A stretch of DNA of 64,000 nt from Dehalococcoidia bacterium (lineage in GTDB: Bacteria; Chloroflexota; Dehalococcoidia; Lucifugimonadales; UBA3495): contig CAXXKY010000005.1 in NCBI GenBank assembly GCA_963667325.2, forward strand, positions 260,579-324,578. The letters are read 5' to 3'. The notes beneath the pieces are model-generated. The model had not been told where the DNA came from. It ran no database searches and saw only the letters and a list, made by a program, of their open reading frames with translations. Made by a program: the position numbers and the translations under genes. This document shows, piece by piece, positions 1-64,000 of the stretch; position 1 is the first letter of the stretch, and every line of letters starts with the position of its first letter.

Positions 1-600
1 GCAGCGGTGGATGGCACGCTGGAAGACGGCGTGTTGTCATTGGACGAGGAAGCCGCGTTGATTCGGTACCTCAACAACTTTGCCCTATCAATCGACGACG
101 TCGACACCAACGGCGCGCACCACAACATGGTCAAGTCCGCCGTAATTCGGGAGTTGACCGACGGAATAATTCCGGAACGCCAGAACGTCTCAGGGCATCC
201 CTTTAACCTGATGAAGTCCGAAAAGCTGGTATGGACCTTTGATGGAGTGGACTATATCGAGACCAAGACGAGACGCGAACGACGCGGGTCTTCTCAGGGG
301 ATCAGCATCCGTGTGTCCCGAGGGCTTTACTATCGTCCCAGCGCGTTCCGCAGCAGGGTCCATGAATGGGAGGAAACGGTTCGCAGCGATACCGGGTTGA
401 TGGGAGTAACCACCAAACACATTTATTTCCATGGTCCCAGGAAGCGTTTCCGAGTGAGGCTGGACAAGATTGTGTCTTTCGAGCCATATGGCGACGGAAT
501 TGGCATCATGAGGGACACAGCCTCAGCCAAACCTGAAATATTCGCCGTAGGTGACGGATGGTTCGTTTACAACCTGGTAACGAACCTTTGCAGAGTCTGA
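1..600 (+). CDS. hypothetical protein, 5' end runs off the window
   Basis: The frame is open from base 1, with no stop before the GTG at 7. The ORF ends TGA at 600 and is followed by a strong hairpin. No family is recognised with confidence; the C-terminal part (TKHIYFHG..RVRLDKIVSFE) has a PH/GRAM-like look only. Confidence 0.5.
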   Translation, partial: AAVDGTLEDGVLSLDEEAALIRYLNNFALSIDDVDTNGAHHNMVKSAVIRELTDGIIPERQNVSGHPFNLMKSEKLVWTFDGVDYIETKTRRERRGSSQGISIRVSRGLYYRPSAFRSRVHEWEETVRSDTGLMGVTTKHIYFHGPRKRFRVRLDKIVSFEPYGDGIGIMRDTASAKPEIFAVGDGWFVYNLVTNLCRV

Positions 601-624
601 TTGAGTACTGGATCGCTAGGTCTT

Positions 625-656
625 AAAAAGAGGAGCGCGCGTCCGCTCCTCTTTCA
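625..656. terminator. bidirectional intrinsic terminator between convergent genes
   Basis: Perfect 11-bp stem aaagaggagcg (627-637) / cgctcctcttt (644-654) with a 6-nt loop. An A-run lies upstream and a T-run downstream. It sits between stop codons at 600 (+) and 675 (-). Confidence 0.65.
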
Positions 657-674
657 GTAACCGCGAGGCCGGAT

Positions 675-1646
675 TTACGCGAAGGCCGGAGAGCCAGTCA
701 GGGGAGCGTCGCCGCTACGTCCGCCCCTCACCAGAAGTACTGGATCACCCGATTGCCTGACAACCCTTTCGGCCACGCTCCCCAGTACGAGGCGGCCTAC
801 CCCCGAGCGACCGTGGGTGGTCATTGCCACTAGGCTGTTCGAAGTTGCCGTGGCGAGGTCCGAGATTGTTTCCGCTGCCGGGCCATGCAACAACTGCACC
901 TCGACTGTGGGCAGTCCTTGTTGCGTTAGTCTGCTTTTAAGGTCAGCCAAGTAAGCGGCAGACTCTGCATCCACTGCCTCAATGTAGCTCTCGTACGTAG
1001 GAGTGGCGCGAGCAACTTCGTTAGGTCCAATGGACATCGAACGATAGTACTCATCTCTGGAGGGGTTGGCCTGCACCAAATCTACTACAAGGCCCATCGT
1101 GGATGCGAGAAAAACAACATGCGGCAGAATCTCCTCTGCCAGATCCGATCCGTCCACCGGAACTATGATGCGCTCGAATTTGTTTTCCGGAGCCCTTTGA
1201 GGTTGGGCGACTGCCCTTATCACCACCATGGGATTGTCGGTCAGGTGCAGTACTTTATCGGTAACGCTTCCCATCCACCACCGGGCCAGCCCAGATCGTC
1301 CGTGACTGGACATGGTGATCAGAGTACCGGGGTCCTTGCCTGCTTCTTCAACTATTGCTGTGGCGGGTTCAGCTTGAGGGAACTCAAGGTCTACTCTTAT
1401 GCCCGCTCTCTTTAACCCCTCTGCTATCGGGTCAGCGTAGTTTCGCGCATGGCGGATTCGGTGGTCGACCATTTCTTCCATATGGAGCGACGGATTGAGG
1501 ATCCTTGGTATCGTGATTTCTTCTGGTTCGACGGCGTAGAGCAGAGTGACAGGCAACGACAGTGAAGTTGCCAAGGCCCTGGTATAGGGTAGAACTTGCT
1601 CGGAGGTGGCTGAGCCATCCAATGGCGCCAGAATTCGCGTGTACAT
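675..1646 (-). CDS. universal stress protein, tandem UspA domains
   Basis: 323 aa with two Usp halves. Each starts with a 'ILAPLDGS / IIVPVDGS'-type motif and ends with 'HGRSGxxRxxxGSVxxxVxxxxxxPVLxVR'. Confidence 0.85.
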   Translation of the reverse strand: MYTRILAPLDGSATSEQVLPYTRALATSLSLPVTLLYAVEPEEITIPRILNPSLHMEEMVDHRIRHARNYADPIAEGLKRAGIRVDLEFPQAEPATAIVEEAGKDPGTLITMSSHGRSGLARWWMGSVTDKVLHLTDNPMVVIRAVAQPQRAPENKFERIIVPVDGSDLAEEILPHVVFLASTMGLVVDLVQANPSRDEYYRSMSIGPNEVARATPTYESYIEAVDAESAAYLADLKSRLTQQGLPTVEVQLLHGPAAETISDLATATSNSLVAMTTHGRSGVGRLVLGSVAERVVRQSGDPVLLVRGGRSGDAPLTGSPAFA

Positions 1647-1768
1647 CGATTTGCCCTTAAGCTCCGTTTTGTTTTGAATTAGATCGAATTTGGCAACGAT
1701 AATGTGATATCTAGCCGAAATCGACCCTTTTGCAGCTGTCTTGGAAGAAGAAGTGGACCCAAAATTGC

Positions 1769-3730
1769 TCAGTCGTCAGCGGGTGCAGGGGAGAGACCGT
1801 CTGGAAGAACACGGGTACCATTCCCTGAAACATTGTTTTCCAGGACGTCAAGCTCCGCAGCGGTCTCGGATTCTGCCAACAGACCGTAATTCACAGCATA
1901 AAGTCTGTCATAGACGCCTCCCAGCGCCAAAAGCTCGTCATGAGATCCCATTTCCACCAATTGGCCTCCGTTGAGGACGATGATCTTGTCTGCATTGCGC
2001 ACTGTCGACAGACGGTGGGCAATGACAATTGAAGTCCTGCCCACCAATACCCGCTGCAGGGCTTCCTGAATCATGAGTTCTGTTTGGGTGTCGATATTTG
2101 CGGTTGCTTCGTCCAGGACAATGATTCTGGGGTTTCCTATTATCGCCCTGGCAAAACTGAGCAGCTGGCGTTGCCCCACACTGAGATTTATGCCGCGCTC
2201 TGCGAGAACAGTATCGTAACCTTCCTCCAGGTTCATTATGAACTCGTGGGCGCCCACAGTCTTGGCAGCGGCAACGACTTCTTCGATCGAAGCCTCCTCA
2301 TGGTTGTAGCGAATATTTTCGGCAACCGTACCTGAGAAGAGGTAAGGTTCCTGGAGAACCATGCTCATCTGGCTGGCTAGAGAATTTCGCTTGACGTGGC
2401 GTATGTTGTGGCCATCTACAAGAATTTGTCCCTGGGTCACGTCCGCAAATCGATGTATCAGGGTTACCAGGGTGCTTTTGCCTGCACCGGTAGAGCCAAC
2501 TATGGCCACGTTTTCGCCGGGCATGATTGTCAGGTTGATGTCCTTCAGGACATCTACGCCCGGCACATAGTGAAAGTAGACATTTTCAAACCGGATTTCG
2601 CCTTCGATCTGCGGCAGATTCTCAGCATCAGGCTCGTCCTTGACCTCGGGTTCCAAGTCCAGAACCTCAAAAATACGAACTCCCGCCGCCATTGCTCGCT
2701 GTAACTGGCTGTATTGCATGGTCAAGTGTCGGACTGGCTCGAAGAACCGCTGTATGTACAGTGCAAAAGCGACCAGGACCCCCAGTTCCAGGGCGCCCCC
2801 CTTCGCCATGATGCCTCCGGCCAATACGACTCCGAATCCCATCCCGATGCCGATGAGCATCTCAACGACTGGCTGAAGCCCTCCTGAGAATCGACTGGCC
2901 TCCAGGTTGGCGTTCAGGTGTTCGGTGTTCAGTTCATCGAAGCGAGTCATGTTTGTTTCTTGGCGATTCAGGCTCTGGACTACACGAACGCCTGTAATAT
3001 TCTGGTTGTATTCTCCGTTCACCATGGCTATTGCCCGGCGAATGCGCATAAAAGAATGGCGAGCAAATTTTTGCCAGTAGCCCAGGATGAAGAACAGTGG
3101 AGGAACGATACACAGGCAGATTAGCGCCAGTTGCCAATCGATGATGAGCATCATTGTGATAATGCCCAACAGGCTGAGTACGTCAGAGAAGCTTTGGACT
3201 ATGAGCTCGAACGTTTCCTGCAATTGCAGCACATCGCTCTGGCTGCGCGACATAATCCGACCCACAGGAGTGCGATGGTAGAAAGAAGGTGACAGCTCCT
3301 GCAGGTGGTTGAACATTTTTGTTCTGAGCGAATACAGAATCCCTTGGCCCACCCTGGGCATGAAAACGAACTGGAGGTAGTTAGCGCCGAAGTGGACCAC
3401 TGCAACGAACAGAAACGCAAGCCCGATCCAGTGCAGAAGGACCAGGTTGTTGCCCCTGACCGCGTCGTCTATCCCCAATTTGACCAGTAGTGGAATGCAT
3501 ACATTGGCGCCGGTGTACACAGCAACTGCAAGAACGGCCAGGATTGCATCTCGCTTGTAGGGCTCGATGTAGGTCATCAGCCGCGTTACCACCCGGTGGT
3601 CATACGCCGCACCGGCTATCTGGTCGTCAGTGAGGTTGTCTGCAGTGGGTGCTCTGTCGCCGGATGCGTTGATGCCGCGCATCCCGCCCATCATTCCGCC
3701 GAAACCGCCTCCAGGCCCTCCCATTCGCAT
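1769..3730 (-). CDS. ABC exporter, fused transmembrane/ATPase subunit (second half of a heterodimer)
   Basis: Six-TM exporter domain plus NBD: Walker A GSTGAGKST, signature LSVGQRQ, Walker B IIVLDEATA. The start is set at ATG 3730 (MRMGGPGGG...), 1 nt after the TAG of the upstream partner. The longer ORF to 3787 would overlap that partner. Confidence 0.9.
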   Translation of the reverse strand: MRMGGPGGGFGGMMGGMRGINASGDRAPTADNLTDDQIAGAAYDHRVVTRLMTYIEPYKRDAILAVLAVAVYTGANVCIPLLVKLGIDDAVRGNNLVLLHWIGLAFLFVAVVHFGANYLQFVFMPRVGQGILYSLRTKMFNHLQELSPSFYHRTPVGRIMSRSQSDVLQLQETFELIVQSFSDVLSLLGIITMMLIIDWQLALICLCIVPPLFFILGYWQKFARHSFMRIRRAIAMVNGEYNQNITGVRVVQSLNRQETNMTRFDELNTEHLNANLEASRFSGGLQPVVEMLIGIGMGFGVVLAGGIMAKGGALELGVLVAFALYIQRFFEPVRHLTMQYSQLQRAMAAGVRIFEVLDLEPEVKDEPDAENLPQIEGEIRFENVYFHYVPGVDVLKDINLTIMPGENVAIVGSTGAGKSTLVTLIHRFADVTQGQILVDGHNIRHVKRNSLASQMSMVLQEPYLFSGTVAENIRYNHEEASIEEVVAAAKTVGAHEFIMNLEEGYDTVLAERGINLSVGQRQLLSFARAIIGNPRIIVLDEATANIDTQTELMIQEALQRVLVGRTSIVIAHRLSTVRNADKIIVLNGGQLVEMGSHDELLALGGVYDRLYAVNYGLLAESETAAELDVLENNVSGNGTRVLPDGLSPAPADD

Positions 3731-3731
3731 G

Positions 3732-5561
3732 CTAGGCCTCCTGTGGCTGACGTACAGTGTCGTCGGCAGTCTTGGGTGGGAGAGCAACGTCCAGCATCAG
3801 TTCTTCCTGAGGCCGCAACTGAAGCTCCAGAATCTCTCGGTACACACCGTTGGCCTCATACAGCCCCAAATGTGTTCCCTGTTCAACAATCCTCCCCTTA
3901 TCCAACACGATAATGTGGTCGGCGTCGCGCACTGTGCTGAGGCGATGCGCAATCACGAAAGTTGTGCGCCCCTTCATTACCGCAGTCATTGCGCTATGTA
4001 TCAGCCGCTCCGTCTCCACGTCCACACTCGAGGTCGAGTCATCCAGTATCAGAATGGGAGGGTCTATCAATACTGTACGGGCAATTGAGAGTCTTTGGCG
4101 CTGGCCTCCAGACAAGGTCGTTCCTCTCTCGCCAACCCATGTGTCGTAACCGTCTGGGAGGGTCATTATGTGGTCGTGCAGTTGTGCGACCTTGGCGGCA
4201 CGCGTGACGTCCTCCATCGTGGCGCTAGACGCGCCATAGGCAATGTTGTCGCGGATAGTTGCGCTAAAGAGGAAAACGTCTTGCTGTACGATGCCGACAT
4301 TTCTGCGGAGAGACTCCAGGGTCACATCCCTGATGTCAGTGCTGTCTATGGTGATCCTGCCCTCATCCACGTCGTAGAAGCGGGGGAGGAGGTTCACTAT
4401 CGTACTTTTGCCGCTCCCTGGCGCGCCCAGAATTGCGATCACTTCGTTGCGCTGGGCGGTGACAACCACGTTTTGGAGAGCAGGCAGGCCTGGGGTGTAG
4501 CTGAAGGTCACGTTTTCCAGCCGCACAGTACCCTCTGCCCTGCCCAGTTGTATTGCGTCTTCCTTCTCTTTAACTGGTGATGGGGCATCCAGAACATCGA
4601 ACAGGCGACGTCCTGATGAAATGGCTCGAGAGAAACTGTTGATTATGAAGCCGGCCATTCGGACCGGGAAAGTGAGCTGGTTCAGGAATAGCATGAACAT
4701 GGCCATTTCGCCAGCCGTCAGGTCTCCGCGGAGCACTTCCCATCCCCCGTACCAGAGGATGAGTCCCAACGCCACAGTGAAATAAAAGGACATCCATGCA
4801 CTGTTGGTGCCCTGGGTCCGCTCCGACTCGAAATACTCTTGTCGTAGCTGAGTCGCCTTTCGGTCATACTTTCGCTTCTCGAATTCCTCAGACGAGAATG
4901 CCTTCACCACACTCATGCCGACCAGGTTTTCCTGGAGGACGGTGACGGTTTCTCCCATAGTGATTTGGACGCGGGTCCACATAGCCCTCAAGCGGCTCAT
5001 TATGAGCACGGAACGCGTTACGATAAATGGGATGAAGGCCAAACTGATCAGGGTCAGTTCCCAGTTAATGAATATGAGTATTGCCAGCAGTGCAATTGCA
5101 CGAAGGGCTGCTTCCAGGGAACGGACCATTCCGATGTTCACATATCTGCGTATGGCTTCCACGTCAGCCGTGGCCTTGGACATGAGGTCGCCGGTGTGTT
5201 CCTTGTCGTGATATGCAAAGCTCATGTGCTGCAGCTTGTCATAAAAGTTATTGCGCAACACGTAGGACACTTTCTGGGACAGGGAATCCGTTGTGTAGGT
5301 TCGGGCGAAGTCGAAGACGCCTCGGCAAAGACTTGCCAATAGAAGGCCGACTGCTAGCCACACGAGAATGCTGGTGTCGGGATTGAGTCCTTGGAAACTC
5401 TTTGTCTGATCGTCAAATCGGACCAGCGTGTCTATAGCTTTGCCAAACAAAAAGGGGATGAACAGGGAGAAGCCAACAGCGATTGCAAAGGTGATATAGG
5501 CGAGGATGAGACGAGTGCGAAATTGCCAGGCTATACTGTTAATTCGTAATAGAATGTCCAT
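3732..5561 (-). CDS. ABC exporter, fused transmembrane/ATPase subunit (first half of a heterodimer)
   Basis: 609 aa. Walker A GAPGSGKST, signature LSGGQRQR, Walker B ILILDDSTS. Tightly coupled to the downstream paralogue. Confidence 0.9.
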   Translation of the reverse strand: MDILLRINSIAWQFRTRLILAYITFAIAVGFSLFIPFLFGKAIDTLVRFDDQTKSFQGLNPDTSILVWLAVGLLLASLCRGVFDFARTYTTDSLSQKVSYVLRNNFYDKLQHMSFAYHDKEHTGDLMSKATADVEAIRRYVNIGMVRSLEAALRAIALLAILIFINWELTLISLAFIPFIVTRSVLIMSRLRAMWTRVQITMGETVTVLQENLVGMSVVKAFSSEEFEKRKYDRKATQLRQEYFESERTQGTNSAWMSFYFTVALGLILWYGGWEVLRGDLTAGEMAMFMLFLNQLTFPVRMAGFIINSFSRAISSGRRLFDVLDAPSPVKEKEDAIQLGRAEGTVRLENVTFSYTPGLPALQNVVVTAQRNEVIAILGAPGSGKSTIVNLLPRFYDVDEGRITIDSTDIRDVTLESLRRNVGIVQQDVFLFSATIRDNIAYGASSATMEDVTRAAKVAQLHDHIMTLPDGYDTWVGERGTTLSGGQRQRLSIARTVLIDPPILILDDSTSSVDVETERLIHSAMTAVMKGRTTFVIAHRLSTVRDADHIIVLDKGRIVEQGTHLGLYEANGVYREILELQLRPQEELMLDVALPPKTADDTVRQPQEA

Positions 5562-5644
5562 TAGGCAGGATCTGTCACCGTTTCCTTTCAGTCGTTTAGA
5601 TTGCCTGTTCCTCCTCAGTCAGACTACGCTCGCATATGCGTGGG

Positions 5645-7324
5645 TTACATACGATCTGGCGCATTCATTCCCATCAGTTCAAGAGAACGCCGGAAGACTA
5701 TCTGGGCAGATTCAACCAGCTTCAGTCTTGCAAGCGATACGTCCGCATCCTCCGGATTAGCCGAGATCACCCGGCAGTTTTCATAAAATCCGTGGAACGC
5801 CTGCGCCAGTTCCATCGTGAAGTGGGGGAGGTGGTGCGGCTCTAGGCTTCTCGACATCTGCTGGACCAGTTCAGGCAGGCGCAACATGGCACGGACCAAG
5901 GCCAGCTCGTTGGGGTCCTTGAGCAGCGAGACGTCACCGTTGCTCCAGTCTATATTTCGTTCTCTGGCCAGGCTTAGAATCCCGGCGTTCCGTGCATGTG
6001 CATATTGCACGTAATAGACGGGGTTCTCCGAAGACTCTTTCTTGGCCAGCTCCAAGTCGAACTCCATTTGCGTCGAGGGAGTCCGTGCCAGGAAGAAATA
6101 TCGACAGGCGTCACTTCCGACTTCTTCAGCCAATTCGCGAAGAGTAACGAAGTCTCCTGTCCGCTTTGAAGCTCTTACTATTTCCGACCCCCGTCTCAGA
6201 GTGACCATCTGCGCAATAAGGATAGTCAATCTTTCAGGGTCAATTCCAAGCCCTTCCACCGCTGCCTTCATGCGTGGGACGTGTCCCTGATGGTCCGCTC
6301 CCCAGATGTTGACCACTGCATCGAAGCTGCGACCGGCAAACTTGTTGTAGTGATAGGCGATGTCCGAGGCAAAATAGGTGGGCTCGCCGGAGGAGCGTAC
6401 AACGACGTTATCCTTCTCGTCCCCCAGCATCGTGGAGTTGAACCATAGGGCGTCTTCCCTGGTGGACAGGTATCCTTTTTCCTGCAGCGCGTCAAGGGCA
6501 GTTTCGTATTGGCCCTCGGAATAAAGGGTCCTTTCGCTAAACCAGTTGTCGAACTCCACCCCAATTTTGCTCAAATCCTCTCGTATGAGGTCAACCATCT
6601 TTTCTCGACCCGAGTCGCCGATTTCCCGCAAGGCCTGGTCCTCGGGCTGCTGCAGGTATCGTTCCCCCTCGGTGTCACGTATCTCTTGGGCCAATTCCGA
6701 AATGTATTCACCCATGTAGCCATTTGAAGGCATCGTGGCTTCTTTGCCACAAATCTGCTTGTAGCGGGCGAATACAGACCGGTAGAAGGCGTCCATCTGG
6801 CTGCCGGCGTCGTTCACGTAATATTCGCGTGTGACCTGAAATCCTGCTGCTTCAAGCACGTTTGCCAATGCGCTTCCCAGTACCGCGCCGCGGGTGTGGC
6901 CCACGTGGACAGGACCGGTGGGGTTGACGCTGACGAATTCAACCATCACCCGTCGATTTCGGCCCAGGTCGATATTGCCGAAGTCTGCCCCTGCCTCGCG
7001 GACAATCTCAACCTGCCGTTGCAACCAACGGTCGTCAAGGCGGAAGTTGATGAAACCCGGAGGAGCGGTTTCTACATTGCCAACTGGCTCGCTTTCCGGG
7101 ATGCGTTTTGCCAGTTCTTGAGCCAGGTCGAGAGGTTTTATTCGCGTCGCTCGGGCCAGCCGTAGGGGTAGATTGGTCGCGAAGTCCCCGTGCTCTGGAT
7201 TTCCGGGGTGTTCTACTTGTATATCTGGCACAGTCTCAAGCTGGAGTACGCCGTCCTTTCGGGCTGCTTCTACGGCTTGAGCAACCAGGTTGCGGATTTC
7301 GTCAATTAGGGGGTCCGCGGTCAT
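5645..7324 (-). CDS. argS: arginine--tRNA ligase
   Basis: Class I HIGH-type motif 'PTGPVHVGHTRG'. Typical ArgRS N-terminal add-on and C-terminal DALR anticodon-binding region ending '...GMNAPDRM'. The start is chosen at ATG 7324 (MTADPLIDEI); the ORF is open to 7399. Confidence 0.95.
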   Translation of the reverse strand: MTADPLIDEIRNLVAQAVEAARKDGVLQLETVPDIQVEHPGNPEHGDFATNLPLRLARATRIKPLDLAQELAKRIPESEPVGNVETAPPGFINFRLDDRWLQRQVEIVREAGADFGNIDLGRNRRVMVEFVSVNPTGPVHVGHTRGAVLGSALANVLEAAGFQVTREYYVNDAGSQMDAFYRSVFARYKQICGKEATMPSNGYMGEYISELAQEIRDTEGERYLQQPEDQALREIGDSGREKMVDLIREDLSKIGVEFDNWFSERTLYSEGQYETALDALQEKGYLSTREDALWFNSTMLGDEKDNVVVRSSGEPTYFASDIAYHYNKFAGRSFDAVVNIWGADHQGHVPRMKAAVEGLGIDPERLTILIAQMVTLRRGSEIVRASKRTGDFVTLRELAEEVGSDACRYFFLARTPSTQMEFDLELAKKESSENPVYYVQYAHARNAGILSLARERNIDWSNGDVSLLKDPNELALVRAMLRLPELVQQMSRSLEPHHLPHFTMELAQAFHGFYENCRVISANPEDADVSLARLKLVESAQIVFRRSLELMGMNAPDRM

Positions 7325-7639
7325 AACCCAGTGGTCCTTGGCTATTCTCTTGAGATAGCGATATTTGGGTCTTGATAGGGATTGGAAGGCGGCAATCAAA
7401 GCTAGATTCTAACACATCGCAACTCTACCTTACCCGTTATTCTCTAGCCATTTGTGTTTGATGATGGCAGTAGAGATCCGCTGTCAAAACCAAAACGGGA
7501 AGAGGAGAGTTAAAATTGAAGCGGGCATCCATTCCGAGTCTGCCAGACCAGGTTTCCGAACGATGATATGAACGAATCGACGGATAACTCTACGCCACCT
7601 GAGGCACAATGATGCTGAAACCTGCCCAGACTAGCGTTT

Positions 7640-9007
7640 GTGGAATCTATAGTGACGCAGCCCTCTGATACCGCTTACGAGCGTGTGGTGTTGATGGAGC
7701 AGTTGCTTCAGGAAGAAGGGACGCGGGATGCGGCCTGGGACTATTACTTGCAGCTTCACCCTTCAGACCGTGCGGAAGTACTTGCAGGACTGAGAGGCAG
7801 GCTTCGTAGGGCACTTGTCAGCGAAATGGCTGCTGAAACGGTTGCCGGATTGCTGGAGTACCTTGATCCTCGTATTTCGGCTAGGACGCTTCGCGATTAC
7901 CAACCCGTCGAGTTGGCTCGGGTGCTTGACTTGGCTCAACCTTCGGCGGCAGCGGAGGTTTTGGAGCGATTACCAGAAGACAAGAGGCTGGAAACCATCG
8001 ACGTGATGGAGGTATCTTCGCCCGTTGAAACGCTTTTGAGATACGAGGATGGGACGGCAGGAAGACTGATAGACCTAGGTACACCGGTATTTAACGAGGA
8101 CACCACCATCCCGATCGCGATCGATCGTCTAAGATTGATGGGCCATTCTGTGGAACAAGTGAATTCATTGCCAGTGGTGAACAATGAAGGAATCCTGGTA
8201 GGAACCTTGAGGCCAGTACGCCTGGCGCTGGCACGGCCCAACAGTAGAGTGGGCGACATCATGGACCGCGACCCGACCTCTGTAGATGCATCGGCCGACG
8301 AGGAAGTTGCCGCCCAACTGATTCGCCGATTCAAGGTCAGCGACCTGCCTGTGGTGGAGGAGGATGGCCGTCTTGCTGGCCTGATTCGTGCGGAGGATGC
8401 TGTGGAGGTGGTTCATGACAGTGCCACTGAAGATATGTATCGCATTGCCGGCATAGGAGAAGAAAGAGTAACTGGGCCCCTGTCGGACGCGATAAGAAGC
8501 AGATTCCCTTGGCTGGCCATCAACTTGGTGACGGTGTTTCTCGCAGCAGCCGTTATCGGGCTCTTCGAATCCACCATAGCGCAAGTGGTTGCACTGGCTG
8601 TATTTCTTCCCGTGGTGGCTGGTCAGGGAGGAATCGGCGGAACCCAGACGGTAACACTGGTGGTAAGGGGCCTTGCCACCGGGGATTTGCCGCGCCAGTA
8701 TGGGTTGAGACTCCTTCGGCGAGAAGTTGTACTTGGGCTGATTCACGGGGTAGTGTTGGGTGTGATCATCGGAGGTATAGCCTGGATTTGGCAGGGCAAC
8801 CCGATTCTTGGAGGAGTGCTTGCCCTCGCCATGACGGGTAATATGGTAGTGGCTTCAATCGCTGGGGCCGGCGTTCCTCTGCTCCTCCATCGACTCAAAA
8901 TGGACCCGGCGGTTTCTGCGGCCGTTTTTGTGACTACCTTTACAGACGTGATAGGCTTCGCCCTGTTTCTGGGACTGGCTGCGGCGTTCATCGAGTTTCT
9001 GACCTGA
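7640..9007 (+). CDS. mgtE: magnesium transporter MgtE
   Basis: 455 aa with an MgtE N-domain, a CBS pair and a C-terminal 5-TM MgtE channel domain (GQGGIGGTQT..., FTDVIGF). Confidence 0.9.
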   Translation: MESIVTQPSDTAYERVVLMEQLLQEEGTRDAAWDYYLQLHPSDRAEVLAGLRGRLRRALVSEMAAETVAGLLEYLDPRISARTLRDYQPVELARVLDLAQPSAAAEVLERLPEDKRLETIDVMEVSSPVETLLRYEDGTAGRLIDLGTPVFNEDTTIPIAIDRLRLMGHSVEQVNSLPVVNNEGILVGTLRPVRLALARPNSRVGDIMDRDPTSVDASADEEVAAQLIRRFKVSDLPVVEEDGRLAGLIRAEDAVEVVHDSATEDMYRIAGIGEERVTGPLSDAIRSRFPWLAINLVTVFLAAAVIGLFESTIAQVVALAVFLPVVAGQGGIGGTQTVTLVVRGLATGDLPRQYGLRLLRREVVLGLIHGVVLGVIIGGIAWIWQGNPILGGVLALAMTGNMVVASIAGAGVPLLLHRLKMDPAVSAAVFVTTFTDVIGFALFLGLAAAFIEFLT

Positions 9008-9053
9008 GTCGACTGTTACAGGTAGTTATATCCTACATTCTTCGAGGTATTCT

Positions 9054-9770
9054 ATGTCTGGCACCATAGTATTGGCTGGCGGCGACGAGTTCCGCGTTGG
9101 TTGCGAAGATATGGACCGTGAGGTAATGCGTGCTTCGGGTAGAGATTCGGCCCGCGTCCTGATCGTTCCCACGGCTGCTGTCACAGGCCCGGCGAAGGCA
9201 GCCAACGACGGCGTTACTCATTTCGGAGGCCTTGGTGGAAACGCCAGTCAACTGATGGTGTTGGAATCGGCCCAAGCCAGCGACGCTGATTTCTGTAAAC
9301 CGGTAAACGACTCGGATGTCGTCTATTTTACGGGCGGCAATCCTGACCACTTGCTTGACACACTGCGCGGCTCCACCCTGTTGCGTTTCCTGATGGAGGG
9401 AATGGAACGCGGACTGGTGCTGGGAGGCTCCTCAGCAGGAGCGATGGTCATGGGTTCGGTAATGCGTCGCCCACCTCTCTACACCTCCAAGTCTGATGGT
9501 GAAAGTCGGGACCGGTGGGTAGAAGGATTGGGCATCGCTCCCGGCATCTGCGTGCTGCCGCACCATGAGCGTCGGGACCCTGCGGAAACCTTGGCAGACT
9601 TGCGCAAGTCGGCGCCCATTGGTGTTACTTACCTGGGAATTGACGCTCGTACCTGCGTCCTGGGTGCGCCAGGTAACTGGCTTGTTGCCGGATTCGGGAA
9701 GGTTACTGTATACCGCGAGAATGACTTCGTCGTATACGGCGCGGGAGACCGGCTTTCGGGGAAATTTTAG
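9054..9770 (+). CDS. peptidase S51 / cyanophycinase-like (type 1 glutamine amidotransferase-like fold)
   Basis: 238 aa. Contains 'VYFTGGNPDHLLDTL' and the nucleophile elbow 'GGSSAGAMVMG' typical of the peptidase E / cyanophycinase family. Confidence 0.7.
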   Translation: MSGTIVLAGGDEFRVGCEDMDREVMRASGRDSARVLIVPTAAVTGPAKAANDGVTHFGGLGGNASQLMVLESAQASDADFCKPVNDSDVVYFTGGNPDHLLDTLRGSTLLRFLMEGMERGLVLGGSSAGAMVMGSVMRRPPLYTSKSDGESRDRWVEGLGIAPGICVLPHHERRDPAETLADLRKSAPIGVTYLGIDARTCVLGAPGNWLVAGFGKVTVYRENDFVVYGAGDRLSGKF

Positions 9771-9773
9771 CGC

Positions 9774-10394
9774 CTAGCGGCGGCGGTCCCGCAGTTCCTC
9801 CCAGACCTGCTCAGGTTTGATGCCCGAGGCAGCCATCAGCACCATCGTGTGATACATCAAGTCAGCGATCTCCGAAGGCAGGTTGTCCAAGTCCCCCTGC
9901 GCGGCGGCCAGTGCCGTTTCGCCCGCTTCTTCGATAACCTTTTGCGCAATCCGCCCAACGCCTTCCTGCAGCAGCTTAACTGTATAACTGCCTTCGGGCA
10001 TCTCACGCTGTCTGTCTTGAACAATTGCGTACAGTTCTCCAAGGACGCCAGGACCACGGTCGGTGTCTTCGTAACCTTCGGGGAGGCCCTCCAGTGGGTG
10101 AAAGAAGCAGGAAGCGTTGCCTGTATGGCATGTTGGCCCATCCGGATCGACTTTCAGGAGAATGGTGTCGCCGTCACAATCCAGCCAGGCCTCTCGCAGG
10201 TTGAGGTAGTTGCCCGAAACCTCTCCCTTGTGCCAGAGGTCTTCCTGGCTTCGGCTGTAAAACCAGACTTGAATGCCTTCCACAGTTCGCTTGATTGAAC
10301 CCGGGTTCATGTATCCCAGCATGAGGATATTGCCATTGTTTACATCCTGGGCTATGGCTGGGACCAGGCCCTGCTCATTCAGCTTGACTTTCAT
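9774..10394 (-). CDS. hisIE: bifunctional phosphoribosyl-AMP cyclohydrolase / phosphoribosyl-ATP pyrophosphatase
   Basis: HisI core 'GLVPAIAQD...WFYSRSQEDLWHKGEVSGNYL...DCDGDTILLKVDP.GPTCHTG..SCFF' followed by a HisE MazG-like tail. The start is set at ATG 10394 (MKVKLNEQ); the longer ORF would overlap the upstream HAD gene. Confidence 0.9.
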   Translation of the reverse strand: MKVKLNEQGLVPAIAQDVNNGNILMLGYMNPGSIKRTVEGIQVWFYSRSQEDLWHKGEVSGNYLNLREAWLDCDGDTILLKVDPDGPTCHTGNASCFFHPLEGLPEGYEDTDRGPGVLGELYAIVQDRQREMPEGSYTVKLLQEGVGRIAQKVIEEAGETALAAAQGDLDNLPSEIADLMYHTMVLMAASGIKPEQVWEELRDRRR

Positions 10395-10479
10395 CGATAC
10401 GCTACCCCATTGGAAATTTTGAGTCCACATTACATTGGAGCGATGGCAATAGAGCAATGGCAGTCTGGAGCGTGGTTCT

Positions 10480-11187
10480 TTACCGTTCGAAGTGGTCATG
10501 AATCAGGGCGGGAAGTTCGAGAAGGCTGGCAATGCGGTGATTCGGCGGTGGCAGATCACTGCGAAGGCCCCGGTCTCCCCTGTCAATCCAGACGGCGTTC
10601 ATTCCCACTTCAGAAGCGCCATATACGTCCTCATAATGGCGGTCCCCCACATATACCGTTTCTTCCGGGGAAAGGGACAGTCGAGACAGCATCTCCCGGA
10701 AAAGCTCAGGCTGAGGTTTGTAGCTTCGAGCCATCTCCGAGGACAGAACGGTCTCGAATTCCAGATCAAGCAATTCCAGGTTGGGCAAGAGAAAACCATC
10801 GTCTGCATTTGACAGGACGGCTATCCGGTAGCCCCGCTCTATCTCCAAGAGCGCTTCCCGAGTCTCGGGAAATGGTTCGCGCCTCGAAAGGTCGGAAAAG
10901 AAGCGACTGGTAGCGGCCTCAGCGTCTCCAGAGATGCCCATCTGCTCAAAGGCAACCCGAAATCCGCTGGCCCAGGCATCAAAATAAGTCTGAAAAGGCA
11001 GTGACGGGTCAGTCCGGCGGTGTCGGAACTGCTCCTCGGATTCGTGCCAGCCTTCCCAGAGCTGCTCTGCAGTAATGCTCAGGCCTTGTTCCTCTACGAT
11101 GGATCGAAAGCTGGTGCGCCATTGTCCGCTGGGGTCCTGCACCAGGGTCTGGTACATGTCGAAGACAACCGCTTTGATCTCTGCCAA
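10480..11187 (-). CDS. HAD-superfamily hydrolase
   Basis: Motif I 'VVFDMYQTL', motif II 'VLSNADDG' and motif IV 'VYVGDRHYEDVYGA'. 235 aa. Confidence 0.8.
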   Translation of the reverse strand: MAEIKAVVFDMYQTLVQDPSGQWRTSFRSIVEEQGLSITAEQLWEGWHESEEQFRHRRTDPSLPFQTYFDAWASGFRVAFEQMGISGDAEAATSRFFSDLSRREPFPETREALLEIERGYRIAVLSNADDGFLLPNLELLDLEFETVLSSEMARSYKPQPELFREMLSRLSLSPEETVYVGDRHYEDVYGASEVGMNAVWIDRGDRGLRSDLPPPNHRIASLLELPALIHDHFER

Positions 11188-11221
11188 GGGACACTCTCAG
11201 CTAAAATGTAGTGGACTTTTC

Positions 11222-12046
11222 TCAACTGCGAGGGCGCACAGCAATCCCGTGGTCAGTCAGAAAGTCCTTCGCCTGACTGATGGAATACTCTCCGAAGTGG
11301 AAGATGCTTGCCGCGAGCACGGCATCTGCTTCCCCTTCATCCAATGCCTCGTAGAGATGCTCCAGCCTGCCTGCCCCGCCGCTGGCTATGACCGGTACCG
11401 AGGTTGCCCTCGAAACCGCCCGCGTGAGTTCCAGATCGTAGCCTCGCTTCTGACCGTCTTCGTCCATGCTGGTAAGCAGAATCTCGCCCGCGCCCAGGTC
11501 GACGGCCCTGGCTGCCCATTTCACTGCGTCGATGCCCATAGGAGTACGTCCCCCGCGGGTGTAGACTTCCCAGCGCGAACATTCGTCCAGGGATATGCTG
11601 GCGTCCGTCGGAGTTGAACGCGCCTCCCCGAGCATCCTGCTTTCCACCCGCTTGGCATCTATGGCGACGACGATGCACTGGTTCCCGAACTGCGCTGCGC
11701 CTTCGCCGACGAGCGCAGGGTTGTTAACCGCGGCGGTATTCAGGGACACTTTGTCGGCGCCAGCCTTCAACATTCGCCGAATGTCTTCAACAGTTCGGAT
11801 GCCGCCGCCCACAGTGAGTGGTATGAATACTTCCTCGGAGACTCGGTGGACGACATCAACCATGGTTTCGCGAGAGTCTGAACTGGCGGTGATATCCAGA
11901 AACACGAGCTCATCGCCTCCCTCTCGGTCATAAACGGCGGCGAGCTCGGCGGGGTCGCCAGCGTCGCGAAGTTCCACGAAGCTGACGCCTTTCACAACAC
12001 GGCCACCGTCCACGTCGAGGCAGGGGATGATTCGTTTCGTGAGCAA
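11222..12046 (-). CDS. hisF: imidazole glycerol phosphate synthase cyclase subunit
   Basis: '[32 protein letters not shown]...[11 protein letters not shown]' and the C-terminal 'IASGGAG..EH...[10 protein letters not shown]' are diagnostic of HisF. It carries an insertion of about 20 aa after 'AIDAKRV'. Confidence 0.95.
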
Positions 12047-12183
12047 ATTTCGGTTACCGTCAGATCGGGTGAATATAGTTCGCTAAAAGTATATCATCGA
12101 GCCGCTGCATTGGCGTGGCGGAATGCGTGGGTTAAAATACCGCAGTCTTGGGAATATTCAAATCCGACACATGGAGGTCTGTC

Positions 12184-12579
12184 ATGGCACTTTCACTGGC
12201 CGAGGCAAACCGTATCGTGGAAGGTGCAATAGCCGCCGCGACCGAAATGGGCATCAAGATCAACGTTGCCGTCTGCGATGCGGGCGGCCGGTTGGTCGCC
12301 TTCAATCGTATGGACGGAGCAATCTGGGGCGGAGTGTACGGCTCCCAGGGCAAGGCAGTTGCCAGTGCCGCATTCGGACGCACGAGCGGCGAGCTTCAGG
12401 AGCGGGCGAGTTCCCCCATTATCTCGGGCATCCTGAAGGCCGAGGGGGAGCACGGCATACCCAGCCAGGGCGGCGTCCCCATCGTTCGGGATGGCGTGTT
12501 GGAAGGTGCCTGCGGAGTGGGTGGTGGAACCAGCCAGGAAGACGAGGACTGTGCCAAAGCTGGAATCGCCAAGCTGTAA
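12184..12579 (+). CDS. GlcG/HbpS-like heme-binding protein (DUF336)
   Basis: 'NVAVCDAGGRLVAFNRMDGA....S...KA.....F' and the C-terminal 'GGVPI...G...GA.GVGG' pattern. The start is set at ATG 12184 (MALSLAEA). Confidence 0.8.
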   Translation: MALSLAEANRIVEGAIAAATEMGIKINVAVCDAGGRLVAFNRMDGAIWGGVYGSQGKAVASAAFGRTSGELQERASSPIISGILKAEGEHGIPSQGGVPIVRDGVLEGACGVGGGTSQEDEDCAKAGIAKL

Positions 12580-12651
12580 GGTTCACGATCCGGTAGGACA
12601 GAGTTCCTGGCAAAAGGGGTCCCTGTGGGGGAAGTTCGGAAGAGCTTCCCC

Positions 12652-13341
12652 TTAATTGTTTTTCGCCGGCAGCAGCGCGCTCACAGACGCCGGACTTCCG
12701 CTTCCGCCAACGAGACGCAGCACTCCGATCAAGATGGTTGCTCCCGTCGTCGGCAATTGTTCCAGGTTGGCCAGGTTTTCCAGGGCGATGCGAGGTTGGG
12801 CGAGTACGAGCCTGCTGACTGCGAAGGAGTTGTCTATACCCGGCTCCAATCCTGCGGTGTCTGTTCCCAGCCCGGCGGCTCCCCGTTCTCCGATCAGGAG
12901 CGAGGCCGCGTCAACCCCGAAGCCGGGGAAGTGGACTTGATTTTCCTGGCCAATCCCCAGGTATCCGAACGGGTCGTGCCACTTGGAGGACCATCCGGTG
13001 AGAAGGAGAGCTGTGCTTCCTTCTGGAAAGGGCCCGTTGTTTGCCTCCCATTCCTTCAGGTCTTGAACTGTCAGAGAGTAGTCCGGATTGTCTTGGCACT
13101 TGTCCCGGGCATCAATTACCGCGACAGGCTTTAGCAGGTCTTCCGGCCTGTACAGGTCTACGGTTCTGCCATCCGGGTAGAAGCTGGCAGGTGCGGTTAA
13201 GTGAGTGCCAGCGTGTTCGCTGAGTGAGAACCGGCGGATAAAGTAGCCGTCTTTAGGAAGGTCGGCCCACTTTTCGAACTGAGGCGCGGGGTCGCCGGGC
13301 CAGACAGGCGTTTGAGAGGAAATAGGATGGCTTAAGTCCAC
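12652..13341 (-). CDS. cyclase-family protein (kynurenine-formamidase-like fold)
   Basis: 229 aa containing 'SLSEHAGTHLTAPASF'. This resembles the family motif HxGTHxDxPxH, but the Asp and the last His are replaced. Confidence 0.75.
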   Translation of the reverse strand: MDLSHPISSQTPVWPGDPAPQFEKWADLPKDGYFIRRFSLSEHAGTHLTAPASFYPDGRTVDLYRPEDLLKPVAVIDARDKCQDNPDYSLTVQDLKEWEANNGPFPEGSTALLLTGWSSKWHDPFGYLGIGQENQVHFPGFGVDAASLLIGERGAAGLGTDTAGLEPGIDNSFAVSRLVLAQPRIALENLANLEQLPTTGATILIGVLRLVGGSGSPASVSALLPAKNN

Positions 13342-13344
13342 AAG

Positions 13345-13380
13345 TCGAGAAAATTTAATGGCCCCGATTTCACCGGGGCC
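13345..13380 (-). terminator. intrinsic terminator (minus strand)
   Basis: 7-bp GC stem ggccccg (13360-13366) / cggggcc (13374-13380) with a 7-nt loop. On the minus strand it is followed by AUUAAAUUUUCU. It lies about 90 nt downstream of the small ORF 13472-13675. Confidence 0.5.
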
Positions 13381-13471
13381 GCTCTGGCGATCATTCGTGT
13401 CAATCTTTCCGTCTCCGCCGTTGGATGGCGCCGTATCACTGATACTAATCCATAGATGTCCCGGGAGCCTG

Positions 13472-13675
13472 CTACCTTGACGCTCCGCCTGCTGGAAGCC
13501 AACCGGCGGCCTCCACGCGCTTTTTTAAGACCTCACGGTCGATCCAGCGCATAGCGGAACGGGGATTCTCCTCGTGCGTCAGGGTTCTGCGTTCGGGGCG
13601 CGTCCCATGCACCATACAGCCGGGTCCAGCCAGGTAATTTTCGTTGATGAGATAACCGCGATAGTAGATTTTCAT
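13472..13675 (-). CDS. small hypothetical protein (67 aa)
   Basis: ATG preceded by GAGG 6 nt upstream, and it has its own downstream terminator. No family recognised. Confidence 0.4.
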   Translation of the reverse strand: MKIYYRGYLINENYLAGPGCMVHGTRPERRTLTHEENPRSAMRWIDREVLKKRVEAAGWLPAGGASR

Positions 13676-13922
13676 CGTCCGCCTCGAAAATTAGAAATAT
13701 TGCGACCCTTGGATAAGGCCGGCGAGCGGATGAGCCGCCGGATGAAAATGGCGCATATATGTTCTAATGCTGAGGCTGCGCTGGTCAATGGCCTACTGTC
13801 AGTAAATTTTGGGTGTGATCGCGGCAGAGGGGCTTGCTCACCCAACCCGACATAACCAACCCGGCGCAACGCCCTATCTCCATGATGACGGGCCAAGGTA
13901 CGACCTGCCACGGATGTGAAGG

Positions 13923-15179
13923 CTAGTTTGAGGTGATTTCGGAGAGGAAATCGGACAACGCCCGCGATTGCTGGGTAGAAGCCGACATGTCGCGGACGAC
14001 AACCTCCTCTTTTTCGATCTCGTCGTCGCCCAGGATCAGGGCGTAAGGAATGTTGAGAGCGTTGGCCTGCCTCATCTGCCCCCGCAATCCTCGGGTCCCG
14101 CTGCTGAGGATCGCCCCGACTCCGGCACGCCGAAGCTTGGCGGCGAGCTCGAGAGCTGCCGTACGGGCATTGTCGCCCACGTTGGCGACCAGGTATCGAG
14201 GCGAAGGTTCTTCAGGAACCGGCACATCTCCGCGCTTCAGGTTCAAGGTCAGCCGTTCTATGCCGGTAGCAAAGCCGATGCCGGGAGTTGGACGTCCTCC
14301 CAATTCCGTAATCAGGCCGTCGTAGCGTCCGCCGCCGCATATGGTGGACTGGCCACCCACGTCCAACGGCTGTATCTCAAATACGGTCCGCGTGTAGTAG
14401 TCAAGGCCGCGCACCAGCCGGTGATCGACGACGTGCGGCAAGTTGATGGCCGAGAGGTAGCCCGAAAGCTTCTCCCAGTGCTCCTGACAGTCGCCGCAGA
14501 GATATTCAGTGGAACGGGGCGCTTCATCGCCGAGAGCGTGGCAGGCCTCCACCTTGCAGTCCAGAAGGCGGAGCGGGTTGCGTCCCAACCGGTCCCGGCA
14601 GTCATTGCAAAGTCTGTCGTGGTGACCAGTGTAATAGTCCCGCAATCGCTCTACGTAAGCAGGACGGCACTCGGCGTCTCCAATGCTGTTGACCAGCAAC
14701 TGGATGTCGCGGAGGCCAAGGCTCCCCATCAGCTCCCAGGCCACTTCGATCACCTCCGCATCCACCGATGGATCGGCGTCCCCGAGGGCTTCCACCCCGA
14801 ACTGGTGATGCTGGCGGAAGCGGCCTGCCTGGGGCCTCTCATAACGGAAGACAGGACAGAAGTAGTACATCCGCACCGGCTGCGGCAGATTGTGCATGCC
14901 GTGCTCAAGATATGCGCGACAAACGGGCGCCGTGCCTTCCGGACGCAGAGTAACGCTGTCACCCCCGCGGTCTGCGAAGGTGTACATTTCCTTTTCAACG
15001 ATGTCTGTGCCTTCTCCGACGGAGCGGACAAAGAGGTTGGAGTCTTCGAACGCTGGAGTATCGATGCGTCCGTAGCCGAAACGGTTTGAGATTTCCACTG
15101 CCTTGGACTCTATGTAACGCCAGTACTTTTGCTCTTCTGGAAGATGGTCGGCAGTGCCGCGGGGCGCGCGAAATACCAC
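13923..15179 (-). CDS. hisS: histidine--tRNA ligase
   Basis: 'RAPRGTADHLPEE...W', motif 2 'YYFCPVFRYERPQAGRFRQHHQFG' and motif 3 'GGGRYDGL' are class IIa HisRS hallmarks. GTG start with GGAG 8 nt upstream. Confidence 0.95.
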   Translation of the reverse strand: MVFRAPRGTADHLPEEQKYWRYIESKAVEISNRFGYGRIDTPAFEDSNLFVRSVGEGTDIVEKEMYTFADRGGDSVTLRPEGTAPVCRAYLEHGMHNLPQPVRMYYFCPVFRYERPQAGRFRQHHQFGVEALGDADPSVDAEVIEVAWELMGSLGLRDIQLLVNSIGDAECRPAYVERLRDYYTGHHDRLCNDCRDRLGRNPLRLLDCKVEACHALGDEAPRSTEYLCGDCQEHWEKLSGYLSAINLPHVVDHRLVRGLDYYTRTVFEIQPLDVGGQSTICGGGRYDGLITELGGRPTPGIGFATGIERLTLNLKRGDVPVPEEPSPRYLVANVGDNARTAALELAAKLRRAGVGAILSSGTRGLRGQMRQANALNIPYALILGDDEIEKEEVVVRDMSASTQQSRALSDFLSEITSN

Positions 15180-15211
15180 AATAGTTACTCCGGAGGAGAA
15201 TGCATGCCTTT

Positions 15212-15240
15212 ATTATAAGTTCGACGGACTGGAGTTTGAA
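15212..15240 (-). promoter_or_regulatory. candidate sigma70-type promoter of hisS
   Basis: Minus strand reads TTCAAA (15240-15235), a 17-nt spacer, then a perfect TATAAT (15217-15212). The -10 ends 32 nt upstream of the GTG start. Confidence 0.35.
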
Positions 15241-15557
15241 AGACGCTCTCCCGGACCAGGACTAACGCATTTGGATGGCCTTGTGACATTTCCTTATTGC
15301 CAAGACCGACGGCGCATCCCTAACATGGTTCTTGTAAGCCTTGTCCAACTCAACTCGAGTGCAACTGCCGTCCGCCGGACTTTGGTAGGAAAACTGGAAT
15401 GGCCGAATATGGGCGGAAATGACAGAGAAATTTTATTTCCACTCCTCCACCCTTGCGAAAGTAGGAATGACCGAGGGTTGCGATTCCAAATGCGTTTGCC
15501 TTGGGGCTACTGACAGGAATGTGAGATGACACTTCTGTAGAAAAGACAGCCGTGACC

Positions 15558-16484
15558 CTAGGCGCTGCCGTTGGAGACTCCGTCTTTCAGCGGAGCCAGC
15601 ACGGCGTAGATAAACTCGTTTACCGGGGTTTGAATTCCGGCCTCATGCCCCAACCGCACCACGGCGCCATTCAATGCCTCCAGTTCCGTAGGGCGACCCT
15701 GTTCGAAGTCGTAATGCATCGAATTCTGGAAGTCAGGGAAACCCCTAATGAAGTCGACGGATCGCTCAACAAAACCCTCCGGCAGATTGACGCCGATGGC
15801 CTGGCCCACCGAGTACGTTTCGCGCATCGCTTCAGTGAACAGAGCAAGGCCTTCGGGCCGATGTATGAACTCACGAATACGAGTGCGGGACGCGCTGGTT
15901 ATTCCGGCAATGGAGCACAAAACAACAAACTTGGACCAGATGACCTGAAGCGGGTCTTCCGACAGTTCCACGTCTATCCCTGCTTGCGCAATGGTGTCCC
16001 GAATCTCTTCAGCTCGCTGACTAATGCCGCTCGCCTCCTCTCCGAACGACAGTCGCGGCCTGGGTCCCACGCTTGCGACAACTCCGGGAGCCTCTATGCT
16101 GGAGGCGCTCCAAAATGCCCCTGGCAAGGCATGACCACTTCCGAGTTCAGCCGCCAGTTGCAGGTGGCATTCCACGCCATTCTGCAGACTGAGGACCGCG
16201 GTGCGCGGTCCCACCAGGGGTCGTATGGCATGGATCGCTGCTGGGTTGTGGTAAGTCTTTACCGTGTAAAGAACAAGGTCGACCGGGCCTACGGCCGATG
16301 GGTCGTCAGTCGCGCGCAACCGCACCACAAACCCCGCGTCGTCCTGCTTCAGTCGGAGCCCATTGGCCTGGATAGCCCGCAGGTGTTCTCCACGGGCGAT
16401 GAGCGTTACGTCGCAGTCCGAACGGGAGAGCAGCGCCCCGAGCCATCCGCCGACGCCGCCGGTGCCCATGACGGCTATGCGCAT
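15558..16484 (-). CDS. panE: 2-dehydropantoate 2-reductase (ketopantoate reductase family)
   Basis: N-terminal Rossmann 'MRIAVMGTGGVGGWLG' and ApbA/PanE C-terminal domain ('S.L.D...G...E......G'). Confidence 0.8.
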   Translation of the reverse strand: MRIAVMGTGGVGGWLGALLSRSDCDVTLIARGEHLRAIQANGLRLKQDDAGFVVRLRATDDPSAVGPVDLVLYTVKTYHNPAAIHAIRPLVGPRTAVLSLQNGVECHLQLAAELGSGHALPGAFWSASSIEAPGVVASVGPRPRLSFGEEASGISQRAEEIRDTIAQAGIDVELSEDPLQVIWSKFVVLCSIAGITSASRTRIREFIHRPEGLALFTEAMRETYSVGQAIGVNLPEGFVERSVDFIRGFPDFQNSMHYDFEQGRPTELEALNGAVVRLGHEAGIQTPVNEFIYAVLAPLKDGVSNGSA

Positions 16485-16498
16485 TGTCGCCCAGGCTC

Positions 16499-17737
16499 CT
16501 AGACTCGGCCTTCAGCAGCCAAATCAGCCAGTTCCTTGGCGGAGAGGCCGCCCATGCCGCAGAGGATCTCGGCGTTGTGTTCGCCCAGCAGCGGGGGCTG
16601 ACGGTTGGGTGTTCCAGAGGTCCCGACGAGGTGGATGGGGGTGTTGACGGTGCGGAAGATGCCGCCCATATCATCCCCGCCGTTTATGAACATGCCTCTG
16701 GCTTCCAGGTGCGGACATGCGTCAAGATCGGACTGATCCTGCACCATGCCCATGGAGTACCCGATTTCTATCAATCTTTGCGTTACTTCGGATTTTGAAC
16801 GTTGCTTCGTCCACTCTTCGATGGCAGGCACGAAATGGTTCATGTAGAACTCACCACTGATGCCCTCGCCCAGGTATCGGGGGTCTTCTACAAGGTCCTC
16901 ACGGCCGATCAACCGCCAGAGGTCCTTCCATTTTTCGGCCCCTCCGGCTCCTGCAAGGACGACGTATCCGTCTTTGGCCTCTAGGGCAAGCTGGGCGCTG
17001 AGCATGTTGCCTCGCTCACGTCCCGCCACCTGCCCGGTGGCTTGGTAGAAGGGCATGGTGCTGGTCATGTGGGCCACCATACAGTCGTACATTGCCATGT
17101 CGATGTACTGGCCTCTGCCAGTTTTGTGGCGGGTTTCAAGGGCCATCATTATGGCCAGAGCGGTCCAGACTCCCGGGACGGAGTCTCCGATGTTGTCGCC
17201 AACCATCTGCGGCCCTCCCCCGGGGCTGCCGGTGACGGTCATCCAGCCCCCCATACCCTGGACGCAGGGGTTGTTTGCCGGCCATTGGGAATATGGTCCG
17301 GGGGCGGGCCCGTCGGGATCGCCGTAGCCAGTGAGGCTGGCGTAAATCAAACGCGGATTGATTTCCGTCAGGTGGTCATAACCCAGTCCAAGGCGGCGCA
17401 GAGCTCCTGGTCCCCAGTTGTCCAGCAATATGTCAGACTCGGAGACCATCTTCTCGAATGCCTGTTTGCAGCGAGGATCGCGCAGGTCTATGGACACACT
17501 CTTCTTGTTGCGGTTGAGGCCGAGGTACCTGGAACTGACACGCTGACCTTCCGGACCGTCAATAAATGGACCGTTGCTCCTGCCGCGTTCCCCGACGCCC
17601 GGCCGCTCAATCTTGATGACCTCGGCCCCCATGTCTGCGAGTATCATGGAACAGAAGGGCCCGGCGACTATGTGGGTCACGTCCAGTACGCGCAACCCGT
17701 CCAAAGGCAATGGGGTGCTATCGGGTTCCGCGATCAT
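16499..17737 (-). CDS. CoA-transferase family III (CaiB/BaiF-type)
   Basis: 'LDGLRVLDVTHIVAGPFCSMILADMGAEVIKIERPG' is the canonical family III N-terminus. 412 aa. Confidence 0.9.
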   Translation of the reverse strand: MIAEPDSTPLPLDGLRVLDVTHIVAGPFCSMILADMGAEVIKIERPGVGERGRSNGPFIDGPEGQRVSSRYLGLNRNKKSVSIDLRDPRCKQAFEKMVSESDILLDNWGPGALRRLGLGYDHLTEINPRLIYASLTGYGDPDGPAPGPYSQWPANNPCVQGMGGWMTVTGSPGGGPQMVGDNIGDSVPGVWTALAIMMALETRHKTGRGQYIDMAMYDCMVAHMTSTMPFYQATGQVAGRERGNMLSAQLALEAKDGYVVLAGAGGAEKWKDLWRLIGREDLVEDPRYLGEGISGEFYMNHFVPAIEEWTKQRSKSEVTQRLIEIGYSMGMVQDQSDLDACPHLEARGMFINGGDDMGGIFRTVNTPIHLVGTSGTPNRQPPLLGEHNAEILCGMGGLSAKELADLAAEGRV

Positions 17738-17739
17738 TG

Positions 17740-18276
17740 TTAGTCCCCCTCCGGCTGGAGATCGACAGGAATTTGAAGTCCCAGGCCATTGGCTATGAAT
17801 CTCTTTGCATTGCGTACGTAGTTGGCGGTCGGGTTCTGCAGTCGCGCCACCTGTGCCGGGCTCAGAGGCCGAATCTGCCCCGGAACGCCTATGACCAGTG
17901 AGTGGGACGGAACGTGGCCCCGCACGATCGCGCCAGCACCGATGAAGACATAGTCCCCAACGTCAGCGTCTTCGAGGAGTACGGCATTGACCCCTATCAG
18001 TACGTTGCTGCCGACCTTGCCGCCATGCACCACGGCACCGTGGGTCAGGAGCACGTTGTCTCCCATCTCCAGGTGGTCGTCTGTATGGAGTACACAATTG
18101 TCCTGGAGTGAGCAGTCCTTGCCGACGATGATGTCCCCATAATCTGCGCGAATGACGGCTCCCGGCCAGATGCTGGAACCCTCGCCTATGGTGACATCTC
18201 CGACGATGTATGCTGCTTCGCTCACGAATACTGAGGGATGGATCCTGGGGAATTTGCCGTCAAGTCCTCGTATCAA
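17740..18276 (-). CDS. gamma-carbonic-anhydrase-like / hexapeptide-repeat protein
   Basis: Left-handed beta-helix repeats: 'VFVSEAAYIVGDVTIGEGSSIWPGAVIRADYGDIIVG..CSLQDNCVLH'. The stop of this gene is 2 nt from the start of the CoA-transferase. Confidence 0.85.
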   Translation of the reverse strand: MIRGLDGKFPRIHPSVFVSEAAYIVGDVTIGEGSSIWPGAVIRADYGDIIVGKDCSLQDNCVLHTDDHLEMGDNVLLTHGAVVHGGKVGSNVLIGVNAVLLEDADVGDYVFIGAGAIVRGHVPSHSLVIGVPGQIRPLSPAQVARLQNPTANYVRNAKRFIANGLGLQIPVDLQPEGD

Positions 18277-18307
18277 ATGGACCTCCCGTATTAGCCATGG
18301 CCGTTAG

Positions 18308-20004
18308 CCCGAATCCACCGAAGAGATGAGGGTGGAGGTGGGTTGAGATGATAAGAAAGTGCTCCTTTCCTTCTGGGATAATGGTTTTTGTGACAGAAAA
18401 CCGGCCCAAGAGAGGAGCACCCAATAGATGCTACCACGCAACCACCTCCGCCGCATCCGAATCGCCTTCGACGACCACCGCTTGGTCAACAATGCCGGGC
18501 TGATTCTTCCCGCCACCCTGGCCCAGCACTTGGGTCTGCCCCAACTGGTGGACCGGCACCTGGACCTGGGCCGGGCCCCAGGCCGAGCCAACGTGGGGGA
18601 CAAGATCATGACGTTGGTGGCGTCGGCTCTGGCTGGGGGCGACTGCATCGACGACGCCGACGCGATGCGCACCGGCAGGACCGCTGCGGTGCTGGGCTGT
18701 ACCGTGAAGGCGCCGTCCACCCTGGGCACCTTCCTGCGCAGCTTCCGGTGGGGACACGTGCGCCAACTGGATCGGGTGAGCAGAAAACTGCTGGCGCGAG
18801 CCTGGGCCGCTGGGGCCGGACCCGGCGACGGGCCGTTGACCATCGACGTGGACTCCACCAACTGCGAGACCTTCGGTCTGGCCAAGGAAGGAGCCCGCCG
18901 GCACAACTACGCTGGCCAGCGCGGCTATCACCCCCTGCTGGCCGTGGCCGCCGGCACCGGCGACGTGCTGATGGCCCGTCTCCGCCAGGGCCGGGCCAAC
19001 ACTGCTCGGGGCGCTGCCAACTTCCTGCGGGAGACGGTGAGCCGGGTCCGCGGCGCCGGAGCCAAAGGCCAGCTCACCCTGCGGGCCGACAGCGGCTTCT
19101 ACAACCACGATGTGGTCGCCGTCTGCCGCAGGACAGGTGTCCGCTTCTCCATCACCATCCGCCAGCACCAGAGCCTGCGCAATCTCATCGATGCCATACC
19201 CGAGGAAGACTGGACGCCCATCCCCTATTGGATGGAGGGTGCCGCCGACGTGGCCGAGACAACTTACACCCCCTTCCAGAGTGAACCCGACGCCACTCCG
19301 CTGCGCCTCATCGTCCGCCGGGTGAAGCCAACGCCCGGCTCTCAACTGGCCCTCTTCCACACCTATAGCTACCACGGCTTCATCACCGATAGAGAGGGCG
19401 ACACTATGGAACTGGAGGCCGACCACCGCCGCCACGCCGAGGTGGAGAACGCCATTCGCGACCTGAAGTACGGCGTGGGTCTCAACCATCTCCCCTCGGG
19501 CCGCTTCCCCGCCAACGCCGCCTGGCTGGCCGTGCAAGTCATGGCCCACAATCTGGCCCGCTGGACGGCGCGGATTGCCCTAGGCCAGCAGGTGGTCACC
19601 ACCAAGACCCTGCGCAGTCGCCTCTTCTCCCTGGCTGGGCGGATCACCCGCAAGGCCCGCCGTATAACCCTGCACCTTCCCAAGGGCTGGCCCTGGCAGG
19701 ACCAGGTGAATAGCGCCCTGCTCAAACTGCGCACCCTGCCGCTCCCTGCTTGACGGCCCAATGGCGCCGGACCCAACTGTAAGCCCCTCAGACTCGCGCC
19801 AGCTTGCTACGCGAGGGACGCCTCTTGACACACCACCCGTCAAATCCGGCAAATCTCCGCCCCTGATCCTCTGGGCAACTGCCTTCAAACCACCAATCGG
19901 GTACACCAGCCATCCCCCTCTGCGAAAATCACCAGTCCGCCCCATCCTTGGCCCCCAAAGTACCCCTTCTCCTACGCTAACCATTGCCTATCGGTGGATT
20001 CGGG
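18308..20004 (+). mobile_element. IS1380-family insertion sequence, copy 1 (1,697 bp)
   Basis: Terminal inverted repeats cccgaatccaccg (18308-18320) and cggtggattcggg (19992-20004). Direct 5-bp target duplication GTTAG at 18303-18307 and 20005-20009. Intergenic insertion. Confidence 0.9.
18428..19753 (+). CDS. IS1380-family DDE transposase
   Basis: 441 aa. The 'FDDHRLVNNAGL...' N-terminus, 'RADSGFYNHDV' and 'HRRHAEVENAIRDLK' are typical of IS1380 transposases. Confidence 0.9.
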   Translation: MLPRNHLRRIRIAFDDHRLVNNAGLILPATLAQHLGLPQLVDRHLDLGRAPGRANVGDKIMTLVASALAGGDCIDDADAMRTGRTAAVLGCTVKAPSTLGTFLRSFRWGHVRQLDRVSRKLLARAWAAGAGPGDGPLTIDVDSTNCETFGLAKEGARRHNYAGQRGYHPLLAVAAGTGDVLMARLRQGRANTARGAANFLRETVSRVRGAGAKGQLTLRADSGFYNHDVVAVCRRTGVRFSITIRQHQSLRNLIDAIPEEDWTPIPYWMEGAADVAETTYTPFQSEPDATPLRLIVRRVKPTPGSQLALFHTYSYHGFITDREGDTMELEADHRRHAEVENAIRDLKYGVGLNHLPSGRFPANAAWLAVQVMAHNLARWTARIALGQQVVTTKTLRSRLFSLAGRITRKARRITLHLPKGWPWQDQVNSALLKLRTLPLPA

Positions 20005-20088
20005 GTTAGCCATTGAAGTGAATCGTTAAGAGAATACAATCACAGCCGTGTCATCGCTACCTTGCCCGCTAAGATCAAGGGAAATCGA

Positions 20089-20802
20089 TTACAGCCCGAA
20101 AACCCCCTTGATTCCCTGAACACTGTACAGGCAGGCATAGGCGACCACAAAAAATTTGACCTGCTTGCCAAGCCCAACCGCAACGAGGTAGCGCCATAGC
20201 GGATACCTCAGAGCACCGGCTGCTATACCTGCAACGTCGAATATGGGATTGGGGACCGCGGAGATTACGAACAACAGCAGCCATCCCCGGCGTCTCATCC
20301 AGCTTTCTATCTGGCGATAGAACCGCCCTCGCTCAAAGACTCGGCTGCCACTGTAGCCTAGAAAGTATCCGGTCAGCTCCCCAAGGGTTCCCGCGAGACC
20401 CGCGATTATTGCGACAGCGACAGGGTTCAGGAAAGTAGCGGTGGTACAGGTTATCGCCAGGGCAGGCACAGGCACCACGAGTCCACCGCTGGCCAGCAGG
20501 ACCGCACCCGCCACGGCCCCGTAGCTGAGACGTCCCACGCTTATACGATCCTGCATGAAGAAGGCTGCGGTGGAGATCACGACCACCAAGAACAGGATCA
20601 GGAGACGGCCACGCCAGGTCGAGGTCAACCATTCGATGGCGGAATTGAACGTGATGATTCGGGAGTGGAGAGCAGGAACAGTACCCGCTGCCTCGCCGAG
20701 GTGCGCGACACCGTCTGTGACGGAGGGACCCTCTCCGGCGGCATCAGGGGGTGTTTCGAGCGGCTGTGTGATGCTGTTGAGCCTAGCCGCCCGGCGGCGC
20801 AT
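20089..20802 (-). CDS. DedA / VTT-domain membrane protein
   Basis: Polytopic membrane protein. '...GELTGYFLGYSG...' and 'SAVPNPIFDVAGIAAGALRYPLWRYL' resemble the DedA/TVP38 family. The exact start is uncertain. Confidence 0.7.
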   Translation of the reverse strand: MRRRAARLNSITQPLETPPDAAGEGPSVTDGVAHLGEAAGTVPALHSRIITFNSAIEWLTSTWRGRLLILFLVVVISTAAFFMQDRISVGRLSYGAVAGAVLLASGGLVVPVPALAITCTTATFLNPVAVAIIAGLAGTLGELTGYFLGYSGSRVFERGRFYRQIESWMRRRGWLLLFVISAVPNPIFDVAGIAAGALRYPLWRYLVAVGLGKQVKFFVVAYACLYSVQGIKGVFGL

Positions 20803-21673
20803 GTGGGGCCACAGGCGATGGTTGAGAGAGAAAACTGGTAAGTATGCGATTGAACTCTTCGGGTTTTTCCATGTGGGGCCAGTGGCCGCATTCTGTCAGG
20901 ACGTGCACAGTGCTGCGAGGCAGGACATTGCGTACTTCATCAGCCTTGATTGGAGGGATAATCAGGTCGTCCTCGCCCCATACCGCCAGCAGAGGAGCCC
21001 GCAGGTCCTTGAGCCGGTGAAGCAGGTTGTGCTTCCGGCGAAGTCCCAACAGGTTGACGCCGGATCTGACCGACTGAAGCATTACCTGTGGAGCGTGAGG
21101 GAGACAGCGCACCCGCAGCATCTCCGGCAATATGTCGTCAAGAATCGGGGGCGGACGGAAGAAGATTCGTCTGACCACTGCCGTTTTGCTGATCAGGTGA
21201 GGCTTGTAGATCAGCTCTCCCAGCACAGGAATGGATATCAGACGTAGAGGCCAGGACAACTTTTGACTCAGGCCTGCCGCAGCCACCAGGGCGACCTTGT
21301 CCACTCTTTCCGGGTACTCAAGGGCTGTCACGCCAGCGATCAGGCCACCCGCTGAATTACCCACCACGGAAAACCGTTCGTAGCCCAGCTCGGCGGTGAA
21401 TTTCGCCAGGAAATGCGCCGCGTTTTCCGGTCCGAAACCCATGTTGTTGGGCATCCCGGAGTCGCCGTATCCGGGCAGGTCAACGGCAATTGCGGTGTAT
21501 CCTGCCTGCGCCAGCGCCTCCATATTGCAGTACCAGGTGATCATTGAAGAAGCCAGGCCGTGCACCAACAGCACGACCGGCCCTTCGCCAGCCACGGCAT
21601 AGCGGACATAGACGTCGTCCACTGTGACGTCCTTTATCTGAGCCTGCTGCATTAACGCCGTAGCCATTGACAA
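20783..21673 (-). CDS. alpha/beta-fold hydrolase
   Basis: 'PVVLLVHGLASS', nucleophile elbow 'VVGNSAGG' and C-terminal 'CGHWPHMEKPEEF'. Confidence 0.85.
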   Translation of the reverse strand: MSMATALMQQAQIKDVTVDDVYVRYAVAGEGPVVLLVHGLASSMITWYCNMEALAQAGYTAIAVDLPGYGDSGMPNNMGFGPENAAHFLAKFTAELGYERFSVVGNSAGGLIAGVTALEYPERVDKVALVAAAGLSQKLSWPLRLISIPVLGELIYKPHLISKTAVVRRIFFRPPPILDDILPEMLRVRCLPHAPQVMLQSVRSGVNLLGLRRKHNLLHRLKDLRAPLLAVWGEDDLIIPPIKADEVRNVLPRSTVHVLTECGHWPHMEKPEEFNRILTSFLSQPSPVAPHAPPGG

Positions 21674-21743
21674 TTACACTGCTTCGTTGATCCCCAGTCT
21701 GGTCAGGTGTGATGCACCGTTTGAATAATCATGGTTGGATGAA

Positions 21744-24227
<2,484 letters not shown>

Positions 24228-24239
24228 TGTTCCACCTCC

Positions 24240-24605
24240 CTAGCAATTCGCAAAGGAGCGATTTCGATCGTCGTTATATCCCTTACGTTGCCCTTTCAGG
24301 GCCTGGATCGTGTTCGTCAGTTCGAAAACCTCTCCTTCCAACTCCGTGATACGATCCATCAATTTCAAAGCAACCTCGGCCCCCGCAAGGTTGACTCCCA
24401 TGTCATCGACGAGGGTGCGAAGGCGCCGAATGCGGTCTATGTCCGCCATGGAGTAAAGCCTCTGGCGCCCCCTGGTGCGAGAGGGCCAGATCAGTCCGGC
24501 GCGCTCATAGTGCCTCAGGGTCTGGGCGTGCACCCCGACGATGCGGGCGGCTACGCTTATAACAAAACAGGGTTCTTCGTGAAGATGATTTTCTTCTGCA
24601 GTCAT
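24240..24605 (-). CDS. hspR: MerR-family heat-shock repressor, HspR-like
   Basis: 'ISVAARIVGVHAQTLRHYERAGLI.PSRT.G..RLYS..DI.R' HTH. Located between a dnaJ-type gene and a clp gene, as in HspR operons. Confidence 0.8.
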   Translation of the reverse strand: MTAEENHLHEEPCFVISVAARIVGVHAQTLRHYERAGLIWPSRTRGRQRLYSMADIDRIRRLRTLVDDMGVNLAGAEVALKLMDRITELEGEVFELTNTIQALKGQRKGYNDDRNRSFANC

Positions 24606-24677
24606 CGGAAATACTCCGTGGTGTGCCGGTAGACCGGGTCTGGACGAAGAGTGAGAAAGCTGGCAGGAGAACGCGTC

Positions 24678-25619
24678 TTAGGCTTGACTCACAGTTGCTT
24701 CGCTGTCGGATATAGACTGTTCCTTCCGCAACTCCCTGAGGCTGCGGTACAGCGCCACTTCTTCTTCGGTCAGATCAGTGGGAATGCGCAACTTTACGGT
24801 AATAAAGAGATCACCACGCTTTCCATTTGCAGACAGGGTAGGCATTCCCAGTCCAGACAGCCGGAACCGCCGTTCATTCGGTGTGCCTGGAGGTACGGTC
24901 AGGGCCACTTTGCCAGTGAGGGTGGGAGCAACCAGTTCCGTACCAAGAACGGCGTCCTCAACATCTGTGTCAATGTCTGCGTAAAGGTCGCGGCCGTCCC
25001 TTTTGAACGTGGTGTGCTCCAAAACAGACACCTTCAGATAAAAGTCGCCTCCCTGAGATCCACCGGAGGCGATATGTACCCTGGAACCCTGGTCGACCCC
25101 CGCGGGGATCTTTACTTCTAGGGTCCGTCCGTCATTGAGTCGTACGTTTCGGGTGGCCCCATGGAAGGCCTCTTCGAGAGTCACCTCGACAGGATATTCC
25201 GGAGGGGCTCTTCTGGTCTGGCGCCGGCCGGCGTTAAACAGGTCTTCGAAGTTGGAGGCTCCGCCTCCGAAGCCATCAAAGGGGCTTCCGGATTGCCCTC
25301 GATAATTGGCGAAGATGTCCTCGAAGTCTTCGGCGTTGGACGTCCACCGGTAGCTTCTGCCGTGAGGCCGGGTTCCACTGGACGACCCATGTTCTCCGAC
25401 CTGGCGCCAGTTTTCTCCGTACTGGTCGTATTTCTTTCGTGATTCCTCATCACACAGGACGCCATAGGCTTCATTGATTTCCTTGAACTTCTCCTCGGCG
25501 TCAGCGTCGTTTTTGTTCACGTCCGGATGGTATTGCCGCGCCAGCTTCCTGTATGCCTGGCGTATTTCCTTTTCTGTGGCGTTTCGAGTGACGCCCAATG
25601 TTTCGTAGTAATCTGTCAT
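24678..25619 (-). CDS. DnaJ-family co-chaperone without zinc-finger (CbpA-type)
   Basis: J domain 'DYYETLGV...[14 protein letters not shown]', a G/F-rich linker and two C-terminal beta domains. No CxxCxGxG repeats. Confidence 0.9.
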
Positions 25620-25697
25620 GGCAGCGCACGTCCCGCTTGTAGCTTTGTCCCTGAACTGGTTTGCTGCTGTAATTCTTAAAGTATTTAAATGCTAAAA

Positions 25698-25718
25698 CTT
25701 GATAGTAACACTGTCAAC
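25698..25718. promoter_or_regulatory. HAIR-like inverted repeat overlapping a candidate promoter of the dnaJ-hspR-clp operon
   Basis: cttgata-gtaacac-tgtcaac has the TTGA-N11-TCAA geometry of the HspR operator consensus CTTGAGT-N7-ACTCAAG, with 9 of 14 arm positions matching. On the minus strand TTGACA is followed 17 nt later by TAGCAT. Confidence 0.3.
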
Positions 25719-25841
25719 TATATGCTACACGAGTTGTCATTGATTCCCCGCCAGGCTCTTCGCAACTGGGGATTCACTGGCATGCAGATTGATGATACAA
25801 TTGAACTCCATAAGCACATCTTCAAAGTGCGTTTGGAGCGT

Positions 25842-25916
25842 TCCCCGATAGCTCAGCGGTAGAGCGGGCGGCTGTTAACCGCTAGGTCGTAGGTTCGAAT
25901 CCTACTCGGGGAGCCA
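25842..25916 (+). tRNA. tRNA-Asn (GTT)
   Basis: tccccga acceptor pairs with tcgggga. D-arm gctcagcggtagagc, anticodon loop ctGTTaa, T-arm gtaggttcgaatcctac, encoded CCA. Confidence 0.9.
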
Positions 25917-26335
25917 CAGCTACAAAATGGGCGTCCAGAGTCGGCAAACTATGGATGATTGTCACAGCGGTTAACACGCGACTCAAAGCTGCCCCAGCTT
26001 TGGAGATGCCACAGCGGTTACCCGAAATCCTCGAAAACTATGTCCTGTACCACCGCATTGAGGGCAGCACAGAGGCCACCGTCAAGTTCTAGGCCAAGAA
26101 ACTGCGGCTGTTTCTGCAGGATCTCGAAAAGATTGATCCTGACTGCCAGAACCTGACCGATCTCTCCTCTCTCCACGTCCCTCAGCACCTCGGTTCGATG
26201 CGTGAGCGAGGCCTGAAGCCCCGTTCAATCCGCACCCGGTGGCAAGCAATCGCCACCTCGTTGAACTGGAATGTTGAGTGGGGCCTCATCGACACCTCGC
26301 CTGCAGCACGAATCAAAGCCCCCAAGGTACCCAAG

Positions 26336-28032
26336 CCCGAATCCACCGATAGGGACGGGCTAGCGTAGAAGGAAGGGGCCTTTGGGGCAAAGGGTGGGTT
26401 GGACTGGTGATTTTCGCAGACCGGGACGGTCGGTGTACCCGATTGGCGGTTTGGAGACGGTTGCCCAGGCGCTCAGAGACAGAGATTTGACGGATTTGAC
26501 GGGTGGCGAGGCACGTGGAGTCCCTCGCGGGCCGAGCTGGCGCGAGTCTGAAGGGTCAATACCTGGGTCCGGTGGCGTTGTGCGGTCAAGCAGGGAGTGG
26601 CAGGGTGCGCAGTTTGAGCAGGGCGCGATGCACCTGGTCCTGCCAGGGCCAGCCTTTGGGAAGGTGCAGGGTGATGCGGCGGGCCTTGCGGGTGACCCGC
26701 CCGGCCAGAGAGAAGAAGCGCTGGCGGAGGGTCTTGGTGCTGACCACCTGCTGGCCCAGGGCAATTCGCGCCGTCCAGCGAGCCAGGTTGTGGGCCATGA
26801 CCTGGACAGCCAGCCAGGCGGCATTGGCAGGGAAGCGTCCCGATGGGAGATGGTTGAGGCCGACGCCGTACTTCAGGTCTCTGATGGCGTTCTCCACCTC
26901 GGCGTGGCGGCGGTGGTCGGCCTCCAGTTCCAGGGTGTCGCCTTCTCTATTGGTGATGAAGCCGTGGTAGCTATAGGTGTGGAAGAGGGCCAACTGGGAG
27001 CCGGGCGTGGGCTTCACCCGGCGGACGATGAGACGCACCGGCGCGGCGTCGGGTTCACTCTGGAAAGGCGTGTAAGTTGTCCCGGCCACGTCGGCGGCGC
27101 CCTCCATCCAATAGGGTATGGGCGTCCAGTCCCCTTCGGGTATGGCCTCAATGAGATCGCGCAGGCTCTGGTGCTGGCGGATGGTGATGGAGAAGCGGAC
27201 ACCCTTGTTGCGGCATGCGGCGACCACGTCGTGGTTGTAGAAGCCGCTGTCGGCCCGCAGGGTGAGCTGGCCTTTGGCTCCAGCGCAGCGGACCCGGCTC
27301 ACCGTCTCCCGCAGGAAGTTGGCGGCGCCCCGGGCGGTGTTGGCCCGGCCCTGGCGGAGACGGGCCATCAGCACGTCGCCGGTGCCAGCAGCCACGGCCA
27401 GCAGGGGATGATAGCCGCGTTGACCGTTGTAGTTGTGCCGGCGGGCTCCTTCCTTGGCCAAGCCATAGGTCTCGCAGTTGGTGGAGTCCACGTCGATGGT
27501 CAACGGCCCGTCGCCGGGTCCTGCCCCAGCGGCCCAGGCCCGTGCCAGCAGTTCCCGGCTCACCCGATCCAGTTGGCGCACGTGTCCCCACCGGAAGCTC
27601 CGGAGGAAGATGCCCAGGGTGGACGGGGCCTTCACGGTACAACCCAACACCGCAGCGGTCCTGCCGGTGCGCATCGCGTCGGCGTCGTCAATGCAGTCGC
27701 CGCCAGCCAGGGCCGATGCCACCAACGTCATGATCTTGTCTCCCGCGTTGGCTCGTCCCGGGGCACGGCCCAAGTCCAGGCACCGGCCCACCAGTTGGGG
27801 CAGACCCAAATGCTGGGCCAGGGTGGCGGGAAGAATCAGCCCGGCATTGTTGACCAAGCGGTGGTCGTCAAAGGCGATTCGGATGCGGCGGAGGTGGTTG
27901 CGTGGTAGCATCTCTTGGGTGCTCCTCTTCCGGGGTCGGTTTTCTGATCAAAAACCATTATCCCAGATTCACAGGAGCACCCTCTTACCCTTTCAGCACG
28001 CCCTCAATCCTCAACCCTTCGGTGGATTCGGG
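26336..28032 (-). mobile_element. IS1380-family insertion sequence, copy 2 (1,697 bp, inverted relative to copy 1)
   Basis: Same terminal repeats: cccgaatccaccg at 26336 and cggtggattcggg ending at 28032. Its own 5-bp target duplication CCAAG lies at 26331-26335 and 28033-28037. Confidence 0.9.
26586..27911 (-). CDS. IS1380-family DDE transposase
   Basis: 441 aa. 25 substitutions relative to copy 1, about 94% identity counted by eye. Confidence 0.9.
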   Translation of the reverse strand: MLPRNHLRRIRIAFDDHRLVNNAGLILPATLAQHLGLPQLVGRCLDLGRAPGRANAGDKIMTLVASALAGGDCIDDADAMRTGRTAAVLGCTVKAPSTLGIFLRSFRWGHVRQLDRVSRELLARAWAAGAGPGDGPLTIDVDSTNCETYGLAKEGARRHNYNGQRGYHPLLAVAAGTGDVLMARLRQGRANTARGAANFLRETVSRVRCAGAKGQLTLRADSGFYNHDVVAACRNKGVRFSITIRQHQSLRDLIEAIPEGDWTPIPYWMEGAADVAGTTYTPFQSEPDAAPVRLIVRRVKPTPGSQLALFHTYSYHGFITNREGDTLELEADHRRHAEVENAIRDLKYGVGLNHLPSGRFPANAAWLAVQVMAHNLARWTARIALGQQVVSTKTLRQRFFSLAGRVTRKARRITLHLPKGWPWQDQVHRALLKLRTLPLPA

Positions 28033-28669
28033 CCAAGACACGGAAGCCTTTTTTGACTGAGGAGCAGTTCGCCTCTCTGATCGAGCTTTGCCCCCTGAAC
28101 ACCTTCGCAGGCGCTCGCAGGCAATCCATGTTGTAGATGATGGCCACCACTGGTATCAGAAGAAACGAAATGTGGATGCTGAAAAAGTGGGACCTGGACT
28201 GGGACAATTCAGTGATTCGAATGACCTTCGGCAAGGGCCAGAAAGAGAGACAGGTACCGTTCGAACGGCACTGTCAGCGAGCGATGCTCCGTTACTTGCA
28301 ACAGCGTTGGGATTCTCTGGAGTGGCTATGGATCACCGAGGAGGGAATCAGACTGGGATATGACGGAATCTGGCAGGACTTGAAGCGGTTATCAGAAAGG
28401 GCAAATGTGGAAATGAAGGATGCCTGCCACATATTCAGGAGGACCTTTGCCGCCAATGCCGTAAAGCAAAGCATCCCTCGACCGTACGTGCAGGCGATTG
28501 CGGGTTGGTCTACTCCCCAGATGCTGGACCAACTACGTGGCGGCGATGGAAGCGGAAGAGGAGGCTATTGAAGCATTCAGGCAATTCAAGCCTTTCGGGA
28601 AATAGGTCGTTCCGATCGCTCTGCGTCGCACTCAGGCGTGCTTAGATCCTGGGACAGTTCGAAAGCTAT

Positions 28670-28715
28670 CCTGATAAGACCGAGGTCGATGGTTCGAGTC
28701 CATCCAGGCCCACCA
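28670..28715 (+). other. 3' fragment of a tRNA-Ile(GAT) gene (att-site remnant)
   Basis: cctGATaag-accgaggtcgatggttcgagtccatccaggcccacca matches the anticodon loop through CCA of bacterial tRNA-Ile(GAU). The upstream sequence cannot form the anticodon-stem 5' strand, D-arm or acceptor 5' strand. Confidence 0.75.
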
Positions 28716-28905
28716 CACACCTCAATTATGGTAAATTCAGATACAAAATGACGGCTTTTTCTCTCAGGTGCCACCAGATGAATGGTCGTCAAGCAGCATT
28801 TTGACCACAGTCTTCGCGCAAACGGGAAACGGTTTCTCAGCAGCCTAAAGGCCTCCAACCGGTACTCCGAAGGGTACCTCGCCAGCCTCGAAACCACCCC
28901 CCGGC

Positions 28906-29808
28906 ATGGCCGCCTTGTACGCCGAGGAGCAGGGCTGGCCCGATGTGCAGGAAATCACCACCGAGCACATCGAGGACTACCTGTCCTACCTCCAGGACCG
29001 GGAGCGGTGGTTCGGTGAGCGTACATACGCCGAGCCCAAGAAGCTCTCCAAGGGCCACATCAACGCCCAGTACCGCCGCCTCAACCGGTTCTTCGACTGG
29101 CTGGTGGAGCGCAAACATATCGACGAGAATCCGCTCGGCGATATAGAGCCGCCCAGCCTGGACGAGAAGACTGTTCCTATCGTCACAGAAGACCAGATGC
29201 GGGACCTGCTGACCCTTGCCGATCCCGCCCTCGCCAGGACTCCCGCCCACCGCTTCCGCTTGACTCGCGACCGGGCAGTGCTGTACGCATTTTGGGATAC
29301 TCCAGGCCGACTGAACGAAATCGCCAAGCTGCGACTCCAAAACACTGACCTGACCAACGGCACGCTGCAGGTGATGGGCAAGGGTCGCAGAGAGCGAAAA
29401 ATGCCCGTTGGCGACACGGCGAGGTCCGTGATCTGGGACTACCTGCAGGAAAGAGAATCCCTCATGCCCCGCACTGAGGCTCTGTGGGTGTCTGAGCAGG
29501 GTGAGGCGCTACTGTCCAACGGAGTCCGCCAGCTTCTCATGCGCCTGGCGAAGCGGGCCAATATCGAGGGCATGCATCCGCACCGTTTCCGCCATTCCTA
29601 CGCCATCAACGCGCTGCGGGCCGGCATGCCGGAGCAGGTGCTAAAAATCGTCGGTGGGTGGAGGAAGATACCCGAGACCTACTTCAAGACTTTGGGGAAG
29701 AGGACGCCATCGAGTTCCACCGACAGGTCAGCCCCGGAGACCGGCTGGGGAAGTCGGTGTCGTCCCGCAAGGCGCGGCAACACGGTCGCCTACGGGGGAA
29801 GGTTGTAA
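28906..29808 (+). CDS. tyrosine recombinase/integrase (XerC/D-like); longest ORF of a gene with frameshifts at both ends
   Basis: SAM-like N-domain plus catalytic R ('WDTPGRLNEI'), 'HRFRHSY', 'GGW' and Y ('PETYF'). An N-terminal extension (28782-28900, '...FLSSLKASNRYSEGYLASLE') lies in another frame across a C6 run. The C-terminal tail '...EEDAIEFHRQVSPGDRLG' lies in another frame after a G4 run and ends at 29813. Confidence 0.8.
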   Translation: MAALYAEEQGWPDVQEITTEHIEDYLSYLQDRERWFGERTYAEPKKLSKGHINAQYRRLNRFFDWLVERKHIDENPLGDIEPPSLDEKTVPIVTEDQMRDLLTLADPALARTPAHRFRLTRDRAVLYAFWDTPGRLNEIAKLRLQNTDLTNGTLQVMGKGRRERKMPVGDTARSVIWDYLQERESLMPRTEALWVSEQGEALLSNGVRQLLMRLAKRANIEGMHPHRFRHSYAINALRAGMPEQVLKIVGGWRKIPETYFKTLGKRTPSSSTDRSAPETGWGSRCRPARRGNTVAYGGRL

Positions 29809-29853
29809 AATAAATTCTACTATTTCCGTCGTCAAACGGTTGTGCGGGTGCAT

Positions 29854-30285
29854 ATGAAGATTTATTTCGCCGGATCCATACGTGGAGGAGATGAAGATCG
29901 GAAGATTTATCACAGTCTCATCGGAAGGCTGCAGCGATTCGCTGAAGTCCTTACTGAACACATTGGAGACCCTGCATTGACGGATCGAGGCGAAAACACA
30001 AAACCGGACGGTGAAATCTTCGAACGGGACATTGCGTGGATTCGTGAGGCGGACGTCATCGTGGCGGAAGTAACCGTCCCGTCGCTAGGGGTAGGGTACG
30101 AGCTGGGTATCGGGGAATCCTTTGGAAAGCCTGTAATTTGCCTGTATAGGGAAAAAGATGGGCGACAACTATCGGCGATGATTGGCGGTAACCCACGGTT
30201 TCAAGTTCAGGTTTATCAGGATGTGGACGCAGCGGTTGAATTAGTGAAAGACTTCATAGACCATGGAGTCGCACGAAAACTCTGA
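29854..30285 (+). CDS. DNPH1/Rcl-like 2'-deoxynucleoside 5'-phosphate N-hydrolase (nucleoside 2-deoxyribosyltransferase-like fold)
   Basis: 143 aa. 'MKIYFAGSIRGG', 'READVIVAEVTVPSLGVGYELG' and 'LSAMIGG...RFQV' match, from memory, the full length and catalytic motifs of animal DNPH1 (IYFCGSIRGG / PSLGVGYELG / LSAMI). Confidence 0.8.
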   Translation: MKIYFAGSIRGGDEDRKIYHSLIGRLQRFAEVLTEHIGDPALTDRGENTKPDGEIFERDIAWIREADVIVAEVTVPSLGVGYELGIGESFGKPVICLYREKDGRQLSAMIGGNPRFQVQVYQDVDAAVELVKDFIDHGVARKL

Positions 30286-30390
30286 TTCTTGTCAATCCGC
30301 ACCAGCTTTTTTGAACTCTCGCTCGAGAGAGCCTTGGTGCAAACTGTGAATTAGGGACGCAGGCTACCTTCGCCTACAGGTATTCAGCTA

Positions 30391-33207
30391 ATGACCAGCG
30401 TTACTCCCGAACAACGAGCGAGGGCCAACATCGACCGGCTGCTGGAGCTGTCGGGGTGGACGGTGCAGGACCTCGCCGCCCTGAACGTCCATGCAAACCG
30501 CGGCGTGGCGGTGCGGGAGATTCCGCTGCGTAGCGGCCACGGCACCGCAGACTACCTGCTGTATGTGGACGGCAAGGCGGCCGGCGTGGTCGAGGCCAAG
30601 CCCGTGGGCCACACGCTGACGGGCGTTGAGGCGCAATCAGGAAAGTACGGCGCGGGCCTGCCGGACAACCTGCCCTGCTTCGTACGTCCGCTGCCGTTCC
30701 TGTACGAGAGCACTGGCTCGGAGACGCGGTTCACCAACGGGCTGGACCCTCAACCCCGCAGCCGGAACGTGTTCTCCTTCCACAAACCGGAGACACTGGC
30801 GGAGTGGCTGGATACATCCACTGCCTCCTGGGACCCAGGGCAGCGGCTGGCTGCGGAAACCCAGGCTCCATACTCTGCTACATACAGCCTGCGCCACATG
30901 CTCACCACCATGCCGCCGCTGGACGACTCCGGCCTCTGGTCGGTGCAGGCGGAGGCCATTCGCAACCTGGAGCAGTCGCTGGCCGAGGCTCGCCCGCGCT
31001 CGCTGGTGCAGATGGCAACCGGCAGCGGCAAGACGTTCATGGCTTGCAACCAGGTGTACCGCCTCATCAAGCACGCGGGTGCGCGCCGGGTGCTGTTCCT
31101 AGTTGACCGCAGCAACCTGGGGCGACAGACGCTGCGGGAGTTCCAGGGCTTCACTGTCCCCGGCGACGGACGCAAGTTCACCGAACTCTACAACGTCCAG
31201 CTTTTGCAATCGAACAGCATCGACCCGGTGAGCAAGGTCTGCATCTCCACCATCCAGCGGGTCTACTCAATGCTGAGGGGCGAGGAACTGGACCCGGAGC
31301 TGGAGGAGGCGTCCGGTTACGACGTGGCGACTGCCCGATCATCACCGCAGACTGTGGAGTACAGCCGGAACTTTCCCATAGAGGAGTTTGACTTCATCAT
31401 CACGGACGAGTGCCACCGCTCGATCTACGACCTGTGGCGGCAGGTGCTGGAGTACTTCGACGCCTTCCTCATCGGGCTCACGGCCACGCCGTCCAAGCAG
31501 ACCATGGGCTTCTTCAACCAGAACCTGGTCATGGAGTACAACCATCAGCAGGCGGTCGTCGACGGCGTCAACGTCCCCTACAACGTCTATCGCATCGAAA
31601 CGAAAATCACGGATGAGGGCTCCTCCATCGAGGCTGGCATGTCGGTGGACCGTCGGGACCGCCGCACCCGTAAGGTTCGCTGGGAGGAGCTGGAAGAGGA
31701 ACTGCCCTATACCTCCAGCCAGCTCGATCGCGAGGTGGTGTCAGAGGACCAGATCCGCACGGTTATCCAGACCTTCCGCGACAGGGTGACCACCGAGATA
31801 TTCCCCGGCCGGGAGCACGTGCCCAAGACCATCATTTTCGCCAAGGACGACAGCCACGCCGACGACATCGTAAACATCGTGCGTGAGGAGTTCGCCAAGG
31901 GCAACGAGTTCTGCCAGAAGATCACCTACCGCACGACCGGGGCCAAGCCCGAGGACCTGATCACGCAGTTCCGCAACAGCTTCAATCCCCGCATCGTGGT
32001 GACCGTGGACATGATCGCGACCGGCACCGACATCAAGCCCGTCGAGATCGTGTTTTTCATGCGCAACGTGCGGAGCCGTAACTTTTTCGAGCAGATGAAG
32101 GGGCGCGGCGTTCGCAGAATCTCACAGACGGACTTCAACCAGGTGACGCCGGACGCCACAGACAAGGAACGCTTCGTCATCGTGGATGCCGTGGGTGTCA
32201 CCGAGAGTGAGCTGGGCGAGTCCTTCTCGCTGGACCGCAAGCCATCGGTTCCCTTCGACAAGCTGCTGGACCTGGTGGCCATGGGCAACCGGGAGCCGGA
32301 CACGCTGTCGTCGCTGGCCAGCCGCCTGGCCCGGCTGGACCGGCGGCTCTCGCCCCAGGACAAGCAGGCGGTGGAGTCGGTGGCCGACGGCGCGACGCTG
32401 AAAGAACTGGTATCGAATCTGGTGAATGCCACCGACCCTGACGAGTCGCTGAAAGCAGCACGGCAGGCAACTGGACAGGACGACCCGCCGGAGGAGGCCA
32501 TCGCCAAAGCGGAAAAGGAGCTGCTGGATTCGGCGGCCAAGCCCTTCGCCGCCAACCCGGAGCTGCGGCAGCGACTGATCGACATCCACCGAGCCTACGA
32601 GCAGACCATTGACACGGTGTCGCAGGACACGGTGCTGCGGGCCGAGTTTTCCGGCGCTGAGGCCGACGAACTCACCCGCTCCTTCCGCGAGTACATTGAG
32701 GAACACCGCGATGAGATCACGGCCCTGCAGGTGCTGTACCAGCGGCCCTACAGCCAGCGCCTCAGCTACGCCGACATCCGGGCCCTGGCCGCCGCGCTGC
32801 AGAGCCCGCCACGCTCTTGGACTCCGCCGCGGCTGTGGGACGCCTACCGGCAACTCGACCAGTCGCGGGTGCGCGGCTCCAGCCAGCGGGTGCTGGCCGA
32901 CATCGTGTCGCTGGTGCGCTACGCCGTCGGCCACGAGGGCGAACTGGCTCCCTTCGCCGAGCAAGTGGAGGAGCGGTTCCGGGGCTGGCTGGCGACGCAG
33001 GAGATCGCCGGGCGGGAGTTCACCGACGAACAGCGCCAGTGGTTGGAGGACATCAAGGACCACATCGCCGGCAGCGTCAGCATCGAACCCGCCGACCTCC
33101 AACACGTCCCCTTCGTCCAGCGGGGTGGCATTGGCCGGGCCCACGCCCTCTTCGGCGACGGGCTGGCACCGCTGCTGGAGGAGCTGAACCTGGCGCTGGT
33201 GGGGTAA
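30391..33207 (+). CDS. hsdR: type I restriction enzyme, R subunit
   Basis: 938 aa. N-terminal PD-(D/E)xK nuclease ('ADYLLYVDGKAAGVVEAKP'), SF2 motor ('MATGSGKTF', 'ITDECHRS', 'LTATP') and a long helical C-terminal domain. Confidence 0.9.
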   Translation: MTSVTPEQRARANIDRLLELSGWTVQDLAALNVHANRGVAVREIPLRSGHGTADYLLYVDGKAAGVVEAKPVGHTLTGVEAQSGKYGAGLPDNLPCFVRPLPFLYESTGSETRFTNGLDPQPRSRNVFSFHKPETLAEWLDTSTASWDPGQRLAAETQAPYSATYSLRHMLTTMPPLDDSGLWSVQAEAIRNLEQSLAEARPRSLVQMATGSGKTFMACNQVYRLIKHAGARRVLFLVDRSNLGRQTLREFQGFTVPGDGRKFTELYNVQLLQSNSIDPVSKVCISTIQRVYSMLRGEELDPELEEASGYDVATARSSPQTVEYSRNFPIEEFDFIITDECHRSIYDLWRQVLEYFDAFLIGLTATPSKQTMGFFNQNLVMEYNHQQAVVDGVNVPYNVYRIETKITDEGSSIEAGMSVDRRDRRTRKVRWEELEEELPYTSSQLDREVVSEDQIRTVIQTFRDRVTTEIFPGREHVPKTIIFAKDDSHADDIVNIVREEFAKGNEFCQKITYRTTGAKPEDLITQFRNSFNPRIVVTVDMIATGTDIKPVEIVFFMRNVRSRNFFEQMKGRGVRRISQTDFNQVTPDATDKERFVIVDAVGVTESELGESFSLDRKPSVPFDKLLDLVAMGNREPDTLSSLASRLARLDRRLSPQDKQAVESVADGATLKELVSNLVNATDPDESLKAARQATGQDDPPEEAIAKAEKELLDSAAKPFAANPELRQRLIDIHRAYEQTIDTVSQDTVLRAEFSGAEADELTRSFREYIEEHRDEITALQVLYQRPYSQRLSYADIRALAAALQSPPRSWTPPRLWDAYRQLDQSRVRGSSQRVLADIVSLVRYAVGHEGELAPFAEQVEERFRGWLATQEIAGREFTDEQRQWLEDIKDHIAGSVSIEPADLQHVPFVQRGGIGRAHALFGDGLAPLLEELNLALVG

Positions 33208-33308
33208 ACAGGCATTTCCGCTCTGCATGGGGTCTGTCGGGATGTTTCTTGACCTTTGGCGGGTTGCGACAACAGAATGGAGTAAGACTGTCCCAGGGGG
33301 AATCGGCG

Positions 33309-33536
33309 ATGGCTACAGCGCGGCAGAAGTTTTCCAGCCAGGCCGCACCGGAATTGCTGGAGGGAATGCGGGAGATTGCCCGCAGGGAAGGCAGGCAGTT
33401 TCAGGCAGTACTGGAAGAAGCCATGGCCAGCTACATCGAAAGCAAGGCCCCCGAAGGAGTGCGTCCTGAGTTCATGGCTCACTACCGGGCCAGCCTGGAG
33501 CGAAACCGGTTGCTGGCTCAGTTGCTGGCTCAGTGA
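33309..33536 (+). CDS. ribbon-helix-helix antitoxin (partner of Doc)
   Basis: 75 aa: 'FSSQAAPELLEGMREIARREGRQFQAVLEEAMASYIE'. Its stop overlaps the GTG of the Doc gene (GTGA). Confidence 0.7.
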   Translation: MATARQKFSSQAAPELLEGMREIARREGRQFQAVLEEAMASYIESKAPEGVRPEFMAHYRASLERNRLLAQLLAQ

Positions 33537-33928
33537 GCAGCAACTTTCCGACCATACAGGAGATTGTTGCCGTCCACGAGGACCTGATCGAGCAATTCGG
33601 CGGCCCCCACGGCTTGCGTGATATGGGAGCGCTGGAGTCGGCGCTATACCGTCCACAGATGGGGTACTATGACGGGCTTATCGAGGAAGCCGCTGCTCTG
33701 ATGGAAAGCCTGACCATGAACCATCCGTTCATAGACGGCAACAAGCGGGTGGCTTTTTTCGTAACGGCGGCCTTTCTGATGCAGAACGGCCACTACATAG
33801 ACTGCGACAGTCGGGAAGCCTACGATCATTTCATGCATCTGTTCGATACAAACACCTTCCGGTTTGCCGAAATGAAGGACTGGCTGGAGGGCCATGTCAG
33901 GCCCCTACCGCCGGTCGGGGATGGGTAG
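33533..33928 (+). CDS. doc: Fic/Doc-family toxin (death-on-curing type)
   Basis: 131 aa with the Fic motif 'HPFIDGNKRVAF' and the typical Doc N-terminus 'I..HE.LI..FGG..G.RD.G.LESAL.RP'. Confidence 0.85.
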   Translation: MSSNFPTIQEIVAVHEDLIEQFGGPHGLRDMGALESALYRPQMGYYDGLIEEAAALMESLTMNHPFIDGNKRVAFFVTAAFLMQNGHYIDCDSREAYDHFMHLFDTNTFRFAEMKDWLEGHVRPLPPVGDG

Positions 33929-33940
33929 AGGGGATTACCG

Positions 33941-34201
33941 ATGAAGTATGTGGCAACAATTGGCAAGAGTGGCAACGGCTATGCGGCGCACCTGCCCGAT
34001 CTGCCCGGCTGCAGCGATGCCGCAGATACCTTCAAGGAAACCCGTAACCCTATGGAAGAGGCCACCAACTTTCACGTCGAAGGGATGATTGAGGATGGCG
34101 AGACCATCCCCCAACCCAACTACTACTTCGCCGTGGAAGTCGAGGTTGAAGTGCCAACCATCGATGTGCCGCAACAGGCCGCCGTTGAGAGCGGAGGATG
34201 A
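33941..34201 (+). CDS. HicB-like (UPF0150) antitoxin-fold protein, no HicA partner in the window
   Basis: 86 aa: 'YAAHLPDLPGC...G.T.EE......EA...H.EGM.EDGE.IP'. Its stop overlaps the hsdS ATG (ATGA). Confidence 0.7.
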   Translation: MKYVATIGKSGNGYAAHLPDLPGCSDAADTFKETRNPMEEATNFHVEGMIEDGETIPQPNYYFAVEVEVEVPTIDVPQQAAVESGG

Positions 34202-35724
34202 TCCAGCCGGAACTCCCCGCAGGCTGGGCTCTCGCCACCCTCGGAGTTATTTGCGACAAACCGGAATACGGTTGGACCACGAAAGCCGTTGTTGATCGAG
34301 GCGCGCTGAAACTCCTACGGACTACCGACATTTCGAAAGGCCCCATTGACTGGTCAAAGGTTCCCTACTGTGAGCAAGAACCTCCATCGCCAGAGAAATA
34401 TCTCCTATCCGACGGCGATATTGTCATTTCCAGGGCCGGTTCTGTTGGCCTTAGCGCACTAATCTCAAACTGCCCTGACGCTGTTTTCGCATCATACCTA
34501 ATCCGGTTCAGGGCTAATTCCAAGCTGGAAAAAAAGTACCTGAATTATTTCCTTTCGAGTCCGTCATATTGGGAACAAATCTCCCAAGAGTCCGCGGGCA
34601 TTGCCCTGCAAAACGTCAACGCCAAGAAGCTGTCGAACATTACCCTCCCCCTCCCGCCCCTGGCCGAGCAGCGGCTCATTGTGGCGGAGATCGAGACGCA
34701 GTTCACTCGGCTGGACGCGTCTGTGACGGCGCTGCGGCGGGCGCAGGCCAACCTGAAGCGCTACCGGGCCAGCGTCCTCAAGGACGCCTGTGAGGGCCGC
34801 CTGGTCCCCGCCGAGGCGGAGTTGGCCCGCTCCGAGGGCCGCGAGTACGAATCTGCCGACGTCTTGCTGGAGCGCATCCTGGCCGAGCGCCGCGCCCGAT
34901 GGGAGTCGCAAGAGAAGCGGCGGGGCAAGTACAAGGAACCCTCCGCCCCCGACACCTCCGCACTGCCGGAGCTGCCAGAGGGCTGGGTGTGGGCGAGTTT
35001 GGAAGCGATTTCCGAACTCAAGGGAGGCGTTACCAAGGGGCAACGTTATGCAAGCGAGCAAACGCTCCGAGAAGTCCCGTACTTGAGGGTTGCAAACGTA
35101 CAGAGAGGGTTTTTGGACTTGGACCGAGTCACGACCATAGAGACATCCGAGAAGAATATAGAGCGGCTGCGACTAAAGGCCGGGGACGTTCTGTTCACTG
35201 AAGGTGGCGACAGGGACAAACTCGGTCGTGGTTGGGTTTGGAAAGGCGAAATCGAAGGATGCATCCATCAGAACCATGTTTTCAGATCTCGACCGTTCTC
35301 AAACAGCGTTATTCCGGAGTTTGTATCTTGGTGGGGAAATTCGTTTGGCCAAGATTTCTTTTCGCGGTTCGGAAAGCAAACCACGAATCTGGCTTCAATT
35401 AACCTGACAGTTCTTTCTCAATTCCCCATTCCCGTCCCGCCGCTGGTGGAACAGCGGCGCATCGTTGCGGAGGTGGAGCGGCGGCTGTCGGTGGTGCAGC
35501 AGGCGGATGCGACGGTGGAGGCAAGCCTGGCCCGGGCGGAGCGGCTGCGGCAGAGTATCCTCAAGAAGGCGTTCTCCGGCAGGCTGGTGCCCCAGGACCC
35601 CGACGACGAGCCGGCGTCGGTGCTGCTGGAGCGCATCAGGGCCGAGCGCGAGGCGGAAGCGCAGGCATCGGCTGCCAGCAAGGGCAAGTCCCAACGGCGT
35701 GGCAAAAGGAAGGCGACGGCATGA
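34198..35724 (+). CDS. hsdS: type I restriction-modification specificity subunit
   Basis: 508 aa with two target-recognition domains. They are separated and followed by the conserved helices 'PLPPLAEQRLIVAEIE...' and 'PVPPLVEQRRIVAEVE...'. Confidence 0.9.
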   Translation: MIQPELPAGWALATLGVICDKPEYGWTTKAVVDRGALKLLRTTDISKGPIDWSKVPYCEQEPPSPEKYLLSDGDIVISRAGSVGLSALISNCPDAVFASYLIRFRANSKLEKKYLNYFLSSPSYWEQISQESAGIALQNVNAKKLSNITLPLPPLAEQRLIVAEIETQFTRLDASVTALRRAQANLKRYRASVLKDACEGRLVPAEAELARSEGREYESADVLLERILAERRARWESQEKRRGKYKEPSAPDTSALPELPEGWVWASLEAISELKGGVTKGQRYASEQTLREVPYLRVANVQRGFLDLDRVTTIETSEKNIERLRLKAGDVLFTEGGDRDKLGRGWVWKGEIEGCIHQNHVFRSRPFSNSVIPEFVSWWGNSFGQDFFSRFGKQTTNLASINLTVLSQFPIPVPPLVEQRRIVAEVERRLSVVQQADATVEASLARAERLRQSILKKAFSGRLVPQDPDDEPASVLLERIRAEREAEAQASAASKGKSQRRGKRKATA

Positions 35725-37199
35725 CGACCTCGGTGGACATCGGTCAGAAGCTCTGGAACTACTGCAACATCCTGCGCGACGCCGGGCTGTCCTACGGCGA
35801 CTACCTGGAGCAGCTCACCTACCTCATCTTCCTCAAGATGATGGACGAGCGCAGCCGCCCGCCCTTTACCCTGCTGCCGGACTACCAGCCGCCGCCCATC
35901 CCCGAGGGCTACCGCTGGCCCGACCTGCTGGCCCTCGACGGCGCCGAGCTGGAGACCCACTATCGCCGCACCCTGGAGACGCTGGGCAAACAGCCCGGCA
36001 CCCTGGGCGTCATCTTCGGCAAAGCCCAGAACCGCATCCAGGAGCCGGCCATGCTGACCCGGCTGGTGCAGGAGTTGATCAACAGCGAGGACTGGCTGCA
36101 ACTCAGCGCCGACGTGAAGGGCGACGCCTACGAGTCGCTGCTGGAACGCAACGCCCAGGACGTGAAGACCGGCGCCGGGCAGTACTTCACGCCGCGCCCG
36201 CTGATTCGGGCCATCGTGGACGTGATGCACCCCGGCCCCGATGACAGCATCTGCGACCCGGCCTGCGGCACCGGCGGCTTCCTGCTGGCCGCCCACGACT
36301 ACATTGTCGCCGAAAATCCGTCCATGGACCGGGACCAGCGGGAGCGGCTGCAGCGCGACGCCCTGCACGGCTGGGAGATCGTGGACAGCGCGGCGCGGCT
36401 CTGCGCCATGAACCTGTACCTCCACGGCATCGGCGGCGACGAGACCAACATCACCGTGGACGACAGCCTGCGGGCCCATCCGGGGGTCAACTACGACCTG
36501 GTGCTGACCAACCCGCCCTTTGGCCGCAAGTCGTCGCTGACCTTCGTCAACAGCGAGGGCGAGACTGAGCGGGAGACGCTGACGGTGGAACGCCCCGACT
36601 TCTGGGCCACCACCAGCAACAAGCAGCTCAACTTCCTCCAGCACGTTCGCACGCTGCTGAAGAACACCGGGAGCGCGGCCATAGTGGTGCCGGACAACGT
36701 GCTGTTCGAGGGCGGCGCCGGGGAGACGGTGCGCCGCCGCCTGCTGGCCGAGTGCGACGTCCACACACTGCTGCGGCTGCCCACGGGCATCTTCTACGCC
36801 CAGGGTGTCAAGGCCAACGTGCTGTTCTTCGACCGCAAGCCGGCCGCCGAGACACCGTGGACGCGGGAGCTGTGGATCTACGACCTGCGCACCAACCGCC
36901 GTTTCACGCTGAAGGCCAACCCGCTGACCCGCGCCGACCTCGACGACTTCGTGGCCTGCTACAACCCGGAGAGCCGCCTCCAACGCGAGGAGACCGAGCG
37001 CTTCCGCCGCTTCACCTATGACGATCTGGTCAAGCGCGACAAGGCCAACCTCGACATCTTCTGGCTCCGCGACGAGAGCATGGAGGACACCGCCGCCCTC
37101 CCCCCGCCCGACGTCATCGCCGCCGAGATCCTGGAGGACCTACGCGCCGCCCTCGAGCAGCTGGAGGAGATCGCGGGGGACTTGGGGACGGATCCTTAG
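35721..37199 (+). CDS. hsdM: type I restriction-modification N6-adenine DNA methyltransferase
   Basis: HsdM N-domain, AdoMet motif 'DPACGTGGFL' and catalytic 'LTNPPFG'. Its ATG overlaps the hsdS stop. Confidence 0.9.
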   Translation: MTTSVDIGQKLWNYCNILRDAGLSYGDYLEQLTYLIFLKMMDERSRPPFTLLPDYQPPPIPEGYRWPDLLALDGAELETHYRRTLETLGKQPGTLGVIFGKAQNRIQEPAMLTRLVQELINSEDWLQLSADVKGDAYESLLERNAQDVKTGAGQYFTPRPLIRAIVDVMHPGPDDSICDPACGTGGFLLAAHDYIVAENPSMDRDQRERLQRDALHGWEIVDSAARLCAMNLYLHGIGGDETNITVDDSLRAHPGVNYDLVLTNPPFGRKSSLTFVNSEGETERETLTVERPDFWATTSNKQLNFLQHVRTLLKNTGSAAIVVPDNVLFEGGAGETVRRRLLAECDVHTLLRLPTGIFYAQGVKANVLFFDRKPAAETPWTRELWIYDLRTNRRFTLKANPLTRADLDDFVACYNPESRLQREETERFRRFTYDDLVKRDKANLDIFWLRDESMEDTAALPPPDVIAAEILEDLRAALEQLEEIAGDLGTDP

Positions 37200-37333
37200 C
37201 GTAGAATGTCATCTGGATCTGCACTACGGTGGGGTGCCAGACACCAGTTGGGCGTTGGTCCGGTTTTCTTGTTACTCCGAATCGAGGTTCTACGGATTGG
37301 TCGTAAGGATGCCCTCCGTCTTCATGATCTTGG

Positions 37334-37945
37334 TCAGTTGGATCCGAGGTTGCTCACGAGACCGGGCATCCATTCGACGGCCTCGGGGTAGTAGGCGAGA
37401 TCTAGGACGAGCTCCTGCCCTCTGCCAACGCTCCGCAGGTAGGCGTGGTTTGCGTCCCGACGCCAGCGTCTGCGGTCGGGATGGTAGGTCAAAGGCGGCT
37501 TGTTGCCGTCTGGATAGAACCACCGGGGGATCCGCCATTGCGAAACACCCGGACCGTTGGGGTCAGTCAGGACCAGCCGTCGGTCGAACTTGGGGAACAC
37601 TCCCCAGCCGGCGATGTCTAACTGGTCGTCACCGCCCAGGTCCAGTTTTGTTGACGCCGCGTAGACGGTGTTCTTGTCGTCGCGGTAATTCGATAAGAGG
37701 TGTGGATGATGGAACGCCCACGATAGGTCATTTGGCCCGAGGTCGGCCACCCGATACTTCTGGTCGACGTGGAGCCAGCCCCACAGGACGTGGAGTTCCG
37801 GAGCCCCTCTGACGAAACGCCACCCTTGGGAGGTTTGCTCAACTCGGCGGTAGAAGCCGAAGAACAGGAAGACGTCGCCGCTGCCGACGCCCTGTCTGTC
37901 GAGATAGCCCTGCGCGGTGCCGACTTGGCCGAGCATGCTCGCCAC
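37334..37945 (-). CDS. hypothetical protein, probably the 3' part of a gene disrupted upstream (frameshift plus IS5 insertion)
   Basis: 203-aa ORF (GTG start) with 'GDVFLFFGFYRRVE...HVLWGWLHV'. A plausible peptide, LDPDLDFDSYRYRKDRPAWQQW, lies directly upstream in another frame and runs up to the IS boundary at 38007/38008. Confidence 0.5.
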   Translation of the reverse strand: MASMLGQVGTAQGYLDRQGVGSGDVFLFFGFYRRVEQTSQGWRFVRGAPELHVLWGWLHVDQKYRVADLGPNDLSWAFHHPHLLSNYRDDKNTVYAASTKLDLGGDDQLDIAGWGVFPKFDRRLVLTDPNGPGVSQWRIPRWFYPDGNKPPLTYHPDRRRWRRDANHAYLRSVGRGQELVLDLAYYPEAVEWMPGLVSNLGSN

Positions 37946-38007
37946 TGCTGCCAGGCAGGTCGGTCCTTCCGGTATCGGTACGAGTCGAAGTCAAGGTCGG
38001 GGTCTAG

Positions 38008-39067
38008 GAATCCTCTGAACAAGGGGGTTTTGGTCTGGGTTGTGTTTGATGGAGTTGCATAACGGAGTGGGGACTGCGGCCTGGTGCTTGCCAGCCGGCA
38101 CTCGGCCCATTGGGTTTCCTCCCCGACCGTGCTGCTTGAGGCTTGATGGGCCTCGAGACCGGCGTTGTCCCGCAGCAATTGCGCACTACGCCGCCAGTTG
38201 GCCCTCCGCCGTCAGCAGATTGCCCAGCCCGAACAACAAGGCCAGCCGCTCCATGTTCTTCTCCAGTCCCCGGTACCGAACCTTGCCGTAACCGAACAAT
38301 CCCTTCAGCCTCAGGAAAGGATGCTCCACCTTGGCCCTCACCGACGCTTTCGCCTTCTCCTGCAGTGCCTCTAGGCTCCCAGGCTCCAGCCTCCGCCGAC
38401 TCCCCGGACGCATTGCCACCTGCCATTCCACCTCAAGACCCAGGTTCTCCTCCCGCTTGTCGACTCCCTGATACCCGGCGTCGCCCCACACCACCCTCTC
38501 GCCCCCGTGCAGCAGTTTGCGCGTCTGCGTAACATCGTGAGCGTTGGCCGCCGTGGCCGTCATGCTGTGGACTATGCCCGTACCGGCGTCCGCCCCAATA
38601 TGCGCCTTCATCCCGAAATGCCACTGGTTCCCCTTCTTGGTCTGATGCATCTCCGGATCCCGCTCCCCAGTACTGTTCTTGGTGGTCTCGTCGGGCAGGG
38701 GACCCGAGAGCTTCAGCCCTGTGAACCGCCGCACCGGGACCGACTCGTAGAGCAAATCCTCCATGCCCGGGTCGCTGAGATTGTAGAAGAGTTGGACGCA
38801 GTGGACCCTCAGCATGACGGACAGCGGGTAGGGCTGTATCCCCCTTCCGGCCTTGGGGTAGAAGGGACGGATGCGGTCCTCCAGCAACTGCCAGGGAATC
38901 AGAGCGTCCATTCGCTCCAAGAACAGCTCCCGGCGGGTCTTGCGTTTCTTGCCCTGGTATTCCAGGTCAGCAAAGGTGGGCTGGTCCATCTGCCTTCACT
39001 CCCTCAACAAACACCGGCTGGTTCTACATAACTATCCCACATCTCGCCCGCCTTGTTCAGACGACTC
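38008..39067 (-). mobile_element. IS5-family element, internally deleted copy (1,060 bp)
   Basis: Ends gaatcctctgaacaag (38008-38023) and cttgttcagacgactc (39052-39067). Perfect 4-bp target duplication CTAG at 38004-38007 and 39068-39071. Confidence 0.85.
38186..38989 (-). CDS. IS5-family transposase lacking 49 internal residues
   Basis: 267 aa, about 95% identical to the 316-aa copy at 51995-52945. It is missing 'ILNFRH...GTIVDATIIEAPSST'. Confidence 0.8.
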   Translation of the reverse strand: MDQPTFADLEYQGKKRKTRRELFLERMDALIPWQLLEDRIRPFYPKAGRGIQPYPLSVMLRVHCVQLFYNLSDPGMEDLLYESVPVRRFTGLKLSGPLPDETTKNSTGERDPEMHQTKKGNQWHFGMKAHIGADAGTGIVHSMTATAANAHDVTQTRKLLHGGERVVWGDAGYQGVDKREENLGLEVEWQVAMRPGSRRRLEPGSLEALQEKAKASVRAKVEHPFLRLKGLFGYGKVRYRGLEKNMERLALLFGLGNLLTAEGQLAA

Positions 39068-39372
39068 CTAGAGCAGGAGGGCGGCGGCCAGCAGGCTGGG
39101 CGGGACGCTGTCCCAGTCGGTTTCTGCGCAGTAGGACAAAGCGAAATCGGCGTCCCGGAACTACTGGCTCCGCAGCGAGGCCAGCAAACCGTAGGGGTTG
39201 ACCACTCCACAGGGTCAAGATGCAGCCGGTTCCGAACGCTCTTCCAAGACTCTCAGCCCTCGCTACGCTAGTCGCGTTTGTTGACCCCAAGTTCAGGCAG
39301 AGACGGAGAGACCCCACTGTCAGGCTAGATTTCTAGGCGCCCTGTTACACTAGACTATGGCCGGTTGAAAAC

Positions 39373-40203
39373 GTGGTCATGACAAGGAACGGAATCGCAG
39401 TGTGGCTTCGGACAAGTTGTGAAATTACCTTTGATGTGAGCGTCCCCACGCCTTTTATCCTAATGCTCCGTCCGCGTAGTGGAGCAAATCAGTGGGTGGC
39501 TCATGAAGACTGCACGTTGACTCCAAACGTACCAATCACGGAATTTGTTGACGGTTACGGTAACCTGTGCGAGCGATTGGTTGCACCCCCAGGTGAGTTC
39601 ACTTTCAGTAGATCTGCGGACGTTTCGACCCCAGGCGGTATTGACGTGTCGCCCGGCGCGCCATTTCAACAGGTGCAAGATCTACCGGAAGAGGTCCTAA
39701 CCTATCTTCTTCCCAGCCGCTATTGCGAATCAGACCAGTTTACGGACCTCGGGTGGGACCTGGTGGACGGTGTCGAGCCCGGCTACGATCAAGTGGCCAG
39801 AATTGTAGAGTGGATCCGCAGCTCCGTTCGCTTTAATCCATATTCCAGCAATTTTCAGATGTCGGCAGTCGAGGTTAACCGGCAAGGGGAGGGAGTATGC
39901 CGCGAACTCGCTCATTTGGGCATCGCGTTGTGCCGCAGTCTCTGCATCCCGGCGCGTATCGTTGTGGGCTATCTGCACGACCTCATGCCGATGGATTTTC
40001 ACGCTTGGTTCGAGGCCTATGTTGGTGGCCGTTGGTACACCTTCGACGCAACGCAGGCCGCTCCACGTGGAGGGAGAGTTGCCGTTGCTTACGGGCGCGA
40101 TGCGGCTGACGTGGCAATATTCAACCAGTTTGGCCCGGCCCTTTATCCCAAAGCGATGGAGGTACGGGTCGAGATGTTCGACGCCCACCCAAAGGACATT
40201 TGA
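39373..40203 (+). CDS. transglutaminase-like family protein
   Basis: N-terminal bacterial transglutaminase-N region plus core 'GEGVCRELAHLGIALCRSLCIPARIVVGY...HAWFEAYVGGRWYTFDAT' (Cys-His-Asp). GTG at 39373 or ATG at 39379. Confidence 0.85.
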   Translation: MVMTRNGIAVWLRTSCEITFDVSVPTPFILMLRPRSGANQWVAHEDCTLTPNVPITEFVDGYGNLCERLVAPPGEFTFSRSADVSTPGGIDVSPGAPFQQVQDLPEEVLTYLLPSRYCESDQFTDLGWDLVDGVEPGYDQVARIVEWIRSSVRFNPYSSNFQMSAVEVNRQGEGVCRELAHLGIALCRSLCIPARIVVGYLHDLMPMDFHAWFEAYVGGRWYTFDATQAAPRGGRVAVAYGRDAADVAIFNQFGPALYPKAMEVRVEMFDAHPKDI

Positions 40204-40415
40204 GAATACACTGCCGGCCGTCAACGAATTGGGCCACATTAGTGGTGTCAATGGCTCCGATTGGAATGGATTTCAATTGTTAAAGTTTCGCCAACATTTC
40301 TCGACGAGGCAACGAGGATCGATAGAAATGCTTGACGCGGGACATTCGCCACTAATTGGTGCGGATTCCACAATGCCTTTGTGACCCACATCCAAGCAAG
40401 CTGAAGGGGGGTGAA

Positions 40416-40448
40416 TTGTGACCCAGCGTCACAAACGCGCGTTTGTGA
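40416..40448. promoter_or_regulatory. operator-like palindrome cluster
   Basis: Perfect 20-bp palindrome tcacaaacgcgcgtttgtga (40429-40448). It overlaps tgtgacccagcgtcaca (TGTGA-N7-TCACA). The decamer TTGTGACCCA also occurs at 40378, and TTGTGAACCACCCA at 40442. Confidence 0.35.
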
Positions 40449-40884
40449 ACCACCCATCCTTAGAGCGATTCATCCATACGAGCCGCTCAGGGGCTGACCG
40501 GCAGTAAGCGCCACAGGGAACGCTCGGTTTCGACCAGGCAAGAGTGCGGATCGGGGACCGCCCTCCTGTACGGAGGCCCAGTCTCAGTGAGGAGCAACGG
40601 GAGTGCATCCGGGCCGACTGGTCGAAGGGAGTGACTCAACTGGAACCCGACCAAGCGCCTAGAGCCCAGCCGGTGAACCATCCGGCAGGTAGACAGGTAG
40701 CGGCGTGATGGAAATCGTAGCCTGCACTCGTAGTACAGGCCGGCTATTATCACTGAGTTCCAAGACGGCTTTTCCCGAAGCTCGAGCGAAATTGCACCGG
40801 CATGAAGACCGCGCTGTCTGGAAACTGAATGGATCCCCTGAGCCAAGGATACCAGACCCTCAATACACGCTGCCTTGCGTCGAG

Positions 40885-41430
<546 letters not shown>

Positions 41431-41535
41431 TTACCGACAGGCGGTCGTTGCCTCCAGTATCGACCGGCCGGCAAATGGCCGCAAGCGAGGGCTTGGCCAG
41501 ACTGAAACGCCAGGCTCTACCGAAAAGGAACAAAG

Positions 41536-44220
41536 ATGACCATCACCGAAACCGCGCCGCACTACACCCGCCGATTCTGGGCAAAGGCGCAGCCCTACCG
41601 GCAGCCGGGGCCGGAGCGCATCCATCTCCTGGAGCATCACCTGGCCGACGTTGGCGCCTGTTTCGAGGCGCTGCTGACCCAGCCCAACATCCGGCAAAGG
41701 CTGGCCGGATCCGGTGGCATAGAATCCCTGGACCATGCGACGGCGGCGCGGCTGGCCCTCTTCGCCGCCCTGCACGACATAGGCAAGGTCAACATCGGTT
41801 TCCAGACCCGCATCTGGCGCGGCGAAGACTTCCCTGCTGGACAACGCAGACCGGGCCGGGCCGGCCACTACCATGAGCTGGCCCCGGTGATGTCGGGCGA
41901 AAACACCAGCGCTACAGACAAGTTCTTCGGCAGTCTTGACTGGTGGTGGGACGCCACGCAGTCCTGGGACGACCGTGGCGGCGAGACTGTCTGCGCACTG
42001 TTCATTGCCGCGCTGTCGCACCACGGGGAGCCGCTGAAGCTGGAGGGAGGGCTGAATCACAACTCACGTCTGTGGACCGGCATCGGCGGCCTCGACCCCT
42101 TCGCACAGTTGCAGCGTATCGGTGAGCTGGCCCGCCTCTGGTTCCCCGCGGCGTGGGAATCCGGTGGAAATCCTCTGCCGTCCAAGCCGGAGTTCCAACA
42201 TCATTTCCTCGGACTCTGCACCCTGGCCGACTGGATTGGGTCCAATGAGGAGTGGTTCCCATTCTGCAACGAGCCGCGCGACGGATACATGGAACAGGCG
42301 AGAGAACAGGCCCACCGGGCAGTCAAGGCCATAGGTCTCGACGTGGCGCAGCAGCGAAACCAGTTTGCAGGAGTGCCAGACTTTCCCGCCCTGTTCCCCC
42401 ACATCGACGCACCCAACGCCATCCAGCAGGCCGCAGTTGGGGCTCCACTGGATGAACAGTTGCTCATCATCGAGTCCGAGACCGGCTCCGGCAAGACCGA
42501 GGCTGCCCTGTGGCGTTTCGCCCGGATGTACGGAGCTGGACTGGTGGACGGTCTCTACTTCGCGTTGCCCACTCGCGCCGCCGCCACACAACTGCACGGG
42601 CGGGTCACGCGATTCGTGGAGTGTCTGTTTCCTCCTGAAGACCGCCCCGAGACCGTGCTGGCCGTGCCGGGATACGTCAGGGCAGGGGACATCGGCGGGC
42701 ACCACCTACAGAATTACGAGGTGTGGTGGGATGACCACGCCAACGCAGGAACCCGCGCCCGCCGATGGGCCGCCGAGAGCTCCAAGCGCTACCTGGCGGC
42801 ACAGATTGCCGTCGGCACCGTCGACCAGGCAATGATGGCCGCCCTCAAAGTACGGCATTCCCACATGCGGGCCGCCTGTCTCTCACGAAACCTGCTGGTG
42901 GTCGACGAGGTACACGCTTCCGACCCCTACATGCGCCGCATACTGAAGGCCCTGCTTGACACCCACCTGAGCACAGGGGGCCACGCGCTGCTGATGTCGG
43001 CCACCCTCGGCTCGGTGGCCCGCCGCCAGTGGCTGTCCGCCGCCCGGGCGCAGACTGTCGCCGCTCCGCTGCTGGAAGACGCAATCGCCGCTTCCTACCC
43101 TGCCGTCAGCGTAATGGCCCCGGAAGGCGAGAGCGTTGCCTCCGCAGGAGAAAACCGGCAGGAGAAGTCCGTCAGCATCATCGCCGAACCCCTGATTCAC
43201 GAATTCGGAAAAGTGGCCGAGGTGGCCATCCAGGCTGCCCGGATGGGGGCGAAGACGCTGGTCATCCGCAACACCGTAAGCAACGCGGTCGCCACGCAGC
43301 AGGCGCTGGAGCAATACGCCGGGAGCGACGGTTCCCCACTGTTCTCGGTCGACGGTGTCGCATCCCTGCACCACAACCGCTTTGCCCCGACCGACCGGCG
43401 TCTGCTGGACGCCAGGGTGGAGGAACTGCTTGGCCGGAATCGTGCTTCGGGCGGTCTGGTGGCGGTTGGCACGCAGACACTGGAGCAGTCACTGGACATC
43501 GACGTCGACCTGCTGATTACCGACCTCTGCCCAGTGGATGTGCTGCTGCAACGCATCGGGCGTCTGCACCGCCACCGGCGGAATGACCGGCCTGCCGGCC
43601 ACGAATCACCCCGGTGCGTGGTGCTGACACCGGACACCGACGACCTATCGCCGCTGCTGCAGGGGGGAGCCAACAGCACTGGCCTCGGCCCCCACGGCTT
43701 TGTCTACGAAGACCTCCGAGTCCTTGAGGCCACCCGGCGGCTCATCGTCCAGCACCCCGAGTGGGACATCCCCCGAATGAACCGTGAACTGGTCGAGAAT
43801 GCCACCCACCCGGACGTGCTGGAGGCCATCGTAGAAGAACTGGGCGAGGCCTGGAAAACTCACGCCCTTAATGTGGAGGGAAAGGCTATTGCCGAGGTCC
43901 AGGGCGCTGGGAGCAACGTGGTCCGCCGCGACAAGTCCTTTTTCCACGACAACCGCGATGTGCTGTTTCCGCCAAACGCGGAGGAACGGGTACGCACTCG
44001 CCTGGGGGACGAGGGCATCGAGGTTGAATTCGACACACCGCAAGCGAGCCCCTTCGAGGCCACGCGGCACATCGTGAGCATGACCATCGCCGCCCACCTG
44101 CTGCGCGGTGCAACCCAGGAAGGCCCCGTAGCGACCACCGAAACTGAGGGTGGTTTCACCTTCGCCGTCGGGGAACGGCGATTCCGCTACGATCGCCTGG
44201 GCCTGCGCCGCGAGGGGTAA
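41536..44220 (+). CDS. cas3: CRISPR-associated nuclease/helicase Cas3 (type I-E)
   Basis: 894 aa. HD domain ('HHLADV...LHDIGK'), helicase Walker A 'SETGSGKTEA' and 'VVDEVHASD'. Confidence 0.95.
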   Translation: MTITETAPHYTRRFWAKAQPYRQPGPERIHLLEHHLADVGACFEALLTQPNIRQRLAGSGGIESLDHATAARLALFAALHDIGKVNIGFQTRIWRGEDFPAGQRRPGRAGHYHELAPVMSGENTSATDKFFGSLDWWWDATQSWDDRGGETVCALFIAALSHHGEPLKLEGGLNHNSRLWTGIGGLDPFAQLQRIGELARLWFPAAWESGGNPLPSKPEFQHHFLGLCTLADWIGSNEEWFPFCNEPRDGYMEQAREQAHRAVKAIGLDVAQQRNQFAGVPDFPALFPHIDAPNAIQQAAVGAPLDEQLLIIESETGSGKTEAALWRFARMYGAGLVDGLYFALPTRAAATQLHGRVTRFVECLFPPEDRPETVLAVPGYVRAGDIGGHHLQNYEVWWDDHANAGTRARRWAAESSKRYLAAQIAVGTVDQAMMAALKVRHSHMRAACLSRNLLVVDEVHASDPYMRRILKALLDTHLSTGGHALLMSATLGSVARRQWLSAARAQTVAAPLLEDAIAASYPAVSVMAPEGESVASAGENRQEKSVSIIAEPLIHEFGKVAEVAIQAARMGAKTLVIRNTVSNAVATQQALEQYAGSDGSPLFSVDGVASLHHNRFAPTDRRLLDARVEELLGRNRASGGLVAVGTQTLEQSLDIDVDLLITDLCPVDVLLQRIGRLHRHRRNDRPAGHESPRCVVLTPDTDDLSPLLQGGANSTGLGPHGFVYEDLRVLEATRRLIVQHPEWDIPRMNRELVENATHPDVLEAIVEELGEAWKTHALNVEGKAIAEVQGAGSNVVRRDKSFFHDNRDVLFPPNAEERVRTRLGDEGIEVEFDTPQASPFEATRHIVSMTIAAHLLRGATQEGPVATTETEGGFTFAVGERRFRYDRLGLRREG

Positions 44221-44260
44221 CGTGGTGAGGGCCAAATTGCTGACAGTCCTTCGTTGAAAA

Positions 44261-44290
44261 GGTGGTGCCTTTGCACCATCATCTGATTTG
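44261..44290 (+). terminator. possible attenuator/terminator hairpin between cas3 and cas8e
   Basis: 8-bp stem ggtggtgc/gcaccatc with loop cttt (44261-44280), followed by atctgatttg. The U-tract is weak. Confidence 0.3.
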
Positions 44291-44333
44291 ACTGACTAAC
44301 GTAATGCATTTCGGAAAGGGCGGAACGATACCA

Positions 44334-45944
44334 ATGTACAACCTACTTACCGAACCCCTGATCCGGTACCGACAGTCCGGCGGAGCGACACGCGAGGCGG
44401 CCTTGCCCGAGGTCTATGCCGCGCTGATGGCCAATGAGGTGGAGGCCTTTCCCGCCCTGCGTCCACATCAGCGTCACGCCTGGCACGCCTTCCTAGTGCA
44501 GCTCGGCGCGATGGCAATGCACCGGGACGGGCTGGACACGCCGGCGTCCGACGCCGATGAGTGGCGCCGCATCATCCGCACCCTAACGCCTGGGTGGCCG
44601 GACGATGAACCGTGGCAACTGGTGGTGGACGACATCACCACGCCCGCCTTTATGCAACCGCCGGCCAGCTCCCAGGAACAGGGAAAGGACTTCAAGAACA
44701 CGGTAGCGACTCCAGACGACCTGGACATGCTGGTAACCTCCAAAAACCACGACCTCAAGGCCGAGGTGGCGGAGCAGGCGGGCAATGATGACTGGATATT
44801 CGCTCTGGCCACACTGCAGACCACGGAGGGCTTCGGTGGCGCAGGAAACTACGGAATATCGAGGATGAACGGCGGTCTGGGCAATCGGTCTGCCTTTGCT
44901 CTGGCCCCAGCAGAATCAAGTCCCGGCTCGCACGTCCGGCGGGATATTGAGGCCCTCTTGGAGTTCCTGCCAGGGGTAATGGCCGACCACCCGGGAACGG
45001 CCTCAGGCCACACCCTGCTGTGGACACTGCCCTGGGACGGGAACGCGGCCGAGGCGCTGACACTCAACCGCCTGCATCCGCTGTACATAGATGTGTGTCG
45101 CCGCATACGGTTGAGTCTTGATGTGCAAGGCCGAGTCCGTGCTATGAGGACCAGTTCCAAGGCGGCCCGCGTCGAGGCCAAGTCCCTCAACGGGCTCACA
45201 GGTGATCCCTGGGCTTTGGTGGATCATCGCGACAAGAAGGGCGACAAGGTGTTGACTCTGCCCAGCGGGGGCTTCACCTACAAGCGAGTCGCCGAGTACC
45301 TCACCTCGGCCGACTACGACCGTCCGGCCCTCCTGAGCTCCACTCAGGCGGAGAGACAATCGCATGAGCCCTTGGAGTTGGTGGCCCGGGCCATGGTGCG
45401 GGGTCAAGGCAAGACCGAGGGCTATCACGAACGCAGGGTGCCGGTGAGGCACAGGTTCAAGATGGCCATTATGCGTCGCGGCGGCGGCGGGTTGGACGAC
45501 GTAGCAGCAATCTCGCAGGCGAGGATCGAGGACGTGGGCAAGGTCCAGCGAATCCTGAGCCATGCCATCCAGACCTTTGCGAACCGGGGAGATTCCGCCA
45601 ACAGCCAGCCGGAGCACCGGGAGCGCGCACGACCGTGGCTGAATCGCTTGGACGAAATTGTCGACACCACATTCTTCGATGCATTGCAGGACGAGTTCGA
45701 GGAAACGGGCGCCAGTGAGCGACTCCGAATCCGCCATCACTGGCTCCTGAATGAAGGGGAGCCCAAGGGTGTGATCGACCACGCCCGCGCCTTGCTTCAT
45801 AACGCCGAGGATTCGATGCCCTGCCCCTCCATCTGTTACTACAAGGCCCGAGAGGCCGCAGATGGGTTGTTCGAGGGCCGCATTCGCGGGAGCAGCGGCT
45901 TTCCCGACCTGTTCCCAGACTCCCGTCAGGAGGATCAAGAGTGA
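44334..45944 (+). CDS. cas8e: Cascade large subunit Cse1/CasA (Cas8e)
   Basis: 'MYNLLTEPLIRY......LPEVYA......V..FPALRPHQRHAWH.FL.QL' is the typical Cse1 N-terminus. The start is set at ATG 44334. Confidence 0.9.
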   Translation: MYNLLTEPLIRYRQSGGATREAALPEVYAALMANEVEAFPALRPHQRHAWHAFLVQLGAMAMHRDGLDTPASDADEWRRIIRTLTPGWPDDEPWQLVVDDITTPAFMQPPASSQEQGKDFKNTVATPDDLDMLVTSKNHDLKAEVAEQAGNDDWIFALATLQTTEGFGGAGNYGISRMNGGLGNRSAFALAPAESSPGSHVRRDIEALLEFLPGVMADHPGTASGHTLLWTLPWDGNAAEALTLNRLHPLYIDVCRRIRLSLDVQGRVRAMRTSSKAARVEAKSLNGLTGDPWALVDHRDKKGDKVLTLPSGGFTYKRVAEYLTSADYDRPALLSSTQAERQSHEPLELVARAMVRGQGKTEGYHERRVPVRHRFKMAIMRRGGGGLDDVAAISQARIEDVGKVQRILSHAIQTFANRGDSANSQPEHRERARPWLNRLDEIVDTTFFDALQDEFEETGASERLRIRHHWLLNEGEPKGVIDHARALLHNAEDSMPCPSICYYKAREAADGLFEGRIRGSSGFPDLFPDSRQEDQE

Positions 45945-46573
45945 CCACCAGCAAAATAGTGGAAGCGCCCGGCTCCGAACTACAGCCGGAACAACAGGAC
46001 GAAAGTACCCAGCCGTGGCCGGACCGGGCCGTCAGCATGGCGGGTTACATCGCACAGTACGCCGAGCATCGCCGGGGCGACCATGCCGAATTGCGGCGCA
46101 TGGACCACGACGAACCCGACGCGGCGGCCTTCTGGCGACTGATGGCCCATCACGACCTGCTGAACAGCAACGAGGAAGCGGAACGCAAGTGGGGCCTCAT
46201 CATCCACGGCATCGCACTGATGACGCCCAGCAACAGCGGCGAAAGCAATCCCAACACGGCCCATAACGGCTCGATGCCCGTGGGACGAGCGCTGTACCTC
46301 GGCAGTGATACGCAACGAGCATCGGCCTTTTACAGCGAAGCCCGGCTCAACCGTCTGCTAACGTCGGGCGGGCCGATGTTGCGTACCCTGCTGGCCCGGA
46401 TGTTCCGAATGCTGGCCGCGTCCGGAGTTACCTTCAACTGGCGGGAAATGGCCCGATTCATCCTGAATGAAGACTACAACGATGACGCGACCGAACAGAA
46501 CCGCCGCCGCATTGCCCGCGAATACTACCGTGCGGAACGCCGCTCCAACCGATCCAGTTCCGAATCCGATTGA
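45941..46573 (+). CDS. cse2: Cascade small subunit Cse2/CasB (Cas11e)
   Basis: 210 aa, helical. Its position between cas8e and cas7e, with a GTGA overlap, and the '...RRIAREYY' tail fit Cse2. Confidence 0.85.
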   Translation: MTTSKIVEAPGSELQPEQQDESTQPWPDRAVSMAGYIAQYAEHRRGDHAELRRMDHDEPDAAAFWRLMAHHDLLNSNEEAERKWGLIIHGIALMTPSNSGESNPNTAHNGSMPVGRALYLGSDTQRASAFYSEARLNRLLTSGGPMLRTLLARMFRMLAASGVTFNWREMARFILNEDYNDDATEQNRRRIAREYYRAERRSNRSSSESD

Positions 46574-46602
46574 CGACTGAAACAGACGAAGGAGACTGAC
46601 CA

Positions 46603-47775
46603 ATGACCACCCCGAGGTTCCTGCAAATTCACACCCTCCACTCCTACCCGGCCGCGTTGCTGAACCGCGACGACAGCGGCCTCGCCAAGCGGATGCCCTT
46701 CGGAGGCGCTGTCCGCACTCGCATTTCCTCCCAGTGCCTGAAGCGGCACTGGCGCACTGCCCAGGACGAGTTCGCCATTCACGGAATCGCTGGCAGCACA
46801 GAGGCCATCAGGTCGCGCAATCTCGTGGAGCGCAGGGTGATCGCGCCCCTCAGAGGAGCTGATGGCATCAGCGACGACGTGCTGGCCGCTGTGGAAAACG
46901 CGTTCAACGTCGGCGTGTACGGCAGCAGCGGCGCCACCGAACGGGGCCGCCAGCCCTTGCTGCTGGGCGTGCCAGAGGTGGAACACCTACACCAGCGGGC
47001 CGCCGCCATCTGCGCCGACCACCCCGTAGACGTCAAGGCCGCCGGCGACGCTGCGACCGACCTGTTCAGCGGCCGGCGAGGCGAGGGTAACAACTTCCGC
47101 GCCCTGATGGACGGTGCCCGCCTGCCCGCCGGACTGGAGGGAGCTCTGTTCGGGCGAATGGTGACCTCCGACCCCGGGGCCAACATCGAGGCTGCCATCC
47201 ACGTGGCCCACGCCTTCACCGTCCACCGGGAGGAGAGCGAGTGCGACTACTTCTCCGTGGTGGACGACCTCCAAGGCGACGACGAGGACGCCGGTGCCGC
47301 CCACATCGGCGACATGGAGTTGACCGCCGGACTGTTCTACGGTTACGTGGTGGTGGACGTGCCGGGGCTGGTCTCCAACCTGGAGGGATGCGACTCCGGC
47401 GACTGGCTGGACGCCGACCGGGGCCTGGCCGCCAAGGTGGTCGAACACCTGACTAACCTCATCGCCACCGTGTCTCCCGGGGCCAAGCTCGGCTCCACCG
47501 CGCCCTACGCCTGCGCCGACCTGATGCTGATCGAGGCGGGAAGCCGCCAACCGCGCATCCTGGCCAACTCTTACCGCACTCCGTCGAGACCCCAGTTCGC
47601 CGAAGCCATCGGCACGCTGTCCGGTTACCTGGGGAAGCTCGACAACGCCTACGGCGTCAAGGGGACCCGCCGCTTCATGTCAGTGGAGGACTGCGACATT
47701 CCCGGTGCGGAACGCCTGAACCTGGACGAACTGGCGTCGTGGGCCGCCGACGCCATCCTGAAGGGCGCGGTGTGA
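46603..47775 (+). CDS. cas7: Cascade backbone subunit Cas7e (CasC/Cse4)
   Basis: 'FLQIHTLHSYPAALLNRDDSGLAKR..FGG..R.RISSQCLKRHWR' is diagnostic. Confidence 0.95.
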   Translation: MTTPRFLQIHTLHSYPAALLNRDDSGLAKRMPFGGAVRTRISSQCLKRHWRTAQDEFAIHGIAGSTEAIRSRNLVERRVIAPLRGADGISDDVLAAVENAFNVGVYGSSGATERGRQPLLLGVPEVEHLHQRAAAICADHPVDVKAAGDAATDLFSGRRGEGNNFRALMDGARLPAGLEGALFGRMVTSDPGANIEAAIHVAHAFTVHREESECDYFSVVDDLQGDDEDAGAAHIGDMELTAGLFYGYVVVDVPGLVSNLEGCDSGDWLDADRGLAAKVVEHLTNLIATVSPGAKLGSTAPYACADLMLIEAGSRQPRILANSYRTPSRPQFAEAIGTLSGYLGKLDNAYGVKGTRRFMSVEDCDIPGAERLNLDELASWAADAILKGAV

Positions 47776-48551
47776 TGATGGCGAAACACCTGGTTCTGAC
47801 CCTCGAGGCGCCTCTGATGAGCTTCGGCGGCGAGACCGTCGATAATCTGGGGGTCATCCGTCCCTTCCCTGCAGTCTCCATGCTGACCGGCCTGCTGGCC
47901 AACGCCTTGGGCTGGCGACGCGTCGAACGCCAGCGCCACCAGGACCTGCAGGACCGGCTGGTCTTCGCTGCTCGCATTGACCGCGAATCCCACGGAGGCC
48001 TGCGAATGACGGACTTCCAGACGGCGCAACTGGGAGCTAATGACAAGGGCTGGACCACCCGGGGAGCACCGGACGAGCGGGCCGGAGGTGCCAACACTTA
48101 CAATGCGCCGCACCTTCGCTATCGGGACTACCACGCGGATATGCGAGTGACCGTTGCCCTTCGTCTCGACCCGGCGGATGGCAATCCAACGCTGGAGGAT
48201 CTGGCCACAGCGCTGGACGAACCGATGCGCCCCCTGTTCATCGGGCGCAAACCCTGCCTCCCGTCGGCCCCACTGTTTGGAGGATACAGCGACGGCAGCA
48301 CCGCCCTGGAAGCGCTGCTGTCCGTGCCGTTGGCCGATGAACCGGCCAGTAGAACAACCATCCGGGTCCAGTGGCCTGAAGGCGAGGGTCCGGGATGCGC
48401 AGAGGGTGCCGAACGCGGCCGCGCCCAGATGATCACCGATGAGCGGAACTGGGTTTCGGGCCTGCACGGTGGCGGCAGGCCGATCCGGCAAGCCGCCATT
48501 GAGCGGGAGAAGTTCGCTGCTGGAAAACCGCAGGAGGAAGGGCAACCATGA
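47775..48551 (+). CDS. cas5: Cas5e (CasD)
   Basis: 'LVLTLEAPLMSFGGETVDN.G....FP..SMLTGLLANALGW'. The ATG overlaps the cas7 stop. Confidence 0.9.
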   Translation: MMAKHLVLTLEAPLMSFGGETVDNLGVIRPFPAVSMLTGLLANALGWRRVERQRHQDLQDRLVFAARIDRESHGGLRMTDFQTAQLGANDKGWTTRGAPDERAGGANTYNAPHLRYRDYHADMRVTVALRLDPADGNPTLEDLATALDEPMRPLFIGRKPCLPSAPLFGGYSDGSTALEALLSVPLADEPASRTTIRVQWPEGEGPGCAEGAERGRAQMITDERNWVSGLHGGGRPIRQAAIEREKFAAGKPQEEGQP

Positions 48552-49303
48552 CCACATTACTAGGCCACCAAGTGGCCGCCGGAACCCTGCAGATGGTTCG
48601 CGCCGAGGTCAATGTTCGCGACTTCCAGCGCTGGATGGGCACAAGGCGCCTCCAGGACCCGGACCACGCCATGCACTGCCTGCTGACCGAGTGCTTCGGC
48701 GATCTGGCCCCCAAGCCATTCCGCTTGATGCTGACTCGTGGAGCATCCACCGGCTGCCTCTATGGATATGGCTCCGCCGATGCTGATGCCTTGCGCGAGG
48801 TCGCCGCGGCATGCGCCGACCCCCTGCAATCCCGCATCCTCCCCGCCGGCAGCATTGACAGCAAGCCGATGCCCTCGATGTTCCAGACGGGCAGGCGCCT
48901 TGGTTTCGAGGTCCGCATTCGCCCCATCGTCCGTCGAACCGACAAAGCCGCAGAACGCCCGGGCAAGGAGTGCGACGCCTTTCTGCACCAGGCTTTGCAA
49001 CACCCGAGAGGGGATGGATTTGCACGCACCCGCGAACAGGTGTACGCCGAATGGCTGTCGGTGCGGTTCGAACAGAAGGGAGGCGCAGACCTCGACCTCG
49101 ATTCGGCCAAGCTGGTGTCCTTCCAGCGCACCCGCGCTCACCGCAAGCTGCGCGCCCGCCACACCGAGGGCCCCGACGCGGTGATGCGGGGCGTCCTGAC
49201 CGTCTCAGATCCCGAGTCCTTCGCCAGCACCCTGGCACATGGCATCGGACGCCACCGGTCCTACGGTTTCGGGATGCTGCTGCTACGCCCCACCCGACAG
49301 TAA
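48548..49303 (+). CDS. cas6: Cas6e (CasE/Cse3) crRNA endoribonuclease
   Basis: 251 aa ending 'GIGRHRSYGFGMLLLRP', the G-rich loop typical of Cas6e. The ATG overlaps the cas5 stop. Confidence 0.9.
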   Translation: MTTLLGHQVAAGTLQMVRAEVNVRDFQRWMGTRRLQDPDHAMHCLLTECFGDLAPKPFRLMLTRGASTGCLYGYGSADADALREVAAACADPLQSRILPAGSIDSKPMPSMFQTGRRLGFEVRIRPIVRRTDKAAERPGKECDAFLHQALQHPRGDGFARTREQVYAEWLSVRFEQKGGADLDLDSAKLVSFQRTRAHRKLRARHTEGPDAVMRGVLTVSDPESFASTLAHGIGRHRSYGFGMLLLRPTRQ

Positions 49304-49334
49304 AATCGACACCCGCACCTTACCAATCGAATAC

Positions 49335-49424
49335 ACCTCCCTCGCAAACGCGGGGACAGGCAGTAGGCCGGCACGCAGGCCGAGATCCGAAATCAAACTC
49401 CCCCACGCAGGGAAAGGAGAATTC
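49335..49424 (+). repeat. degenerate CRISPR-repeat-like elements (psi-R1, 32-nt spacer-like segment, psi-R2) in the cas6e-cas1 gap
   Basis: psi-R1 (49335-49363, acctccctcgcaaacgcggggacaggcag) matches 20/29 positions of the array repeat and keeps the 6-bp hairpin. 61 nt later (49396), ctcccccacgcagg resembles the 5' half of the repeat. Confidence 0.5.
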
Positions 49425-49426
49425 CC

Positions 49427-50356
49427 ATGCTGAGAGGTCGCTTGGGGCTGGAGACAGCCCGTATTCCCCACTCCGACCGCCACGGGCTGCTGTGGCTGTC
49501 CCGGGGCGCGCTCACCGTGCGAGACGGCACCCTGCGCTTCGAGCGTCAGGCCGACCCGGACTCCGACAGCTCCTTGGAGGCCGGCGAGTACGGCATACCC
49601 TTCCAGACCCTGTCCATGATCCTGCTGGGTCCCGGCTCCACGGTCAGCCACGATGCCCTGCGCCTGATGGCACGACATGGCACCGCCCTGGTGGCCGTGG
49701 GCGAGGACGGTGTCCGGTGCTACACCGCGCCCCCGCTGATGCCCGACACCTCTGAAATTGCCCGCAAGCAGATGCGGGCCTGGGGCGACGCCGAGGGCAG
49801 CCGCATCACCATCGCCCGCAAGATGTACGCTTTGCGCTTGGGCGAGGTGCTGCCCCACCAGGGAATCGAGGCCCTCCGGGGAATCGAGGGCGCGCGAATG
49901 AGACGCACCTACCAGACCCTGGCCCAGCGTTACGGCATACAGTGGCAGAGGCGGCGATACGACCGAAACGATCCGATGTGGGCCGACATCCCCAATCAGG
50001 CCATCAACCACGCCTCGGTGGCCGTCACATCGGCGGCGGTTATCGCCGTTACCGCTGTCGGTGCCATACCGCAACTGGGATTGATACACGAACACAGCGG
50101 CGAAGCCTTCCCCCTGGACGTTGCCGACCTGTTCCGCGACACCATCCTGCTGCCCGCTGCTTTCCAGTCGGCCAGGGCAGTGATGGACAATCCGGCGCTG
50201 GATATCGAACGGCACACCCGGCAAACCACCGGGGAACTTCTGCGCACCGAGCGGGTGATTTCCAAGATGATAGACCGCATCAAGACGATCTTTGATGATG
50301 TGGCCCTGCCCGATGCGGAGGCTGAATCTCTCTCCGTTGAGCCGGACGAGGAGTAG
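49427..50356 (+). CDS. cas1: Cas1 integrase (type I-E)
   Basis: 309 aa with a typical Cas1e N-terminus: 'RIPHSDRHGLLWLSRG.L.V.DGTL.F'. Confidence 0.95.
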   Translation: MLRGRLGLETARIPHSDRHGLLWLSRGALTVRDGTLRFERQADPDSDSSLEAGEYGIPFQTLSMILLGPGSTVSHDALRLMARHGTALVAVGEDGVRCYTAPPLMPDTSEIARKQMRAWGDAEGSRITIARKMYALRLGEVLPHQGIEALRGIEGARMRRTYQTLAQRYGIQWQRRRYDRNDPMWADIPNQAINHASVAVTSAAVIAVTAVGAIPQLGLIHEHSGEAFPLDVADLFRDTILLPAAFQSARAVMDNPALDIERHTRQTTGELLRTERVISKMIDRIKTIFDDVALPDAEAESLSVEPDEE

Positions 50357-50359
50357 CGC

Positions 50360-50647
50360 ATGACAGTGGTGGTTACAGTCAACGTGGAGGGTCGATACCG
50401 AGGGTTTCTGGCATCGGCGATGCTGGAGATAGCGCCTGGGGTGTACACCTCTCCCCAGATGACCAGCGGTATACGGGAAAGAGTCTGGGACGTGGTCTCG
50501 CGGTGGTATTACGAATTGGGCCAGGGGTCAATCGTGATGACTTGGCGGGATCCGACCGCCGTGGGTGAGCAGCGAATCCGCACCCTGGGTGAGGCCCCCA
50601 AGGAGATTGTCGATGCCGACGGCGTACACTTGGTGAAGTACAGATAG
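50360..50647 (+). CDS. cas2: Cas2 (type I-E)
   Basis: 95 aa: 'VVVTVNVEGRYRGFLASAMLEIAPGVYTSP.M....RERVW'. Confidence 0.95.
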   Translation: MTVVVTVNVEGRYRGFLASAMLEIAPGVYTSPQMTSGIRERVWDVVSRWYYELGQGSIVMTWRDPTAVGEQRIRTLGEAPKEIVDADGVHLVKYR

Positions 50648-50697
50648 TCGGCAACATGTTCATCCAATAGACCGATACAAAATATGCCAGTGCAAGG
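50648..50697 (+). promoter_or_regulatory. CRISPR leader (only 50 bp between the cas2 stop and repeat 1)
   Basis: More AT-rich than its surroundings. It contains an exact copy of the last 8 nt of the repeat (atagaccg, 50667-50674), ending 23 nt before repeat 1. Confidence 0.6.
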
Positions 50698-51886
50698 GGT
50701 TCCCCCGCAGGCGCGGGGATAGACCGGACCGGTGGGGCAAGGTCCAGGGGGTCAAGTTGGTTCCCCCGCAGGCGCGGGGATAGACCCCATCAGGGAGTGG
50801 CAACGGTTCTGCGCGCAGAAGGTTCCCCCGCAGGCGCGGGGATAGACCGATCGCCTACGAGGCCGAGGGCGACACCAACGCGGTTCCCCCGCAGGCGCGG
50901 GGATAGACCGTCGAGGACGTCGATTATCGAGATGGCCATATCGGTTCCCCCGCAGGCGCGGGGATAGACCGATGCCGCCCACGGTAAGTAAGGGTGAGAA
51001 GGTGGTTCCCCCGCAGGCGCGGGGATAGACCTCATGTTGCCCGCGGCGACGCCCTGGTTGGCGTGGTTCCCCCGCAGGCGCGGGGATAGACCCCTCATCG
51101 ACCGCCGGGTGCCTGGTGTCCTGACGGTTCCCCCGCAGGCGCGGGGATAGACCGGTGTCAAAATTGAGACGCATGTAGTCTTCCCAGGTTCCCCCGCAGG
51201 CGCGGGGATAGACCGAAGAGGCGTGCGGTCCTCATCAATATTGAAGTGGTTCCCCCGCAGGCGCGGGGATAGACCCCTGGCCGAGTTCGAGCAGAGCATG
51301 GCGCAGGTGGTTCCCCCGCAGGCGCGGGGATAGACCGTGCCAGACCTCCAGCGGCCGCAAGGTTCAGGAGGTTCCCCCGCAGGCGCGGGGATAGACCTCA
51401 ACGGTTGGACATCAGGTGCTACGGCAGGGAGGTTCCCCCGCAGGCGCGGGGATAGACCGATACTGAAATAATGTCGGCGTCGGGTTCTCTGGGTTCCCCC
51501 GCAGGCGCGGGGATAGACCCACGCCCTGGCCGTGCTCGGTCTGCAGCTCGTGGGTTCCCCCGCAGGCGCGGGGATAGACCTTGCCCTGGGCGATGATACC
51601 GGCTTCGTTCACTGGTTCCCCCGCAGGCGCGGGGATAGACCGAACCAGACCGGAGCCATCACAGTGACGAACGCGGTTCCCTCGCAGGCGCGGGGATAGA
51701 CCCACCGAGCAGGTAGACCCATCCAACGAGACCCAGGTTCCCCCGCAGGCGCGGGGATAGACCCCATCGTACACGCCGCCTGCTGCGGAAAGACGCGGTT
51801 CCCCCGCAGGCGCGGGGATAGACCGCAGGACCAGAGCGTCACCACCCTGTGCGGTAAGGTTCCCCCGCAGGCGCGGGGATAGACCG
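50698..51886 (+). CRISPR. type I-E CRISPR array, 20 repeats / 19 spacers
   Basis: Repeat GGTTCCCCCGCAGGCGCGGGGATAGACC plus a variable 29th base. The period is 61 bp, with 32-nt spacers and one 33-nt spacer (S2). Repeat starts: 50698, 50759, 50821, 50882, ... 51858. Repeat 17 (51675) has C8>T. Orientation follows from the cas2-proximal leader and the I-E-like ...ATAGACCG 3' end. Confidence 0.97.
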
Positions 51887-51919
51887 TTTATCTATATGTC
51901 CTCTGCAACCGACTGCTAA

Positions 51920-53123
51920 GAATCCTCTGAACAAGTCGGGAGGGATGTGGCATAGTCGAGCTGAAGAGCCTGACCCTGATCGGGGGAGAGATTGATGGAC
52001 CAGCCCACCTTTGCTGACTTGGAATACCAGGGCAAGAAACGCAAGACCCGCCGGGAGCTGTTCTTGGAGCGAATGGACGCTCTGATTCCCTGGCAGTTGC
52101 TGGAGGACCGCATCCGTCCCTTCTACCCCAAGGCCGGAAGGGGGATACAGCCCTACCCGCTGTCCGTCATGCTGAGGGTCCACTGCGTCCAACTCTTCTA
52201 CAATCTCAGCGACCCGGGCATGGAGGATTTGCTCTACGAGTCAGACCCGGTGCGGCGGTTCGTGGTGCTGAAGCTCTCGGGTCCCCTGCCCGACGAGACC
52301 ACCATCCTGAATTTCCGTCATCTCCTGGAGAGGCACCAACTGGGGCAGGGTCTCTTGGCGGAGATAAACGCCCACCTGGAGTCCCAGGGACTGAGGCTCA
52401 GGGAGGGTACCATCGTGGACGCGACCATCATAGAGGCGCCGTCCTCCACCAAGAACAGTACCGGGGAGCGGGACCCGGAGATGCATCAGACCCAGAAGGG
52501 GAACCAGTGGCATTTCGGGATGAAGGCGCATATTGGGGTGGACGCCGGTACTGGCATAGTCCACAGCATGACGGCCACGGCGGCCAACGCTCACGATGTT
52601 ACGCAGACGCGCAAACTGCTGCACGGGGGCGAGAGGGTGGTGTGGGGCGACGCCGGGTATCAGGGGGTCGACAAGCGGAAGGAGAACCTGGGTCTGGCGG
52701 TGGAATGGCGGGTGGCGATGCGTCCGGGGAGTAGGCGGAGGCTGGAACCTGGGAGCGAGGAGGCGATGGAGGAGAGGGCGAAAGCGTCGGTGAGGGCCAA
52801 GGTGGAGCACCCATTCCTGAGGCTGAAGGGGTTGTTCGGTTACGGCAAGGTTCGCTACCGGGGACTGGCGAAGAACATGGAGCGGCTGGCCTTGTTGTTC
52901 GGGCTGGGCAATCTGCTGACGGCGGAGGGCCAACTGGCGGCGTAGTGCGCAATTGCTGCGGGACAACGCCGGTCTCGAGGCCCATCAAGCCTCAAGCAGC
53001 ACAGTCGGGGAGGAAACCCAAGGGGCCGAGGGCCGGCTGGCAAGCACCAGACCGCAGTTCCCACTCCGTTATGCAACTCCATCAAACACAACCCAGACCA
53101 AAACCCCCTTGTTCAGAGGATTC
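51920..53123 (+). mobile_element. IS5-family element, full-length copy (1,204 bp)
   Basis: Ends gaatcctctgaacaag (51920-51935) and cttgttcagaggattc (53108-53123). The flanking tetranucleotides differ: CTAA on the left, CTAG on the right. Confidence 0.85.
51995..52945 (+). CDS. IS5-family DDE transposase
   Basis: 316 aa from ATG 51995: 'FADLEYQGKKRKTRRE.FL..MD..IPW', 'GTIVDATIIEAPSS', 'WGDAGYQG' and 'KVEHPF...K'. Confidence 0.9.
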   Translation: MDQPTFADLEYQGKKRKTRRELFLERMDALIPWQLLEDRIRPFYPKAGRGIQPYPLSVMLRVHCVQLFYNLSDPGMEDLLYESDPVRRFVVLKLSGPLPDETTILNFRHLLERHQLGQGLLAEINAHLESQGLRLREGTIVDATIIEAPSSTKNSTGERDPEMHQTQKGNQWHFGMKAHIGVDAGTGIVHSMTATAANAHDVTQTRKLLHGGERVVWGDAGYQGVDKRKENLGLAVEWRVAMRPGSRRRLEPGSEEAMEERAKASVRAKVEHPFLRLKGLFGYGKVRYRGLAKNMERLALLFGLGNLLTAEGQLAA

Positions 53124-53127
53124 CTAG

Positions 53128-53790
53128 GGCGAGGACGCTTCACTCGAGTTCGCGGTGTCGATGCATGCGGCGTCGGACTCGGCGGTGACGGTGGACTACG
53201 CGACCTTCGATGTGGCGGCGACGGCGGGCGAGGACTACACCGCAGCCAGCGGTACCTTGACCTTTGCCGCGGGGGAGACCCAGAAGACAATTTCTGTGCG
53301 GATCATCGATGACACGGTCGAGGACAACCAAGAGAAAGTGGGGCTGAGCAACCCTAGCGGCGCCGAAATCATCGACGGCGATGCCGCGGGCACCATCAAG
53401 GACGGGATCAGCACCGATGAGTTCACGGCGGAGTTCCAGCAGGTGCCGGCGAGCCATGACTGCTCACCCACATTCACGTTCCGGCTGAAGTTCAGCGAGG
53501 TGATTGCGCATCGAAAGAAGAGGAACCTGTGGAGGGCGTTGTCGAAAATGGGCGCGAACATTAAGCAGGTGCCGCAGGTGGATAATCGCCTCGACCCCTT
53601 CGAGTTGACGTTCGAGCCAACCGGCATTGACGACGTGACTATCACTCTTGGTCCGTCGCCCATCGATTGAACCGCGCGCGACGCGGTGTGTACCAGCGAC
53701 GGCACCGCCCTCACCGGCACAATCACAGCGACGGTCAGCGGCCCATCAGACTATTACTACAGTCTCACTTTAGGCAGGCGGCGGTTGTAG
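53128..53790 (+). pseudogene. 5'-truncated Calx-beta-domain protein fragment with an internal stop
   Basis: The frame opens at the IS5 boundary: '(G)EDASLEFAVSMHAASDSAVTVDYATFDVAATAGEDYTAASGTLTFAAGETQKTISVRIIDD'. A TGA at 53668 interrupts '...GPSPID*TARDAVCTSDGTALTG...', which reads on to 53790. Confidence 0.65.
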
Positions 53791-53819
53791 TGGCAGCGCG
53801 GAGGTGGGACAGGGTCAAA

Positions 53820-54224
53820 TCAGGCAGTTGGCTTTGCGTCCCAATTGCTGATTGCACCGGTCAGTCCGTCGGAATAAGAGATCCCCGATGCGTCGGCGGT
53901 CAGAGTCTCTCCCAATAGCGCGGTGCCCGTGATGGTGGGCGCGCCCGAGCCTGTGGAGTTGGCCGTGGTCTCTGAGGTCTCGACATGTCGGAAGATCGAT
54001 TGCGGGCTGAGTCCGTGGGAGGTCAGGGCCCTGACCCGGTACCTGTACCGGGTGGACGCCGCCACACTGTTGTCGGTGTATCAGCGCCCGTCGGCGCGGC
54101 TCGGGCCGCCGGAACCCGCCTGCGATCCACTGGTGTACGGCTCAATGGCCTCGGCCCAGCGGGCGGCATCCCCCCACCTCGTCTCTCCCAACCACCACCA
54201 CGACACCTCAACACTCCTTGATCG
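53820..54224 (-). pseudogene. fragment of an FN3 / 'GxPxIxGxAxxGxTLTA' repeat surface protein
   Basis: 'VEVSWWW...RADGR*YTDNSVAASTRYRYRVRALTSHGLS...GAPTITGTALLGETLTADASGISYSDGLT' contains an in-frame stop. It resembles the C-terminal module of the neighbouring giant gene. Confidence 0.45.
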
Positions 54225-54377
54225 TCAGGAATTCTGTCCGTTTTGATCCGCGACCGAAGTACTGTAAGCAGCCAGGAGAGAACAAGAGAAATGGTAAGGG
54301 CGATTTGGGATGCCTGTATTCCGGAGAACCAATGATCAGGAATTCCAGTCCCGTATTAGCCTGGACTGGTCCAGGCG

Positions 54378-54908
54378 TCAGGGATCAACGGTGACCGAAT
54401 TCGATCCGTTGCTCAGTCCAGTCGGGTTGATGGCCTTCACTCGGTAGACGTGCTGAACGAAGGGAGTCGTATTCGTATCAGTGAAGGTGGTCGCCGTACC
54501 ACCGGTGTTTCCAACATACACCGTCAGGGTGTCTTCCCCCACCTGCGGGAGCCTCCTGAGTATCCTATAGCCAGTGACGGTGTCATCGTCCGGGGCGCTC
54601 CATGTGAGCGTGATCGAGCCATCGTCGTTTTTGGTTGCTTGCAAATTCGTTGGCTTCGGAGGTGGATTCTCGGGTATGACGGCGGCGGTCGCGCCACTCA
54701 CCAGTGTCTCGGCGCTGCCTTCATCGTCGGTGAAGCTGACCTGAACCGTGATGGTTTCGCCCAGATCATTCGTCGTCAGGGTGTAGCTGGCGCTGTTGGC
54801 GCCTGAGATATCGGCGCCTTCCGCTCGCCATTGGTAGGTGAACGAGGCCCTCTCCACCCCATCCTCGTCCTGGATACCGCTGGTGTTGGCGTTCAGGGTC
54901 TGGCCCAC
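54378..54908 (-). CDS. C-terminal segment of the giant surface protein (repeat module plus FN3 domain)
   Basis: 'GQTLNANTSGIQDEDGV...YQW...' followed by FN3 ('PTNLQATKNDDGSITLTWSAP.DD.VTGYRI.R...YRVKAIN'). The frame continues upstream to 54965 and joins the 2,826-aa ORF through a frameshift between 54941 and 54962. Confidence 0.75.
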   Translation of the reverse strand: MGQTLNANTSGIQDEDGVERASFTYQWRAEGADISGANSASYTLTTNDLGETITVQVSFTDDEGSAETLVSGATAAVIPENPPPKPTNLQATKNDDGSITLTWSAPDDDTVTGYRILRRLPQVGEDTLTVYVGNTGGTATTFTDTNTTPFVQHVYRVKAINPTGLSNGSNSVTVDP

Positions 54909-57900
54909 ACGGGCCTCGCCGCCGATGGCCGGCTGGCCGGTGGCCGGTGTGTTGGTGTGTCCGGCTCATCGGAGTTCTCTTCCTTGCCGTCAGCACTCCC
55001 TGCCTCCTCATCATTGCTCCCCGATTCTCTGTCGTCCTCGCTCTTGGTTTCCCCGTCGTTGTTCTTGGACTCTTTGCTGCCGGATGCCTCCTCGCTGCTG
55101 CCGCTATCCTGATCGGAGTCGTCTTGATCCCGCGTGCTGTTGCCCGACCCCTCGACAGCCTCAATCTTTACCTTGTAGACGCCGGTGCGGTCGCCGCTGC
55201 CCGAACCAACGGCTATGTAGTATGTACCGTCGCTGGCGGGTTCGAAGCTGATGCTGACGCGCTTTCCGGTGCTGGTGCTGGTCGTGTCGGATATGAGGTT
55301 CCCCTCGATGCCGTAAATACCGACTATCTTCAGGTCGGTCGCCTGGTCTCCCGAGGGGAACTCTTCGGCAGACCAGGCTACGATGTCGTACTCCTGATCC
55401 ACTTCAAGTTCGGGGGTCTTGAACCAGTCCACGTCCGGCTCGTCATCCCAGTACCAGCTCCAGTTGTCTCCCAGGAAAGCCCCCGTGCTCACATGGCCGG
55501 GCTCTAGGACCCGTTTGGTCGACTCACTGGCAGGGATGTCCAGCACGTAGCCGTCCGGACCTCCGAAATACCGGTAGTGCGCCCTGTTGTTTGAGACGTG
55601 GCAGACGTTATTCACCCTGACCCTGATCCGGTAGGTGCCGGTGTCGCCCATTCCGCTCACTTCGACCTGGTGCCAGCCCGTCGCATCCGATCCCCTCACC
55701 AGGTCTATATTGTTGCCGAGCGGACGATGGCTGATCATTTCAGAGCGGTCTCCCATTTGAACGCTCATTACCATCGGGGTAGGCAGGGTTCGAGTCTCAT
55801 TGGGCAGTTCGTCCCCATTGAGGTCCGCTTGAGGGTTGCTGCCGAACACCTCGATCAGATAGACCCTGTAGGGGTCTAGCCGGATTCTCCAGAACTGGCT
55901 GATATTGGTCTCCGTGATCTCTCCCCGGCTGTCGAGGATGATTCTGCGCCCGCTGTCATCGGGGCACTGGGTACTGGCGGCCCCGTTCTCCATATTCATC
56001 AGTTCCACTGTTGTGGTGCTGGGGCTTCCTTCCACCACCCCCGCCGGCAGGTCGCCGAAGCCAAGCGTAATCATCTCTCCCCCGTCTTCCACATCGTCAT
56101 CTATGGCGGTCATCGTGAATGACTTGGACTGTTCTCCGGCTGCGAAAACCACGTCGGCCGGCACGCCATCGAAGTCGTCATTCGTGACTCCATTGATGAG
56201 AGTGAGTTCGATGGGAATGGTCGTGGGCACCGGGGCGACTTCGTTCAGCCTTACAACCACGACTGCATCGTTCCCACCCTCGTGTGCCTGGTATATGGAG
56301 GCGCCGAAGGACACCCGAAGTGAGTCCCTGATGCTGATGGCAGCCTGGGCTGGGGGCGCGACGCTGACGCCCGAGGGCATAGCGCCAAAGCCCAGGGTCA
56401 CCATCTCTTCGTCCTCGTCGTGCGAGTCCTGCTCGGCGATGAATGAGAAGGACTTCTCCGTATCGCCGCTGTTGAACACGACGTCTTCAGGCACCCCGGA
56501 GTAGTCGTCTCCAGATGCCCCAGTCCCATTATTGGTGGTCAGCGGGATGGTGACGGTCCGCTCCGGATCTTCGCTGAGGTTTACGGTAACGGTAACGGTG
56601 CTCCCTTCCATCAGGGAATAGGCGGAGGACTCGAAGGAGACTGTTACGGAGACCTGAGGGTCAGTGGGAGCGTCGTCTGTGATGGAGACCACTGTCTCCT
56701 CGGTCGTACCCTCGGCGACGCCCGTGGGCAGCGTTGTACCGAAGGTCAGCTTCACGCTCTCGCCGTCATCGCTATCGCTGTCGGTGGCTGCAGAGAAGGT
56801 GATGGACTTCTCCGTGTCACCTGCGTTGAAGGTGAGGCTGTTGGGCACCCCGGAGTAGTCGTCACCGGAAGCCCCATCCTGTTCTGTGGTGGAGAGCGGG
56901 ACGATCACCGTCCGCTCCGGGTCGGCGCTGAGCACGACCTTAACAGTGATGCTGTTTCCTTCGGTTACCGTGTACGTGCCTTGATCAAAGCTGACGGTCA
57001 CGGGGACATTGTTGTACGAGTAAACCCGGTCGAAGGGCGAGACGTCATCGGATGCGCTGTTGACGACCCATACGGTGTCATCGTCTCCCCATATCCCGGC
57101 GGCGTCCGAGTTGGATGAATGCAGGTTGATGTCGTAGCCGGCAATACGCGTACCCGTGAGATCGTATGCATAGAGCTTGTCGTCGGTTTCGTCCACCACC
57201 CAGATGCCGTCGCCGTTCGACCAGATGCCCCGAGGTGCATCGTTATCGCTGGCCAGGTTGAAGTCTTTTCCCGAGTCCCGCGACCCGTCGGCCAAAATGT
57301 AGGCGTACAACTTGTCGTCGCCCCAATCGACGACCCACATGGTGGTCCCGTCGGACCAGATGCCCCAGGCCGTGGAGTTGCCGCTGCTGCGAGTGAAATC
57401 CTTGCTGGTGTCTCGCGACCCGTCTGAAAGCGCGTACGCGAAGACTGTCGTGTTCAGTTGGTCGGCGACCCAGGTTGTGGTCTCATCCGACCAAATGCCG
57501 GCAGGACCGCCGTTGTCGCTGTGGAGGGTTATGTCCTTGGCCGAGTCCCGCGCGCCGTCGGCCAGGGTGTAGGCGTACAGCTTCGCCTCGACCGAGTCCG
57601 AGTCTGCAATCCACATGGTGGTGCCGTTGGACCAGATGCCTGCGGGGGCGGTGTTGCCCGCGTTGCGCAGGGTGTCCAGGTCGTCCGCGGCCTTCCACCC
57701 GCCTTGATCGATGATGCCACGCCCGATGTACACCGTGTACGTGGTCGAGTCCTCAGTGGCGGAGGAATTGACCACGATGGCGAAGGTGTTGAGCCCGGCG
57801 GACAGGTCCACGGTGTGGGCTTCGCCGTTGGTGACCTCGGTCCCATTGATTGTGACCGTGTCGTCGGAGCGGTATGGGGTGGCCGTAATGGTGGCCTGGG

Positions 57901-60900
57901 CGATAGTGGCGGCCAAGCCCACCATATAGTCGGTGACTTCTGGATCGAACCCGTCGATGTCCTTGGGGGAGACAACCAGCGACATCAGGCGGTCTGTGGG
58001 TTGGTCGTCGTCGTTGATTGAGACGATCGTCTCGTCGTTGACGCCTGGAACAACGCCGTTGGGCAGGGAGCCGAAGCGCAGCTTGACGCTCTCACCATCG
58101 TCGTCAACTTCGTCTTCAACGGCGGTGAAAGAGATCTCCTTCTCGGTCTCTCCGCTCTCAAATTTTACGGTTTCGGGAATGCCCGAGTAGTCCGAGGCGG
58201 ATACTCCGCCCAGCTCGGTCTTGTCCAGTGGTACGGTGACCTCATTAGATATGGCCGAACTCAGAGTGAGCTTGATATCTACGGTATCGCCCTCGCTGGC
58301 CTCGTAGGCCATCCGCTCAAAGCTCACTCCCGTATCGTCGTCGATGATGGAGACCACCGCTTCGGTGTTCGTGCCCCCGGCCACTCCAGCAGGCAGGGTC
58401 CCAAAGGCTAGCTTCACCGACTCGCCGCCGTCCTCCACCGTATCTTCGGTCGCCGTGAAGCTGAAGGTCTCCTCTGTGTCCCCGCTCTCGAAGGTCAGGG
58501 TACCTGGCACGCCGGAGTAGTCGTTGTTGGTGGTGGTGCCCTGGTTGGTTGCGGTAATGGGCAGGACCACCTGCCGTTGGGGATCTGCATTCAGCGTCAC
58601 CGTGATCTCAACCTCGTTCTCGTCCATGTCCGTGGTTGAGGTGTCGTCGGACTCTTCCACCGAGTATGTTGCGCTCCCGAAGGTCACGGTCACCGGTACG
58701 TTGTTGTAGGTGAATATCCTGTTGAACGGCGAACTGACATCATTGATGTTGTTGGCTACCCAGATGGTGTCGGTATTTCCCCAAAGGTTGAAGGCATCAG
58801 AGTTGCGTGAGTGCAGATCAATGTCGTGCCCCGCTACCCGTTTGCCTGAGAGGTCGTAGGCGTAGAGCTTGCGGTCATTGCTATCGGTGACCCAGATGGT
58901 CGTGCCGTCTGACCATACGCCTCCGGGCGCAGAGTTTTCGCTGTCCAGGTCTATATCTTCGCTGGTGTCGCGCGCGCCACCGGAAAGGGTGTAGGCGTAC
59001 AGCTTGGTTCCGAATGAGTCGACGATCCACATGGTGACGCCGTCGGACCAAAGATCCACGGGCAATGTGAAGTCACTGCCGAGGCTTATGTCGCTGCTCG
59101 AATTTCGATCGCCACTGCTGAGCGTGTAGGCGAACAGCGTATTTTCAAGCTGAACCATATCAAGACCGATCACCCAGATGGTGGTCCCGTCGGACCAGAT
59201 TCCAGTTGGGGCCATCACTGCGCTGCCAAGGGCAATGTCCTTACCGTCGTCCCGCGTACCGTCGGCCTGTGAGTATGCGTACAGCGTGGCAGTTGATACA
59301 TCGGAAGTCCAGATAGTTGTGCCATCGGACCAGATGCCCGAGGGGGAGGTGTTGCCTGCAGCGCGCAGCGTGTCGAGGTCATCCCCGGCCTTCCATCCGC
59401 CCTGATCGGCAGTTCCCCGTCCTATGTACACCTTGTAGGTGGTCGGGTCTGTGCTGCCGACCGAGCTCACCACGACTTCGAAGGTGTTGAGCCCGGCGGA
59501 CAAGTCCACGGTGTGGGCTTCGCCGTTGGTGACCGTGTCCCCGTCGATGGTGATGGTGTCGTCGGAGCGGTATGGGGTGGCCGTTATGGTGGCCTGGGTG
59601 ATGCTGGCAGCCACGCCCACCATGTAGCTGGAGACTTCCGAGTCAAAACCATCAATGTCCTTCGGGCTCACGACCAGGGACATCAGGCGGTCGGCTGGAT
59701 CATCGTCGTCGATGATGGAGACGGTCGTCTCGCTGGGGCTGGCTGACGTTATTCCGCTCGGCAGGGTTCCAAACTCCAGCTTCACCGACTCGCCGTCGTC
59801 GTCCACTGTGTCAGCGGTTGCCGAGAACGTGAAAGACTTCTCCGTGTCCGTTGAGCCGAAAGTAACGCTCTCCGGTACTCCGGAATAGTCCGAGCTGCTG
59901 GCGCCGCCCTGTTCGGTCTTGTTGATGGGAATGACCACATCGCTTCCCGGAGCCTGGCTCATTATCAACTTGACCGTGGAGCTCGAGCCCTCACCCACAC
60001 CGTACGCCCCGGCCTCGAACTTAACCGTCGTTGAACCCTGGAAGGCCACATCCAGGATGGAAACAACGGACTCATTGACCGTGCCCTCGGCCACCCCGGT
60101 GGGCAGGTTGTCGGTGTCGAAGGTCAGCTTCACGCTTTCGCCCGCATCCGAGACGCTGTCTGAGGCAGCTGAAACGGTGAACGTCTTTTCAGTATCCCCG
60201 GCGACAAAGACCACGTTGGCTGGGATGCCTGAATAGTCCGAATCCGATGCTCCACCCTGGTTGGTCTTGGCAAGCGGCACGGTCACCTGCTTTTCGGGGT
60301 CATCGCTCAGGGTAATGCTGACTGTTGTATAGTCTCCCTCGGAAACCGAGTAGCTGCCTGCGCCGAAATTCACTGTAACGCTGGAGGGCACGTCGTCGTC
60401 GTTGATGGAGACCACCGTCTCCTTGATCGTCCCCTCGGTTACTTCGTCGGGCAGGTTGTTGAAGGACAGCTTCACTGACTCTCCGTCGTCGTCCACCGTG
60501 TCCGAGGTGGCGGCGAAGGTGAAGGTCTTAGACGTCTCACCGGCGTTGAACACCACGCTGGCCGGCACCCCGGAGTAGTCGTCGCTGGACGCCTCGGTCC
60601 CGTTGACCTCGCCCTGGTCGGTGGTGGTGATCGGAATTGTGACCGTCCGCTCCGGATCCGCCGACAGGGACACCGTGATGACGGCCTCGTTCTCTATCTC
60701 ACCGGTGGTGCTGGCGTTGTCCGTCTCCTCCACGCTGTAGGCGCTGGCACCGAAGGCCACGCTCACGCTGGGAACGTCGTCGTCTGTGATTGACACCACA
60801 GTCTGCTTGATAGTCCCCTCGGTAACCCCCGTGGGGAGGGTCGTTCCGAAGGTGAGCTTGACCGACTCGCCGTCGTCGTCGACCGTGTCGGCCGTGGCGG

Positions 60901-63373
60901 CGAAGGTGAATGTCTTGGAGGTCTCGCCGTTGGCAAAGGAGACGCTGGCCGGCACCCCGGAGTAGTCGTCGCCGTCCGCCCCGTCCTCGCCGGCGGCGGT
61001 GATCGGTATGGCCACCGCCCGCTCCGGGTCCTCGGAGAGGGTCACCTTGACCGCGACCGTGCTGCCCTCGGCTACCGTGTAGCTCTCCTGCTCGAACTCC
61101 ACCCTCACGTCGGTGGGCAGGTCGTCATCGATGATCGAGATCACCGTCTCACTGATCGTCCCCTCGGCAACCCCCGTGGGCCGCGCGCCAAAGCTCAGCT
61201 TCACCGACTCCCCGTCGTCATCGACGCTGTCGGACGTGGCCGCAAAGGTGAAGGTCTGGGAGGTCTCGCCGGCGTCGAACACCACGCTGGCCGGCACCCC
61301 GCTGTAGTCGGCGCTGGAGGCGAAGGCAGCCAGCTCGTCGTCGGTGTATTCCTTCTCCGTATCGGCGTCCGCTTCCTCGCGGCCGTACTTGACGATCGGT
61401 ATGGTCACCGTCCGCTCCGGGTCCGCCGACAGGGAAACTGTGATGACCGCCTCGTTCTCCCTGACCTCGGTCGTGCTGGCGTCGTCCGTCTCATCCACGC
61501 TGTAGGCCACCGACCCGAAGCTGACGCTCACGCTGGGCACGTCGTCATCGGTAATGGACACGGTGGTCTCGCTGGTCGTGCCCTCGGTAATCCCGCTGGG
61601 CAGCGCGCCAAAGGTAAGCTTGACCGACTCGCCATCGTCGTCCACGCTGTCCGACGCGGCTGCGAATGAGAAGGTCTTCGACGTCTCACCGCTAGCGAAC
61701 GCTATGGTGGCCGGCACCCCGCTGTAGTCGGCGCTGGACGCACCGCCCTGGTCGGTCTTGCTGATGGGTATGGTCACCGTCCGCTCAGGATCCTCACTCA
61801 GGGTCACGGTCACCGTTACGCTGCTGCCCTCGGCCACCGTGTAGCTCCCCTGCCCGAACACCACGTCCACGTCCGCAGGCAGGTCATCGTCGTTGATGGA
61901 GACCAGCGCCTCCTTGGGCGAACCTTCCGACACCCGAGCCGGCAACGTCCCGAAGGTCAGCTTGACTTGCTCACCGTCGTCATCATGGGAGTCCTCGCTG
62001 GCGGCAAAGGTGATAGTCTTCTCCGTGTCGTCCGCGGCGAAGTTCAAGGTAACGGGGGCGCCTGAGAAGTCCCCGCTGCCCACCCCGTGCAGGAAGGTGG
62101 CGGAGACCGGGATGGCCACCGCCCTCTCGGGGTTGGCCGAGAGAATGACCTTGATGCTCTCCGAACTCCCCTCATTCACCGAGTAGGTACTGTTCTCGAA
62201 TTTCACCGTCACCGACGGCACGTCGTCGTCAGTGATGGAGACCACCTTTTCGTCGGTCGTGCCCTTGGTAACGCCGGTGGGTAGTGTGCCGAAGGTCAGC
62301 TTCACCGACTCCCCGTCGTCATCCACGCTGTCCGACGCGGCCGAGAATGAGAAGGTCTTCGACGTCTCCCCCGAGTTGAAGGTCACGCTGGCCGGCACCC
62401 CGGAGTAGTCGTCGTCGGATGCCCCGTCCTGTCCGGCGGCGGTGATCGGTATGGTCACCCCACGCTCCGGGTCCTCGGAGAGGGTGACGGTTACCGTTAC
62501 CGTGCTGCCCTCGGCGACGGTGTAGGTCCCCTGCCCGAACTCCACGTCCACGTCGGTGGGCAGGTCATCGTCGTTGATCGAGATGACGGTCTCCTTGATC
62601 GTCCCCTCGGCAACCCTGGTGGGCAGGCTGTTGAAGGACAGCATTACCGACTCCCCGTCGTCGTCCTCAGTGTCCGCCGTGGCCGCGAACGTGAATGTCT
62701 TGGAGGTCTCGCCGCTGTCGAACACCACGCTGGCAGGCACCCCGGAGTAGTCGGCGCTCGACGCCTGGCTCCCATTGACCTCGCCCTGGTCGGTCGTGGT
62801 GATCCCTATGGTCACCGTCCGCTCGGGATCGGCGGACAGGGAGATAGTGACCACCGCCTCGTTTTCCTTGTCCTCGGTCGTGCTGGCGTCGTCCGTCTCG
62901 TCCACGCTGTAGGTCGCCGACCCAAAGCTGACGGTGACCGACGGCACGTCGTCGTCGGTTATGGAGACCACCGTTTCGTCGGTCGTGCCCTTGGTAACGC
63001 CGGTGGGCAGTGTGCCAAAGGTCAGCTTGACCGACTCGCCGTCGTCGTCGATGGTGTCCGCCGTCGCCGAGACGGTATAGGTCTTCTCCGTATCCCCGGC
63101 ATTGAAGGTCACGCTGGTGGACGCCACGGAGTAGTCGTCGCCGTCCGCCCCGTCCTGGCCGGCGGCGGTGATCGGTATGGTCACCGCCCGCTCCGGGTCC
63201 TCGCTCAGGGTCACGGTCACCGTTACGCTGCTGCCCTCGGCGACGGTGTAGCTCTCCTGCCCGAACTCCACGTCCACGTCGGCGGGCGGGTCGTCGTCAT
63301 TGATGGAGACTACCGTCTCCTTGATGGTGCCCTCAGAGACGCCGTCCGGCAGCGTCCCGAACGTAAGCTTCAC
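54893..63373 (-). CDS. giant repetitive surface protein / adhesin: about 15 Calx-beta modules, two cadherin-like plus 5-bladed propeller blocks, PPC-like domains, acidic linker
   Basis: 2,826-aa ORF. The recurring unit is 'V.F....Y.V.EG..V.VTVTLS.DPER.VTIPI.....GA...DYSGVP.SV.F..GET.KTF.F.A..D..DDDGESVKL.FG.LP.GV.EG...E.VVSI.DDD'. Its 'M' is an internal GTG of '..GESVKLTFG'. Confidence 0.9.
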   Translation of the reverse strand: MKLTFGTLPDGVSEGTIKETVVSINDDDPPADVDVEFGQESYTVAEGSSVTVTVTLSEDPERAVTIPITAAGQDGADGDDYSVASTSVTFNAGDTEKTYTVSATADTIDDDGESVKLTFGTLPTGVTKGTTDETVVSITDDDVPSVTVSFGSATYSVDETDDASTTEDKENEAVVTISLSADPERTVTIGITTTDQGEVNGSQASSADYSGVPASVVFDSGETSKTFTFAATADTEDDDGESVMLSFNSLPTRVAEGTIKETVISINDDDLPTDVDVEFGQGTYTVAEGSTVTVTVTLSEDPERGVTIPITAAGQDGASDDDYSGVPASVTFNSGETSKTFSFSAASDSVDDDGESVKLTFGTLPTGVTKGTTDEKVVSITDDDVPSVTVKFENSTYSVNEGSSESIKVILSANPERAVAIPVSATFLHGVGSGDFSGAPVTLNFAADDTEKTITFAASEDSHDDDGEQVKLTFGTLPARVSEGSPKEALVSINDDDLPADVDVVFGQGSYTVAEGSSVTVTVTLSEDPERTVTIPISKTDQGGASSADYSGVPATIAFASGETSKTFSFAAASDSVDDDGESVKLTFGALPSGITEGTTSETTVSITDDDVPSVSVSFGSVAYSVDETDDASTTEVRENEAVITVSLSADPERTVTIPIVKYGREEADADTEKEYTDDELAAFASSADYSGVPASVVFDAGETSQTFTFAATSDSVDDDGESVKLSFGARPTGVAEGTISETVISIIDDDLPTDVRVEFEQESYTVAEGSTVAVKVTLSEDPERAVAIPITAAGEDGADGDDYSGVPASVSFANGETSKTFTFAATADTVDDDGESVKLTFGTTLPTGVTEGTIKQTVVSITDDDVPSVSVAFGASAYSVEETDNASTTGEIENEAVITVSLSADPERTVTIPITTTDQGEVNGTEASSDDYSGVPASVVFNAGETSKTFTFAATSDTVDDDGESVKLSFNNLPDEVTEGTIKETVVSINDDDVPSSVTVNFGAGSYSVSEGDYTTVSITLSDDPEKQVTVPLAKTNQGGASDSDYSGIPANVVFVAGDTEKTFTVSAASDSVSDAGESVKLTFDTDNLPTGVAEGTVNESVVSILDVAFQGSTTVKFEAGAYGVGEGSSSTVKLIMSQAPGSDVVIPINKTEQGGASSSDYSGVPESVTFGSTDTEKSFTFSATADTVDDDGESVKLEFGTLPSGITSASPSETTVSIIDDDDPADRLMSLVVSPKDIDGFDSEVSSYMVGVAASITQATITATPYRSDDTITIDGDTVTNGEAHTVDLSAGLNTFEVVVSSVGSTDPTTYKVYIGRGTADQGGWKAGDDLDTLRAAGNTSPSGIWSDGTTIWTSDVSTATLYAYSQADGTRDDGKDIALGSAVMAPTGIWSDGTTIWVIGLDMVQLENTLFAYTLSSGDRNSSSDISLGSDFTLPVDLWSDGVTMWIVDSFGTKLYAYTLSGGARDTSEDIDLDSENSAPGGVWSDGTTIWVTDSNDRKLYAYDLSGKRVAGHDIDLHSRNSDAFNLWGNTDTIWVANNINDVSSPFNRIFTYNNVPVTVTFGSATYSVEESDDTSTTDMDENEVEITVTLNADPQRQVVLPITATNQGTTTNNDYSGVPGTLTFESGDTEETFSFTATEDTVEDGGESVKLAFGTLPAGVAGGTNTEAVVSIIDDDTGVSFERMAYEASEGDTVDIKLTLSSAISNEVTVPLDKTELGGVSASDYSGIPETVKFESGETEKEISFTAVEDEVDDDGESVKLRFGSLPNGVVPGVNDETIVSINDDDQPTDRLMSLVVSPKDIDGFDPEVTDYMVGLAATIAQATITATPYRSDDTVTINGTEVTNGEAHTVDLSAGLNTFAIVVNSSATEDSTTYTVYIGRGIIDQGGWKAADDLDTLRNAGNTAPAGIWSNGTTMWIADSDSVEAKLYAYTLADGARDSAKDITLHSDNGGPAGIWSDETTTWVADQLNTTVFAYALSDGSRDTSKDFTRSSGNSTAWGIWSDGTTMWVVDWGDDKLYAYILADGSRDSGKDFNLASDNDAPRGIWSNGDGIWVVDETDDKLYAYDLTGTRIAGYDINLHSSNSDAAGIWGDDDTVWVVNSASDDVSPFDRVYSYNNVPVTVSFDQGTYTVTEGNSITVKVVLSADPERTVIVPLSTTEQDGASGDDYSGVPNSLTFNAGDTEKSITFSAATDSDSDDGESVKLTFGTTLPTGVAEGTTEETVVSITDDAPTDPQVSVTVSFESSAYSLMEGSTVTVTVNLSEDPERTVTIPLTTNNGTGASGDDYSGVPEDVVFNSGDTEKSFSFIAEQDSHDEDEEMVTLGFGAMPSGVSVAPPAQAAISIRDSLRVSFGASIYQAHEGGNDAVVVVRLNEVAPVPTTIPIELTLINGVTNDDFDGVPADVVFAAGEQSKSFTMTAIDDDVEDGGEMITLGFGDLPAGVVEGSPSTTTVELMNMENGAASTQCPDDSGRRIILDSRGEITETNISQFWRIRLDPYRVYLIEVFGSNPQADLNGDELPNETRTLPTPMVMSVQMGDRSEMISHRPLGNNIDLVRGSDATGWHQVEVSGMGDTGTYRIRVRVNNVCHVSNNRAHYRYFGGPDGYVLDIPASESTKRVLEPGHVSTGAFLGDNWSWYWDDEPDVDWFKTPELEVDQEYDIVAWSAEEFPSGDQATDLKIVGIYGIEGNLISDTTSTSTGKRVSISFEPASDGTYYIAVGSGSGDRTGVYKVKIEAVEGSGNSTRDQDDSDQDSGSSEEASGSKESKNNDGETKSEDDRESGSNDEEAGSADGKEENSDEPDTPTHRPPASRPSAARPVWARP

Positions 63374-64000
63374 CGACTCGCCGTCGTCATCGTCGGTGTC
63401 CGCCGTGGCCGCAAAAGTGAAGGTCTTCGATTTCTCGCCGCTGTTGAATACGACGTCGTCCGGAACCCGGTGTAGTCCGAATCGGAGGCCCCGCCCTGAT
63501 TGGCTTTCACTATGGGTATGGTCACCGTCCGCTCCGGATCGGCGGAGAGGGTGACGGTGACTACTGTCTCGTAATCGTTCCCCGGAGTGTTGGAATCGTC
63601 GGACTCATCCACGCTGTAGGCGGCGGCCCCAAAGGCCACACTGACCGACGTACCGTCGTCGTCGGTGATGCTCACAATTACATCGGCCGCGGAGAAGCCG
63701 TCGTAGTCCGCGTCGGAGCTCGCAACCGTATGCGTCAGAGTGACGTCATCCTCATCGCTGGTGTCGGCATCGCTCTCCGCCGACACCCTTACCGTCTGGG
63801 CCGTGTCCCAGTCTTGGTCAGTGAAAGTGAGGGTGGTCTTGTCCAGGCTGGCGTCCGTGCTCGCGTGCCCGGCAATGGTCACCGTTACGTCGTTGGCGGG
63901 TAGAGTGTTCAGGACCACCGTATAGGTATCCGACGAGCCCTCCACTATCGTCAACGCGGTCTTCGAGATCTTTACCCCGGGGTCGGGGTCGGTCACAGTC
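63370..64000 (-). CDS. upstream segment of the same giant surface protein (open to the window edge)
   Basis: It ends in a frameshifted Calx-beta unit: '...GGASDSDYTG|FRTTSYST...'. Restoring one G in the run at 63466-63468 gives DYTGVPDDVVFNSGEKSKTFTFAATADTDDDDGESVKLTFG, continuous with the 2,826-aa ORF. Confidence 0.8.
   Translation of the reverse strand, partial: TVTDPDPGVKISKTALTIVEGSSDTYTVVLNTLPANDVTVTIAGHASTDASLDKTTLTFTDQDWDTAQTVRVSAESDADTSDEDDVTLTHTVASSDADYDGFSAADVIVSITDDDGTSVSVAFGAAAYSVDESDDSNTPGNDYETVVTVTLSADPERTVTIPIVKANQGGASDSDYTGFRTTSYSTAARNRRPSLLRPRRTPTMTTASR

What the first reader, a model, noticed from the sequence alone, without database searches (positions are those of the whole stretch)
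29854..30285. DNPH1/Rcl-like dNMP N-glycosidase between an integrase and a type I R-M system
The 143-aa ORF matches eukaryotic DNPH1 along its whole length. This is from memory of the rat/human sequence.
- It keeps the Tyr-containing 'IYFxGSIRGG'.
- It keeps the catalytic-Glu motif 'PSLGVGYELG'.
- It keeps the phosphate-binding 'LSAMI'.

DNPH1 cleaves the glycosidic bond of dNMPs and is known to prefer 5-hydroxymethyl-dUMP. Here the gene sits alone, 40 bp after an integrase and 105 bp before hsdR, inside a defence island.

The hypothesis is a nucleotide-pool-directed defence or counter-defence gene. It could destroy modified dNMPs that phages use to escape restriction, or deplete dNMPs during infection. 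Single-gene nucleotide-depleting defences are known (dCTP deaminase, dGTPase), but I know of no described DNPH1-type defence.
Basis: partly seen in the sequence, partly recalled or inferred. Interest (0 to 1): 0.7.

Follow-up and report, generated by a model that had tools for sequence, protein, structure and literature searches.

The report
DNPH1-type nucleotide hydrolase leading a restriction cassette
A small bacterial gene closely related to the human enzyme that destroys 5-hydroxymethyl-dUMP is the conserved first gene of a mobile type I restriction-modification cassette in one bacterial lineage, which suggests, without proving, that it helps restriction by removing the modified DNA building blocks phages use to escape it.

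Summary
**Observation: confirmed.**
- Window 29854-30285(+) encodes a 143-aa DNPH1/Rcl orthologue (PDB E about 1e-36, AF2/Foldseek TM about 0.8).
- Every catalytic and hmdUMP-contacting residue of the human enzyme is kept.

**Setting.**
- The gene lies in a tRNA-Asn island, after two decayed integrases and 105 bp before hsdR-Fic-HicB-hsdS-hsdM.
- A type I-E CRISPR-Cas locus lies about 4 kb beyond hsdM.

**New finding: a conserved linkage.**
- All relatives at 59-91% identity whose context could be read lie in this cassette setting. Most sit directly upstream of the same EcoEI-type hsdR, usually after the integrase.
- They occupy at least 9 different flanking contexts and form one clade (96/100 bootstrap).
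- The gene is under purifying selection (dN/dS 0.08-0.27).
- The clade has lost an otherwise invariant Arg in the phosphate-lid loop.
- The gene is persistently GC-poor.

**Evidence against a general defence role.**
- The wider family (49-58% identity, 83 loci) shows no defence linkage. Its neighbours are U32 peptidase, Tmk, SHMT, ThyA, NUDIX and NTPase_I-T.
- Related R-M cassettes exist without the gene.

**Verdict.** It is a real DNPH1-family N-glycosidase captured once by a mobile R-M module. A role against modified nucleotides is plausible (about 0.4). A hitch-hiking pool sanitiser is nearly as likely.

The parts
25842..25916 (+). tRNA-Asn (GTT), left border of the island
   Evidence: ARAGORN and Rfam RF00005 at 71.8 bits. 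Synteny with the Dehalococcoidia MAG locus L001 runs through ClpB-DnaJ up to about 26335. No second copy of the tRNA 3' end was found in the window.
25990..28571 (+). First tyrosine integrase, next to the tRNA, destroyed by an IS. The N-terminal remnant is at about 25990-26340. The IS transposase (DDE_Tnp_1_4) is at 26586-27911 on the minus strand. The C-terminal fragment is at 28137-28571.
   Evidence: Pfam Phage_integrase 2.9e-20 for 28137-28571, and DDE_Tnp_1_4 4.5e-63 for 26586-27911(-). The window sequence at 26335-28033 is absent from L001. There is an in-frame stop in the fragment just upstream of the called ORF. The N-terminal remnant was identified by direct reading.
28782..29808 (+). 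Second tyrosine integrase, directly upstream of the DNPH1-like gene; a pseudogene in this window
   Evidence: Pfam Phage_integrase 6.5e-25. It is 97% identical to the intact 341-aa L001 protein, but residues 1-39, 41-306 and 302-327 lie in different frames.
29854..30285 (+). DNPH1/Rcl-type 2'-deoxynucleoside 5'-monophosphate N-glycosidase, 143 aa (the finding)
   Evidence: - Identity.
- Residues kept (window = human): Y4=Y24, I9=I29, R10=R30, E35=E55, H36=H56, D52=D73, I55=I76, D59=D80, S77=S98, E83=E104, S107=S128.
- dN/dS 0.08-0.27.
- GC 0.50 and GC3 0.49.
30391..33207 (+). hsdR, type I restriction subunit of the EcoEI_R_C family, 938 aa, intact
   Evidence: Pfam EcoEI_R_C 7e-40 and ResIII 2e-35. 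PADLOC REase_I 2e-43. It is 72-95% identical to many metagenomic HsdR proteins.
33533..33928 (+). Fic/DOC-domain gene embedded between hsdR and hsdS
   Evidence: Pfam Fic 1.2e-15. This slot is variable in related cassettes, which carry HicB, Uma2 or small ORFs there.
33941..34201 (+). HicB-like antitoxin gene
   Evidence: Pfam HicB_lk_antitox 5e-12. It recurs at this position in L004, L006, L089, L090 and L096.
34198..35724 (+). hsdS specificity subunit
   Evidence: Pfam Methylase_S 5.9e-19. PADLOC Specificity_I 1.6e-120. It is only 46-50% identical between cassettes, consistent with swapped target-recognition domains.
35721..37199 (+). hsdM methyltransferase subunit; right end of the conserved module (homology ends at about 37192)
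   Evidence: Pfam N6_Mtase 5.2e-66 and HsdM_N. PADLOC MTase_I 3.5e-190. Module boundary from blastn.
37334..37945 (-). Truncated Nmad3 ('nucleotide modification associated domain 3') gene next to hsdM, cut by the IS at 38003-39072
   Evidence: Pfam PF18754 2.7e-40, matching profile positions 85-247 of 247 only. IS inverted repeats at 38003-38027 and 39048-39072. IS transposase at 38186-38989(-).

Best explanation
**What is shown**
- The ORF encodes a functional DNPH1-family enzyme. It is a dimeric Rossmann-like N-glycosidase that cuts the base off a 2'-deoxynucleoside 5'-monophosphate through a covalent Glu-deoxyribosyl intermediate.
- All residues that position and cleave 5-hydroxymethyl-dUMP in the human enzyme are intact.
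- In one clade, whose only taxonomic labels are Dehalococcoidia and Chloroflexota, a housekeeping-type gene of this family was captured once. It became the first gene of a mobile cassette: tyrosine integrase, DNPH1-like gene, hsdR, variable toxin/antitoxin-type guest genes, hsdS, hsdM.
- It has since travelled with that cassette under purifying selection.

**What is inferred**
- It works as an accessory to restriction by hydrolysing non-canonical dNMPs, with 5-hydroxymethyl-pyrimidine dNMPs as the prime candidates.
- Phages make these dNMPs as the first committed precursors of restriction-resistant hypermodified DNA.
- Removing the precursor would force the phage to replicate with ordinary bases, which the adjacent type I enzyme (and CRISPR-Cas) can attack.
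- Host dNMP pools would be largely spared if the enzyme shares the strong preference of its human orthologue for the modified substrate.
For: **Enzyme identity**
- PF05014 6e-16.
- Rat and human DNPH1 at about 1e-36 over the full length.
- AF2 pLDDT 88, with Foldseek hits all DNPH1 at TM about 0.8.
- The catalytic triad Y/D/E, the LTEH motif (E55/H56), R30/D73, I29/I76 and the two phosphate serines are all conserved.
- Residue roles come from PMC10603095 and PMC10483697.
- Human kcat/KM is 52,380 M-1 s-1 for 5hmdUMP and 27 M-1 s-1 for dUMP (PMC10483697).

**Linkage to the R-M cassette**
- Every homologue at 59-85% identity whose context could be read lies in the cassette setting, and all but L005 sit directly upstream of the same hsdR family. 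These are the window, L001, L004, L006, L007, L089, L090, L091/92, L093, L094, L095 and L096-98. In L005 the R-M genes are replaced by IS copies, and in L095 an IS lies between the gene and hsdR.
- The left flanks differ in at least 9 ways.
- The island is 90% identical between the window and L001, while the flanking core genes are 72-80% identical.
- The linked genes form one clade, with 96/100 bootstrap support.

**Selection and persistence**
- dN/dS is 0.08-0.27.
- The gene stays intact where the R-M genes are broken or replaced by IS elements (L005, L091-94).

**Signs of a functional shift after capture**
- The Arg equivalent to human R33, in the Ile29-Glu34 phosphate-lid loop, is present in 83/83 unlinked loci and in 89 further homologues.
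- It is D/S/T/N/Y/P in all 35 closest homologues.

**Thematic context: modified nucleotides**
- A MazG+MazG_C gene, a dCTP-deaminase-like gene and a 5-hmdU-DNA-kinase-helical-domain gene follow hsdM in L001, L004 and L007. MazG_C follows it in L096-98.
- GmrSD_N follows hsdM in L089.
- A truncated Nmad3 gene follows hsdM in the window.
- Independently, a 52%-identical homologue on Selenomonas plasmid pSRC2 lies between a (d)NTP pyrophosphohydrolase and a DUF262 (GmrSD-type) gene.
- Phages make 5-hmdUMP from dUMP as the entry to thymidine hypermodification, which blocks restriction enzymes (PMC5889632).
Against: - The wider family shows no defence association. Among 83 loci with 49-58%-identical homologues, none has R-M genes or this integrase nearby.
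- The immediate neighbours of those homologues are Peptidase_U32 (10), Tmk (4), Bact_hydrolase (4), SHMT (3), NTPase_I-T (3) and NUDIX (3). PADLOC hits among them are few and weak.
- The association is a single evolutionary event, so persistence could be plain physical linkage on a mobile element.
- Closely related cassettes work without the gene. HsdR at 80% identity (P0232, Chloroflexota) and at 72% (P0250) have no DNPH1-like gene upstream.
- The gene is retained when the R-M genes are lost (L005). So its value does not depend on restriction.
- There is no PADLOC or NCBIfam model for it.
- There is no sensor or regulatory domain.
- The 105-bp gap to hsdR and the lack of a detectable promoter or terminator leave co-transcription unknown.
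- The substrate is inferred from the human enzyme only. The altered lid loop could mean a different substrate.
- Nothing is known about modified-DNA phages of these uncultured hosts.
Confidence: 0.4

Rival explanations
1. Hitch-hiking housekeeping sanitiser. The gene does the ordinary job of the prokaryotic family, which is clearing damaged or non-canonical dNMPs such as 5-hm-dUMP from the host's own pool. It was captured next to an integrase by chance and is carried along by the mobile R-M island without taking part in defence.
For: - The wider family sits with thymidylate and pool-sanitising genes (Tmk, SHMT, ThyA, NUDIX, NTPase_I-T) and not with defence genes.
- The active site is identical in linked and unlinked members.
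- The capture happened once.
- R-M relatives lack the gene.
- It is retained after loss of the R-M genes.
- Close homologues are essentially absent from phage collections. There are none in 50,697 phage genomes and one in 2.9 million viral contigs.
Against: - A housekeeping gene is not expected to ride a variably present mobile island through at least 9 insertion contexts while always keeping the same position before hsdR.
- Loss of an otherwise invariant Arg, specific to this clade.
- Faster protein evolution than its R-M neighbours: 59-85% identity against 84-93%.
- A persistent 10-12-point GC deficit that unlinked homologues do not show.
- Together these indicate a changed selective regime after capture.
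Confidence: 0.33
2. Clean-up enzyme for the products of restriction and methylation. It hydrolyses dNMPs released when restricted DNA is degraded, or N6-methyl-dAMP from turnover of the host's own methylated DNA. The result is that these are not salvaged by the phage or re-incorporated at random.
For: - Constant position in front of hsdR.
- DNPH1 binds N6-substituted purine nucleotides tightly. Crystal structures with N6-isopentenyl-AMP and 6-cyclopentyl-AMP are among the top structural matches.
- HsdM is an N6-adenine methyltransferase.
Against: - This is purely inferential.
- The human enzyme is very slow on canonical dNMPs (PMC10483697).
- Related cassettes lack the gene.
- The uracil-recognising His of the LTEH motif is kept (PMC10603095).
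Confidence: 0.1
3. General dNMP-depleting (abortive-infection-like) effector. On infection it destroys the dNMP pool and starves phage replication. This would be analogous to the dCTP deaminase and dGTPase defences or to the NDT-like retron Ec86 effector.
For: - NDT-fold domains are described or predicted as effectors in retron Ec86 (10.1101/2023.08.16.553469) and type VIII Thoeris (10.64898/2025.12.03.692087).
- The low GC3 could reflect throttled expression of a harmful enzyme.
Against: - The protein is a single 143-aa catalytic domain with no sensor, partner or antitoxin conserved next to it.
- It is a close orthologue of non-toxic housekeeping enzymes.
- It gives no PADLOC hit.
Confidence: 0.07
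4. Deoxyribose-5-phosphate transferase. Like phage DmtZ, it uses the covalent intermediate to move deoxyribose-5-phosphate onto a non-canonical base. This would make a modified dNMP for a host DNA-modification pathway encoded by the neighbouring MazG_C, DCD-like, HMUDK_hel or Nmad3 genes.
For: - DmtZ, an NDT/DNPH1-like phage enzyme, transfers dR5P from dAMP to 2-aminoadenine (PMC12884076).
- Nucleotide-modification-associated genes recur beside the cassette.
- The lid loop is altered in this clade.
Against: - E55, which releases the intermediate by hydrolysis, is kept (PMC10603095).
- The modification-associated genes are present in only some cassettes and are separated from the gene by the whole R-M operon.
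Confidence: 0.05

Closest known systems
Mammalian DNPH1 / Rcl (5-hydroxymethyl-dUMP N-hydrolase; PDB 2khz, 4fyh, 8qhq, 9da1)
   Same: - Same fold, similar size and a full-length alignment at about 45-50% identity (E about 1e-36, TM about 0.8).
- Identical catalytic triad (Y24/D80/E104) and identical LTEH motif (E55/H56).
- R30-D73 pair, I29/I76 base clamp and phosphate serines S98/S128' all kept.
   Different: - It is prokaryotic and lies on a mobile R-M island.
- It lacks the Arg equivalent to R33 in the phosphate-lid loop.
- It lacks the eukaryotic 'AADGS' insertion after the LSAMI helix and the N- and C-terminal extensions.
- Its substrate is untested.
Unlinked prokaryotic DNPH1-like proteins (annotated 'nucleoside 2-deoxyribosyltransferase' or 'DNPH1')
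   Same: - 49-58% identical, about the same length, with every active-site residue shared.
- About 800 clusters at 50% identity have E<=1e-10.
   Different: - They keep the lid-loop Arg.
- Their GC matches that of their genomes.
- They sit beside U32 peptidase, Tmk, SHMT, ThyA, NUDIX and NTPase_I-T genes, not beside R-M genes.
MilB / BlsM (hydroxymethyl-CMP / CMP N-glycosidases of nucleoside-antibiotic pathways)
   Same: - Same superfamily and chemistry on a hydroxymethyl-pyrimidine nucleotide (PMC10603095).
- The DNPH1-thyA operon on Apilactobacillus plasmids resembles the MilA-MilB pairing (the MilA/MilB pairing itself is from my own knowledge).
   Different: - MilB is ribo-specific.
- It uses Glu in place of H56 and an Arg for phosphate and hydroxymethyl contacts (PMC10603095).
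- The window protein has the DNPH1 solution at each of these positions.
NDT-fold defence effectors: retron Ec86 (Eco1) effector, type VIII Thoeris ThsI, AbiJ-NTD1-NDT fusions
   Same: They have the same superfamily fold and are used or predicted in anti-phage systems acting on nucleotides (10.1101/2023.08.16.553469; 10.64898/2025.12.03.692087; PMC3710099).
   Different: - Those are larger multi-domain proteins controlled by a reverse transcriptase with msDNA, by a TIR signal or by a sensor domain.
- None of these partners is present here.
- The window protein hits no PADLOC model.
Phage DmtZ (dAMP N-glycosidase / dR5P transferase of 2-aminoadenine phages)
   Same: It is a DNPH1-like fold acting on a dNMP in the phage-host contest over modified DNA (PMC12884076).
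   Different: - DmtZ is phage-encoded and works for DNA modification.
- It is a distant relative in sequence. No phage genome gives a tblastn hit at E<=1e-3.
Type I R-M operons carrying embedded accessory genes (for example prrC in the EcoprrI locus; own knowledge)
   Same: A type I hsd operon acts as a carrier of extra conflict-related genes. Here Fic, HicB and Uma2 occupy the hsdR-hsdS gap, and the DNPH1-like gene sits at the 5' end.
   Different: - The accessory gene here is a nucleotide-pool enzyme, not a nuclease or toxin.
- It sits before hsdR rather than inside the operon.

Membership tests
DNPH1 / Rcl family (dNMP N-glycosidases, within Pfam PF05014) | Significant match to the nucleoside 2-deoxyribosyltransferase-like profile, and a full-length match to solved DNPH1 proteins | tested here: met
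   PF05014 at 59.1 bits against a cut-off of 28.8. 2khz 1.6e-36 and human DNPH1 about 4e-36 over residues 2-130.
DNPH1 / Rcl family (dNMP N-glycosidases, within Pfam PF05014) | Catalytic triad: nucleophile Glu (E104), its Tyr partner (Y24) and the general acid Asp (D80) | tested here: met
   E83, Y4 and D59 align to these residues. They are invariant in 10/10 linked and 83/83 unlinked homologues. Residue roles are from PMC10603095 and PMC10483697.
DNPH1 / Rcl family (dNMP N-glycosidases, within Pfam PF05014) | LTEH(V/I) helix, with E55 for release of the intermediate and H56 for stabilising the uracil-type leaving group | tested here: met
   L33-T34-E35-H36-I37 is present. E and H are conserved in nearly all homologues.
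DNPH1 / Rcl family (dNMP N-glycosidases, within Pfam PF05014) | 5'-phosphate recognition that separates the family from nucleoside transferases: S98 and, from the partner subunit, S128' of LSAMI | tested here: met
   S77 and S107 are both invariant.
DNPH1 / Rcl family (dNMP N-glycosidases, within Pfam PF05014) | Intact phosphate-lid loop SIRGGR (human I29-E34) | tested here: inconclusive
   I9, R10, G11 and G12 are kept. The Arg equivalent to R33 is Asp here and D/S/T/N/Y/P in all 35 closest homologues, against Arg in all 83 unlinked loci and 89 further homologues. No role for R33 is stated in the papers I read.
DNPH1 / Rcl family (dNMP N-glycosidases, within Pfam PF05014) | Predicted fold superposes on DNPH1 | tested here: met
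   AF2 pLDDT 88.3 and pTM 0.86. The top 50 Foldseek PDB hits listed are all DNPH1/Rcl, TM 0.70-0.86.
DNPH1 / Rcl family (dNMP N-glycosidases, within Pfam PF05014) | Homodimer with a composite active site, and hydrolysis of dNMPs with a preference for 5hmdUMP | not testable with these tools
   This needs protein biochemistry. Only the monomer was modelled.
Type I restriction-modification system (the cassette that carries the gene) | HsdR, HsdS and HsdM all present, co-oriented and intact | tested here: met
   Pfam and PADLOC REase_I 2e-43, Specificity_I 1.6e-120 and MTase_I 3.5e-190. The ORFs are 938, 508 and 492 aa.
Known nucleotide-pool defence systems (dCTP deaminase, dGTPase, retron Ec86 NDT effector, Thoeris ThsI) | Homology to a catalogued defence protein, or presence of the required partner (reverse transcriptase with msDNA, TIR protein, sensor domain) | tested here: not met
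   There is no PADLOC hit at E<=1. The neighbours are an integrase and hsd genes only.
Defence-island-enriched gene family (guilt by association) | Homologues across many lineages lie next to known defence genes more often than expected | tested here: not met
   This holds only within one clade. In 83 other loci there are no R-M or Cas neighbours and only scattered weak PADLOC hits among 145 flanking proteins.

The most novel reading that the evidence does not exclude
A dedicated 'anti-hypermodification' arm of restriction. A DNPH1-type hydrolase, retuned after capture (altered phosphate-lid loop), destroys the phage-made 5-hydroxymethyl-pyrimidine dNMPs, or related non-canonical dNMPs, that are the entry point to restriction-resistant DNA. 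This would restore the sensitivity of modified-DNA phages to the adjacent type I enzyme. It would be the first defence component that targets phage-specific nucleotide precursors by N-glycosidic cleavage. It would also be a prokaryotic immune counterpart of the human pool sanitiser DNPH1.
Probability: 0.3. Interest if true: 0.8.

Novelty: new variant of a known kind. Interest (0 to 1): 0.55.

Why it matters
- Known defences starve phages of canonical nucleotides, and phages escape restriction by building DNA from modified ones. An enzyme that removes only the modified precursor would be a new, non-suicidal way to close that escape route.
- It would explain why a nucleotide sanitiser travels with a restriction cassette.
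- It would link human DNPH1, a drug target for PARP-inhibitor sensitisation, to an immune-type role in bacteria, as has been found for other nucleotide-pool enzymes.
- The hypothesis is directly testable with one 143-aa protein and existing hmU, hmC and hypermodified-thymidine phages.
- If the answer is negative, the case is still useful. It shows that a tight, conserved 'defence-island' adjacency can arise from a single capture event in a family that is otherwise housekeeping.

Tried and rejected
**Catalogue and collection searches**
- Known defence catalogue: PADLOC and NCBIfam gave no hit for the protein.
- Phage origin or counter-defence: there was no tblastn hit in 50,697 phage genomes. 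There was one 48%-identical hit in 2.9 million viral contigs, next to a Y-family polymerase. PHROGs gave only weak NDT matches. A phage-derived gene was therefore rejected.
- Exact-sequence look-up of the window protein: not on record.
- Cluster look-up for organism names returned none. The taxonomy of the clade rests only on L001 (Dehalococcoidia MAG) and one HsdR labelled Chloroflexota.

**Family-wide defence enrichment**
- Tested on 80 metagenome loci plus 3 others, and rejected.

**Local sequence features**
- Phase-variable shufflon reading of the integrase next to hsdS: there is only one hsdS, and the only repeat found is the usual internal hsdS repeat. Rejected.
- Island att site: no second copy of the tRNA-Asn 3' end is in the window.
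- Promoter and terminator scan around the gene found nothing above shuffled expectation. The operon structure stays open.
- Rfam: only the tRNA.
- Homologues of MazG_C, DCD-like and HMUDK_hel in the window: none. The window's Nmad3 remnant has no counterpart in the fetched loci.

**Tool failures**
- Literature searches for hmdUMP or DNPH1 combined with phage, anti-phage or restriction terms failed with time-outs.
- Prior art was therefore checked only through.
- The first bootstrap script timed out. It was redone with a faster distance method.
Full report
**1.
- Window 29854-30285(+) is an uninterrupted 143-codon ORF.
- It matches Pfam PF05014 (6e-16).
- Over its whole length it matches solved rat Rcl (1.6e-36) and human DNPH1 (about 4e-36).
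- An AlphaFold2 model built on 34 homologues is confident (pLDDT 88, pTM 0.86). Its top 50 listed PDB neighbours are all DNPH1/Rcl structures, with TM 0.70-0.86.
The register agrees with the PDB alignments, and the numbers printed are one too high.
- Every residue given a role in the human enzyme is present: Y4=Y24, D59=D80 and E83=E104 (catalytic triad); E35=E55 and H36=H56 (LTEH helix); R10=R30 with D52=D73; I9/I55=I29/I76; S77=S98 and S107=S128' (phosphate). Roles are from PMC10603095 and PMC10483697.
- The human enzyme prefers 5hmdUMP over dUMP by about 2000-fold (52,380 against 27 M-1 s-1; PMC10483697).

**2. The surroundings.**
- The gene lies in an island that starts at tRNA-Asn (25842-25916), downstream of clpB and dnaJ.
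- Gene order:
  - a tRNA-proximal tyrosine integrase split by an IS (transposase 26586-27911, minus strand);
  - a second integrase (28782-29808);
  - the DNPH1-like gene;
  - hsdR of the EcoEI_R_C type (30391-33207);
  - a Fic/DOC gene;
  - a HicB-like gene;
  - hsdS;
  - hsdM.
- Both integrases are dead in this window. The second has at least two frameshifts relative to an intact 341-aa orthologue.
- After hsdM comes a truncated Nmad3 ('nucleotide modification associated domain 3') gene, cut by another IS.
- Further on are a transglutaminase-like gene, a DEDDh exonuclease, and a complete type I-E cas operon with its array at 50698-51886.
- 'Defence island' is therefore correct.

**3. The gene belongs to a mobile cassette.**
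- A Dehalococcoidia MAG (L001) is syntenic with the window through the core genes at 72-80% nucleotide identity. The stretch from the integrases to hsdR is 89.6% identical and hsdM about 91%. The island is thus younger than, or exchanged independently of, its surroundings.
- I read the context of homologues at 59-85% identity, either by looking up their encoding contigs or by starting from HsdR. Most show the gene directly before the same hsdR family, usually after the integrase, on the same strand, with an 83-120 bp gap in most (longer in L007/L089 by the gene calls). These are L001, L004, L006, L007, L089, L090, L091/92, L093, L094 and L096-98.
- The left flanks differ in at least nine ways: ClpB/DnaJ/tRNA-Asn; PCMT-SIR2-MscS; glycine-cleavage genes; pyruvate-dehydrogenase genes; OTCase/PRTase; a second type I system; an ABC-F gene; and others.
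- In L095 an IS has landed between the gene and hsdR. In L005 the R-M genes are replaced by IS copies and homology stops exactly at the gene's stop codon.
- The gene remains intact where hsdR, hsdS or hsdM are broken or missing.

**4. One capture event, then a changed regime.**
- In a neighbour-joining tree of 97 sequences, the linked genes form a single clade nested among unlinked prokaryotic homologues. Bootstrap support is 96/100.
- Within the clade dN/dS is 0.08-0.27, so the protein is maintained by selection.
- Three features separate the clade from its relatives.
  - (a) The Arg equivalent to human R33 lies in the Ile29-Glu34 loop that closes over the 5'-phosphate (PMC10483697). It is present in 83/83 unlinked loci and in 89 further homologues. 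It is D, S, T, N, Y or P in all 35 closest homologues.
  - (b) The protein diverges faster than its neighbours. It is 59-85% identical between cassettes whose HsdR is 84-91% and HsdM 85-93% identical.
  - (c) The gene is persistently GC-poor: GC3 0.46-0.57, against 0.85-0.90 for hsdR and 0.91-0.95 for hsdM. Unlinked homologues match their loci, with a median difference of +0.007.
- I cannot explain (a) or (c). They are recorded as unexplained.

**5. The family as a whole is not a defence family.**
- The family is large. More than 7,900 clusters at 90% identity have E<=1e-5 (a capped search). About 800 clusters at 50% identity have E<=1e-10.
- In 80 metagenome loci plus 3 others carrying 49-58%-identical homologues, none has hsd genes or this integrase nearby.
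- The 145 immediately flanking proteins are led by Peptidase_U32 (10), thymidylate kinase (4), Bact_hydrolase (4), SHMT (3), NTPase_I-T (3) and NUDIX (3). Thymidylate-synthase homologues occur a gene further away.
- PADLOC matches among these proteins are few and weak.
- On Apilactobacillus plasmids the gene forms an operon with thyA.
- This is the picture of a pool sanitiser or thymidylate-linked enzyme.
- Conversely, HsdR proteins 80% and 72% identical to the window's sit in cassettes without the gene. The R-M system therefore does not need it.

**6. Hints that the theme is modified nucleotides.**
- Beside the cassette, related islands carry a MazG+MazG_C gene, a dCTP-deaminase-like membrane-anchored gene and a gene matching the helical domain of 5-hmdU DNA kinase at 3e-113 (L001, L004, L007). 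MazG_C is also found in L096-98.
- L089 has a GmrSD_N gene there. The window has the Nmad3 remnant.
- Independently, a 52%-identical homologue on Selenomonas plasmid pSRC2 lies between a (d)NTP pyrophosphohydrolase and a DUF262 (GmrSD-type) gene.
- Phages that hypermodify thymidine start by making 5-hmdUMP from dUMP, and the resulting DNA resists restriction enzymes (PMC5889632).
- These associations are suggestive, not statistical.

**7. Interpretation.**
- Shown: the enzyme family, the intact active site, the conserved mobile linkage, purifying selection and the clade-specific changes.
- Inferred: that the enzyme's job here is to hydrolyse phage-made non-canonical dNMPs, with 5-hydroxymethyl-pyrimidines as the prime candidates. 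Modified-DNA phages would then remain restrictable. I put this at about 0.4.
- Main rival (about 0.33): a housekeeping sanitiser captured once and carried along.
- Minor rivals: clean-up of restriction or methylation products, general dNMP depletion, and a DmtZ-like dR5P transferase feeding a host modification pathway (PMC12884076).

**8. Comparison with what is known.**
- The protein is a member of the DNPH1 family by every feature I could test. The lid-loop Arg is an exception of unknown significance.
- It is not a member of any catalogued defence system.
- It lacks the partners of the NDT-fold effectors described for retron Ec86, type VIII Thoeris and AbiJ-type fusions (10.1101/2023.08.16.553469; 10.64898/2025.12.03.692087; PMC3710099).
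- I found no description of a DNPH1 orthologue linked to an R-M system in the searches that ran. Several later searches failed, so prior art in very recent work cannot be excluded.

**9. Verdict.**
- It is a real and well-conserved feature. The enzyme is ordinary; its recruitment as the leader gene of a mobile type I R-M cassette is new.
- Its meaning is open and cheaply testable.
- Interest 0.55. Novelty: a new variant of a known kind.

Noticed in passing
L007:17174-20060; L001:17224-20190; L004:18514-20432; start of the same gene in L096-L098: A three-gene set follows hsdM in several related cassettes: MazG+MazG_C (PF18722, 1.8e-74), a dCTP-deaminase-like protein with a C-terminal membrane segment, and a protein matching the helical domain of 5-hmdU DNA kinase (PF18723, 3e-113) without an evident kinase domain. 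None of the three hits PADLOC. It may be an undescribed nucleotide-centred conflict system.
   Followed up: partly
window 37334-37945 (-): An N-terminally truncated Nmad3 ('nucleotide modification associated domain 3', PF18754, 2.7e-40, profile positions 85-247) gene lies directly after hsdM. It is cut by the IS bounded by the inverted repeats at 38003-38027 and 39048-39072. It has no counterpart in the fetched loci.
   Followed up: partly
window 29854-30285 and the same gene in L001, L004, L005, L007, L089, L093, L095, L096: The DNPH1-like gene is persistently GC-poor (GC3 0.46-0.57) next to hsdR (0.85-0.90) and hsdM (0.91-0.95), despite saturated synonymous divergence within the clade. Unlinked homologues match their loci. 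Unexplained.
   Followed up: partly
window residue 13 of the protein (codon at 29890-29892): The Arg equivalent to human R33 in the phosphate-lid loop is invariant in 83 unlinked loci and 89 further homologues. It is replaced by D/S/T/N/Y/P in all 35 closest homologues. Significance unknown.
   Followed up: partly
window 25990-29808: Both tyrosine integrases of the island are inactivated. The tRNA-proximal one is split by an IS (DDE_Tnp_1_4 transposase at 26586-27911, minus strand) and has an in-frame stop. The second has at least 2 frameshifts. The island is probably immobile in this genome, unless these are assembly errors.
   Followed up: yes
window 28033-37192 against L001: The island is about 90% identical in nucleotides to that of a Dehalococcoidia MAG, while the flanking core genes are 72-80% identical. 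This indicates recent horizontal exchange of the cassette. hsdS is only 46-50% identical, which fits swapped specificity domains.
   Followed up: yes
window 40885-51886: A complete type I-E CRISPR-Cas locus is present: a DEDDh/RNase_T exonuclease at 40885-41421(-), then Cas3, Cse1, Cse2, Cas7, Cas5, Cas6e and Cas1. The array has a GGTTCCCCCGCAGGCGCGGGGATAGACC repeat at about 50698-51886, and an IS transposase lies at 51992-52945 just after it.
   Followed up: partly
window 54893-63373 (-) and 53155-53670 (+): A 2826-aa ORF carries 14 Calx-beta repeats and cadherin-like domains, probably a giant surface adhesin. A separate Calx-beta fragment lies nearby.
   Followed up: no
L025, L034, L035, L045, L052, L054, L055, L059, L071, L077 and others (+1 gene): In unlinked homologues the commonest immediate downstream neighbour is a Peptidase_U32/DUF3656 protein of about 610-625 aa, in 10-11 of 83 loci. 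From my own knowledge, the U32 family includes oxygen-independent RNA and quinone hydroxylases. A functional pairing with a hydroxylated-pyrimidine nucleotide hydrolase might be worth a look.
   Followed up: no
L104 (Apilactobacillus kunkeei plasmid OX335326.1) 5001-6468: A DNPH1 homologue (annotated as DNPH1) is followed after 1 bp by a thymidylate-synthase homologue, inside a plasmid operon with ATP-grasp/ddl-like genes. This is reminiscent of the MilA/MilB hydroxymethylase-glycosidase pair of nucleoside-antibiotic pathways.
   Followed up: no
L103 (Selenomonas ruminantium plasmid pSRC2) 3922-7420: A 52%-identical homologue lies after a (d)NTP pyrophosphohydrolase and a hypothetical gene, and before a DUF262 (GmrSD-type) gene. 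Macro-domain, vWA and AAA genes are upstream. This is a possible independent association with defence against modified DNA.
   Followed up: no
L106 (E. coli IncY plasmid pTLYA-3) 2964-4510: A YaaC-family gene is fused head-to-tail (shared base) with a 169-aa NDT-like 'hypothetical protein' that is 33% identical to the query. The pair is present on 69 E. coli and several Salmonella and Cronobacter plasmids, a few kb from an annotated anti-phage dGTPase. It is a candidate two-gene defence pair.
   Followed up: no
L099, L100-101, L102: Cassettes with HsdR 72-80% identical to the window's lack the DNPH1-like gene and the tyrosine integrase. One has a serine recombinase on the opposite strand instead. 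The small ORFs after hsdR (134 and 83 aa, HicA/HicB-like) are conserved.
   Followed up: partly

Follow-up and report, generated by a model that had tools for sequence, protein, structure and literature searches.

boxA sequences located in CRISPR leaders are reported to promote complete transcription of the array (Stringer et al. 2020, as cited in PMC7862264; 10.64898/2026.07.09.737519). When a boxA lies within about 50 nt of a start codon, its effect on expression can be negative instead of positive; at suhB, translational repression is followed by Rho termination (PMC5725501). Adjoining the boxA site, NusB-NusE carries a surface that binds double-stranded RNA and has been proposed to accommodate boxB (PMC3177189). 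Repeat-derived elements have also been described inside cas loci. In the described CreR elements the downstream degenerate repeat, psiR2, keeps the 3′ handle, and those described in I-E systems, like the I-E mini-arrays, are found between cas3 and cas8e, with the cas8e promoter as their target. In synthetic operons, engineered Csy4/Cas6 cleavage sites are used to insulate genes. Our literature search found no paper that places either a boxA or a site for Cas6e between cas6e and cas1.

Here, we analyzed this junction in a type I-E locus of a Dehalococcoidia bacterium, contained in a 64-kb stretch of DNA (hereafter, the window), where a boxA-like motif is followed by a hairpin derived from the CRISPR repeat. 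As in the CRISPR-leader boxA of Stringer et al. 2020, to the extent that later work reports it, the motif is of the same kind as the host rRNA boxA, is carried by the strand that is transcribed and precedes a long untranslated array, with a Cas6e-type repeat following it. It differs from the leader boxA so reported in lying outside the leader, 1.4 kb upstream, between cas6e and cas1, so that cas1-cas2 are also downstream of boxA, and in being the Chloroflexota variant GCACCUUAACAA rather than GCUCUUUAACAA. The arrangement of a boxA beside a short GC stem-loop in nascent RNA is shared with the phage lambda nut site and with the boxB-boxA-boxC region of rrn leaders. However, the stem-loop of the gap corresponds to the CRISPR repeat stem, with Cas6e as its obvious ligand, and is not an N-bound boxB; unlike the gap, the rRNA boxA copies in Chloroflexota have no stem-loop of this type. 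The proposed action resembles that of the engineered Csy4/Cas6 sites, in which a hairpin of the Cas6 family between cistrons separates mRNAs, and, if confirmed, the present element would be a natural case inside the nuclease's own operon. Like phage solitary repeat units and RNA anti-CRISPRs (Racrs; PMC10651486), it mimics a repeat, stands alone and would be bound by a repeat-recognizing Cas protein, but the host encodes it within its own cas operon, where its position is fixed and conserved and it lies on the sense strand of the operon.

Organization of the cas6e-cas1 gap

The window carries a complete type I-E system, with all features on the + strand: cas3 (41536-44220), cas8e (44304-45944), cas11 (45941-46573), cas7 (46603-47775), cas5 (47739-48551), cas6e (48548-49303; 251 aa; NCBIfam TIGR01907 casE_Cse3, E 6e-16), cas1 (49427-50356; NCBIfam TIGR03638 cas1_ECOLI, E 6e-81) and cas2 (50360-50647; NCBIfam TIGR01873 Cas2e, E 1e-29). 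These genes are followed by a 50-nt array leader without boxA (50648-50697) and by a CRISPR array of 20 repeats with a period of 61 nt (50698-51885; 28-nt consensus GGTTCCCCCGCAGGCGCGGGGATAGACC). A preliminary description of this DNA had singled out the cas6e-cas1 gap as unusual, and it is: the gap spans 123 nt, whereas the remaining Cascade genes overlap or lie at most 29 nt apart. It is filled by a boxA, a repeat-derived unit (psiR1), a psi-spacer, a decayed repeat (psiR2) and the Shine-Dalgarno sequence of cas1.

The boxA-like motif, GCACCTTACCAATCGAATA (core GCACCTTACCAA), was missed by the preliminary description, although it is the most conserved feature of the gap. It occupies positions 49315-49333 of the + strand, immediately upstream of psiR1, and is a predicted NusB/NusE loading site in the nascent RNA. 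The motif is single-copy in the window and ends 93 nt before the cas1 ATG, upstream of cas1-cas2 and of the 1.2-kb array; the arrays of relatives exceed 4.5 kb. A degenerate boxA pattern gave more than 120 exact matches in genome contigs, nearly all from Chloroflexota. Of these matches, 112 could be assessed, and 41 precede 16S or 23S rRNA by 25-125 nt (21 of them 25-104 nt upstream of 16S and 20 of them 45-125 nt upstream of 23S). In one case checked with Rfam, the boxA lies 24 nt upstream of the SSU rRNA on contig OY761449.1, which also carries one of the related I-E loci (L006). Judged by sequence identity, the gap motif is an rRNA-type boxA, an assignment based on the rRNA operons of relatives. 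Compared with GYTCTTTAANA, GCACCTTACCA agrees at 9 of 11 positions, where the consensus is gamma-proteobacterial and the host belongs to Chloroflexota. The positions contacted by NusB/NusE are kept (G2, C5, C6 as in Aquifex, U7 and U8), the critical positions G2, C5 and Y6 being retained, and the predicted NusB/NusE-binding sequence is GCACCUUACCAA.

Two other origins of the motif were considered and rejected. It is unlikely to be a copy of the array leader or an integration signal, because the main leaders of 45 loci share an AT-rich box and the ...AAGG junction but not this motif. Nor does it appear to be the psi-spacer of an upstream crRNA-like RNA with its 5′ handle in the cas6e stop region, because there is no conserved handle-like sequence, the distances vary and no target was found.

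Directly downstream, psiR1 (49335-49362) is identical to the repeat at 19 of 28 positions, or at 20 of 29 when the variable 29th base, G, is counted, in agreement with the earlier count over 49335-49363. It is the best + strand match to the repeat outside the array. On both strands of the 64 kb, matches outside the array comprise two with 19 identities and four with 18; the second match with 19 (54528, - strand) has no repeat stem, lies 2.6 kb beyond the array, was attributed to chance and served as a control. When the repeat was locally aligned with the beginning of the gap, the score was 28, a value reached by none of 2,000 shuffled sequences and by one of 2,447 genomic windows.

The hairpin at 49340-49355 has the form CCUCGC/AAAC/GCGGGG with one G-U pair, exactly as previously described, and its pattern CCYCGCNNNNGCGGGG occurs in the 20 array repeats and once at this site, nowhere else in the window (chance expectation, 0.03 per window). 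The C-to-T change behind the wobble also recurs in array repeat 17 (51677-51702), as had been claimed. Folding energies are -12.1 kcal/mol for psiR1, -15.4 for the repeat and -12.4 for array repeat 17. With regard to the stem required of a Cas6e substrate, psiR1 has six base pairs of the CCCCGC/GCGGGG type, one of them G-U, and a 4-nt loop; the loop sequence varies freely among the genuine repeats of related loci. An A directly follows the stem (GGGG/A at 49355/49356), as it does in 23 of 25 orthologues and at the repeat cleavage site, and the cut by Cas6e is predicted between G49355 and A49356. The tail at 49356-49362, ACAGGCA, resembles a degenerate 5′ handle and matches ATAGACC of the repeat at 4 of 7 positions. 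The Cas6e of this locus is expected to recognize the hairpin, and, on the strength of these alignments and of the conservation described below, we regard the gap element as a real, conserved remnant of a CRISPR repeat.

The psi-spacer (49363-49395) has the exact spacer length of 33 nt and now lies within the 5′ UTR of cas1. It can be partly aligned to the corresponding segment of two related loci (L001 and L004), and we interpret it as a fossil spacer. As the preliminary description had stated, psiR2 (49396-49420) begins exactly 61 nt after psiR1 and overlaps the cas1 Shine-Dalgarno sequence, AAAGGAG (49413-49419), which forms its 3′ part and ends 7 nt before the ATG. Taken alone, the psiR2 match is weak (shuffle p about 0.03, with 4% of genomic windows scoring equally), and its repeat ancestry is deduced from the register and from L001, L002 and L004, which have homologous decayed repeats at the corresponding place. 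Neither the hairpin pattern nor folding detected a repeat-type stem at 49396-49420, where a weak alternative fold, CUCC...GGAG, has an energy of -8.1 kcal/mol. Comparison with related loci shows the psi-spacer and psiR2 to be decayed remains, psiR2 having been reused as the ribosome-binding site of cas1.

A simple consensus scan of 49150-50760 found no consensus sigma-70 promoter; a scan of this kind leaves room for a promoter that may lie inside the short array leader. Transcripts starting at any array-leader promoter would not carry the gap boxA. An Rfam search (E<=1) over 40000-53000 returned a chance snoRNA match only and no known RNA family. An intrinsic terminator at the gap hairpin was rejected, as no U-tract follows the stem; the sole terminator-like call, over psiR2 on the - strand, does not exceed what chance would produce. 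Overlapping open reading frames (48970-49755 on the + strand and 49283-50224 on the - strand) span the gap, and a coding origin of its conservation was rejected because this conservation consists of two short islands split by indels that are not multiples of three.

Conservation of boxA and the hairpin in related loci

To place the element in its phylogenetic context, we compared it with related I-E loci. The search pattern detected boxA in 36 of 40 related cas6e-cas1 gaps, and the other four contain diverged copies recognizable by eye. Its placement in gap and leader is complementary: 32 related I-E loci have boxA in the gap and none in their 45-120-nt leaders, whereas in 7 Binatia-type loci the gap is free of boxA and the 111-nt leader contains canonical GCTCTTTGACA/GCTCTTTGATA. 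In another locus (L134), the Chloroflexi boxA is found in the leader, after cas2, and three distant I-E loci, with Cas1 proteins about 28-31% identical, have a boxA between cas6e and cas1. The complementary distribution points to a role of boxA for the array, and its retention across these loci indicates that the motif is under selection.

Conservation in related I-E loci had been proposed as a check on the repeat-like element, and an orthologous hairpin was indeed found in 25 loci. All 150 pair cells of these hairpins are paired (150/150) and four pairs are invariant, the exceptions being one G-U pair, in the window, and one compensatory U-A pair, in L028. Across the 40 gaps, the best stem match was 12/12 in 21, 11 in the window and 10, with compensation, in L028, and the other 17 gaps score 6-9, which equals the shuffled background; the stem is thus bimodal, either intact (23 gaps) or at background. 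Within the 23 orthologous copies, 3 of 276 stem cells are non-consensus, all of them pair-preserving, against 46-54% of cells in the flanks, 25% in the loop and 33% in the handle region, which has often turned into a Shine-Dalgarno sequence. This contrast of 1% versus 50% between stem and flanks comes from loci chosen for having the hairpin, and the unbiased statement is the bimodality across the 40 gaps.

A genome-wide search for boxA followed, after 3-33 nt, by the hairpin gave 14 matches, all of which (14/14) lie within cas6e-cas1 gaps. The combination of boxA and hairpin is conserved in at least 25 species-level Chloroflexota genomes, mostly of Dehalococcoidia. From this pattern, we consider the hairpin stem CCCCGC/GCGGGG to be under selection. 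Beyond its pairing, the stem sequence itself equals that of the repeat, which argues for recognition by a repeat-binding protein, and its absence from 17 of the 40 related loci implies that the hairpin is dispensable.

The hairpin of the window is the most degenerate of the 25, with its G-U pair and its handle of 4/7, and is located 71 nt from the cas1 start, compared with 12-26 nt in loci with a single hairpin. The nearest relatives of the window (L018, L033 and L052) have one hairpin and no spacer, the repeat-spacer-repeat having collapsed to a single hairpin that abuts the Shine-Dalgarno sequence. Other gaps hold two (L004), three (L007) or four (L020) repeat units with 33-nt spacers in register, and in L046, L048 and L049 an array directly follows cas6e. 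Decayed traces of the hairpin were recognized in the group of L012, L019, L029 and L036. Unrelated GC-rich hairpins occupy the same place in L015/L016, L027, L181 and L182/L188, suggesting that part of the function may be served by any stable hairpin. A metagenome search for closer relatives yielded 15 loci, none of them nearer than the known set. The gap of L039 contains an inserted open reading frame of 152 aa with no Pfam or PHROGs match.

Possible functions of the gap element

The reading that we favor, and consider somewhat probable, combines two activities, namely boxA-Nus antitermination that would carry transcription of the Cascade operon past cas1-cas2 and on into the array, and a Cas6e site that would uncouple the effector and adaptation RNAs. 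The gap would then be a composite RNA-level control region, built from the leader and the first units of an old small CRISPR array. RNA polymerase arriving from the Cascade genes would transcribe boxA (49315-49333), and NusB/NusE and other Nus factors would load on it, by analogy with rRNA operons and boxA-containing CRISPR leaders. Transcription modified by Nus factors would resist Rho and proceed through cas1-cas2 and the 1.2-kb untranslated array. Most likely, Cas6e would bind the hairpin (49340-49355), six nt after boxA, and cut at its 3′ base, which would leave a Cascade mRNA with a Cas6e-capped 3′ end and release cas1-cas2(-array) as an RNA of its own. With the psi-repeat on one side and the first array repeat on the other, the cas1-cas2 message would be framed like a giant spacer. 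We infer Nus loading, antitermination, array co-transcription and Cas6e cleavage at the gap; what the comparison of sequences itself provides is the identity with rRNA boxA, the complementarity of gap and leader, the way in which the hairpin is conserved and the homology among the relics.

A more far-reaching version, which we put forward tentatively and regard as rather doubtful, would embed the adaptation genes in the pre-crRNA. Here, the psi-repeat, cas1-cas2 and the array would form one boxA-Nus unit, from which Cas6e would excise cas1-cas2 as the giant spacer. The resulting cas1-cas2 message would have a 5′-OH end and a Cas6e-capped 3′ hairpin, and the amount of free Cas6e would set the expression of the adaptation module post-transcriptionally. 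In loci whose hairpin and intact 5′ handle lie directly against the Shine-Dalgarno sequence, Cas6e, Cas5 or Cas7 might also occlude the ribosome-binding site.

Other explanations divide the roles of boxA and hairpin differently. The boxA alone might be functional, with the hairpin and the rest being a neutral fossil of an array that once lay directly after cas6e and is being lost. The hairpin is missing in 17 of 40 gaps and survives as decayed traces in one group of loci, boxA is kept in essentially all 40, the only stem wobble is found in the copy of the window, and three loci do have an array directly after cas6e. Neutral decay, however, predicts a continuum of eroded stems, and the observed scores are all-or-none (21 at 12/12, one at 11, one compensated at 10, then background). 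Moreover, the flanks and loops of the hairpin copies are randomized, so the copies are old, and the psi-repeat loops do not track that of the local array repeat, which speaks against a recent transfer of the copies out of the array; we consider a neutral fossil unlikely. It is improbable as well that boxA is mainly a repressor of cas1, a role that would be compatible with the main model and in which a Nus complex near the start would inhibit translation initiation and keep adaptation proteins low. Relatives that lack the hairpin, and the distant I-E lineage, have the motif about 22-50 nt ahead of the cas1 start, and boxA-dependent repression followed by Rho termination at suhB provides a precedent (PMC5725501), but the boxA of the window ends 93 nt short of the ATG, and the complementary distribution between gap and leader points to an array role. 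A nut-like site, in which the hairpin would act with boxA as a generic stem-loop independently of Cas6e (as a boxB-like partner, a stabilizer of the Cascade mRNA 3′ end or an RNase III site), would agree with the unrelated stable hairpins that follow boxA in L015/L016, L027, L181 and L182/L188 and with the double-stranded RNA-binding surface of NusB-NusE by the boxA site (PMC3177189). Yet a generic stem could covary, whereas the 12 stem positions are invariant and equal to the repeat stem in 21 of 23 loci; many boxA loci have no hairpin, and neither do the rRNA-associated boxA copies downstream, and we hold this explanation to be quite improbable.

Two further readings treat the gap as a working CRISPR unit, and both appear very hard to sustain. 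A second, still active array with boxA in its leader, open to insertion by Cas1-Cas2, would fit the gaps with two, three or four repeat units and 33-nt spacers in register. Against it, the repeat units of one gap differ mutually in loop and flanks and are therefore not recent duplications, the leader-repeat junction conserved at the main arrays (...AAGG/GGTTCC) is missing, the first five positions of the psi-repeat are degenerate (46% non-consensus cells), and the second repeat is destroyed in the window; such an array seems highly improbable. The same holds for the CreTA/CreR regulatory RNA favored by the preliminary description, whose account of the sequence, of the repeat-33 nt-repeat geometry and of the repeat origin nevertheless stands. 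In a CreR/CreA element, psiR1-psi-spacer-psiR2 would be processed to a crRNA-like, Cascade-loaded RNA that is partially complementary to a cas or toxin promoter and represses it. The spacing of two repeats by 33 nt is exact, elements of such a type exist in I-E systems, and the psi-spacer is partly alignable to the L001 and L004 segment; as in CreR/CreA and the mini-arrays of Shmakov et al. 2023, a psiR-psiS-psiR unit lies within the cas locus, with one repeat kept and the other degenerate. The element differs from these, however, in sitting between cas6e and cas1 and not between cas3 and cas8e, and in keeping the upstream hairpin rather than the downstream 3′ handle. Since psiR2 has no repeat-type hairpin, a crRNA-like RNA would lack the 3′ handle bound by Cas6e. 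A search for psi-spacer targets, as had been suggested, found no seed+PAM site anywhere in the 64-kb window, the cas promoters included; one seed match, at 56153 with CAC in the PAM position, is within the range of shuffled spacers. Likewise, 11 psi-spacers from seven relatives have no targets within their own 12.7-kb loci. The seed is not conserved, the 123-nt gap leaves no room for a toxin gene, and the nearest relatives of the window retain a single hairpin without any spacer. As far as the sequence goes, the alternatives that the preliminary description had listed, a Cas6e site uncoupling Cascade and adaptation mRNAs or an array relic, fit better than CreR.

Implications for CRISPR regulation in Chloroflexota

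How CRISPR systems balance effector production, spacer acquisition and the full transcription of long arrays is partly understood. Antitermination by boxA/Nus is known from array leaders and, separately, regulatory elements derived from repeats are known from cas loci; both kinds appear fused here at one new position, the cas6e-cas1 junction. For annotation, this suggests that a CreR-type label should not be the default for repeat-like sequences inside cas operons, and that boxA recognition needs lineage-specific consensus sequences.

If the model of boxA-Nus antitermination combined with a Cas6e site is true, the array in this Chloroflexota I-E lineage would depend on read-through from the cas operon, and an antitermination signal could act more than 1 kb upstream of an array. 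Cas6e would also have a second natural substrate, the mRNA of its own operon. Should the version with embedded adaptation genes be true, there would be a direct feedback from the effector and crRNA-processing arm to spacer acquisition.

The cas6e-cas1 gap of the type I-E locus

ORFs and NCBIfam matches identify a complete type I-E system, encoded on the + strand of the window: cas3 (41536-44220), cas8e (44304-45944), cas11 (45941-46573), cas7 (46603-47775), cas5 (47739-48551), cas6e (48548-49303), cas1 (49427-50356) and cas2 (50360-50647), followed by a 50-nt leader (50648-50697) and an array of 20 repeats of GGTTCCCCCGCAGGCGCGGGGATAGACC with a period of 61 (50698-51885). As noted in the preliminary description, the gap between cas6e and cas1 is unusually wide (123 nt), while the remaining Cascade genes overlap or lie at most 29 nt apart. 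In E. coli type I-E arrays, repeat base 29 is a fixed, PAM-derived G. In the window (50726 onwards), the base after ATAGACC varies among the 20 repeats (10 G, 6 C, 4 T); therefore, the repeat is effectively 28 nt and the spacers 33 nt long.

The resemblance of the gap to the array repeat was confirmed. The first unit (psiR1, 49335-49362) agrees with the 28-nt repeat at 19 of 28 positions, or at 20 of 29 including the variable 29th base, and no + strand position outside the array matches better. Local alignment of the repeat with the first part of the gap scored 28, a value reached by 0 of 2000 shuffles and 1 of 2447 genomic windows. Because an ungapped match as good as psiR1, lacking the repeat stem and attributable to chance, occurs on the - strand at 54528, the identity of psiR1 alone is only modestly significant. 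The hairpin pattern CCYCGCNNNNGCGGGG was found in the 20 array repeats and in one further copy, at 49340-49355 (0.03 expected by chance per window), and we consider the hairpin, rather than identity, decisive for the repeat origin of psiR1. Its C-to-U change yields a G-U pair and recurs in array repeat 17, as had been proposed; the two hairpins are predicted to be equally stable (-12.1 and -12.4 kcal/mol, respectively).

The second unit (psiR2, 49396-49420) held up in part: its start at 49396 is exactly one period downstream, but the match taken alone is marginal (p ~0.03). On the + strand, 49398-49419 has a possible CUCC-CCC...GGG...GGAG fold (-8.1 kcal/mol, z = -2.3) in which GGAG, the cas1 Shine-Dalgarno, would base-pair with the CUCC upstream of it; this fold is apparently not conserved in the related loci L001 and L004. 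On the - strand, the psiR2 bases score terminator-like.

Conservation of the hairpin and decay of the mini-array

A Cas6e scan of one genome per species yielded 54 loci, mostly from Dehalococcoidia MAGs, with a Binatia-type group in addition; for each locus, the positions of Cas1, Cas2, array and gap were determined. Across the 40 loci with Cas1 more than 70% identical to that of the window, the gaps share two conserved islands: a repeat-type hairpin just 5' of the cas1 ribosome-binding site and a 19-nt motif, a predicted boxA. The best match to CCCCGC-N4-GCGGGG was complete (12/12) in 21 gaps; the window reached 11, and L028, with U-A in place of the closing C-G, reached 10. The stem is kept in these 23 of the 40 gaps. 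The remaining 17 gaps match at 6-9 positions, the distribution of shuffled gaps. The stem is thus either perfect or wholly gone, unlike the slow neutral erosion of a relic. Conditional on hairpin presence, non-consensus cells in the 23 copies amount to 3 of 276 in the stem, all pair-preserving, versus 46-54% in the flanks, 25% in the loop and 33% in the 5'-handle-like tail. When two further loci are included, pairing is intact in all 150 pair cells, among them one G-U and one compensatory change. The psi-repeat loops do not track the loop found in the array repeat of the same locus, indicating that the copies are old orthologues rather than recent array transfers. On the Cas1 tree, the hairpin looks ancestral and lost several times.

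The preliminary description had also considered an array relic. A pure fossil is at odds with a stem that is all-or-none across the 40 gaps rather than gradually eroded, but the relic reading suits the psi-repeat and spacer remainder: beyond the hairpin, the mini-array is, judged from its layout, a fossil. L001, L002 and L004 share the window layout (psiR1, ~33 nt, and a decayed in-register repeat whose 3' end is the cas1 Shine-Dalgarno), L004 with one additional intact unit, and the gaps of L007 and L020 contain three and four diverged units. The nearest relatives by Cas1 (L018, L033 and L052; 91-94% identity) retain one hairpin, with AAAGGAG and ATG immediately behind it, an arrangement that psiR1 x psiR2 recombination would be expected to produce. 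Loci with a short array directly after cas6e also occur.

Other arrangements were observed. The 789-nt gap of L039 (6805-7593) contains boxA, a near-perfect repeat, an ORF and, ahead of cas1, a second degenerate repeat, placing a cargo gene within the mini-array between two units; the ORF (152 aa, 7080-7538) had no Pfam or PHROGs match. In the leader of L052 (8014-8140), a repeat minus its stem-loop (GGTTCCCCCGGGATAGACC) lies ~60 nt 5' of the first full repeat. L050 (6738-7000) has the order cas6e, boxA, psi-repeat hairpin, Shine-Dalgarno and cas2, with cas1 mostly deleted; here, the element has outlasted cas1. Among gaps without the repeat-type hairpin, a long, unrelated GC-rich hairpin follows boxA in L015/L016 (GCCGCCGGCTGGGG...CCCCAGCCGGCGGC), L182/L188 (CCGGACGGCC...GCCGTCCGG), L181 and L027.

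A predicted boxA in gaps and leaders

The 19-nt motif GCACCTTAMCAAYYGAATA occurs once in the window, at 49315-49333. The search pattern detects it in 36 of the 40 gaps, and diverged copies are recognisable by eye in the other four; it is retained also in gaps that lost the hairpin. A leader-like signal was rejected, as the motif is absent from the main leaders. Scanning genome contigs returned at least 120 stretches, nearly all from Chloroflexota among the matches listed. Among these listed matches, 112 copies were assessable: 21 precede the 16S 5' end by 25-104 nt, and 20 precede 23S by 45-125 nt. On contig OY761449.1, the contig of cas locus L006, Rfam annotates an SSU rRNA 24 nt downstream of the motif. 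BoxA is the NusB/NusE binding site of rRNA antitermination, with classical sites upstream of 16S and 23S. The motif matches the gamma-proteobacterial boxA consensus GYTCTTTAANA at 9 of 11 positions, retaining G2, C5, Y6, U7 and U8, which are reported to be contacted or mutation-sensitive.

A further 69 exact copies among the matches listed (L055-L174; for example L098, L137, L148, L157, L163 and L080) lie away from both rRNA genes and cas loci and may mark Nus-regulated transcripts. A conserved module, '...gcttgccc...agggcaaa...ctaacaaagg.gag' and then ATGCTAGAC, recurs downstream of many of the Dehalococcoidales copies; L139, L141, L142, L151 and L158 have a -10-like box 7-10 nt 5' of boxA and repeated 'ccctgtta' motifs 3'.

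In 32 of the loci whose array could be detected, the Chloroflexota boxA lies in the gap and the leader lacks one. The reverse holds for seven Binatia-type loci: their 111-nt leader carries canonical GCTCTTTGACA/GCTCTTTGATA, and their gaps, of 20-67 nt, carry no boxA. In these seven (L014, L021, L025, L030, L031, L035 and L054; Binatia/Thermodesulfobacteriota-type), the leader is highly conserved and boxA lies ~80 nt upstream of the first repeat. L134, an Anaerolineae locus, has its Chloroflexota boxA behind cas2, in the leader, and three I-E loci with Cas1 just 28-31% identical likewise have boxA between cas6e and cas1. The composite of boxA, 3-33 nt and hairpin gave 14 matches in 185,579 species genomes, all in cas6e-cas1 gaps. 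On this distribution, gap boxA and leader boxA are predicted substitutes for each other. CRISPR-leader boxA is reported to promote complete array transcription against Rho, according to the passages of PMC7862264 and 10.64898/2026.07.09.737519 that cite Stringer et al. 2020.

Candidate mechanism and alternatives

The preliminary description had favored a CreR/CreTA-type mini-array. Described I-E CreR elements and mini-arrays are sited between cas3 and cas8e; in them, psiR1 retains the 5' handle, psiR2 the 3' handle, and the seed is complementary over ~10-15 nt to a cas8e-promoter site flanked by a PAM. In contrast, the window element lies in the cas6e-cas1 gap and its psiR2 has no hairpin. A seed and PAM search with the psi-spacer (49363-49395) across the whole 64 kb gave one seed match, at 56153, within shuffled expectation; this match (56153-56185; seed 11/12, overall 17/33) is preceded by CAC, not an AAG-type PAM, and was judged to be chance. 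Eleven psi-spacers from seven relatives had no match within their own loci. Because the psiR2 hairpin, a target within the sequences searched, a spacer in the closest relatives and space in the gap for a toxin gene are all missing, the element was not assigned to CreR/CreTA.

From the sequence features, the most likely mechanism would be boxA/Nus antitermination combined with a Cas6e cut. Transcription from the Cascade genes would run past the cas6e stop, and boxA RNA, appearing 11 nt beyond it, would load a Nus complex, rendering the polymerase Rho-resistant across cas1-cas2 and the untranslated array. BoxA is absent from the short array leader, where a simple scan found no consensus promoter either. 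Six nt after boxA stands the hairpin, whose stem is the one read by Cas6e in array repeats and which has an A at the cleavage position; Cas6e would probably bind and cut it, so that effector mRNA and cas1-cas2(-array) RNA become separate molecules. In relatives with the hairpin 12-26 nt from the start codon, versus 71 nt in the window, Cas6e occupancy could also block the ribosome-binding site.

The main weaknesses of the antitermination model are the repeated hairpin loss and the unrelated hairpins at the equivalent site in some relatives; a promoter of the leader's own, which is a possibility, would weaken it as well. Besides a pure fossil, the alternatives are a generic nut-like stem-loop, an active second array, and a boxA acting as a suhB-type repressor of cas1. 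Our literature search brought up neither a boxA nor a Cas6e-type hairpin described at the cas6e-cas1 junction. BoxA and the Cas6e-type hairpin are each of a known kind; their fusion, their position and the operon logic they imply are new.
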